A DNA stretch of 64,000 nt from Pocillopora damicornis. Taxonomy: Eukaryota. Under the pieces are notes generated by a model that saw only the letters and a program-made list of their open reading frames with translations, was not told where the DNA came from and did not search any database. The stretch spans positions 310,001 to 374,000 of the forward strand of contig NW_020846810.1 in the NCBI RefSeq assembly GCF_003704095.1, in the 5' to 3' direction. Position numbers and translations under genes: made by a program. Position 1 is the stretch's first letter, and every line of letters begins with the position of its first letter. This document shows, piece after piece, positions 1 to 64,000 of this stretch.

Positions 1-11426: not shown

Positions 11427-14400
11427 TTCAGAAGGCTCTCAACGCACTTTTTTTAGTTGTAACTATCCTTCAAAGTACAGATATTTCACAGGAAGATGAG
11501 GAAAAAGTCAATATCGATATTTTCATTATATGTTTCGTGATAAATTTTTCTGTCAAAGGCATCAGTTTATGATGTTAAACAAATTTATGGAAAGTCCAGA
11601 TAATTATAGCGTCATTGTTCATAAATTGCCATTTGGCAGGTCGATAAACTTGCACTGATGGTGTACAATGGTGTAAAAAAGCCCCAGCAATGGTATATTT
11701 ATTGCCTTTAGTTAGTGAAATAACTGATACAAACTGAGTAGAACTCCACTCTCATGCAGCAGTCTTTTTGTATAATTTAAAGTCTGCCCTTGTACTTAAC
11801 TCGAGCGGTGACCTAAAGAGATTGCTCAGATCCAATGATCAGACAATAACCGCAGAGTTAACGTGTTCCTCACACAAGTTCTTCAAATGATACCTTTGAG
11901 AGCCACTTGGGCAGTAATTTCTGCTGTTGTGACGTTGCGCGAGGTAATTAAGAGTAATTGGATGTGATTCTTCATTTGAAAATTCCGTACTACTACTATA
12001 GAACGAGGTAATTCTCTGTTTGAAATAGTCCTTGTTACAAAAACATTTTTGAATTGGGCTTCGAGAAGTTGGATTCAAGCAAAAAATGTGAATCCAAAAG
12101 TCTGCTGGTAAAGAGATCCTGATACTTGTTTTAAAAATAATGATGGTCTAATTTGGAAAATTGTGCTCTATTGTCGTTTGAAAAAAAATCGTTTAACACA
12201 TAAAAGAAATGTCTACCAATTCAACCCGGGCGTTGATAATCGCGTGACCCTTCACTGCTTTTTCCTTCCTTTAATTAGGAAATGCAGATGAAAGACAATA
12301 TAGAAATTATTTCCCGCATATCGGTGTTGCTTCTGTAAGACAAAACTGGCCCAAATGGGGTTAATTTAGTGTCGTTTTGTTAAGCTTATATTTTTTTTTT
12401 AGAAGTAAAAGATTATTTCTATTAATTGTTGTTTACCGTGATGGTTGGCACAAAATCTCGCCGTTGAGCATGCTACTTACGCATTTATCAATCCTGGTAT
12501 TTATATTTATCCTTATTTCAGGCAATTGATCAAACAAACAAACACAGAATGCTCTAGTAACATTCTTGTTGCAAAATATACCGAATATTTTATGAATACG
12601 TTTCGTCGCGTGAATTCTTAATCAATATCATTATGATGTAAATTAAACGGAATATTGTACGTTGTCACATTGAATTTTGAAACATGCGAGCGTGGGAAGA
12701 AATTGGGCAAGTTTAACATTGCTGGCACAAAATTCTTGCTTGTTTCAAAACGTAGAGCGAAATGAACAAAAAATTAAAACCTGCCAACCACTCTTAAAGC
12801 AATACAGCACAAAATAATTTGCCTCATAACTGAAGATGGTGATGAAGATGTCCGATAACAACGACACAAGATATCTTTATAATCGATATTCGTTGTGACG
12901 TTCTAGATAATGCTGAAAAATCATACCTTCTGTGAAAATTCCTGCCCCTTTGCTTAGAGATTTTTCAGCAGAGCTCAGTTTGCGAGACACATGTTAAGTT
13001 TCTGAACATCACATTTGGGTGTTTTTTTTATCATCACCGCATGGTTTCAAAGTAATGAATATTGACGGTGGTGCTGATGTGTCATGATAGCAAAGCATCA
13101 TTGGTGCCGTGTGACGTCAAACAAATCACCCGCTGTCGTAAGATTTACTGATTCAGTTGACCGATCAAACTTCCGAGAAACGAACACGAGGGAAGACTGG
13201 GCACAAGTGAAGGCTGAATTGCTTTGCGCAAAAGTGCAAAGTGCAGATTAATTTTGTAAGCGGCCAAAAATCAGCCGCGAAGAGGGTAAACGAGAAAAAT
13301 GTGATCATTGATGATCAAACTTAAAGAAATAAGTTGATACTTTTAAGTTGCACACAAGATGAGCTGCAACTATCGAAGATATTGACGAATGTGCCGGTAT
13401 TTCTCTAACTGCACGGATTATCAAAAGAAATTTTGAAGTAAACGTCAAACATATACATGATGAAGTGACGTTAACATCCATCACGGAAAGCTAGTTTTTA
13501 AAGCACAAGTAACACATTGATGACTAAAAAAAAAAGAGAAAAAGAAAAAATATGTACAAATCCTAGCAAATAAATATAGCTAAGTCGCAAGCTTGAAAGC
13601 CTAAAATAAAATCGTTTATCACCACGTAACAGGATTTGATTAACTCTATCCGTCTTTCCGTCGGCCGCGGATGACTTCTCCAGTTTTTCACGCCATGCAG
13701 GAAACCCGTATTTTCTCACGGAAATAGTAAGATCCGGATTCTTAACAAAGTTGAACCGAATTAGTTTGTTGGTCTTTATTTTCCGCACTGAGAACCTTTC
13801 CTTCATTCTTTTCTTTTTTACTTCTCCGAAGCTTGTGAACAATTCAATTTGACTGAAAAATTCTTGACGATTTTTAGCATGATCCTAATTTTTTAATTTT
13901 TTTTTGTGAGAATATGACAATGTGATATTCACTGCAAAAACGTTACTGGCGTCATCAGTGCGTGATCAAAACAGGAATAAAAGCAATATATTTAAAAAAG
14001 TAATAAACTGCTTTTCAGTGAATTTTCTATATGTGTTTTAATATTTGTTTTCGATTTTATGGGGACTCATCTGGTATAACACCTTTGCTCGTTCTCTAGT
14101 CGGGCCAGATCAACCGAAAACGATGCAAAACCGATTTATTAAACTTTCAAACGCCGCTTTGGTCCCTTCACTCATCCTGTGAACATGCGGGATAGTGAAT
14201 ACCAAGGTCATCAAAAACAAACAGAAAACTTCATTTGAGACAATCCGTTTTTGTTTCACTCGTTGAGCGCTTTAATACCATTTGCATGGAAAGGCAAATA
14301 CGTAGAACTTAAACAGCAACCTGCTAATACGGAAAACACAAATCGCTGCTGAAGTTATTTGTTTAGGACCATAATTCTTAGGACATTGTAAAAATCATCA

Positions 14401-16494
14401 GAATGTGACACAAGAGAAGATGCAGCAAGACAATATCAAACTTGATCGAAGGAACGTAACGTTAAAAATTTGTTATTCTAATTCAATTGGACCAATTTCT
14501 ACTCTTACTTCAGCTAATTTAGCAGGTTTATTGAAGTTTAGCAACATATAGTGAGTTGATAGAAAATTACCTAATTTCGATGCTTCAAGAATATTAAACT
14601 TAAGTTACCGCTGAGAACCCAAACCAGAACTCTTATGACCGAGATACGACAGCTGAATTCTATAAACATGAAATTGTAATCAGTCAGTTAGTACAAAGAG
14701 ATCATTTTGTCGTGACATTTTGTGCCTTCTCGAATAAAATGACTTCTAAAAGGTTTTTGTTTGCAGCAATGTGTTTTCTACTAGGTGACAAAGACGTTTA
14801 TAATCCGGTCCTGCATGGGTAATGCAATTAGCTCTGACAAGCACAATAAGATTATGGTAAATAGTTTCAGTGTAGAGCTTACTAAGTTAAAGCCTTAGAG
14901 CTAATAAAGAAAGACACTATTCCTCTGTTAATATAAATGTCGACTGCGTTGAATAGACTTACCTTAAATACTCTCGAAGTAATTGTAGTCGCAGCGCGCA
15001 GACGTGACAATACTTGGTTCAAACGAATCCAAGATGTTATACAGAAGAGTTGAAACGAGCCCAATTTGTTAACCCACTCTGCTGGAATCAGCTAGGTATG
15101 TCTTCTTTAAAATACGCCGAGGGAGGAACTGTTACGGCTTACGTAAACTTCTTGTGTGCTATCGCTCCGTCGAGCCCTCACAGTGGAAAAAATGAGCAAA
15201 TCATATCAGCTCAGCTATTCCCAGAGCACAATATTTGTCCACAATTTGTTAAGGCTATATCGGACCCTCTGCCCATGATTTGCGCAAAGATCACCCGTAG
15301 CTGCAGAGCTAAAGAAGGTGTAGTCCAAAATACTTATATCCGCGCTGATTTTTATGAATAAAGTACTGAAGTTCTCAAGAGCTAATACAAGCATTCGATC
15401 TCACTTTGTGTGAACGATAGCCAAACAAACATGACGCCAATAACCGTAGGCGGAGCTCTATTATGCATTTTGCTAAGAAAACCTAAAATCCTTAAAGAAA
15501 ATTTAAAATGAACAAAGCCATAGCGAAAGTTTACATGTACCATTTTCGTTATTCCGTAAAAACAAACCAGCCAAAAAAGATATTCGCTGAACCTGTAGAG
15601 TTAAATAATCTTTCGACTATTTATCCATTGCCACGTTCTCAAAATTAAACAGCATTTAAAAACTTACAGTACATTACAAAGGTATGTAAAGGAAATGCAA
15701 ATATCTGATCTGATAAAATGGCCTGCGATTGTTATCAGAGAGTAACAAAGAACCACAAGACAAATGTTCAACTAATGTCTTCAGCGAGGAATAAAGAAAA
15801 ATTTCTGAATCCCCCGCGGGGATTACAACCTCCGTCAGTTCTATTTCCGGCGGTTGTAAACTTTGCCAAATGAATTACGGATAACTCTGAGCCATGTCCA
15901 AGATTCATCATGAGAGAGGGATCTTATTTACAAACTGCAAAAATCAGCAATGGTAAATGCTTCTTATGTCTAAATAGATTAAGAGTTTTTAACTTTCTTG
16001 AGAAATTCAAAAAACAGAAATGACAATGTAAGCACGATATCTTCCTTTCAAGTCATAGGCAACTCACTTGTGTATATATTATTGCACTTTGAGTTCAATT
16101 CAAAAGGATCACTGATAAACCTTCAGGTACACGCGTGAAAATGTAATACTCAAAGTTTACTAGAATTTACGATGGCCAAATAACATATTACGGTTGGAAA
16201 ATTCTATTTTAGATAGCAAAATCTTTATTTCGTCCCAGAGAAATTTTTTCTTAGCATACAAATGAACACTAAAGCTATATACTTGTCAAGGACTTTCCGG
16301 GAATAATTCCTTTTTAAAAAATTCTCATGACGAAACTACGACGAAATTCGTAGCGTAACTGAGTAAGCTCTCTGATTGCAAAATCCCAATTAAATTTACT
16401 GGAAAATATTTGGCTCAGTTTTACAGCTTACTGCGAAGTGAAACGAAAGCCATGCCCTGCTTCAACTCGATTTGAGAGGAAGGATTTTTTAGTA

Positions 16495-16688
16495 CTTTGA
16501 CCCCTACGAGAGATTAGCATTTAAAATTTCCTTACAATATCTCCCCCCCCCCCNNNNNNNNNNNNNNNNNNAGCTAAAGAAGCTCTTCATGATAGTTTGA
16601 CAAATTCTGATCAGCATCTTAGAAAATATGTTGAGAACTATATGGAGAATGTGTATACTGATCATGATGTTAGGATGTAAGGGGTTAA
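16495..16688. mobile_element. short non-autonomous TTAA-flanked (piggyBac-like) MITE, degenerate copy containing an 18-N gap
   Basis: Similar to the 17658-17863 copy (ggagaatgtgtatactgat...gttaggatgtaaggggttaa; aagaagctctt). Confidence 0.65.
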
Positions 16689-17334
16689 AGATCATGCATG
16701 CATGCATGCGCGGGCGCGTCTTTAACCCCTTACATCCATAGCGAGCACTCCACGACCTTCCCACAGTCTTTTTGGACTATGTAGTAATCCCTGGTAGTGT
16801 TAACAAAATTTGCTTCATCAGTGTTATAGTTATTCTGACAATGTATTATATCAAAAGGCGTCAATTGGAGAAAAATCAGTGATCATCTCCTGGTATACCA
16901 ATGCCTTTTTTAATTTTTTCATTCCCCTTTTTAGACTTCCAAATGAACGTTTTGTCCTCAGCATGTTGCGTTGTATCTCTTAACAATGCTCTCCCATCTC
17001 AGACATCTTATGTTTGCATGCATTTCGTCTCATTTATAATCAAATTTGCGAAACGTTATATCTGGGTAAGTTTTTAAGTTTGTAACTGATGTATCTCTTA
17101 AAGAAAAAAGTTTCTTTTTCGAGTTATTCGCATTAGAAGCAAGGGCTTTTACACAATGGACATGAGATACCATTCCTATGGTTATCTTTAGCCAATGTAA
17201 TCGATTATATCAACATGTCAAGCAAGGCTTAGGAATTTGTTCTATAACACCATCCTATATGAGATGATGCAGAGTAGTAATGGTGATTTAGAGAGGAGCT
17301 ACTTCCTCAAGGCGCCACTCGCCGCCATAAAGCC

Positions 17335-17564
17335 TAAAGCCAGCGATACACCTGGCGATTTTAAACGCCGATCGCGCGATCGCGGCGAACGGCGAAAATC
17401 GCCAGGTTTGCCGGTGCGGCGATTGCAATTTTCCCTGATCACCGCGATCAGAGTATAAAATCGCCGATATCTGAAATACCAGATATTTGCAATTTTATAC
17501 GCCGATTGTGACGATCAAAATCGCCGCGATCGGCTAATAAATCGCCAGGTGTGTCGCAGGTTTA
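17335..17564. mobile_element. MITE with ~28-bp TIRs and internal AAAATCGCC repeats
   Basis: taaagccagcgatacacctggcgatttt ... aaatcgccaggtgtgtcgcaggttta, with a CpG-rich interior. Confidence 0.8.
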
Positions 17565-17657
17565 AGAGGGCTGTGTAACGACGCTGACGTCACAAACGCT
17601 CCATTGCTTCGGTACATTCTTCTCCTGTGTAATGTTTAGCGGATACACACAAGATTC

Positions 17658-17863
17658 TTAACCTTTTGACTCCTAACATTGTCTAATTTCTTCTCACAAT
17701 ATCAACCACGAATCACACATAAAGGCCACGAGAAAAATGAAAATTATCATCAACCAAAGAAGCTCTTAGATTGTCAAAAAAAATCTCCTTTTCAGCACCT
17801 TAGGAAACATCTAGAGAAGAGTTGGGAGAATATGCATACTGATGCTAAAGTGTAAAGGGTTAA
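17658..17863. mobile_element. ~200-bp TTAA-flanked MITE (piggyBac-like ends)
   Basis: TTAAccttttgac ... gtaaagggTTAA termini. Related copies at ~16495-16688 and ~25949-26189, and a fragment at ~49115-49165. Confidence 0.75.
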
Positions 17864-20800
17864 ACGATCACCACACTTGTATCAAGAGGGAGGCGTTAAA
17901 ATAGTTTTAGAAACTTACAGAGGGACGCACTTTCTGCGATATTTCTCATTTGTGATTGACTGCAAGAGCATGTCGAACGTTACGCTTATGCGTGGAAAAT
18001 TGTTAAAAAAAAGCATTCCCAGTTTTATTTCTATCAGCTTTTCCGATTAACACTTTAAAGTATCTATATTTGTTGGACCCATTTAGAGATCACCTGTTCA
18101 TTTTTATGGAACTGAATATGAACATTATAGCGCTGAGTTCATATTTTGGATTAGGACCTGCGCATAAATTGTGAGTTATTCTTGACTGAGATAAATGAAA
18201 TGAAAGTACCATGAAAAAGTTAATTTTCATGTCTGTTTCCTTCGAAGGAGCTATAAAGAACGAGTGAATTAAAATATGACATTCTTTATTGTTTACATTT
18301 AACGGATGACTTGGTTTCAACTTGACAAGAGCACTTGATCTTGGCAGGGGAGCTTCAAAATTATTGGCCAGTCTGCCACCAAAACAGCATTTACCCCAAA
18401 GACACTAATTAGATTCAGCCAAGCGAAGTTGAATAGCGTGAGAACTATTTGAAGGCAACAAACCTGCTTTTCTTGAAGAGAGATGGTCACTTTTGGCAGC
18501 CACAACCCTCCAGAACCTGTGTAGAAGATAGCAGGATATTTTTGCCTACGATCACCAGTGAAACTCACAAACGAGGTATTCTTGGGTACTTCTAAACATC
18601 ATGATTCATCTTCTGTAGATATATTGTGTTCATCTCTTGGTGTCGTATTTCGAAACCGCAGAAAACGAATTCAACGCCTCATTGAATCGAAGTCTCACTA
18701 TCTGTGTTCAAGGACTTTGTGCTTAATTAAATGGCGAGCGAGATTTAGGAAACTTAAGGTTGAAAATTATGAACTCGTCCCCGATCACTGCTGGCCAAAA
18801 TTGACTAATCTACAGCTTTGAATAAACTTAGGTATGACTCCACGGAAAGGCGGTCGTGCAGCTGTTACATAATGAGCGCTTTTTTCATCTCTAAGCAATT
18901 TATTAGTAAGGTAAACAAAAACAAACCGTGAACCACTACAAAGGATCACGTTACTCAGTTTCCATCTTGCTCCATTTCGCAATTAAGATACAAGTACATT
19001 ATATTTAAGGGATATGATCTGTAGCTTCAGCGTACGAAACAAAAACACAATTTTTTTTTCTTTTCCAGCCTGGTTAAATTGACACTGACAAGTTGCAAAA
19101 TTTAAACCAAATAGAAAGCTCTAGAAAATACTGTTCATTTTTCAGGAAGAAGCCAGCTGGGCTAAGTAACAATCCAGTAATTTTTAATCTACTCGAAAGA
19201 AACAGGAAGTGATCAAGGTGGGTAACTACAACTAAAGTTTGATGACGTCAGATGGAAATCACTGGAGGCTATCTCTTTGATTTCTCTGTAACCAGCAACA
19301 TTTTAGTTGCATCCGTTTTGGACCACAAAACGTCATGGAGGGCCACATTTTGATCGTAATTGATGGAATCTCGCCAATTCTATTTAGGCTTCAGGTATAG
19401 TGCATGAAGTAAACATCTTTGTGCTAGTTCAGCTGTTTGATGATATCACAAAATTATGAAAAGCACGATGTTCCAACCATGACCGTAAAGTAAATTGTTG
19501 TATAAAATTTTAAAGTTCTCCCGAGACAATGACAGAGGTTCGAGTCAAATTTTGTTTACTTTCATTTATAGATGAACGTCCTTAGTAACGCCAAAAAGAA
19601 ATTGCTAGACAATTCCAAGTTCAGTCATATTCCACTTTTGCACGAACGTGATTAATAAGGTAATAAAATTCATCGTATTAAGATAAATTTTTTCATCCGT
19701 GTGATAAATAATAACATTTCATTAACTATCATCTGATAAGATTCGTGTTCCCCAATTTTTCCATTCGTCCATTTGATGTCCACAATCCTCCACAGAAAAC
19801 ACCAGGTATTTGATAATCATAATTAACAAACAAGCTGTAGGTTATTTAATTGCTCGTCTGGAAAATAAGTGGTAAAAAATAAATAAAATGCAGAAAAAAA
19901 TACAGCGATTACAGTGAGAAGGGATTCAAAGAAACAGTAGAAAAGAGATTTATAGTCCGAAACAATCTGTCTCCATTAAAGGGTTCCAGTCTTCTCGATA
20001 GAAAGAAGGATTTTTATTCTATCCAAGCATCATAGTTTATTTATCAAGTTGATTTGAAGCAGTCCCTATGTTTTATTCCATAACTTCTAGTAACCCTTGC
20101 CCTCTTGCGTGACTCCAAAAACAGTATCACACTAACAATCTCCATCCGCCATCATCGCTTTAGAATATATCTTGTGAATTTATAGCCTCCTAAAATCTTC
20201 AGCTCATTCAGTTTTGACTTCTGAGTAGGAAAGTATCAATTTGACTAAAAAAGATGACTGTGTTGTTTTGAACTTACAAAGGGAAACCAAACACATTTTG
20301 TGTGGACAGCCGGAGTGAAGGACACAGATTAGGCACACCAATTTAAAATTACGCTGAAAGTCAAAGAAGAGAGGAGTGAAAATAGAAATGACTTAGTAAT
20401 ACATAAAACATTTAACTTTGATTTAAAGGCTCCTTGAAGCCGCCCTGAATTTAAACATAAAAGCCGATTTTTAATCATCATTTTACTCTGTTCATTCTCT
20501 CAGAATGGATCGGCGGCAAATTTCCGACAGAAACGTGTGCGGTGGCGTTGGGACTACATATAGCAATAAATTATTTTTGGCTTTTCCCTTTCTTTTCTTT
20601 TCTATGACAACATCACCACAATTAGTTATATGGTAATTTTTGGAAAAACAAAGCAAATGATGAGATTTGTTTGAGCTTGTAGCTTTTGTTTCTAGAAAGC
20701 GCTCTTTTTTGGAACAATAGGAGACACGATTCTTTGTTGCTAAGATATTTTGAATACCGCTGCTAGGATAAAGGGGCCTGTAAAAGCTGATTGCATTAAG

Positions 20801-22560
20801 TCACTCTCCACCTTGAAGTCTGTGCGAATGCTTCGGTCAGTGCCTTTGGGAAAAAACAGAAATCAGAAATTCCGGATTGGCGAACGTGAAGTTATTAGAG
20901 GAGGTTTGGGCACACAGACAACGTCGTTGACAAAAGTGAGTCGAAACCTAGCAAAATTTAGCACTATTGTCGGTTTAATCATGATCTAAAAGCGTACATT
21001 GTAAATGAATCGAGGACCTGGTTGATTTGTCAAGTCTGCATTTATCATATTTATTACAGAAGAATCTCGAACATAAAACATAAAACTGCTAGAAAAAGAA
21101 TCGAAATATAGCTTGCGCTGCTGTAACGAAATCTTAACTTCTGCAAAAGAATAACATTTATTTACAGCCTGTTTGTGGCTTATTAATATTTCATGGCACT
21201 ACAGGCCTAAGTAGAATTTTTCTTGAATCACTTAATTATGTCACGAGTCAGAACTTTCAGTTCATGTGCACAAAATATTTTTTTTTATTTCTCACTCTTT
21301 GAAAAACATAAATTTGGCGAAGGTTTCTCCAGCCAACCCACTGACAGACTTGTTTTAACACGATTTAGCTGTATAAGCGAGTTATTTATACCCTGCAACC
21401 AGACTGGCAAATGAACCGAGCAGTGCAAATATTACTCTAAAACTGAAAGCAGTTCCGAATTTTTTATTAACTTCATGGAAAGCTTTCTGTAGGGAACGAT
21501 CTAGATATTGCGTTTTGACATTTTGAACATATATGCCGACACAAGATTTTTAATTTAGAATACTTAGTTCATAACTTGACGAAAGACTCGTGTTTTTTGT
21601 TTAAATTAGTTCTCTCCTTCTTAAGCATAAATTAAAGAAGAACTTGTCAGTAATAGACACCTGTCTTATCAAAAGATACCACGCTCAAATTTATTGCACC
21701 ATTAAATCGATTCTTCTTCTCCGGTTCCATCATCGACGTGAAACTGTAACACGCCAAAATTTCACAGCAAATCATCAGAAATTTTTACTGCAAATTACTT
21801 CGCGACTGAATCGTGGATCCTATTATTCATAACGTTTACCTGTTTTATTAAGGTGTGAGATTAGAAATTACAAACGTTTTAGCTGTGAACACTGTCCATG
21901 ATCCACTCACTATTTACCATTTCAAGTGTGAATTCGTAAGTTTACCTACGTCGAAAAAAATATCACCACTACTTACTTCTCACGAATTAGTGCAAGCCCG
22001 TGATAGTAGCCGATTTTGCCTTCTTAATTTGAATATTACCATTTCCTTATCTTAAACAGTATCGAGATGATGACCCACGCAAAGAAAGGCAACTTTCAAA
22101 GTGTGAAGACGAGAAAAAGCGAAAGAAAGTAATGGGATATTATTTTCTCTTGGTTAAAGATTTGTCAGAGTTGTTCGAAGTTTACATGAAATGAAAGAAA
22201 ATTACTCGTCTCAATATGGCGATTCATATGGAAAAATTTTTTTGTTTACCTGTTTATTTGGTGCAAGGAATGTTTTTGTGATAATTTTTATCTTAAAAGA
22301 GCCCGCAGCGGAAGTTAATGCACCGAGTTGACCATAAGGCAGATGGCCATAAAGGCGATCAGTATGCAAATCGTAATACAGTTCAAGTGAAAAGTGTTGT
22401 CCTTCCAAACTTCTGCTGCGTTTACCCTGCGTATACCCTAAATATAACGTAAAAAGTTTGGAACTCACAATTTACTTTGTAATTTTTAGATCTTTTGCTA
22501 TTTCTTGTCTCAATAACTTTATAATGTTTCTTTTACATATATCCTTTCGTATAGAGATAA

Positions 22561-25500
22561 ATGGAGCTCTGGTGGATTATTTTGGCTGGCTGTGGAGGAG
22601 GCCTTCTTCTTGTCGCTTATGTGGCAGTTGTCATGTACAAAATATGTCGTCGCAAGAAAAGGTGAGGAAGTACACTCAAATTTACAGTGTCGTTCACAAA
22701 ATTGCTAACTTTTGAAGTTAGGTGTTGTTGACTTCAGTACTTTCGTAAATTTATTATTAACTTTGAGTCTTATGTGTACCAATCTCGTTCATGAGGCACC
22801 AGAAATTTTTCTTTTCCTATATGTAATGTTTTATCGCCAGTTTCGCTGAGCTAAGTATATGAGGAAAACTGAATAACCAATTCAATTCGTGCAGTCAGCC
22901 GTCAATGGTACATTTTAGATTAAAACAACATTTAATAATCAGCCCTGCAAGTCACGCTTGTGATCATCAGACCAAAGTAGAGCTTTGATGAGAACTGATG
23001 GTTTGTTTTTGTGTGCATGAAACAGAGAATTTCACGGGAAGTCACAAATAGTGAAAAAAACTGTAGTACATTTTCTTTAGTGATGGAGAAAGTTATTCTT
23101 ACTGCTGAACCTAATTTAATTCTAAAAGCCCCTCGGCCAAAAAGGAATTCATCAAGTCAAAATTTATAGATAAACAGATTGCCGCTGGCAAATCTCCATG
23201 GCTTTCTGTGGCTACAGACATCCACGTTAGCTTATTTACGCGCGGATCACCAATAGTTAGCGTCAAATTTTTCTCGAAGCTTACTTTGTTCGTATTTAAT
23301 AGATAACTGACTTTTTAAAAAAAAAGGCATATCCTCCACTGTCAGTATTAATGCTAAGAAAATATTCTTTCTTGGCTTTTTATAAAACAGGTTCATTTAG
23401 TGCTTGACTATGGGATTGTATATCATACAGTAGTCTTACATAATCTTTTTTTGGCCGCATCGTTACAGGGTTCAGATGAACCAAGCGGGGGATCCTGAAC
23501 GCTTCACTGATGGTAAAGATTGGGTAACTCACGTCAATCCAAGCGTGGTCTCTGAGAGAACAGAAGACGGACTCTGTATGGACACTAAAAGAGGTTCTAC
23601 CAAAATTCGTCGCAAAGCTTCCACTGTGCTTATACCAAACACTTCTGTTAGCGAGATTCCAGGGACTTCAGACGCAGTTCTTCGATCCGTGCAAAGCGTT
23701 ACATCTCCGAAGGCTAACTCTGCAAATAAACAAAACGGATCTCGGCCGACGGTTGTCGAGAAGCAAGCATCCACTGGACAAAAGTCACCTTCTGATGAAA
23801 AAAGTAAGGCCGCACCTTCAAGTAACAGTCCTTGTCTGGTCCAAAGGTCTGAATACACATGGGAAACATTGTTACGCCAACCAAGCGATGTGAGAAAAAA
23901 CCGAAGCCAGTCATTTAACTGGGAAGTTTCGGAGCCAAGAAAACAAAACATGACTACTCGCTCCTTGAAACTAAAAAGAGGTGAAGAAGGAAGGCGATTT
24001 GTAAGAAGTAAATCCCTCAAAGGATACACACAGCGCGAGCTAGCCATTCTATCCACAGAGGAGATGCCTCCATCAACCGAACTAGTTCTTTCTGTAAAAC
24101 GCGGTGGCGAAAACAAGAAAGGGAAGAGCCCCCAAGAATCTGAGAAGGATCAAAGCACAGACGCTGATACACGGAAGAGAATGTCTGTCAAATCTATGAC
24201 TGCTGAGAAAAGCATAAAAATCAGCAGATCAGGATCTGCACCATCCATGACAGCTAAAGAGAAGGCAGTTAAAAATGTAGAGGCAATTATCAAACCTCGA
24301 ACGAAATCGTATACATGGATTCCAGAGCCAGACTACCAATCGGTTTCCATCGAAGAGATCGTTTTAGCAAATCGAGAAAAAAACAAAGTTAATCGCGAAG
24401 ATCAGGTGTGCATAGTGGAGATTCGCAACGAACCAAATGATTCAGATTCACACGTTAGCTTGTCTGCAGGAAACGAAGCCCAAATGATCGGTGCAGCGCA
24501 AGACGTGCCTAATGAAGAGCAATCGCATGAAGAACAAAACGACTTCAGCACTATAATTGATATCGTTGATATTGCGGTTTCCTCACCGTGCCCAGGTGTT
24601 GCCAGAAGAGTAACAACAGTTATGGATGATGACACCCCAAACACAAAGGAAACGGAGAAGACCAAGATTCTAATGGAAAGTAGCATAAAAAGAGAATTAT
24701 CTGTTAAAAACCAAGTTAAAAACTTGGAGGCTACGATTACCAGTGAACAGCCAGTTACTCACCATGACCAAACTTCAAAAACAGAAAGTAATAACGCAGA
24801 TGAAACGAATGTATCTTTTGGAACTGATATTAACAATAACGTCAAAACATTGTCCGGTTTTAATCAAAAGCCAAGTCCGAACAAAACGATAACAGTAGAG
24901 GCAACAGTCCACAATATCCCTAATGACCATCCTCCTTTCACAACCAAACCATCTGAGGTCAGATCGATTGGAAAATTGACTATCGTCAAAAATGTCGACG
25001 TGCCTTACTACCAGAAAACACAGGATTCGCGAAAGAGTATCGATAAAGCCTCCTCTATTGTTACAAGGCAATCATCTAATGCAATGTTGATTGGAAATGG
25101 GGGACTTTCAACGGGGAAAACCGATGAAATTCATAAAATTGAGACCTCGCCGATGCCTCCGCCTGTACCCTACTCAATACAACCACGGGCTTCTAGCCAA
25201 ACGCAGGACACCACCAAAATAACTATTTTATCGAAAGATAATCAGAAAAATAGCGACGCAGTCCCTCAGCTGACCTCGGCGGAGGTACTTCAAAGGGCGT
25301 TACAAAAATCTGTGAAAGGCAATGCAGTGAACTTACCGCTAACAACGACAACACCAACACCAACTAAAACGTCAACAACAGCAAAGGAGGTAGACACCGA
25401 GCTTACTTTAGAAGAAAAGAAGAAAGTGTGGAAGCGAGAACAAATAGTGGATCAGCTGCATGCCGCTCGGACAAGAAATGAAAACCAGAGCTACGTATTT

Positions 25501-25575
25501 GGCACAGGACTGGCTTACCAGTCTTGCATGCCTGAACTGCAGAACAGGCTTAAACAATTAACACTTACAAAATGA
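22561..25575 (+). CDS. uncharacterised single-pass membrane protein with long disordered S/T/K/E-rich tail, 2 coding exons, ~735 aa
   Basis: Exon 22561-22661 (acceptor cgtatag at 22554, donor GTGAGG) encodes MELWWIILAGCGGGLLLVAYVAVVMYKICRRKK, a TM helix plus basic stop-transfer. Phase-2 AG|G splice to exon 23469-25575 (acceptor gttacag), in frame with the 699-aa ORF. AATAAA at about 25657. Confidence 0.88.
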
Positions 25576-25948
25576 ATTCAAGGATGGAATAATGCCAGAA
25601 TGTTAACCACTCAAGAAAGACCTTACAAACTGTTCCATAAAAACGCTCTTCTGGTCAATAAAATAGAGCTTCCTCGTCAATGGTTAACTATAAGCTAGCC
25701 CGGTGTGGTTTTTAATTGTTGTTAGAATCGCAGCCGGAATTTCTAGAAACTTTTAGTGGCCGAAGATTCTCAATGAAATATTCTATGTCAAATATAAGTA
25801 ATTGACGTACTATCGACGAGTATAAGTCAACACATTATACGGATATGGAAAGAGGTTCGACTAGCCTCTAAATTCTATTATTAAATAAAGAAATAATACA
25901 TTATCGTATACTCTTTGCGTATCGTTCCTTCTCGGAAAAAGGTAAATT

Positions 25949-26189
25949 TTAACGCCTTCACTCCCAAGAGTGGACCTTTGGTAGTCAATATTTGCAATAT
26001 CAACTTGGTATTGCAAATATTGTACAGTGTCGAGTGAAAAGGTGACACGATGATTATGAGAGGGAAGAAAAATATAAATAAGGAGTGGTCTGATTACTGA
26101 ATACCAAATTCTTTGAGTTATAGTTAACTATTATATGACAGACATTAAGGAGAATTGATATTGAGATCTTGGTAGTGAAACAGAGTTGA
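25949..26189. mobile_element. degenerate TTAA-family MITE
   Basis: ttaacgccttcactcccaaga ... gagatcttggtagtgaaacagagttga, imperfect inverted ends related to 17658-17863. Confidence 0.45.
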
Positions 26190-27177
26190 TCCGCAGGTAC
26201 ATCTTTTTGGAAGTAACGTTGTTGTATTTGACACGGCCCCGAATCATTTGAATAGTTCCCCAGGCGTAGTGCAATCAGTAATGTGATAATATCAATAAAA
26301 ATGAATATTTATTTTTAAAGCAAACATCGATCATCGAGAAGAAATCCCCATTTTTTTTTTCCCGAAGTAAGGGGTAAAAACTATACTGATAGGCTACGCC
26401 GGATTTTAATTCCCTATCAGGTGCAAGTCCGAGGAAGCATGCTCCAGTTTTAGGTAGCTATTAGGCGCGCGCTTCAAGCAAGCTCAACGCTCTGCGCGCG
26501 CAAAACTTATCCTAGTGATGAAGGAAGACAACTGAACAGCGTCTATTAGTTGTTTTTATGTCTGATTCAAGGGTCAGATATAATTGTTTACCGCGAACAC
26601 TTTAGAAAGCCCCCGGGAATTATTAACGTCCGAGACTCTTGGGCTTACAGAGGAAGGAGTGGGCTTATTATAAAACTCACCAGCGACCACTAATTCGTGA
26701 TTTTCCTTTGAATTTACGCCCAGATCTCAACCCACTCGAATAAATTATAATGCAAATGCCGTTAGACAGTTTTCCTTTGCGTGGAGCGGGAAGCGCAAGT
26801 GGTTAGCCACCATACCCTGTGTGCGCATAAGACACATTAGACTCCTCATCGGTGGGTTAGTGGTCCATTTTTGAAAAATTATTTCCTAATGGTGGTTGAT
26901 AAAGTATCAATTGATACTCTCTTGATAATACCGAATATTGCGTGGCATCGCCGTTTAGGTTGGCTTTCTTAGGGTTGGGGTAAAGGTGCTCTCAGCTTCA
27001 CCTCTGGTAAAACGAGATACAATGCAACTGCTTGTACACAAATTGTAGTCGTTCATCAATAACCAACAGCTTTTTAATAGACCCTGCCTTATGTTGAGCA
27101 GCTGTGAAACGACGCTGCAAATGCTACAATTGTTTTAACTATCCACTGGAAACTGTCATTCAAAGGACAGCTAAGCG

Positions 27178-30100
27178 TCACCTCCACTGTGAGAACGACG
27201 CACCGCCGGGACTCCTGTCAGGAAACAAACTACAATTGTCACAGATATAGGAGCATCCCGTGAGTTTTGATCTATGAACTTACTTGGCAGTGTGAATAGT
27301 TAGGTAAAAAAGCTTAATATAAGGATGCCTTGAATAACTGCTATTTTAGATAATGGAACACCTGGAGATCCCTCACTAAGACCTATGTTCATTCATCTCT
27401 TGACAAGAAGAACACGGGAGGTTATCGGGAGTTCGAGTCATTAAGCGATAAGAACATAATATACAACAACAAATTCAGGTGTGACTTTCCGAAAAAAAGG
27501 GTGTAACTCTTCAAAGTTTCAAAACAAGCTTGGACATGACTTCAAATAGTTTAAGGGAAAACTTTAAAACTTGCAAACACACACACCGGAAAAAAAGAAA
27601 AACAACAAGAAACTTTTTTTTTCACAATTTTCGATAAAACAAAGCGAATTTGTTCTACTTACTGTGAGCCGCCACCGAACGAGCCAAAAGCAGGAGATGT
27701 TTGTTGCGGCTGTTGCATTCCACCAAACCCTTGAGTGGCAGGCATACCAGCCACAGCTCCAAATGAAGGAACGTTAGACTGCCCGGCCAAAGCCCCAAAG
27801 GTGGGGCTGCCTTGAGATCTATAGGGTGTAAAACAACGTCTAACATGAGAAATTAAAAACGTGGCCATGCATCCTTCAGGGTTCGTACCCTTTTTCAGAA
27901 ACAAATTTCAAGAACTTTTTCAGGACTCTTCTAGGACTCTGATTTTCCCAAGACTCCAAATTTCACTTCGTTCCTTTCATTCCCATTTCATATTTTCAAC
28001 ATTTCAAAATAAATTCTCCTTACGGTCTACATACATTTCTTACAACGTAGGTTCTGAAAACTTTCTTGCTTGAGTTAAGCAGATTTCCAGGACCTTTCCA
28101 GGACCTGTGGTCTTTTTCCAGGACTTTCCAGTCATGGAAAAAGGCCAAAATAATATTCCAGGATTTTCCAGGTTTTCTAGGACCTGTGCGAGCTCAGGTC
28201 CTTTTGAGTAATTTAACGGAGTTTTCATTTGTCACTGCCAAAAAAAGAACCTTTGGTGTCGAAGGAAAACGCTGCTTCAGAGGGACAGAAATACTCATTT
28301 CTCAAGACTAGACTAGAACTTCAACGACACAATGAGGGGTTTTACGGGATCACCATGATGACACACTTGAACAGTGTCCTCTAATCAAATTATAGGACTA
28401 CATTGGGAAAGGAGTGAAATCAATTTTCATTTTCGACCAACCATTACTGACCATAACGGCAACGTTACATTGAGGAAAAGTCAGTAATAACTTACTGTCC
28501 AAATCCACCAGAATTGACACTTCCAAAGATCCTTGTGAATATACAAAGTAAAAAGAGAAGAGTGACTCCTTTTCAAATCGCAGCTATTACAAGTTACCTT
28601 CCGAAAATAAGGACAATTTATTCCTTTCATTCAGTCTACCTTGTGCAAGTCAATTTTCTTAGCGTTTTTCTATTTCAGTTCGTTATCGGTGAAGGGGCGG
28701 GAGAGGAGTGGGTCAAAACAAACAGTGGCAACACTTCGTTGATTTCTGTTCTCGTTTTTTACTACTGAGCATCCGATGCTGATTTCGCTGTATATTAAAA
28801 CAAGTCTACAGTTCAAACAGAATCCAATCAGCTGAATGCAACAACGGAACTAATAAAGCACAACGCCTGACCTACCAAAACCTAAAGAAATAATAAAAAC
28901 AAAATATGAACACGCCACCGACATCGCCTATTTGAAAGGTGGTCGAAATCCTGATCATTAACTTGCAATAGTGTTCGAAAGCTCTCTCTCTCGTATAGTA
29001 TTTCTGGCTTAAACAACCAGTAAAAACTAATTCAATTCAAACAACATATAAACATTCAATACACAAACAAGTCTTACCCTCCCGTAGGACTAGCCCCCAG
29101 ACCTCCTTGAGGGGATCCACCAAACGCTGAAGTACCTCCTAACGCAGGAGTACCACCAAACGCAGGAGCACCTCCTAACGCAGGAGCACCTCCTAACGCA
29201 GGAGCACCACCAAACGCAGGAGCACCACCAAACACAGACCCACTAGAAGCAGGTGAGCCAAAGGGTTGGGGTGTACCGAACCCTGAGGAAGCTGAAATTA
29301 AGAAGTTTGAGAAGGCATTATGAAAACCTTCAAATCAACTTACATTTCCCTTAACAAAAGCTGCAATTGACATTTTCTTTCCATGCATGAAAACTCATCA
29401 TACAGTGAATACAGATAACTGTTATATAGCATTTTCATTTCTTGTGTTTGCTGCTATTGTTTTCTCTTGAAAGTTCGTCACCGTCTCATCAAGGAGCGAA
29501 AGAGAGAATAAATGGGTGGCTTTCTAATTCGTGATTGAGGGTAGACAAACGCGCTTACTGGCTGTAAAATGAACGACAAATTTAAAACTCTTTAAACCGT
29601 TAATTCTAAGACCTATTTTTATTTGCTGTTCAATACAGCACGAGCGTTTTCTCTTTCCCACAAGAATTCGTCCTGCTAGTCAAAAATACTAAATATCTCG
29701 GCGCTGCGTGAACTTTGGGAAGGTATGCGCGGCGACGGTTCGTAAGAAGCGTTTTAGTAAAGAGAGCTTTTACCTGATGGTGATGCAGCACCAAAGCCAA
29801 AACCACCGGCACCTACTCCAGTACCTGGAGCACTGAAGGAGCCTCCTGAAAAACCACCAGTGGACTGGGAACCAAACACAGATGAAGAAAATGGACCACC
29901 GCCGAACGTTGGCTTTGATGTATCACTCGCCTGACGTTAAAAATGAATAAATAATCATATAAAAATTAACACCCTTCCACCTCCATGAAAGAAAGAGAGA
30001 GAGAGAGAGAATAGAAAAAACGGTGTGCATGCGGAAGCCTACATTTCCGTAACGATTTTAATGAAACCTGTTCGATATCCACAGACAAACGACAAAGATT

Positions 30101-33100
30101 GATTAGGAACTAAATATGGCCGAGGATGCAGCATGATGGAATGTAAAAGACACTTCACAAGGTCGCATTGTAAGAAAAATATTTTTTAACATTACCAACC
30201 TTAAAAATATCAGCTCCTGACTTCCCACCAAACAATGAAGACTCTACAGTTAAAAACGAGAAAAACTTCTCAGACATAAGTAGCCATACTTCTATTGCTA
30301 TGGAACTACAATCGACACCATGCGCAGTGAGCGTTAAACAATTTTCTAAACATCTCTGCCAACCTTGTCCCCATTAAAATGATTCAACAAGGAATCAGCC
30401 ATTACGTTACCAATTCCACGCTCTGAAACAAAGTAAGCATTACTCAACAGTCAGGAATGTCAGCCACAAAAATAAAAAGTCATAGTTTACGTGTAGACGT
30501 GGGAGCCTGTAATCCTTGCGTGACGCCAAAAGGGTTCGTCTTGCTAGTCTGTGGGCTTGCTTGTCCACCTAAACCAAAGCCACCAAATCCAAATCCTAGA
30601 GCTTAAGGAGAAAAAAGGCAGTCTATAGTAAGTTACTAGTATCCAAGGTACCATGACAGACAGCTTCTTATAATTACCATAAATTAATTCTCAGAAGGTT
30701 ATAGTATCAGACAGCGAAACAAATTAGCTCTAACGGAGTTCGTTTTCAATGTTTACAGGAGAGGATTTGCTTGAAAATGTGAATGAACATATGGTAGACA
30801 CTTTTTGCCTAAAGGTTCCGACAGGAAGGCTGCAAGTTATCACAATGGGACTGCACTCCAAAAGTTTTCTTCTTATAAATATAATATGAAAATAGAATTC
30901 AAACGTGGCAAGTCTCTTTGGAATTCTGAGAGTTGGTCAATGTGAAGGGAAGAAAAGTGGAGAAACCTGCTCTTTTCGTAAAGCCTTCTCATAAACAACC
31001 CAGAGACAAGTCATGTGGCTATGGAAAATTACCACCCAACAGTTTACATAAAGGTTTTTACTTACTATTTTCATTTGGCTTGGAGGCAGTGCCAAACCCA
31101 CTACTTGTGGTAGAAGCAAAAGGTGACTGCCCAGTGGAAGATACCCCAAATCCTGTCCCTGACCCTGTGCCGGTCGCTGAGCTTTGCGATCCAAATACTG
31201 ATGTGGAACCAAATGTGGAACCTTGGCTGCTGACAGGGACGCCGAAAGCTGGAGGAGTGCTTCCGAAGGTGAGGCCTCTTGAAGCTCCAAACACTGGAGT
31301 GGGAGAGAAGGGAGTTGATGTGAATCCTCCGAAGACGTTTCCAGAGGCAGTGGTAGTTGAAGTAGCGCCTTGAGAGCCAGAAATGTTACTGCCTGTCGAT
31401 AGAACTGCACCGAACGCACTTGTGGTGCTTGTGATTTTTCCAAACAGACCACTTGTAGTAGCAATTGAGGTTGAAGAACCTGGAGATGAACTTGCAACCA
31501 CGTCTGTTGATTTAGGTGTTGTAAAAGTGGTTAATGAAGAACCTACTAATGTTGAAGAGGTGCTTTTGGAAGCAGAAGTGATACTGGGGAAGAAAGGACT
31601 CGTACTACTTGTCACAGAAAAAGCAGATGATGCAGAACCAGCTGTGAAACTGAATGCACTACTCCCTGCTGAGGTGACAGAAGGCGCAGCTGTTATGGCA
31701 CTTTTAGCGCCACCAAGAGAAAAGCCAAATTCACCTCCGGATGCGGGCGTAGCAGACGTGGCAGCCGTAGCGGTCATAGTTGAAGCTCCAAAAGCACTTC
31801 CTGTGAGTAGTGATGTGCTCCCTATACTTGTGAAAGACGGCGAACTCGACTTCATACTTCCTGAAAGGGCCTGAGCAAATGGACTTGCAAATGCACTGGT
31901 GGATGTTGTAGTTATGGCTGCAGCACTGGTATCTTTGTTCTCAGATGGAGTCCCTTTAAAAGGCAGAGGGACCTCCTCGGGAAGTGAGCTGACCGTAGGT
32001 GCTGCATCACCAGATGCTGAAATACCTCCTATGGCAGACGTTCGCAACAAGTTGCTCATGATGCTTGTGGAACCACTGCCTGTACCAGCAGAACCAAATA
32101 GACCACTTACACTGCCAGATGAAGAAAACCCTCCACCAAATGAGGTTGTAGCGGAATTCGAGGACCCTGCTGCTGTGCCCGTAGTTACGAATTCTCTGGA
32201 AGTGAAGACAGATGAAGCTGTGGTGGTCTGTCGAAAACAGGAAAAAAACACTAGTTTCCTTTTCATAGTTTTTTTTGTACTAACTAGCAGTAAATTCCAG
32301 ATGCTAATTTGGAACTTCACACTAATTGAGGTGAAAATTGGCAAATTCTAAACCCTCCTTTAGAATAAAAGGTCAACTTAACGTGTCGGGGGAACGGACT
32401 TCAAATTTACCCAGTCCATTCCATGAAGTCGTCTACGTTTCTTCATCGTTTAGTCTTTAACTAACCACTCGACACTGTGGAAATGTATTTGTGTGAGTCG
32501 CTATCACGTTAGTACTTAAGAAGGCCTTGCAATTTTGTGTTTAGCGACCTGAAATAAAGTCGATGTCTTTAATATCTTCATCACAAGCCTCAAAGTCTAC
32601 GACGTTTCCATTTATTATTAGTCATCACAAAATACCCAGTTTAAAAGACTCACCTTCGCTTCATCCTTTCTAGTTTCTTGCTTCAATTCTTGTTCGCCTC
32701 TCGTTGGTATTGCTTGCTCACCTGCATTTCCTGCTGCAAATAAATTCCTACTCACTCTTGCGCTAGGAGTGATACCCACGGCTGGTGTCGAGGAAGTAGT
32801 TGCTGGTTTAGGTGACTCAACGCTTGCCGCAGCGGTAAGACTAGAAGCTTTGGCATCTGCTGTGTCTTTCGCTTTACTACTGAAACTAAATGCACTGAAT
32901 GCTGGAACGGCAGTCCCAGACGAAGTTCCCAAGTTGAATAAACTTCCAGCCGGTGGAGCAAAGCTGAACCCGCCTATAGCCTGAGTTCCTGACAAAGGCT
33001 GCCGCAGCCCACTAGTTCTGGACGTCGTGGACGATGTCGGCAATGGTGGTGCAAATGTAGGTTTAACTACACTATTTGGATTCACAGTGACATTGGGAGC

Positions 33101-36100
33101 AGCAGAAAACTTGGTACCACTCTCATTTATTTTTGGCGGAGAGGCAGGTGGCTTAAAAGTGACAACTGGAGGGCCAGGCTTGCTACTGTCAGGGGATTTG
33201 AAGACAAATTCTGTGCTATACTGAGGCTTTGTGGAAGACTTCTGGGCCTCTGCTGTAGCGGCCATCAATGCTGCGTCGGCAATTGCTTTCGCAGCAGTGT
33301 TGCCTGCATCATAGTCCTTAGTTGGTGCACTTCCTTGGGACTGTGGTTTGTAAGTCACCAGAGTTACTGGTTCGATGCTCGCTGAAGGATCAAGGTTGCT
33401 ACTTGACTGAACTGTTCCTTGGGTTGCACTGGCTCTACTCATTGCAGCCATAGCTGCAGCAACGTGCGGAGGTGTTTCTGTGCTTATAACCTTAACATTG
33501 GGCTTAAAGTCACCTTTCGGCTGAACCACTGGTGCAGGCGAGGACTATAAACGAAACGACAGAAAGAAAGCGAAGATGATGTGTCGGAAGAGATTGGGAA
33601 CAATAACGAGGAGGACATAACGGTGAGGAAAAAGAAAAAAAAAGGTAGTGAAAACAAAAAAAAAGAATACTTTACCTCTTCCTTCACTGGAGGAAGTTTT
33701 AAACCAGTTGCTGGTTTGACTGATTCAGCTTGAGGTGCCTGTGATTCTGACGTCTTAATGCCTTCATCACTGGACTTATCAACTGCAGAAAATGCTCCAC
33801 CTGCAACAACCTTCGGACTGTCCCTGACTTGTTGCAAATTGTTGATATCAGCTGATCCTCTCGCTGTTTGAGTCGCTGGCTCCTTTAATTCAGCCGTTCC
33901 TTGTGAATTCCCCAAACTGAAACCGCTCTTTGAAGTGTCTTTAACTGTAGATTGTACAGGTTGCGAATCAGGCGCACGTGAACGGGTTTCTTGGACTTCG
34001 CTACACGGATTAAGCTCTTGTTCCTCACTGGTGTCGTCATCCTGGGACTCTTCCTCGGAAAGGCTTTCTTCACTTTGCCTTTCAGCCTCATCAAGGGGCT
34101 CAAAGCTACCTTTGGATCGTTCTGCCATTTCTCCTCGCTCTAGAGCAGGAGTCGAAGAAAAGAATGACTCTTCAGGCTTAGCCGGCTTCACTAAGGGTGT
34201 CTTGTTAACCGTAGGAGGAACTGGAAAAAAAATTAAGAGTTCGTAAAGAGTATTTTGAAAAGGTTAAGAACCCTGGCACTGCTAAAGTGGAACCGTATGC
34301 AGAATCATAATTAGTCATAATTACTTAAAATATTTTTATTTCAGACAATGTCACTTAAAACTAATGTACTGTTGAGTTTTCCTGTAGATTACAAAATTCA
34401 AATCAAAGGAGAAAAGAACAGGGAATATTAACTCCACGTTCCTTTGCAGGAACAAAGTCTGACTGCACACTTGTACTTTCATGTGATTTTTTTTTTAGCA
34501 ACGTAACCATCTTTTTAGCCTCGTCCACAAAGGAACATCAAATCGCAACATCCGCTACCATCAGATATTGTTCACAAATAAAGCCAATGGATGCTCCGAG
34601 CAGCTAAGGAAAAAGGGAGTCTGGTATGGCGAAACAAAATGGTAAATACAACGGGCCAAACTGGACTAGCCCCGTTGGCGTTAGAACCATTGAAGCTGAC
34701 GAAAGCTTGCAGTGTGTAATAACAATAATGATAACAATAACAAGACTTACCAGGCATGCTTTTTCTCACTGGGGTAGTTCTCCGTTTCTGAAACATGTTT
34801 CTAAGCTTGGCTCGTTTTTCAGGGGATATTGGAGCTGTAAAATAACCATAGGAAATATCCAAAATAATATTTTCACTAAAATAGAGAGTAATGTTCAAAT
34901 GAGTGACAAAGTGATCCTGGATTGCATTGGTTTTGCTTTAACTTGCTCTATGATTGATCCCAAAAACTTGCACCAATTCTCGACCAATCAGATTCAACTA
35001 ACACCAAACACGATTTGGTCACCCGCGTTTTCCCGCACTTCAGGCACTTTGCCTGTTTCTTATTATCTCCATGTGATATTTTCCTTTGCTCTGATTGGCT
35101 GTGCCTGCTCTGGTTTCAGTTCCCCGACACGCAATCGAAATGTACCCCATAATCGCTCACTCAGTATGAATCACTATGGGAGGGCGAGTTGAGTTGATAA
35201 AATAGGGCTACATTGGTAGTTGTCCCCTAGAAAACGGCATTTTGATCCTTCTTCAATTTTGAAAATGTTTGATATAAATACACCTTGATTGAGTACGAGG
35301 AAAAATGGAAGCCAAACTCTTTACAAAAAGAACAAAAGTGTAGTAAACAATTGGTACAGTGCATGATTAATGGGTAACCAGAGTTTAAAATGGCTGAGGT
35401 GTTCCACTACCAAAACCATTGTATATGAATAGGTTTAAATGTACCTGAGACGGGTTTTGTAGGTGATTTTAATCCCAGTTTCGAAACAGAAAAGGGGTCA
35501 CTTAAAGGGGAAACGTCATCTCTGAAATGGAAAATAAAATTCAAATTTAAACAATAGAGCATAATAAATAAAATAATAACAGTAGAAAACGAGGGAAGGG
35601 GAATAATTAATTGTAATTTTCAGTGGATATCAATTTCAGCTAAAAGAGAAAGGCAGTGATGAAGTTGAATTGTAAAACATTTTACCAAACTGTACAAACT
35701 CTCACGTGCTCACAGGTCAAGACCTGTGTAAGCAAGCTGAAACTGGGCGTTGTACTTTGTAATCACGGATTTCAATTATGAAACGATTTGCTTTTTGTTT
35801 CGAATGCCAAATTCAAACTCGCGTAGACTCGTCTACGACACACAACTATTTGAGGAGTGGATTGTGAATACTGACATTGATGTACAATTGTAGTCGATTT
35901 GTAAAATACAATTAATCTAATACCTTAAAGGTGTTGTAGACATCGGATTTCTTTGCCAAGAGGTTGACACCAGGTTGCGATTTTTCATTCCTTGTACAAT
36001 TTTGTCCAACTTGACCCCCTGACAAATCGAATCAAACAGTGAAATAAGGTTTTATGTTCAGATACGAACCGTCGAGATACCACATGAATGAGAATGAATA

Positions 36101-39100
36101 TCTTTGAGACTCACCTGATCTTGTGCTATCTTTTGGTGCATCCTCAGTGTCTGGTAAACGTCGGCTAGCGCAGGACGTTGGATAGACCTTCAATTGAAGC
36201 GAAACAATAGCTCATTTTGGAAAAGAGTGATAGCCTGAGAACAAATGTCGCCGCGCAANNNNNNNNNNNNNNNNNNNNNNNNNNNNNNNNNNNNNNNNNN
36301 NNNNNNNNNNNNNNNNNNNNNNNNNNNNNNNNNNNNNNNNNNNNNNNNNNNNNNNGCCGCCTTCTGCTGCAAAGGGGAGCTGTCTTGTTAAGAAGTTCCG
36401 ATAAAAGGACTAAATAGGGAGACTAGGCAAAAATTAAAGATGAGCCTAAGATACTTCAACTAAGCCGTAATGCACTGCTGTCTTCCTCGTGCTTACCTTT
36501 TCTGTTCATTCTCTTTGTTCCACTGTTCGTCAAGAACCATGATAACGTCTCTAAGAAAACAGTAGGTTAAATAAAATACATGTATTTGTACTAACTCAAT
36601 ACTTGATCAGTACATACGTGAACGGAGTGGATGGAGAAATCCAAAATGAAGGTGGCTAAAATGATTAAAACTTTGGTGAAGACCGGGTGAATGACATTAT
36701 TACCTCAATACGACAATTTTCAAATGATTGTCGAGAGAAATTCCGAGATTGCATCGGTCCTTCTTTACTTGGCTCTGTGGTTTGTTTAGCAAACTCGCGC
36801 CACCCCTCTCGACCAATCAGATACAAAAGTAAAAGCAATCACCATTTGCTCTCTCGCGTTTTCCCGCGCTTTGGGTCCTCATGACTCACTGAGATAATTT
36901 CCTTACCCATCTCTGATTTGGAGTTATGATTACTTTGGTTTTAGTTTTACGACACTTAATCGAGAAGCCATCTATAGTCAAACCTCTATCAGGCGGTCAC
37001 CCACGGGGGAACGGCGGGTGACCGCTTAATACAGGTTCCACAGAATTGGGTATTTAAAAAAACGATAAAAAGCTTCATGTTATGTCCTAATTTACCACTT
37101 AATGTACTAAAACTCGCTCAAAAATACTACTAACCTTGATTTCGGGAGATGAAAGTGGATTAAATTTTATGGGAAAGATTACTCTTAGTTTTAATTGAGT
37201 GGTTCCGCTTCAAAGGACCATTCGATACAGTAGCAAAAGAACACAAAAAGGCCGTTGAACCAGGTTGACCTTTTAACACAGTCCCGCTTAATACAGGTTT
37301 GACTGTCCTCAATACGTGTGTAACTACGCTTTGGCCGTGGCATAGTCACAGTACATTCACTAATAAAGAATACACTTAAGTGTTGATTAAAAAAAAACAT
37401 GAATTAACTCGCACCTGAGTGTTTTATCAAGATAGAGATGAAGCTTTCTGATTTCTTTCATCTTCTTTGTATTCAAAGGATCCAGAGCTCTTGACTATCG
37501 AACAAAAATAACATTCCCTTAATGGCGCACAAATATTCTTTCACACGGTGTATTTGTCAACGGACATCCCTTGTTCCGACAACGTCAGATAAGCTTCGAG
37601 GAACAGATAATTATATGACGTATGTCCAAGGACAAACACATAAAGATGTTTTCAAGCAAAATCAAGGCCACTGTGTTTATCATCTATACGAGACTACAAA
37701 TGTTTGAATGACATGCCGCCAAAAAAGTTCATAAGGAAGGTGCTTGAAATCTCAGTATTCCATCTCTCGGTCGGGTTAACTGACGAGCATATCTATTCTT
37801 CCTCCTCGAACGACGGTAAAAGAGAGTATTGCTTGTTAGAGGGAGCTTTTTTAAGTCAAAAGCTGCGTTCAGAACAAGTGCATGAAAGCGAATATACATA
37901 ATCAATCATGTAATATGTTTTCCGTTTGATTTTACTCATACAAGTACGATATAATCATCAGTTCTACTCATACCTTAAGCAATTGAATATACCTTGCATC
38001 GCTCTTCTTATCCTGTCTAATCCTAATGTATAAAAAATGTGCGTGTTGCAGTTATAATTGTGATGATACATTCTGTTATCAACTGCCTCCACAAAACGAA
38101 GCTAATGTTTACAACGATCATTACATCACTAGATCTTCTAGTCATCTAATTTCTTTAAGAAAAGAAACCACATCATACAATTAAAGAAAGTAGGAAATTA
38201 GAAAAAAAGCAAAAAATAATAAACAAACAGACACCCTCACCGAAAAACAGCAACAAAAAGGGAACGGGAACTTTTTAGCTTTGAAATCTAATGAACTCCA
38301 ACAAAAATTGCATCTGATACGCACGCACCTGATATCTTCAAGCATTTCAAATGCTTCAAATAGTTTTCTTTTCTCCTCGTCAATGTCATTTTGTTGATCC
38401 TGTAGTGTTAATAATGGTAGGACTGAGTCTGGTTTCGACGGCACGATTTTTGCTGTCTTTATCTGGCTAAAAAGTTTATTGGCTACGAGTAAACCTTGAG
38501 GCCTGATCCTCCACTGTGATTGGTTAGTTTTCGGCTAAAGCATAACGGGCGTATTTCGCGCAGCAAGCCTGGCTTCACGTTGACGCAAACATAGTTGAAG
38601 TCAAACACACTGCCTATTGCAGAAGCAATATGCAGTCGAAACATCGTTATCTACATAGATTATATCACAAGTGACAGCATCGTAACACGAATGTTAACAA
38701 TTCAAGCAATACTAGAGTTAACTACCATACTATCAACAACCTTTCCGAATATACAGGTTATTTTACTATGAGGATGATGACACAGATTTACTTGGGTACT
38801 GCAATTGAGAAGAAATTAAAAAAAACAACAACAACAAATTACAAAAAAAAAAAGAACTAACACAAAGAAGTGGTTTGACCTGTATCTACCTGTTTGTCTT
38901 CAGGTCTGCTCAACAGATTATAAAAAAAGGACAGAAAATTTAGCTGCTGATCACTCTACAGAATCATGGGGTTAACTAAAGTACAAACCTTTGTGGCCAA
39001 TTTGATGTCTTTGAGATTTCGACCAACTTCATCGGTTGCCCTCCTGAATGAAGCCAGCTCCTTATCATCGTCAGTAAGACGACACTTCCTTTGCATGCTC

Positions 39101-42100
39101 TTTACACTACTTCCCAATTTTGCCATTTCTTCGTTAAAGAGGCTAATCTATAAAATGTTAATCATTACAGAAATTAAATGAAAGGAAAGTATTATCATGT
39201 CACGTAAGAGTTATAAAATTATCATAAAGGAAAGTCAGGGTATTTTTAAAGACAGTCAGTCGGTAAATACAACAACGGGAAAAAAAAAACTAATTTAATT
39301 ATATTTGGAGGTAAAAACATTTTTGCTTTCCTTCCATTGCGGTCTCGGGGCATATCCGAGAGCTAAATACCCACGATATTCTCTCAACGATAGCGGTCAA
39401 ATTACAAAGATAATTGAAGTTTCCAGCCATAGTAATCAAGACATTACTGTTTCATGGATAGTCTCTGACACAGATGCTTCCATTGTTTTTTCTTTTGCAA
39501 CTGGAGCAACCTAAGAAAAAGTAAGGATTACATCAAATTAGAGGTAAATTGAATCACACTTTGCATATAGTATTACGTAGAACCGACCAGTCAATTGGAA
39601 CTTGTTTGCAAAATGTTTATAACAAATTGAAAACAATTCATTCAATCATTTCGAACTTACAAAAGCCACCAACTAACGTGTGACGTGTGAGTCTCCAATC
39701 AAAATTCTCATAACAGCGCTTATTATAGCAGTATGAAGTTCCTTTGTGACAAAAAGTGTAGGACGGACTCCAACACATTTGCTGTATATGGAGGACCTAG
39801 CTGACAGATGAGATATCTGTAACTCAGACAATCCATATGAAAATCTGGAACTGACCAGAGTTGGGATTCTAACACAAACAGAGATCTCTTCCAAACAATA
39901 AAATTGAGAAAAATAAATTACCTTTTTGGTGCGTTCCTGTTTTGCACTTTCTCTGGCATTTGATTGCCCAAGTAATTTTAAGCTCTGTGAAGGAGAATTT
40001 GCAGTAAAACTTAAGCTTCTCTCAATCCTCTGCTCCTGTCTTGAAGTAAAAGGACTGGGCTGATCTTCCTTTGTTACATGCCCAGCTGGTTGTTTAGCAG
40101 ATGTTAGCTTCGGTGTTGATGGCAAGCTTAGTCCTGCAACCTGAGAGGGAACAGAGCAGATTGTCTTTTGTTCTAAACCTTAATTATATATTTCAGTGTG
40201 ACTTCCTTTATCAAAGGAATCAACAGTGTACATACGCAGTATTGAAAGTTCGATGTGGCCCAATCTCTTGACAGATTTATAATACAATTCTTTTTGGCTT
40301 CCTAAAAAATAATTTGAACAAATATTGAGTTATCGCAAATTCTGATCATCGTTTTAAAAATCAGCATAGCAAGGCTAAATCCTGTAAGAAGCACCATTCA
40401 TTTCAGCTCTTTGTGCCATTGCCCTAAAAAAATTTTTGGTGATCTCCCAAGCTAAGAAACCTCTGAAAATATTGTGGTTGCATTTATGAATCAAGCAAGG
40501 TATGGAAAAAAATTAAGGAACTAATTTTTCAATGATTAAGTAGTTTTTACTCAATTGAAATTGACATAACACTGCGCTAAGGGGCCTCGTAACGGCACAA
40601 GGCTGTAAGTTAATGAGTTTTATTGATGCCAATCTTCTACTGTAAAGTTAAATTGTGTAATACCTGAGGTTGAGAGGGTGCCTTTATGGAGGTTGCAGCA
40701 GTAGTTGGTGCTGGTTGAAAAGATGTCTTTACTTGACTATCTGGCTGCAATTGAGTGATAGGAGTGGGTTTCACAAGAGGAGGCCTACTCCTTGAGGGCA
40801 TCCCTGATTCTGTGGCTTGCACTTGTGCAGTAGGTTTAAAGGGTATTGGCCCTGACTGCTTATCACTTGAAAATGAAAATGCACCGGCTGAAGGGTTCCC
40901 AGATGTACCTGAGGAAGAAGTTCCAGCTGTCGAAGGAACAGTTAGCGTTGAGCCTGGTAATGAAAAGGTACCAGACTGAAGATTCCCTGAAGTTCCAGAT
41001 ATCAAAGGAGTGGTTTCTTTAGGGCTTGCAAATGAAAAGGTATCAGTTGGAAGGTTCCCTGATTTGCTTGACAAGGGAGTTCTAGATGTCAAAGGAGTGG
41101 TTTCTTCAGGGCCTGCAAATGAAAAGGTACCACTTGGAAGGTCGACTGATTTGCCTGACAATGGTGTTCCAGGTGCCAAAGGAGTGATTTGCTTGGAGCT
41201 TGCAAATGAAGAGGTACCACTTGGAAGGTTCCCTGATTTGCCTGACAAGGGAGTTCCAGATGCCAAAGGAGTGGTTTGCTTGGAGCTTGCAAATAAAGAG
41301 GTACCAGTTGGAAGGTTCCCTGATTTGCCTGACAAGGAAGTTCCAGATGTCAAAGAAGTGCTTTCTTTGGGGCCTGCAAATGAAAAGGTACCACTTGGAA
41401 AGTTCCCTGATTTGCCTGACAAGGGAGTTCCAGATGCCAAAGTAGTGGTTTGCTTAGAGCTTGCAAATGAAGAGGTACCAGCTGGAGAGAAATAGCCAGA
41501 TGTTGTGGTCTGTGAGAAAACACCAGTAGGGAGGTCTCTAGCAGCACCAAAGGTTGGCAAAACATTCCCTTTAGGAACAGAACCTGATAATAAGAAAAGA
41601 ATAATATCCCCGGAGTGGTAAATGACAAAGGCCCTTGATTGAATCAGTCATTAATGTTGGAACTTGTAAAAATAACATTGGAAATGAAGTCTCCTGTTTA
41701 TTTACAATGTTCAAAAGATTACTGAGTTGAAAGTACATTCACAGAAAAAAAAAGAAAGGTTTGGGTTGCAAAATCTACACATTTTTAAAATGCTTTATAG
41801 GAAGGAATTCCGAAGTACAATTCATCACCTGCTTTTGATGCTATGGCCTTTCTTTGTCCTCCGAGTGGTAAAGGTTCTGGAACTCTAATTATACCTTGAT
41901 CTACATTAGGGGTTTGATTAACAACATAATATGGGCACAGGACACCATCTGTTGATAGAAGCATCATGATTGGGGCTGGGGGAAGCTTTTTTTCTCCTTC
42001 TAAAATGGGCTTGGTTGATCTTAAATCAAATGCCAATCCCATAGGAAATGTTTCATCATTGTTGTTAGTCAAAGGCATTTCTGCACGACCATTTTCTTCA

Positions 42101-45100
42101 ACATTCCACTTTTCCCAAGGAGTAGAAGCCTGTTCAAATACAAGGAAAGCAAGGAAGTATCAACAGTGCAGTTTCACAATACTTAAAAAATATTCTTTGA
42201 GGGACAACATACAACTACGCTAAATCAGGAGACTGTGTGATGCAATGGCCCTTCAGAATTGTCATTTTCAAGAGTATCAATTCCACATTTTATCTCTTCT
42301 TTAACCAGAGAATATCATTATTTACTAATTTTTGATAGAGTTTGATTATTTGTCTAGGTTACAAATATACCTGAAAAATGGAAGGCCAAAAGAATATCTT
42401 TATTTTTACAGTAGCAGCACATAAATCTTAGAGCGGGCTCAAGCAATGGAAATTAATTAAACATGTCATAAACAAATAAATTTCAAGGGAGCTACTGCAT
42501 CAATTCATATTTTTGAGCTATGCAAGTCCATTTTGAAAATTCAACATGCAAAACGAAAGTTACGCATCAAGGAATTCAATAAAACAACATCATACCTCTC
42601 CTCCATACTTCCCAAGTACAGCAGCTTCAAACCCATTGGAACATGCTGAAATCAAAATATTCCTAAAACAGAAGTATCTACACAGTTAGAGTGTTACTTT
42701 ATTGAAGTGAAACAACCTACAGTATTTGTTGCTTAGGCAGTGGTTTGGTTTCTAAGGTGCTCTCTGTGTTGCTAACGAGGTTACTATACTAAAATTAATC
42801 TCTCACTACCATAAGGGCAACTAAATGGACTATTCAATACCAATGACAAGCTACAGCTATAAATGCAATTTAAGCATAATGAAAAGAAAGTCATGTAACA
42901 GGATAATTGTCAATGTTATGTGGTGTGTCCAGGGGCCCTTCTACAGTATGTTTCTATGGGTACCTTTATAGCACCTGTCCTCTAATATTTTTGACAAGGT
43001 GTATTAATGGCAATTTGTCAAGATTTTGCTTTGAAATGTCCAATTTTGTGATTAAAACCCAATAAATATTACTAAGAAAACAACATAGGGTTTAGTTGAA
43101 TAGTTCTTTAATTGCCACTAGATGAATTTTGTATGGTCCATTTAAATTAGTCAGAAATTCATAATATATAGATTTAGCCAAGCCTAAAAGTGCAGCTCAC
43201 ATTTTTTTTCCCACATGTCTCAAGGACACAACGCCTTGCCCCAGCCAGGACTAGAACCTGGGTCATTTGACTCGGAGCCCAGTGCACTGACCACTGGACT
43301 ACTGGACAAAGCTGTGGCGTTGGCGTGCCCGCAGTACAGTTGACCACGCATGTTAAAAGTAGCACCTAGTATGGATGCCCGTACAGTGTCAAGTCCAAAT
43401 TTTTTCAGCTTGATGGGTTACTACAATTTTGTATCATTATGGGGCTATGTTGAGCTCTGCTAAAATTCTCTTAGACTATTCTTACCATTCAGTAATGAGT
43501 TTTAAGTAAAACATGGGTTGCCGTTCCTCGCTCATCACATAGTAGATATCATCAAAGTTTATTATTTTCTTTGGTTCATCTCTCTAAGAGAAAAAAGAGG
43601 AAAAATAGAGCTCAACTTCTGTCACTGTTCAATAGTACCAAATATATCTTTTTTGCTCAAACCATCTTTAGACTGCAAAGCACAAATATTTTGCTCAGTT
43701 TATTTTGCCTAAAGGCCATGTTTTCCACATCAGGGGAAACAAATTTTGCCGTTCAAGAAGAGTTAAGGTTTCTGGTGGGAAATTATTTTTGTGGTTTCTT
43801 GTTACAGAACATAAAGAAAGAGGAAAAGCAACTATTTTCAAAAATTTTAGCTAGTCAAGTTAATAAGCAGGAGCTGTGCATGTGTGCAGTCTACATGGTA
43901 AACAAATTTGTAGCCTGATGGGTATTCCATGTCACTCAAAATAAAAAGAACATGAATTGACACTGCTTTGCATGTAGAGACTTTCATTTTGTCCTAAATA
44001 GTAAGTAAATGTGGCCTTTTCTTTACCGATATTTTTTTTTGATTCATAACTGTACACAAAATTTGCTAAAATAAAAAAACCCTCAAAATTTTCAAGCTAC
44101 ATACAAAGGTACATGGTTTGTCCTTGAATATGTCAAGGTTGGAATTTTTCTTGGTGTGAAAATTTTCAAATTACCCTGATTTGTATTTTCCTGTGTTTCA
44201 GATTATGATTATAACAAATACAAGATAAGTAAATAAGAATCAAACTGATCTGTACTACTTTCGAAAAGTTGAACCGAGAAAATGTTTGATCCAAAACATA
44301 TACTAAATAACATTTAAACTTACAGGAGTGGAAATAAGCAGAAACTGTGGAGCATCCCCTTCCTCAAAGCTGGAGTAAACAACAGCAAACAATGTTGCAG
44401 TAATCCACAGCACATCTGTCACTAAATATCACATGAAGTAATTTGTCAACAAAGTTAAACATTGGAAGAATGAATCAAATGATAAATCAATCAGTCAGTC
44501 AGTCAAGAAATACAGTATATAAGTGACTTCACTAATTTACAAGACTACAGTGTAAGTATTGCAATAAATGGATGTTGGTTTATACCCGTATGTACTGTAC
44601 ACAATTTAACTATTTAGCAAAAGAAAGTGGATTGAAATAATTGAATCAATGAACAGCTTGCAAAGATTATTTGTGAAGCAAAGGTAATTTACATCAAAAT
44701 AGGGTAGAAAGAGTTGATGTTGTGTCAATATACATGTGCTATTGCATTTCCATTCTTATTTGGAAGAAGGGAGACATTGCCACTGATTACAATTTTCAAT
44801 ACCTGAGTGAGGATCGTCAATAAAAATTTCAGGGCATTCTATTTCCTTTTTAACTTCCAAAGCCTAAAGAGAATCATTTTAGATAATAAAGAACATGTTA
44901 CAAAACTGAACCCAGTGAACTTAGGAATCAATATTCAAGAGTAATATCACTTCTCCCTTATTATTTAAATTTCACCCAAGGATTTGAAAACAAACCTTAC
45001 TTTACTCTTTACCAAATAACATGAATAAATCAATTTTTTTAGTTAAAGATTAGAATTTTTAAATTAAAAAGGTAGTGGGGGACATCACAAAATGGATGTG

Positions 45101-48100
45101 AGGGATGTCACAATCAATGCTACAAATGGTACAGATCTGAGGAGAAGATCAGCAAAAGTGCTAAAAAACATGTAGTTCCCCAAGCATAGTATACCAAAAA
45201 TACTCTAAGTTGTACCACCCCAAAATCATTGTCCCTGGTGAAAAAGCATGCATCCAGTTCCTCCTGGTCAAAACTTAAAAAATACCCCCTTGCTCCTCCA
45301 CCCACCTTTATGGACAAGAAATGAAATACATGTTTTGGTTGTGTTTATCACCAGCATGCCCTTTTATAACAATAACTAATATGATGATTCCACCCCCCCT
45401 CCCCCCCTCACTAGAGTACCTTTTTCACTAGGAATTTCCATATCTCCTTGTGCTGTATTGTGTATTTATACCATCCAGGTTTCAGTTTTATAAGAAGCAA
45501 GGCCAAGTTTGCAAAAAAAAAAATGACCACTACAAACTAGTGGTATTATGCCATTTAAAAATCATGACCACCTTTTGCATTTTACTACAAGTTCATATTG
45601 TTGTTAATTCAAAAATGCTATGTCATAAAACAATCATTGGTCCAGCCAAATTTTTGGTTAAGAAATATGAAATAAGCCCCGTTTCTTGACATGCAAACTC
45701 TTTCTGATTACTACCTGAAAGTGCCCACATCTTGTTCTAAATTTGAAATACAAGTTATAGTTGCCCCAAGCACTAACATGAAGATTTAAAGTTAGTTTGA
45801 ATTACTGTACCTGTGAATACTGTGTTAAACTGCCATCTCTGTGTCCAACAACAAGCTGTTTTCCTTTTGGACTCCAACAAACTAGTAAAAAAATTCTCAA
45901 ATCATTTCTTGTTTATAATTGACTTTAATTCGTATAAAAGAAAAAAATGCAATTAAGTGACTTAATAACACCTACTTGCATTGGCATTTACACTTCCTGG
46001 AAGAGAAGCCAGTGTTTTGATTTCAGTTTCAGTAAGCTCCATTATTGACACAGCTCCAGAACTAAAACAAATGGCAAAGATACCAGGAAAACCAGGGTTC
46101 CAGAGAAGGTTTGCGACACTTACTCCTGTTTAAGAAATAATTATCAAATAAACATTACTTTATTTTGCAACTAACAATATGCAAGTTATTAACTGGTCTC
46201 CCTTGATATATATAGTATCATGTTACATTGTAAATAACGTGACAAAAACATCCCAGCAAATCACGTGCAAAATGAGTACATGTGATAACTTAGAAACTAA
46301 GCAATGAAGCACATCATTCACACCAAAATATACTTTAATGATGATGTATAACGTTATGTAAAAATTTATTCAGTTCACAAAAAGAATATGCAATAAATTA
46401 ATACAATTTGTTTATTCTCAGTGTATCGTATTTCGGTAGAATCAGCTAAAGCACTCGTTTGTAACCAGTTGTCGCGTTCTGAATGAATGCTTATTTTATA
46501 GCTTTTATCATCGGTGAACATGCTGTTCTCGAAAACTGATTCATTCATCTCGCCTTTTAAACAAAAACTAAGAAGTGCTTATGATAATGGTGTTGTGTTA
46601 CAGTTTGGTCACGACTAAGCCTTGTTCGGACTCGTATGCAAATTTTTTATGCGAAACCGAATTTGCTTCTTGTTTCATTATTTGTCAGATCATCGATCGA
46701 TGTTCACCTTCTGTTCCTCATCGAAGGTGATCGAGGTAAGTTTGAAGTTTCGAAGAAATAAGCACGCGCAATGCGAACACCAAATTGTTTACATTCCCAA
46801 TGCGTAAACATTCTTGGGGGCGCTGATTGCAATGAATAAATTGGGAAGCATATTAGTGAGTATTCGCTTCGTTACTCGCTTAATGGTACGAGTGTTTCGA
46901 TGTCTTCTGTAAGAGACATTTTCCTTCCCTCTTGATTCATCAACAACTCAAATCAAGCAAATCTACTGCTACTGCTCGTTAGTCGATAAATTCCCGAAGC
47001 AATGCGACATGCGTGAGTGTAACATAATAGCTTTTTTCATTATGTAAATTTCCCATTGTCGACTAGTCGCATTTTTCAAACCAAGAAGTTCTTTGTTTTA
47101 CACAACAATGTACTATAAAGGAAACTTACAGCACCAAATAACAACGGCACATGAGTCGCGAATTTTTTTCAACCGTGCCCGCAAAAAAGTCGTATATGCG
47201 CGTCTGACTATCCTGCGTCTAGGCGTATTAAATTCGTCTGCACATTTAACATAAAGGCGAGCGGTATTGTAGGTATGTTTAATATAATCTGTATCATGCT
47301 CAACTAGACGTAGATTGTCAGAAGACTATTTATGAAGTAATCATAATTTTTAAAATAACTTCGTTAACTTCAAGCCTGTAAATAATAAGCATCAGGTCTT
47401 TTGCTGTGCTACTAAATAGTTTTACCAGAAAAGAAGCAAATCTGCTTAGATGAAAAAAAATTGTTAACCTCTCATAAGCAATGAATGTCTTTTTTTCAAA
47501 ATTACAGTACGTCCTGTACCAATACTAGTTTTTCATATAAGTTGAGATATGAAAGAAGTAGCACAGGATAATATACTTCTTGTAATAGGCTGCTTGGTTG
47601 GCTCTCAAAATTTGAGAATCCAATTCACACCAACAAGTTGTAATTTTGCAAGCTTTCAAAAGAAGATGGCATTGTTCAACAAAGCATGTTTTCACTTGGA
47701 GCTTTACAGGAATTGTACCTGTAATCGTATTGTTCATTCAAAAAGCAAAGTGATCCATGCTCTAAGTTAAACCCTTTATTGTAATACATTGTATTGGACA
47801 CCTTAAACATTTGACCATTACAACCAAGAAGTTGGCAAATATTTGTAAGATGATAGCTTGTTATTTGCAGACTTGAAACTTAGTTCTAAACAATGTGTAC
47901 CTGCATCACTTGTAAGAATTGTGTCACCAAACTTGGCATTTGATGTGTTCTGAAATGACGAAAAGTTTATCAAAGGGAGCCAGATACATTGAGAAGTGTA
48001 AAATGAAACAAATCATAATTGTAAAACAAAACAAAACAAAACAAACAATTGACAAAACTGTGCCACAAAACAGTATCATTCTGCAACAGTACAACATACA

Positions 48101-50068
48101 GAACTTCCAAGGGTTGGAACATCATAGAGATTCAAGAGAGTTTGATTTCCATTCACATAGCAGACAGACAGAGTCAAATCATCACTGCTAAGACCCACAA
48201 ACTGTACAGAATGACCAATTTCTTTGAAGGTTGAAGGGCAAGTTGCCACTGAAAGATACAATAAAAAAAATACCCTATCACTGTTAGACAAATGGATCCC
48301 TGCAGGATGACATCATAACAACACTCAAGCATGTCAAAAATTCCCCTAATGTGCAAGTTTGGTAACTTCCTGTTTTTTTTTTCTCATCAGCTTATAGCCC
48401 TCTGTATAAAAATTATTAAGATTCAAGATTCAAGATTCAAGTTTAATTTAAAAGATCATTCAAAGTATCCCTGTTGATTCAAAGCTGCATCAATTTTGCA
48501 ATGATATACGGCTGTAACTTAGCTCTGAATGTACTAATTTTTGAGAAAAGAACTGGACAACTATTGAGGTACTGATGCACCAAAGAATTAAGCCACCATT
48601 GAAGGAAGTAGGTTTCCCCAAAATACAACATAGTGACCCCTTGAGTTTTATCTTAAACAGGCTAAGGGTAACACATACGCAGTTTTGTTTGTTTTTTTTT
48701 GAGAGGGTGGGTAGGGTGGTGGTTCTAAGGGTTATTTCAACAACTTACCAACATTCTGCATGCTTCCTTCATCAGATTCATTAATTCTTTCAATGGTTTC
48801 AGTTTTTATCACTCTTGTTCCTGTTACAATAAATATTGATACAATGTCCCGTATGATATATAATCTTGAGTTTAAAATTGAAATAATGTAGAGCACAATA
48901 GTAATCAGAAAGAAATTAAAAAATAAAGTTGATATAATTGTTTTAATTCAATTCTCTCCTTGGTACACAAACAAGTAAAGGCGCACTTTTTGTCTTGATC
49001 TTGATAAATACATTACTCTTATAACCAAAAGCAAAGAGGAGAGAAAATTGAGTTCCGAAAGAAAAAAAGTAATATTAAGATCTTCAGGCAACAAGTCAAA
49101 ACTCCTCCACCCTCCCTATTGTGAGGAGAAATTCTGTCTTGGTCACTCGTGGGTGATAAGGAGTTGCTAGGCTCATTTTGTTTAAAACTCAATAAGTACA
49201 CATTCCAAGAAAGAAACAACACATAATTTAAAGATGTTCATCCTCTAAGATGCACAATAGTTTTAAAATACCTGTAGGGCAGCCAACAAATGTCAACCCA
49301 TACTTGGTGGAAACAGCCAGCGAGCTTGAGCGAGCAGTGGGTAAAGTTGTTGGTGACTCAAACATTCTTATTTTCCTCATTTGTTTGAAGCTAAAATCCT
49401 ATTTAAGACAAGAATTTAGGTACACGTGTTAAATAAAGTTGATAGCATGTTCATAGAAGCCTCAACTGTCACACACTAATAAATCATATCGTTTGGAGAG
49501 TCTAATTGCCATGAATCTCAGTTCCATCCCAAAAAACAGGTTGACACGGAATACTCAAGCAGCAAGAGTTCACTGACTACAACCACTCACAAAATCTCCC
49601 CATGGTTCACCGAGAATTACAGCTAAACAGATCATTTTTATAACGCCTGAAAAGATGAACCTGTACTTCACTAAAAGTGAGAGACAGCTAAATTACGATT
49701 GGTGTTTATATTATTACTATTGCGCTTCGACATACGATTTAATGTTTAGAATAAAAAAGTAAAAGTTGGGAGTAAATCACTATTAATTAAGATTCATGTA
49801 GAGCTTAATTTGTCAGCCTGGCTTTTACAGTACATTTTTTCAGCTCACATTTTGTAGCACTGTTAATTTTAGGTATTGTGTCAGTTTAAACTTTAGGAGT
49901 TAAATTTAGGTAACTTGCACTTTCAAGAAGTAAAAGAAAGTTTTCAATGCCACCTATGTTTTACTTTCAAACTACAGCTAAATTTTGCACAAGGAGGTTG
50001 TACGGTCGTAAAACAGATACCTTAACATCCCTCTCTGGAGGCGCTTCTTCATCTTCACTATCTGCCAT
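27178..50068 (-). CDS. NUP214: nuclear pore complex protein Nup214 (CAN), 34 exons, ~2195 aa
   Basis: N-terminus MADSEDEEAPPERDVKDFSFKQMRKIRMF...LAVSTKYGLTF. Beta-propeller motifs LSSDDLTLSV, WNP, CWSPKGKQLVVG, RAEMP and PPAPIMMLLSTDGVLCPY; central coiled coil (RALDP); S/T-rich FG-repeat C-terminus ending SFSQWR*. Phase-consistent GT-AG exons: 50068-50021, 49398-49272, 48820-48749, 48248-48100, 47949-47901, 46125-45976, 45881-45811, 44863-44803, 44421-44324, 43583-43486, 42662-42596, 42129-41829, 41583-40664, 40140-39922, 39510-39448, 39147-38989, 38399-38329, 38022-37974, 37494-37415, 36550-36497, 36187-36115, 36018-35924, 35521-35445, 34834-34751, 34220-33676, 33544-32654, 32227-31066, 30601-30491, 30243-30200, 29930-29774, 29291-29078, 28531-28496, 27818-27663, 27214-27178. 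Confidence 0.96.
27877..28197. mobile_element. non-autonomous DNA-transposon-like repeat with TTCCAGGAC internal repeats
   Basis: Begins cagggttcgtac and ends gtgcgagctcag (decayed inverted end), with many ttccaggac/ttcaggac units. Lies in a NUP214 intron. Confidence 0.6.
29116..29237 (-). repeat. 18-bp coding tandem repeat, (F/L)GG(A/T)PA x ~7, in NUP214
   Basis: cgcaggagcaccwccwaa units on the + strand. Confidence 0.85.
34885..35160. mobile_element. interspersed MITE-like repeat, same family as 36712-36972
   Basis: Shared blocks gattgcat, tctcgaccaatcagat, cgcgttttcccgc, ctctgatt and gacac..aatcga. Confidence 0.6.
36712..36972. mobile_element. interspersed MITE-like repeat
   Basis: ttttcaaatgattgtcg ... 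cgacacttaatcgagaa decayed inverted ends; homologous to 34885-35160. Confidence 0.6.
36975..37305. mobile_element. Tc1/mariner-type MITE
   Basis: ta|tagtcaaacctctatcaggcgg ... ccgcttaatacaggtttgactg TIRs of the CAGT-type terminus, with TA on the left flank. A related end fragment lies at ~55948-55990. Confidence 0.75.
40860..41485 (-). repeat. 87-bp (29-aa) coding tandem repeat in NUP214 exon 13
   Basis: Anchor aat(g/a)aa.aggta recurs at 41031, 41118, 41205, 41292, 41379 and 41466 (period 87), plus degenerate units at ~40959 and ~40872. Unit is approximately SGTPLSGKSGNLPSGTFSFAGPKETTPLT. Confidence 0.92.
43172..43445 (-). mobile_element. interspersed repeat containing a tRNA-derived SINE head
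   Basis: On the - strand: A-box TAGTCCAGTGG (43291-43301), B-box GGTTCTAGTCC (43248-43258), then gcgttgtgtccttgagaca, a typical post-tRNA SINE segment. No intact cloverleaf. Confidence 0.65.
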
Positions 50069-50485
50069 TTTGTGAGTTCTCAGCTTATACTTATTTTTTT
50101 TTTCTGAGTTTTACTTTTCTTTCCTAAATTATCAAAAGTTCAACACTTGCGTCCGCAGATTTTTACTTCCGCAGATAACTGCCATAGGCAGCCATTTTGT
50201 TTTAGTGGTGTCGCTCCAGGCTTTGGCTGGTTGCGGTTGAAAAAGACTAGGATCTAGGAGATATCAATGATACAATATCGTTATCATTGGTTAATGATAT
50301 TCCCCTAAAACGAAGAAATAATAGAAAGCCCTCTTTCTCGTGAATCGCACGTGAGAATCTCGGAAACGTAATGTTACCTTTTTTTCTTTTGGTGGACGAC
50401 ACCGAGGACAAAGAAATACTACTTTCATTCAAGTGACTTTCATTTGATTTAGAGACGTGTTATTTTCAATTCTCCTTAGAATCAG
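50069..50485. promoter_or_regulatory. bidirectional promoter region and probable non-coding first exon, NUP214 (-) / NOV-like (+)
   Basis: The start codons diverge 820 bp apart. The region is locally CpG-retaining, with YY1-like GCCATTTTG at ~50191 and ACTTCCG at ~50165. Donor CAG|GTACGC at 50485/6 and acceptor tttcag at ~50829 precede the ATG at 50888. Confidence 0.6.
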
Positions 50486-50887
50486 GTACGCCATTAATTT
50501 TGCACTGATTTCTTGATTTTTGCGTGGCGCCTCGCCGAGGCAGTGGATATTTATAGTTATTTCCTACGACTATTTATTGAGAGATAAAACTCATGCATGT
50601 ACATGTAGCTGAAGAGCATGTTGTCAGTTATGAACACAGAGGTAGTGTAGAACTGGGAATGAACTCATTTAATTAAATTTAAGATGAAAGATTTAAGGTT
50701 GCATAGTTTTTAGGCAGAACTATAGTGTAATACACTGTTAATACATGTTTAATGTACTGCTTTGAAAATTCGATCATTGGTAGTAAAATTATTTCAAGAA
50801 ATTCTTTCATTTTCTTCCTTAAGCTTTCAGTCTGGGAATACCAGTACCTACCGCAGAAGTAAAAACAAGGATGACTGACTAAATACA

Positions 50888-53800
50888 ATGATGGAATTCG
50901 AAGAACAAAAGAAAAAGGCAGAGGCAAGTGGAGGCCCTTCTTTGCTTGTTGGTTATGACAAGCTGTTGTACATGTCTGAGTTGCAAGCTGTGCCTGGTGA
51001 TGATGAGTATGGAAATCAAGACCTCGATGCCAAATTTACCAAAATTACTCATCTTAATCCTGAACACATAACAAGACTGAAGAGAGAGGTCATTGAAATA
51101 TTAAGTTCATGTGAGGGAAACTGCTTAAAGCTCTCCCAGTTTAAAAGCAGGTACCGCAAGTGGTTTGGAAAAAAATTCAATGAATGTTATAGGTTGTCAG
51201 GTGGAAGAAAGGAATTCTGCAATCTCATGGCTGAGTTAGATATCATTGAACTTGACCAAAATGGTTCAATACCTCTCATAAAACTTAAAGAACAACATGT
51301 GAGTCAGCATATGAGTTTTAATATAGCTGGATCTGAGCATAGTTGTGCTACTGATGTGGAGACAAGAGAGACCAGGAGACCAAAGTTTGTGAAAAGAAGA
51401 GAGACTGTGGCACCAACGTTCCAGAGCCAAAACACCAGCCTTGATGCCATTGATCTCTCTGAAAAGTTAATAAGATTGAAGAAAGACATTGTGGATATGT
51501 TGAGGTCCTGTGAGAGGAACTGCTTGTATCTCTCCCAGCTTCAGGAAGAGTATGGGAAAACATTTCAAAAAGGGTTTTTTACCACCCACAAAGTGCTGTT
51601 GAAAGGAAAATGTCTCTCACAATTCTTAAGAGAGTTAGACATCCTTGAAATAGAAGATAAAGGTGAAAAAGGTGCCAGGAACTATTTGATGAAGCTGAAA
51701 GAACCACATGCAAGCCAGTTTATGCTGAACATGGGTTTTGACAATGAAGAAAATCCCAGTTCATTGAAGAAAAAAGATCCTGAGAGTGTAGAGAATACGA
51801 AAGGGCTCATGTCCCAAAACATTGGAATTGATTGTGGTTATTTCCCTGAGAAGTTGACAATGTTGAAGAAAGATATTGTAAATTTACTAAAGTCTTGTGA
51901 GGGAAATTGCTTGTATCTCTCAGAACTTCCTGATAAGTATTGGCAAACATTCAGAAGAAAATTCCATGGTACCTTCAGAGTACTGTTCCAAGGAAAAGGT
52001 CTGGTGCAATTCTTATCAGAATTAGATATCATCAAATTAGAACATACCAGTGAAAAAGGTGTGAAGAAATATCAATTAAAGCTGAAAGAACTGCATGCAA
52101 ACCTGTCCATGCAGAGAACAAGTTTGAACACAGCAGAAGAACTTGATTCCTGTTCTAATTTTGGGTATCAGCAGGATGAATTTGATTCCAAAGAACCAAC
52201 CAAATCACTAAGACCAGCCTCTCTAGCAGGTGATTTGGCAGTTGCTGCTGGCCCAATTATTTCCAGAGTACCTACTGTCCCGCCAGCTCCTTTGGATCAA
52301 AATGTTTTGGATTCAAGAGTTCAATCTCCAGCCCCTGCAACTACCTTCCAGGCTTCTCCTCCTTTGGTTTTGTCAACATCTTTAATACAAGGTCCTAGTC
52401 ATGCAGTCAATATACCTGAAGGTATGTGAAAGATATGGAATTTATATTATGAGGAAACAGGGTACATTTCTTAGAATTTCTGACAATATTGATTACGATA
52501 GGTAACTGAGGTTTCTGAGAATAGCAGAAGGTGTGGTCATTTGAAAATAATGAGGGATCTGTATATTAACATTTACTAAGTGGGAGAGAGTGTCTTTTTG
52601 GGAACTAAAACACTCCTATAATCAAAACAACCACAACATCTGGAGACCAAGTGGCATATTTTTCATACATAACACGAGTGGTTATATTGAGTAGGAATGT
52701 CACCATTCCTGCTTTTTCAAACTTTATTGAATGAACTTGGTTTGCTTCTTGTTTGGAATAATGGCTACAAAATTTTTTTTGGAGAGTAACAAAGATGTAA
52801 ATGGATTTTCTGAACAACAAGAGAGCAGAAACACCAAAAAGAAAATGCTGTATGATCTCAAGATTTTCAAATAATTTCTTGAAAGTTGCAACAAAACAAG
52901 AGAAATAGATTGGAAAGGTTAATTTTTTTTTCTATGTGTGCTAAACAACATTCAAAGGTTCAAAGTGAAAAGAGGCTGAAAATGAATGGTATCTGATGAT
53001 TCAAGTCAGAGTCAGTAAATAAAATTTTTTTCAACTGCAGAAAAGTTATAAAAACAGTTCACACGTATTTTGGCCTAACTGATGGTGTTATACATGTATG
53101 TTAACCTTTTTTACAATTTGGGCATTGGCAGGGTATTTTGTCCCTATTCAAACCCGGTATTTGTGTTAAAGCCAGATAATTCATCTCTATCATTGTCCTT
53201 AAAATAAAAGGAAAATACATGTTAGTTCTTGTGACATGAAGAATATCTCATGAATGAGGTAATTGAATGAGTGGGATATTGCTCTTGGAATCTGAACATA
53301 AATCCACCATGTAAAATCATCAATTTCTAGCATATTGGTCAAAATTACTATAATTACTATTGTTCTTTCAACTTGAACATGAAAGTCATATATCTTCTCG
53401 CCAGTGTGTAATATCCTTTAACTATTACATAGAGGGCAAAATTACTGAATGCTGATTGGCTGAAACAGAGGGCTTTTTTTTGAAAAAAAAAAGGTCGAAA
53501 AGAACCTCACTCAGAAATATTGTATCATGCTTACCCACAACAGTTTCTGCAATCATCACCCAAATATTTTATGTAATAATCATGTAATTTATTGTAGTTG
53601 TATTCTTTCATCAAGGGTCTGGTCTAACAACAACCGCCAATACAGCTCCTGCAAAGGCTGAACCCTTCAACGCTGAGCAAGTGGATCAGGAAGTGAAAAG
53701 CAAACATATGCTACTTACCGGAAGTACTCCTCAAGCGATACCAGTCGTTCCCAGTTTAATGGAAAACAAAAGTTTTCACGCACAGTTGGATCAAAATTGT

Positions 53801-56800
53801 CCACGAATCCAAGGCATTTGTTTTGATGCCGATGAGGACTCAGAAACTTTAACAAATCTGAAGCGAGATGTTATCGAAATTTTACGTTCTTGTGAGGGAA
53901 ATTGCCTGTATCTCGACAAATTCAAGTTAACATACGAGAATCGGTTTGGGAAGAGATTCCTTAACTGCTATCCATGGTTAAAAGGAAAAAAAAAAGTCTT
54001 TCGTAATCTTATGGCAGGGTTAGATATCATTGACCTTGAACAATTAACATCGGCTACGAAAGGTCCTAAAAAGTTTATGATGAGGCTGAAAGAACCACAT
54101 GCAAGCCAGTTCATGATGAGAATGAGGTTAAAAACCTCAAGTGAAGTTGGTCCTAGCTTTTATGAAGCTGGTCATCAACTGGAAATGTTTGATTCCAAAG
54201 TTCCGTCAAAGTCGTATACACCTCTCACTGGGGGGAAAAACTCAGCAGCTGCCGTAAGTCCAGATGTTGCACGTGTCCCACTTGTCCCATCTCATTTGGA
54301 TTTCAGCGACAAATCACCATCATTGCCGCTACTAAATACCGAAGCCAGCACAGACGGAAAGGTAGACCCACTATCTGTCCCTGTTGGAATAAACCCGGAG
54401 GCTAGCCAACGAGAAGGAGAGAAACAAGGNNNNNNNNNNNNNNNNNNNNNNNNNNNNNNNNNNNNNNNNNNNNNNNNNNNNNNNNNNNNNNNNNNNNNNN
54501 NNNNNNNNNNNNNNNNNNNNNNNNNNNNNGTCCCTGTTGGAATAAACCCGGAGGCTAGCCAACGAGAAGGAGAGAAACAAGGTTTTGCTACCGGTGTTAC
54601 TAATCCGATGACTGTCCCTCTTCCCTCTTCAGGTAAGAATGTTGGAAGATTTAAAAGTGAAATTATTTTAAACTGTGTTTCCATTGAGTTCGTGAAACGT
54701 AAACAAATCAATCATTACTGCCATTACTACTCAAAGTAAATGCATGAAACTGGCTTTAGGCGTGGGAAAATGCACTTGGTAAGGGTGTAATACAAAGGTG
54801 AGGTAAAGGTGTGATCTTGCATTTAAGTGACCATAGCGTTTGTTGAACCAAAGTCAGAGCGTAGTGAGCAAAGCTGTTGTACTCCCGAATTACTTTGAAA
54901 CTTTAACATTTGAACTTTTATGTACTATAGCTCAAGAAGTCGTCAAAAGTCGCACAGTTGCCTGACGAAAGGTTCATCTCAGACTGATGTAACCTCGTTC
55001 CATTAATTTTGCTTTTATTTTTTCAGAGGGGGCGAGTTTCTAAAGAAACTGTGATGCTGCGTGTGTGGGAGAGTATAACAGGGTAATTTAGTGTTATCAA
55101 CTGAGTTGAAAACGTTAATTAGCCGCTGTAAAGAGTTTAAAGACTAATGTTTAGAGCGTTGGCCCTTCGTCTATCGCTCTGACGAAGGGCTAACGCTCGA
55201 AAAGTCAGGCTTTAAACTCTTTTTCGGTGGCCAACTTACGTTTTCAACTCAGTTGATAACACTTAAGTACCCTTGTATTTTTTCAAGAAACCTTCAACAG
55301 TAACCAATATTTACAAGCTAGTAACACCATATGATTAAGAAAATTGGCAAGTGCTTTTAGCTGATGCAAAAGATATTTTGCTTATTTCTTCCTAAGGCAA
55401 AGAACCTGAACTGAAAATACCAACAGATGTAAAGGTTAAACCAGAACTACTTCCTTCTGAAAAAACACGAATTCGAGAAGTTGGTACGCCGGATCCTTTT
55501 GAGAATTCAATCTGTAAGGCCCATCACGTGATGAATACCATAACGGGCGGCGCAAAATCAGCTGTAAGGAATGCTTCTTCACATGAAGTTAACAAGGCCG
55601 CGGAAGAGATCATCACCTCTTTGTCGGAGGAAGGTCGCTTTGTTGGCCTCGAAGAAGTAAAAGCCAGGCTCTGTAAAGATTTTGGAAAATCAAGTCTTAT
55701 TAAAATGGGGTTCAAAACAGACAAGGATATCCCCGCTCTGAAGAACTTGATTGAAATGCAGGCCAAAGTGAGTTCATGTAGATCTGATTACCAAGTTTGT
55801 AAAACGAAGTGCGATAATTGCGGAGCAGTGAAAAAATCAAGGGGAGGTTTGGGTCGAGACTTATGAAAAATGGGTTGTGTCCGAGAAAAAATAAGTTTGA
55901 CCGGTCAACTTGACAAGTGCCAACCGCGATATTATTTCGAGCCTTGTGTATTAAGCCGTGGGTGGCCGCTTTATATAGGTTTGACTGTATTTTTTAATTA
56001 ATTTTTTCCTCTCCTCTTTTGTTTTTATTATATCAGATAATAGGTAAATGTTGAGCAACTCTGTACAAACGTTACCAACAAATCATCATCTTTGTTATTA
56101 TTATTATTCATCTATTCCATGGTTTTCGTGCGTTCTACAGGTTAACTTATTCGTCCATGCTTACGTCACATTCAACAGTATAGCAACCTTGTACGAATTA
56201 AACCAAAGCCTTGCCGCCTTGGGTTCCAAATCAGACTTCGAAGAGCTCCGACTGGGCCCTCTAATAAAACAACCCGTGGTGTATAACATGTTTAAAGCAC
56301 CCCAGAGTCTTACCGCTGTACCTCAAGTGACGACAGTTCAAATTATCAAGCACTTGAACAAGTACATGTCAAAGATGAAAGGAACGCTATATTTAGAGAA
56401 ATTCCTGGAGTATCTTTGTGAGCAGTATCATTGTTACACTCCTTACGAGCTGGGAGTCAGAATACAAAGCCTTGGACTGGCTGTTGCGGTAATGTTATTT
56501 CAAAGAGCACATTTCGAAACTATGAACACATGAATGCAGTATACTGTAGTGAGTGAGTGACTGAAATGTTGGTTCTCATCTTTACGTATGGTTGATTTTT
56601 CTTTGTTTAATTCGTTAGATGCTTAAAAAAGTGAAACATTCCAAGACCAAGAGGTGGGGAGCTATCAGAGAAGAAATGTCGATCGAGATGGAGGAAGAAA
56701 TTCAAAGATGCTTGCGTAAATTCAAGAGAGACCTTCTCGGGCAAGAACTTGGTGATTTAAGGAGCTGTGTTATGAAATTTTTTGACAAATCTCCGACGGA

Positions 56801-57662
56801 TGTACTGAAGGCAGTATTCGAGTGTTGCTTGGAAATGTTTGACGAAAATTGTCAGGGAAAGGTAACGACCTTTCTGACCATGCTTACCAAGCACAAACTT
56901 GGGAGGCAATTGTTTCAGCTGGCGCTGTGTGCTAGTTGTAAGCCCTTACTGGGAGAGGCTATGGAAGAACTGGTTAACATTAAGATCAACACAGAAGTTG
57001 CCAACCGTAAAGCAAATCACGAGAAAACGAGGACAAGGCCTGTCCCACCCAGTGAAGGTTAATTAATTAATTTTTTCTCCATTTCATTTCTTTTTTTTGT
57101 TTTGTTTATTTTGTTTCGCTGTTAATGACGATTATCATTTAATATTAATATCATTGCGTTATTATTGGGATCATTATGCTGTTTCATAGTATAATTATGA
57201 TGGGAGACAAACTTTGTTCGTTTGCTTCACGATAGATTCACTTTTGATGCTAATCGCGATGTTTCGACTGCAATACTGCTAGTCTTCATCAGGCGATAAG
57301 GTCGATTGTTTACGTGTCGCAATTTGTAGCACGTTGGTACGCTGCTATTGGTGCATTTCAATCCTCATTATTATTCCGGTTGTTAGATGGTGTTCCCTCA
57401 TAGGTCCTTATAAGTCGGTTGTATGGTTTGATCGTCGGTTTCCAAGCTTCGGGAGGTTCGATTTTGCTATTCCTGTTGATTTTGAAAAACGAAGTTATCT
57501 TTGTTGATGTAATGACCTTCAATGAACTATAGTAGCAAAGGGTTTCATATCTGGAAATTTTGCTCTTCAGATTCATCGCTTACAATCCATGTCAATCGCT
57601 TAAATTTTGTTCTTCCATCCCTTGTGGTTAACTAACCACGGGAGACTTCCTTCGCTTAAAAA

Positions 57663-57702
<40 letters not shown>

Positions 57703-60700
57703 TTATGAGAGGAAAAAAGGACGCAACTACATTTTCAAATAATTTCTTTCGTTTTTTGCTCGTTTTTGTTTGTACGTATCTGTGAAATAGGCGCCGTTGT
57801 CTGTGAAGTGCAGGAGTGGATTAAGTGTGCCGAACGTGTTGACCTAACGACGCTGGCAAGAATTGAGGCGAATGTCGTGAACAAATTCCCAGGATTTACC
57901 GGCTTTGAAGAATTTGGTTATGGCTCTTTTCTGAAGTTTTTAACAAAACACAAGAAACTAAAGAAAGCCACAGAAGAGGTTGGCGGAATGGCCCAGTCTA
58001 GAAGAGAAGGAGCAAGGATTGGTTGTCAAGTGCCGCTTAATAGTGTCTTGGATTTTATATATCAATGTGGGACTCAAACCTCTACCGTAAGTTTTGCTTC
58101 CTAATGATACTAATAAGGTGCATGAATGAGGTGCTACGCATAAAACGTCTGCTTTCAGTGTGGGTGCACCACAGTCACAATTCCTTTCCAGAGTATTTAA
58201 CTCAGAAAAAATAAGTAGTCTTAGGTAGTCCCGGTATGATCAGTCATTCTTTCCCAACGGATAAATTTACCTTCTACGTAAAGGAAACCAAAGAATGGTA
58301 GTTCAGTAAGATAGATTTAAAAACGTGACAAAGAGACGAGCAAGAGCCACGGATGGCTAGATGGCCGAGGATGAAGCAGATTACCAGTTTGCAATAATCA
58401 CAATGTAACCTTAAAATGCTCAGGATCCGATACCAAAGCGAAAACTCGCTGGGGTCGCTACAAAACGTAATTCTTTACGTGGGCCTATACTGTTTTATTG
58501 CGAATAATCCAGTCAAAAGTTGTTGTTACTTTTTATTTGTAGGAGTGTATTGAACGTGAATTGTGCGGTTACTACAATGTTAACAAAGTGACGGATCTCG
58601 GATTTGGTTCTTTTTCGTGCCTACTGAAAAAAGCTGCGGAGCCAAGAGTGAAAACTCTAACGACAGTTTACGAAGTCGCTCTCCTGTGTCACGGCGCTGG
58701 CGCTTTCCACGAAGATAGCGCCAGCTTTAGTACTCGCAGTGCTCTAGGCTATAAGAGCAAACAGGAAGCTTTAGATGCCATACAAAGCACTCCGCTCCTC
58801 GAGGATGTTTCCCTCTGGACTCACTGGGATGATGTATTCGGCGGCGAAGTGTCTAAACTTGGCGACTTGAAGTCATTTTTGGAAAATGAAGGAATTTTAT
58901 GTAGTGCTGAAAAGTCATTGTCAGAGGGCCACAATTCCTTAGTCGTCATGGAAACTAATCCTGGTGTACTCCTTAGAGTAACTACCCACACGTCCACAGA
59001 AATATTCAGGAAATGTTTATTGTGTGGGGATGTGATTGGAGCAGCTGGCCATTTGGTTTCCATAGTTATAGTGAATGGTGGTGTGGCTAACACTCCTGTC
59101 GCTCTTTTAGCCAATTACGTGTATTCCTCTTTGGCATCGATGGGTACTGACGATGAGGGGGACTGTGATCAACGTCCAACCTTTGTTCTTGAATGTCTGA
59201 ATCGTATGCCTCTCAGATTGGCTCAGGCAATTGGGAAAAAGGTTTGTAGCTCACTGGCCAAAGGCCTGAAACAATGACACCTTCTCCCCTTTCTGCCCTG
59301 CCCCTCCTTCCCTTCTTTTCCTGGGCATATCAAAGTTATTCGAGTCGGTAGCAAAATCGGATTTTGTAAGCCTTTCTTTTAAAGAGGAGAGGGGTCTTAG
59401 TGGTAGGGAAACGGAGCGAAACAATAGCTTTAACGGTCCAGAAACCCATTCTTGAAAGCCTCGGTAGTTACCTGTCCCGAAAATTTATTTATGTTCTTTT
59501 GTTGCTCGTTCGTTAAGTTTATCCTGTTTTTTGTGTGCTGTGTTTCAATTCGAGACCAAGACAGGAATAGTTTATGAATTAAAGTATTAGACAAGACCTT
59601 CATTACTATTTCTTAGATTTAGTTTTTTGAAATATGGTTTTGGGCCCTATAGTTACCGGAACTTTTAAGTAACACGCCTCCGGAAACGATGCGGAGACAT
59701 GTTTTTATACTTCAAGTAAAGCTGCAGCTCCTAACGCTATTTAAAACTCCTTTGTGAATCTTGATAAGCTCGTTCTAAGCACGTACGCGTATTACTTTGG
59801 CAATTGATTGATACTATATACGCATTTCATGCTTGTACTTGCATTTCTCAGGTTTTTCTTGAGCCTTTCAAAAAGTTGGTTGGTTCAACAAGAGCGGCGT
59901 CGCTGCTGCTTTCAAGCTGTTCAACTCAGTCGCAACGTAACCGTCTTCACCAGCTGGGATTTGCCTTTAGCATAAGTCAGTGGATAGAGGACTTCCAGGA
60001 AAGAGTTTCTCATGACAAAGGGGACAGCGAGGGTGTCCTCTTTAATGAGCACTACAATGACGAAAGCAAGAGATTGATCACAGCTGTTAGGCCCGTGGCA
60101 TCTTCTATCTCATTGGTGTCGCAACAAGCGGAAGTGTGTACAGTACCACTATGTTTTACGTTTAGATATTTATAGAAAGTTATCAAAATTGTAGCCTTAA
60201 ATGCATTTTGAGCGTTTCATTTTGTCGTAAAAGTGTGTCATGGTATACAGAGGAACTGTTTCATAGTAAAGACAATCGAAATCACCCCGCTTTCCTACTT
60301 GTTTTTTTTTTAGACCGCTGCTAACCTTAAAACAATCTTCCCACAAGCATGCAGTTTTGATGAAAAGGATGGGGACGAAGGTATTTATAACTGTCTACTT
60401 TTATTTGGTTATATTTCCTTCCTTCTTCCTTCCTAAATCTACTCCCAGCTTTTTATGCTGCCCCTCCCGTTCTCCTGTCACTTCCTTTGTTTTCATCTCC
60501 TATGTTTTCAATGTACTTTCCCCCTCTCATCTACAGTCTATAAGGTATGTTTACCACGCCTTCTAGTCATATGATTACTTTGGAAGTGGCCATCGGACTG
60601 TTATCTGATCATTATCGAATTTATTTATGAGTTACTTATAATTTTTTGGTGTAAGTTTTTCATGAAAGCGTGATCCCTGATCGTGATTATAGTCTTTTTT

Positions 60701-63700
60701 CGATAATCCCAGCAGCAACTTCAGACACTAAGGGTGGATTGTCAGCATTACCATCAGGACCATGCACACCTAACAGGGAATGCAGGGCAATAATTGAACA
60801 AATTCGCCGTGAGGATTTTGGAATCGGTTTGGAGCTTGGAAAAGAGGAAGCCAAACTTGTTCAGCGACACCGCGAGAGAGAGGGTCGTGGCTTACACCGT
60901 CTTTCCTCCGATCTTTATACCAGGGACACCCACTTTTTGTTGGAGCTCGTTCAGAATGCAGACGATAATTCCTATCCTGAAGTGTGCTGTGGCCCAGGAT
61001 TCCCGACCCTTGTATTCGTCCTCGAGCGGGACAGGATCGTGATATTGAACAACGAAGTTGGATTTGTTGAGAAGAATATACGCGCGTTGTGTGATGTTGG
61101 CAGAAGTACCAAAGGGGCGGATCGCTATGGATACATCGGTTAGTGCAGTATTTACGTATTTGTTGCATGGTAAATATCTTTCTGACTTTCCTATTTGGGC
61201 AAGAAGCCCTGAAAGAGCTTATATCCAATGGTCGCCTGCTTTGCGCTTTTCTCTCGTTGCATTTGTAGTCGAACATGTTCTCGATATGGCTTTGTTTCAG
61301 GACAAAAAGGCATCGGGTTCAAGTCTGTATTCCGAGTTAGTGATAGCCCTGAAGTTCACTCCAATGGATATCATATTCGCTTTGACGCCAAAAGTGGTCC
61401 TATTGGTCATATTCTCCCTGAGTGGATTGGAGACAATTTTTCAGTGAAACCAAATGGTGAGCATATCAAAGAAGGAACGAAAGTCATGGAAAAGATGGAT
61501 AAAGATGGTGAATTGAGCAACATTGGCGAAAGCATGAACAGGTGAATTCATGTGCTGGGAGATGAATTTGTTTGTGAATTATATGAAATTGTGAGCTTAT
61601 TTTATCTGCCAAAAAAGCTAGTATGTAGCACCACACCATAAATAGATGCGTTGGAGCTTGTTAATCGGTCGTGGCTTGTTTTCTCTCCTTATATCCTCTG
61701 CTGTTAAAGTTTATTAATATTATTTATAATTGATTTTTTACTTGAGCGTCATGCGCGTGATTCTTTTCTTTTTGGTAGCTGGCCAACCTGTATCATTCTT
61801 CCATTAAAAGATGAACATAAAGGGAACAAAAAGTCTTCACTCGCTGCCGGATTTCACGATGTTCACCCATCTTTATTGCTGTTCTTACATCGTTTGAAGG
61901 GAATCTTTATATACGACGAGGTGGGAGATGAATTTGTTTGTGAATTATATGAAATTGTGAGCTTATTTTATCTGCCAAAAAAGCTAGTAGGTAGCACCAA
62001 TTTAATAAATCTTTCTTCCTTCTCCATGGGGTAATACAGTCTGAAGTAAAGAATTGAAATACTCGGACAAAAGTGACAGTAAGGCGACAGCCGACCTCTG
62101 ACTACAAGGGAAAAGCTGTGACCAGTGCAAGAACGCCCGTGGAAGTGTTTCTGTTAAGGGTATTCGCCTCCTCTGGTCATTCCTGATTGGTTAAAGTGTC
62201 ACATGCGAGGGACGTCGTTGCTCATACTGTCAACTCTACTTCACTTTATTTTCCTTTGAGAAGATACTTTATTGAGGACACACTCGATTGATTTCCTCAG
62301 CATATTCTATTTTTTTTTTATGGGATAATTTTGAAAGCATGAGGGCCGGTTATTTAAACAAAATTTAGCCGTTGTTTAACAAAACCACGTCCTAAACTAT
62401 CCTCAATTTAGCTACATTTTTTATTTGAACAGTGATTGAAAAGTCTCAAGAGGGCGGAAAGCTAACATTGGAAGGAAATTTAGTTAATTATATCAACGAA
62501 AGCCTGAGGTCCACTGATTGCGTAAAATCGCGGTTTGGGTTAGACCTCGTTTAAATAACCGGCCCTGAAAGTTTCCGCCGTGCGACGTTCCCCTTAATGC
62601 GACAACCTTGACATAACAAACGAGTTTAATACTTTAGCCGTTCCCTCACTTATTCTTCAATCCGATCACTTCGTTCTTTGGACCAAAAACTATTTGTGGA
62701 CGATTAAGCATCTGAATTTCCCTTCTATATTACTTTTGTGAAAAGGTATGATGTTCCAGAAGCTTACGTAAGCTTGCCAATCGCATTTCTTTAGGTAAAC
62801 AAGAGTTTTGTTAAAATGCTAAGAAGAGACCTAGGAGATAATGTCATGGAGGTTCTCCACAACACAGGCACAGAGCGCTGGCTTGTAGTCAAGAAACAGC
62901 TTGAGGCTGCTAGAGTAAGAAACACGCATTTAGCATAGGGTAATTTGGTAGTATCAACTGAGTTGATAACGTAAATTAACGAGTTACACTCTTCCACCGA
63001 CGCAGAACTACAGTTTCTTTAGAAACTTACCCCCCTTTATGCATTTAGCATACCTTGTTGCTTGTCTTTGCGGGCAAGAACGGGTCAGAGGTATCATTCA
63101 TATTTATTCGAAGAGGGGATGGGGAAAATGATGGAACATTGTCTTTGTTAGAAGCCAGGTTGTTTGGGTTATTTTCCCTCCCTTCCTTAGAGTAGTGATG
63201 CCAGGAAATTCACCCACCATCAATACTTTAATTGTTTCGTGTGGAGTGTAGCTGAGGCCTAGTTCAAACGTCGATCTTTACATGTACCGAACCTAATTGC
63301 AATTTGGGTCGACTCGAATAATTAAGAGCAGCAGTTGATTCAAACGTCGATCCGAATTTAGTCGATCCTAATTGCAAAACTGAACATAACTCCATTGTAG
63401 TCAGCGGTTAATGCCTACCAATGGGTATACAGGTATATTTTGTGGATTTAAAACAAGAGGAGCACGAGCCTTCCTCCTTTCCCGCCATATTGTTTGAATG
63501 GTTCGAAGGCTTTCGCGCATGGCACGTAAGCGAACTTTCTTGAATTGTGGGTAAAACATAATTATTTTAACGTATGTATAATGTATGCATTAAGTTCGGT
63601 ACATGTAAAGTACGACGTATGAATCAATGTCGATCTTTTACCGTTCTATCCGACTAGCCGAGTCGGAGAGAACGGCACTGTCGATCCGAATACAAATCTG

Positions 63701-64000
63701 CCGATCCTAATTGATTCAAACGTCGATCTTTACATGTACTTAATAGAAACGTTAGGTTCGGTACATGTAAAGATCGACGTTTGAACTAGGCCTAATGGTT
63801 TATATTATTTTCCTTTGTTTTTGCCGTTGCTGTAATTATCGATTTCTTTGCTTCTGCAGCGTAGCTGTTGCCTCAGAGAAAATAGTGATTGTTTTTCAAT
63901 GAATTTCCATACTTTCCTGTAACAGGTGATTACCAACGCAAATCGTCTTACCTTTGTTTTTGTTTGTCGTTGTAATTTCCAGATGAAAGCAGACGTAGAG
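50888..64000 (+). CDS. NO VEIN (NOV)-like protein: 4 N-terminal LOTUS/OST-HTH-like repeats + NOV N-terminal region + sacsin/NOV-type GHKL (HSP90-like) ATPase; 3' end beyond the window
   Basis: Phase-consistent exons: 50888-52421, 53616-54632, 55397-55767, 56141-56488, 56619-57057, 57791-58086, 58543-59241, 59852-60133, 60314-60380, 60713-61138, 61301-61541, 61779-61920, 62795-62914, 63983->64000. NOV-type motifs VNLFVHAY..LYEL..FEELRLGPL and PLLEDVSLWTHWDDVF. GHKL motifs HFLLELVQNADDNSY, NNEVGF..NIRALCDVGRSTK, YIGQKGIGFKSVFRVSDSPEVHSNGYHIRFD and HPSLLLFLHRL. Confidence 0.92.
54430..54529. other. assembly gap (100 N) with 53-bp duplicated flanks; other gaps at 16554-16571 and 36259-36355
   Basis: 54377-54429 is repeated verbatim from 54530. 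Confidence 0.9.
55025..55272. mobile_element. palindromic Penelope-associated repeat with hammerhead-like core
   Basis: Arms agggtaatttagtgttatcaactgagttgaaaacgt / acgttttcaactcagttgataacacttaagtaccct; core CTGACGA-agggc-taac-gctc-GAAA at 55179-55202. A second partial copy lies at ~62937-63037. Confidence 0.7.
57658..57702. repeat. (A)n(TA)n microsatellite
   Basis: Poly-A run followed by TA dinucleotides, intronic. Confidence 0.9.
61556..61999 (+). repeat. 78-bp direct repeat (61556-61633 and 61922-61999) at the 5' ends of consecutive introns
   Basis: tgggagatgaatttgtttgtgaattatatgaaattgtgagc...gctagta(t/g)gtagcacca; one mismatch seen. Confidence 0.9.
62343..62565. mobile_element. PIF/Harbinger-type MITE
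   Basis: TIRs gggccggttatttaaac / gtttaaataaccggccc flanked by a 3-bp tga/tga duplication. Confidence 0.8.
63256..63792. mobile_element. PIF/Harbinger-type MITE, ~537 bp, perfect ~41-bp TIRs
   Basis: ggcctagttcaaacgtcgatctttacatgtaccgaacctaa ... ttaggttcggtacatgtaaagatcgacgtttgaactaggcc; flanks tga/taa; subterminal gattcaaacgtcgatc repeats. Confidence 0.9.

What the first reader, a model, noticed from the sequence alone, without database searches (positions are those of the whole stretch)
50888..64000. Four LOTUS/OST-HTH-like domains fused to a NO VEIN/sacsin-type GHKL ATPase: candidate RNA-granule-tethered ATPase (possibly nuclease)
Seen: four ~80-aa repeats (~51068-51298, 51467-51709, 51854-52096, 53849-54100), consensus LK+D(I/V)xx(I/L)LxSCEGNCLYLSxxxxxYxxxFxKxF...FLxELDIIxL...KLKEPHAS, spliced in frame to a NOV N-terminal region and a GHKL ATPase with intact motifs. 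Established: LOTUS/OST-HTH winged helices occur in Oskar, TDRD5, TDRD7 and MARF1, where they bind RNA and/or Vasa-type DEAD-box helicases in germ granules and transposon silencing. Plant NOV proteins pair a sacsin-like ATPase with a C-terminal DUF3883 domain predicted to have a restriction-endonuclease fold. Inference: this fusion could couple RNA or helicase recognition to an ATP-driven clamp and nuclease, i.e. an RNA-surveillance or anti-transposon effector. I do not know this architecture from characterised proteins. A conserved extension after the last strand (EPHASQFM) may parallel the Vasa-binding helix of extended LOTUS domains.
Basis: partly seen in the sequence, partly recalled or inferred. 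Interest (0 to 1): 0.82.

Follow-up and report, generated by a model that had tools for sequence, protein, structure and literature searches.

The report
Coral LOTUS-NOV/Tiamat ATPase-nuclease gene
This is a real, expressed, roughly 3,400-residue coral gene that joins four LOTUS domains to a NO VEIN/Tiamat-type ATPase and nuclease, but two October 2026 preprints already describe this domain combination as common in aquatic animals, so it is a further member and not a new kind.

Summary
Four homologous ~80-aa repeats lie at the stated coordinates (pairwise BLASTP E 2e-28 and 5e-33). They score as OST-HTH/LOTUS in Pfam and fold as winged helices, with solved LOTUS domains among the closest structural matches. 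They belong to a 19-exon gene that runs about 7.2 kb past the window end and finishes in a NOV_C PD-(D/E)xK nuclease domain.

RNA contigs from independent studies carry the splices 54632>55397, 55767>56141 and 56488>56619. Exons 3-19 map in order and without gaps onto a full-length mollusc NO VEIN-like protein, and 125 of 127 family-invariant residues are kept. The ATPase-to-nuclease half matches the bacterial antiphage Tiamat (TmtA) models in order.

The novelty claim fails. Two October 2026 bioRxiv preprints report N-terminal LOTUS domains in 316 of 918 eukaryotic Tiamat/NOV homologues, cnidarians included, and zebrafish has four. Here, 6 of 16 full-length relatives also carry OST-HTH.

The N gap is flanked by identical 53-nt copies read in the same frame. 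That fits in-frame continuity, but no listed RNA contig bridges the gap.

The biochemical role in animals is still untested. First readers of neighbouring windows already noted the same tandem gene array (s1-783744, s1-783800).

The parts
50888..52421 (+). Exon 1: start codon and LOTUS repeats 1-3
   Evidence: The ORF starts at the first ATG after an in-frame stop. Pfam OST-HTH 42 bits, E 8.6e-11. X1 RNA contigs cover 50822-51250 and 51325-52212. Donor AAG|GTATGT at 52421.
51068..51298 (+). LOTUS repeat 1
   Evidence: Pfam OST-HTH 22.9 bits, E 8e-5, with a faint MARF1_LOTUS match. AF2 model pLDDT 75; top Foldseek hit is 5yad, the MARF1 LOTUS domain.
51467..51709 (+). LOTUS repeat 2
   Evidence: Pfam OST-HTH 21.7 bits, E 1.9e-4. 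BLASTP E 5e-33 to repeat 3.
51854..52096 (+). LOTUS repeat 3
   Evidence: No Pfam hit of its own. Homologous to repeat 2 at E 5e-33.
53616..54632 (+). Exon 2: LOTUS repeat 4 and a low-complexity linker; contains the N gap
   Evidence: Best acceptor at 53616. An X12 contig covers 53627-54190. Donor CAG|GTAAGA at 54632 is joined to 55397 in an X1 RNA contig. The exon 1-to-2 joint itself was not seen in the listed contigs.
53849..54100 (+). LOTUS repeat 4
   Evidence: BLASTP E 2e-28 to repeat 1. AF2 core pLDDT 87-93. Foldseek 5yad TMt 0.70 and 3rco (TDRD7) TMt 0.66.
54377..54582 (.). Assembly gap (54430-54529, N) with identical 53-nt flanks (54377-54429 = 54530-54582)
   Evidence: Both copies start a codon in frames that are fixed independently, which fits overlapping contig ends. 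Not bridged by the listed RNA contigs. Not filled.
55397..55767 (+). Exon 3 (start of the NOV N-terminal region)
   Evidence: RNA joints 54632>55397 and 55767>56141, both GT..AG, within one X1 contig. 65-70% identical to the paralogues. Maps to P0009 462-506.
56141..56488 (+). Exon 4
   Evidence: RNA joints in X1 and X12 (55767>56141) and in X1, X5 and X12 (56488>56619). Maps to P0009 527-644.
56619..57057 (+). Exon 5
   Evidence: RNA-supported acceptor. 55% identical to the paralogues. Donor from the splice scan.
57791..58086 (+). Exon 6 (acceptor uncertain; 57710 is the alternative)
   Evidence: Maps to P0009 803-899.
58543..59241 (+). Exon 7: conserved block of the eukaryote-specific NOV N-terminal region
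   Evidence: phmmer finds 186 relatives. The long ones are NO VEIN-like proteins of 2,300-3,300 aa, with the match at residues ~500-1,300. 13 of 14 invariant residues kept.
59852..60133 (+). Exon 8 (donor uncertain)
60733..61138 (+). Exon 9: GHL ATPase N-box (ELVQNADDN) and the NNEVGF / CDVGRSTK motifs (acceptor uncertain)
   Evidence: PADLOC TmtA E 1.6e-23, model positions 5-107. 35 of 35 family-invariant residues kept. 83% identical to paralogue C.
61301..61541 (+). Exon 10: ATPase glycine-rich motif QKGIGFKSVF
   Evidence: PADLOC TmtA E 2.8e-14, model positions 107-154, contiguous with exon 9. 14 of 14 invariants kept.
61779..61920 (+). Exon 11 (donor uncertain)
   Evidence: PADLOC TmtA model positions 185-224. 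10 of 10 invariants kept.
62795..62914 (+). Exon 12
63926..64000 (+). Exon 13, which continues to 64063 beyond the window. Exons 14-19 follow in L009 (window coordinate = L009 coordinate + 63000): 64806-64988, 65541-66207, 66625-66827, 67367-67568, 67786-67940, 68214-71180 (stop)
   Evidence: PADLOC TmtA model positions 288-347, 528-578 and 831-1291. NOV_C Pfam E 2.1e-16 in the last exon. The E...D...ExK residues are kept in all three paralogues.

Best explanation
This is an intact, transcribed gene of a stony coral. It encodes a protein of about 3,400 residues in the eukaryotic NO VEIN (NOV)/Tiamat family, of the LOTUS-bearing subtype.

Order of parts: four LOTUS/OST-HTH winged-helix domains separated by low-complexity linkers; the eukaryote-specific NOV N-terminal region; a sacsin/Hsp90-like GHL ATPase; a helical middle region collinear with bacterial TmtA; and a C-terminal NOV_C PD-(D/E)xK nuclease.

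Shown here: the domains, their order, the splicing of the LOTUS-4 exon tail to the NOV exons, retention of the catalytic and family-invariant residues, and transcription.

Inferred from the family: bacterial Tiamat is an antiphage ATPase that cuts ssDNA and nicks dsDNA, and plant NOV knockdown weakens antiviral responses. On that basis the C-terminal half would be an ATP-dependent GHL module coupled to a DNase.

Inferred from LOTUS biology: these domains bind G-rich or G-quadruplex RNA, or DEAD-box helicases. On that basis the LOTUS array would place or license the enzyme on RNA or RNP assemblies. The most likely role is surveillance of foreign or selfish nucleic acid (about 0.35-0.4). A housekeeping or developmental role like that of plant NOV is the main alternative.
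For: Repeats and LOTUS: sequence; fold; all language-model neighbours are OST-HTH clusters.

One gene: RNA joints 54632>55397, 55767>56141 and 56488>56619, including one contig that spans exon 2 tail, exon 3 and exon 4. A canonical, phase-compatible 19-exon chain totals 10,410 nt, a multiple of 3. Exons 3-19 map contiguously and in order on abalone protein P0009, residues 462-3061, with 125 of 127 invariant residues kept.

NOV/Tiamat membership: NOV_C E 2.1e-16; collinear TmtA hits from E 1.6e-23 to 8.4e-30; relatives named 'protein NO VEIN-like' or 'wu:fj29h11'; 16 of 16 relatives carry SACS, 14 of 16 NOV_C and 6 of 16 OST-HTH.

Family biochemistry and the LOTUS fusion: bioRxiv 10.64898/2026.09.30.754977 and 10.64898/2026.09.30.755639.
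Against: No activity, localisation or binding has been measured for any animal member, so the mechanism is extrapolated from a Bacillus enzyme and from plant knockdowns.

The exon 1 to exon 2 joint was not seen in the listed RNA contigs, and the N gap inside exon 2 is not bridged. The link between LOTUS 1-4 and the NOV body therefore rests on open frames, splice signals and the duplicated gap flanks.

Two of the four repeats have no Pfam hit of their own and the other two fall just under the gathering score. The Foldseek E-values (about 1e-2) do not separate LOTUS from other winged helices.

Several splice sites (introns 5, 8, 11) are only the best of several candidates.
Confidence: 0.85

Rival explanations
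1. Same protein, different role. Like Arabidopsis NOV, it is a housekeeping or developmental regulator (nuclear or RNA-granule) whose ATPase and nuclease have been taken over for host RNA/DNA metabolism, not for defence.
For: Plant NOV is an essential, nuclear developmental factor, and the Tiamat preprint leaves open whether eukaryotic homologues are still antiviral or have been exapted. The gene is found in poly(A) RNA of unchallenged holobiont samples from several studies. Fish orthologues are reported as broadly expressed.
Against: The gene sits in a three-copy local cluster. The N-terminal LOTUS regions have diverged most (30-44% identity between paralogues), while the catalytic ends are better conserved (ATPase exon 83%, NOV_C 70-73%). 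That pattern is more usual for conflict genes. NOV knockdown impairs antiviral responses in Nicotiana.
Confidence: 0.35
2. Two genes were read as one: a LOTUS-only gene (exons 1-2) followed by a separate NOV gene that starts at exon 3.
For: The exon 1>2 joint was not seen, and the N gap lies between LOTUS 4 and the spliced tail of exon 2. LOTUS-only proteins exist in this genome.
Against: An RNA contig joins the exon 2 tail (54554-54632) to exons 3 and 4. The frame of that tail equals the LOTUS-4 frame on the duplicated 53-nt flank. No stop or polyadenylation-type end is evident within the open frame 53588-54736. Both paralogues also have a LOTUS exon upstream. The fusion is the published norm.
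Confidence: 0.05
3. A decaying duplicate (pseudogene) in a tandem array.
For: There are three copies within about 65 kb, with assembly breaks.
Against: All 19 exon frames are open, 125 of 127 family-invariant residues are kept, the catalytic motifs are intact, and the gene is transcribed and spliced.
Confidence: 0.04

Closest known systems
LOTUS-bearing eukaryotic Tiamat/NOV proteins (for example zebrafish and shark wu:fj29h11), as surveyed in bioRxiv 10.64898/2026.09.30.754977 and 10.64898/2026.09.30.755639
   Same: The domain order is the same: N-terminal LOTUS array, NOV N-terminal region, GHL ATPase, helical middle, NOV_C nuclease. The number of LOTUS domains (four) equals that reported for zebrafish. 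The shark protein P0010 has three Pfam OST-HTH stretches plus SACS and NOV_C.
   Different: The coral LOTUS repeats are divergent. An HMM built from them finds no LOTUS in the other NOV proteins, and two of the four escape Pfam. The array may therefore have expanded independently. The gene is one of three clustered paralogues carrying 4, 1 and 1 LOTUS domains.
Arabidopsis NO VEIN (NOV) and streptophyte homologues
   Same: Shared N-terminal region (exon 7 hits Chara braunii GBG70287 at E 8e-7), ATPase motifs and NOV_C.
   Different: Land-plant NOV proteins have no LOTUS domains. Their known roles are nuclear and developmental, plus antiviral signalling.
Bacterial antiphage Tiamat (TmtA)
   Same: The ATPase-to-nuclease half matches collinearly (PADLOC PDLC03972 positions 5-107, 107-154, 288-347, 528-578, 831-1291). 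Same catalytic motifs.
   Different: TmtA is 1,300-1,800 aa with a short N-terminus. The coral protein adds about 1,900 residues upstream of its TmtA-matching part (LOTUS array plus NOV N-terminal region), and none of the N-terminal exons tested (5, 7, 8) matched a TmtA model.
Sacsin
   Same: The same GHL ATPase subtype (weak Pfam SACS hits).
   Different: One ATPase module instead of three repeats. NOV_C nuclease instead of a HEPN domain. No UBL or J domain was detected.
MARF1, TDRD5/7 and Oskar LOTUS proteins
   Same: Winged-helix LOTUS fold. Tandem LOTUS arrays as in MARF1, which also pairs LOTUS with a nuclease (a NYN RNase).
   Different: The effector here is a GHL ATPase plus a PD-(D/E)xK DNase-type domain, not NYN or Tudor. 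Vasa binding is untested.

Membership tests
OST-HTH/LOTUS (PF12872) | Sequence match to the family profile above the curated cut-off | tested here: met
   Exon 1 as a whole scores 42 bits against a cut-off of 23.8, E 8.6e-11. Singly, repeats 1 and 2 score 22.9 and 21.7 bits, just under the cut-off, and repeats 3 and 4 have no hit. Repeats 3 and 4 are homologous to 2 and 1 at E 5e-33 and 2e-28. The paralogues' LOTUS domains reach E 8.8e-7.
OST-HTH/LOTUS (PF12872) | Winged helix-turn-helix fold (alpha1-beta1-alpha2-alpha3-beta2-beta3) | tested here: met
   The AF2 model of repeat 4 has core pLDDT 87-93 and that order of elements. Foldseek matches include MARF1 LOTUS 5yad (TMt 0.70), TDRD7 3rco (TMt 0.66) and Oskar 5nt7. 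E-values are only about 1e-2, and other winged helices score similarly.
Extended LOTUS (Vasa-binding subclass of Jeske et al. 2017) | Conserved C-terminal extension that forms helix alpha5 on Vasa | tested here: inconclusive
   A short helix is predicted after the last strand, but at pLDDT under 50. The EPHASQFM motif is shared by the four repeats but not by the paralogues' LOTUS domains. The extension is disordered in apo Oskar too.
NOV/Tiamat | N-terminal GHL (Bergerat-fold) ATPase with the family's invariant motifs | tested here: met
   TmtA HMM E 1.6e-23 and 2.8e-14 on exons 9 and 10. ELVQNADDN, NNEVGF, CDVGRSTK and GYIGQKGIGFKSVF are identical to columns invariant in 16 relatives, with 49 of 49 invariants kept in exons 9-10.
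NOV/Tiamat | C-terminal NOV_C (DUF3883) PD-(D/E)xK nuclease with catalytic residues | tested here: met
   Pfam PF13020 E 2.1e-16. GRWGEE...PYDIEI...YVEVKTT is kept in all three paralogues. The catalytic assignment follows the general PD-(D/E)xK pattern, not an assay.
NOV/Tiamat | Middle region collinear with Tiamat | tested here: met
   TmtA model positions 185-224, 288-347, 528-578 and 831-1291 are hit in exon order. Exons 11-19 map contiguously on P0009. [quoted passage not shown]
NOV (eukaryotic subtype) | Eukaryote-specific conserved N-terminal region | tested here: met
   Exon 7 retrieves NO VEIN-like proteins of molluscs, fishes, a chytrid and Chara at matching N-terminal positions. Exons 3-8 map on P0009 residues 462-1189. 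The N-terminal exons tested (5, 7, 8) gave no bacterial TmtA match.
NOV/Tiamat | ATP hydrolysis, DNA cleavage, antiviral effect | not testable with these tools
   Known only for B. cereus Tiamat and, indirectly, for Nicotiana NOV.
Sacsin | Three sacsin repeats plus UBL, J and HEPN domains | tested here: not met
   Only one ATPase module was found. The single-exon SACS scores (16 and 20.9 bits) are below the 32.8 cut-off. NOV_C stands where sacsin has HEPN. This is a relative of sacsin, not a sacsin.

The most novel reading that the evidence does not exclude
The coral's three clustered LOTUS-NOV paralogues (LOTUS counts 4, 1 and 1, with fast-diverging N-termini and conserved catalytic ends) form an animal innate-immune or anti-transposon nuclease system. 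In this reading the LOTUS array, expanded independently in this lineage, recognises G-rich viral or transposon RNA, or a DEAD-box helicase, and licenses the ATP-gated PD-(D/E)xK nuclease.
Probability: 0.2. Interest if true: 0.6.

Novelty: new member of a known kind. Interest (0 to 1): 0.25.

Why it matters
The family links a bacterial antiphage enzyme to plant and animal proteins, and no animal member has been studied at the bench. A well-defined cnidarian example, with a checked exon model, intact catalytic residues and evidence of transcription, is useful for testing whether LOTUS-NOV proteins are ancestral immune effectors. It does not open a new question, because the architecture, its distribution and the RNA-granule hypothesis are already in the literature.

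Tried and rejected
(1) Sequence searches of the ATPase exon and the last exon against PDB chains found nothing. A profile of the four repeats gave only E about 1 to MARF1 LOTUS.

(2) An HMM built from the six coral LOTUS copies found no LOTUS in 150 relatives, even at relaxed thresholds. It could therefore not be used to map LOTUS in the orthologues, and Pfam was used instead.

(3) The ESM Atlas search with exon 7 gave no usable hit. With exon 1 it gave only OST-HTH clusters at 0.87-0.88, which is a lead, not proof.

(4) Rfam found no RNA family in 50000-64000.

(5) The closest long relative, P0002 (2,039 aa), looks like a chimeric model (PGA_cap + SACS) and says nothing about LOTUS.

(6) RNA contigs did not show the exon 1>2 joint and did not bridge the gap. 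A hole in contigs proves nothing either way.

(7) No LOTUS-Vasa co-fold was run. I do not claim binding, and the coral Vasa RecA2 domain would have needed exon joining.

Every search and mapping was exon by exon, by reference. The N gap was not filled or looked up.

(9) Rejected readings: sacsin proper (one ATPase module, NOV_C in place of HEPN) and pseudogene (open frames, 125 of 127 invariants kept, spliced RNA).
Full report
**Setting.** The window is G000:C3445:310001-374000 of a 234-Mb, 4,393-contig eukaryotic assembly. Public RNA runs that hold the stretch are labelled coral or marine metagenome/holobiont, so the organism is a stony coral. From memory, the assembly size and contig count match the published Pocillopora damicornis assembly; I did not verify this. 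GC is 0.33-0.45 and the coding sequence is split into short exons.

**The observation.** They align with 23 invariant columns and 36-52% identity. Pairwise BLASTP gives E 2e-28 (repeat 4 vs 1) and 5e-33 (repeat 3 vs 2).

- *Sequence.* Pfam places exon 1 in OST-HTH/LOTUS at 42 bits (cut-off 23.8, E 8.6e-11). Taken singly, repeats 1 and 2 score 22.9 and 21.7 bits, and repeats 3 and 4 score nothing. The assignment for 3 and 4 therefore rests on their homology to repeats 2 and 1.
- *Fold.* AlphaFold2 models (repeat 1, pLDDT 75; repeat 4, core pLDDT 87-93) give a winged helix in the LOTUS order of elements. TDRD7 (3rco, TMt 0.66) and Oskar LOTUS structures (5a49, 5cd7, 5nt7) are also listed. E-values are only about 1e-2, and other winged-helix proteins score in the same range.
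- *Language-model neighbours.* All nearest clusters of exon 1 are OST-HTH clusters.

**The gene.** Downstream sequence was fetched from the same contig (L009; window coordinate = L009 coordinate + 63000). The last exon (window-equivalent 68214-71180) carries NOV_C, PF13020, E 2.1e-16.

I compared stop-to-stop frames with two paralogous copies further along the contig and scanned for phase-compatible GT..AG pairs. This gave a 19-exon model of 10,410 nt including the gap placeholder. That corresponds to 3,469 residues, or 3,418 if the gap and one flank copy are artefactual.

One lay of Logan RNA contigs from four runs of four studies showed these GT..AG joints:

- 54632>55397 in run X1
- 55767>56141 in runs X1 and X12
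- 56488>56619 in X1 and X5, with a one-base variant in X12

One X1 contig runs from the exon 2 tail through exon 3 into exon 4. Contigs also cover exon 1 from 50822 (66 nt upstream of the ATG) and LOTUS-4. The exon 1>2 joint was not seen.

I then mapped each exon separately onto a full-length abalone relative (P0009, 3,061 aa). Exons 3-19 land in order and without holes on residues 462-3061. They keep 125 of the 127 columns that fall within the aligned stretches, out of 128 columns invariant across 16 full-length relatives. I did not build or search a joined protein.

**The gap.** The 53 nt before the N run (54377-54429) and after it (54530-54582) are identical. The left copy is read in the LOTUS-4 frame. 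The frame of the right copy is fixed independently by the RNA-supported phase-1 splice into exon 3. Both copies begin a codon at their first base. This is what overlapping contig ends would give, and it implies in-frame continuity. No listed RNA contig bridges the place, however; one X1 contig stops exactly at 54429. Continuity is therefore inferred.

**Family.** The ATPase exons match the PADLOC models of the antiphage protein Tiamat (TmtA): E 1.6e-23 at model positions 5-107 and E 2.8e-14 at positions 107-154. Later exons hit positions 185-224, 288-347, 528-578 and 831-1291 in order.

The Bergerat-fold motifs (ELVQNADDN, NNEVGF, CDVGRSTK, GYIG|QKGIGFKSVF, LPLRSYGFRFIIQGDF) equal the columns that are invariant in the relatives. 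NOV_C keeps GRWGEE...PYDIEI...YVEVKTT in all three paralogues.

Pfam, PADLOC and the Atlas left the N-terminal exons unexplained, so I spent the one exhaustive HMMER search on exon 7. It found 186 relatives. The long ones (2,300-3,300 aa) match at residues about 500-1,300. Their source names include 'protein NO VEIN-like' (Argonauta), 'Protein NO VEIN C-terminal domain-containing protein' (scallop) and 'wu:fj29h11' (shark, gar), plus proteins of Chara braunii and a chytrid. Exons 3-8 are therefore the eukaryote-specific NOV N-terminal region.

**Novelty.** A literature search found two bioRxiv preprints dated 1 October 2026.

- *10.64898/2026.09.30.754977.* Tiamat is an ATPase and ssDNA-cleaving, dsDNA-nicking DNase. 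Arabidopsis NOV is a Tiamat homologue. [quoted passage not shown] Zebrafish has four. About half of the members predicted to sit in P-bodies carry LOTUS.
- *10.64898/2026.09.30.755639.* Animal NOV homologues with LOTUS are described, and NOV knockdown weakens antiviral responses in Nicotiana.

I checked the core claim independently. Of 16 full-length relatives, 16 carry SACS, 14 NOV_C and 6 OST-HTH. The shark protein has three OST-HTH stretches at E 2e-34, plus SACS and NOV_C.

**What is specific here.**

- The genome has exactly three NOV_C matches, all on this contig, at C3445:380803(+), 400798(-) and 425297(+). The other two genes each have one LOTUS exon.
- The 3' part of the second copy lies on the opposite strand.
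- Identity between paralogues is lowest in the LOTUS region (30-44%). It is higher in the N-terminal region (53-70%), the ATPase exon (83%) and NOV_C (70-73%).
- The coral LOTUS copies are divergent enough that an HMM built from them finds no LOTUS in other NOV proteins.

**Extended LOTUS and Vasa.** Jeske et al. 2017 define Vasa-binding eLOTUS domains by a C-terminal extension. That extension is disordered on its own and becomes helix alpha5 on Vasa. MARF1-type LOTUS domains lack it. Here the tail after the last strand is predicted helical only at pLDDT under 50. The motif is shared by the four repeats but not by the paralogues. The nearest sequence and structure matches are to MARF1. I cannot tell either way, and I lean against a Vasa-type interface.

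**Mechanism.**

- *Shown:* domain composition, domain order, intact motifs and transcription.
- *Inferred from the family:* an ATP-driven GHL module coupled to a PD-(D/E)xK DNase.
- *Inferred from LOTUS biology:* the array binds G-rich or G-quadruplex RNA, or a DEAD-box helicase, and so recruits or licenses the enzyme at RNA-rich assemblies.

I put about 0.35-0.4 on a defence or anti-transposon role, about 0.35 on a housekeeping or developmental role as in plants, and leave the rest unknown.

**Verdict.** The feature is real and was annotated correctly, but the architecture is already published. Interest is low to moderate.

Noticed in passing
window 55075-55278 (intron 2): A palindromic MITE-like element of about 205 nt, with 58-nt outer arms (83% complementary) and 42-nt inner arms. 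The genome search gave over 3,400 first-look candidates at 78-89% identity. RNA contigs of all four runs pile up here, with summed depths in the thousands and many odd internal joints, so this part of the lay says nothing about the gene.
   Followed up: partly
window 63253-63796 (intron 12): A second repeat family with terminal inverted repeats. Copies of 97-99% identity lie on at least eight other contigs, together with many shorter deleted versions. This suggests a recently active non-autonomous DNA transposon.
   Followed up: partly
window 31058-42078, minus strand: An FG-repeat nucleoporin gene lies head-to-head with the LOTUS-NOV gene. It gives a faint Pfam match to the NUP159/NUP214 beta-propeller (E 0.0025), followed by long S/T/G/F-rich ORFs.
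   Followed up: partly
C3445:383001-433000 (L010-L014): Two further LOTUS-NOV paralogues. The 3' exons of copy B (409155 down to 400720) and the LOTUS exon of copy C (395587-395240) lie on the minus strand, while the rest of each gene is on the plus strand. These regions contain 100-N gaps, so an assembly inversion is likely. Copy B's ATPase N-box exon was not found.
   Followed up: partly
window 53627-54190: The RNA contig of run X12 (labelled organism A) differs from the window at 26 of 564 positions, whereas X1 contigs are nearly identical. This points to a divergent allele or a sister species in that sample.
   Followed up: no
P0011 (5,421 aa) and P0002 (2,039 aa): P0011 matches the NOV N-terminal block in 13 separate stretches, which would be a giant protein made of repeats of that block. 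P0002 joins a bacterial-type PGA_cap domain to a NOV N-terminal region and ATPase, and is probably a chimeric gene model.
   Followed up: no
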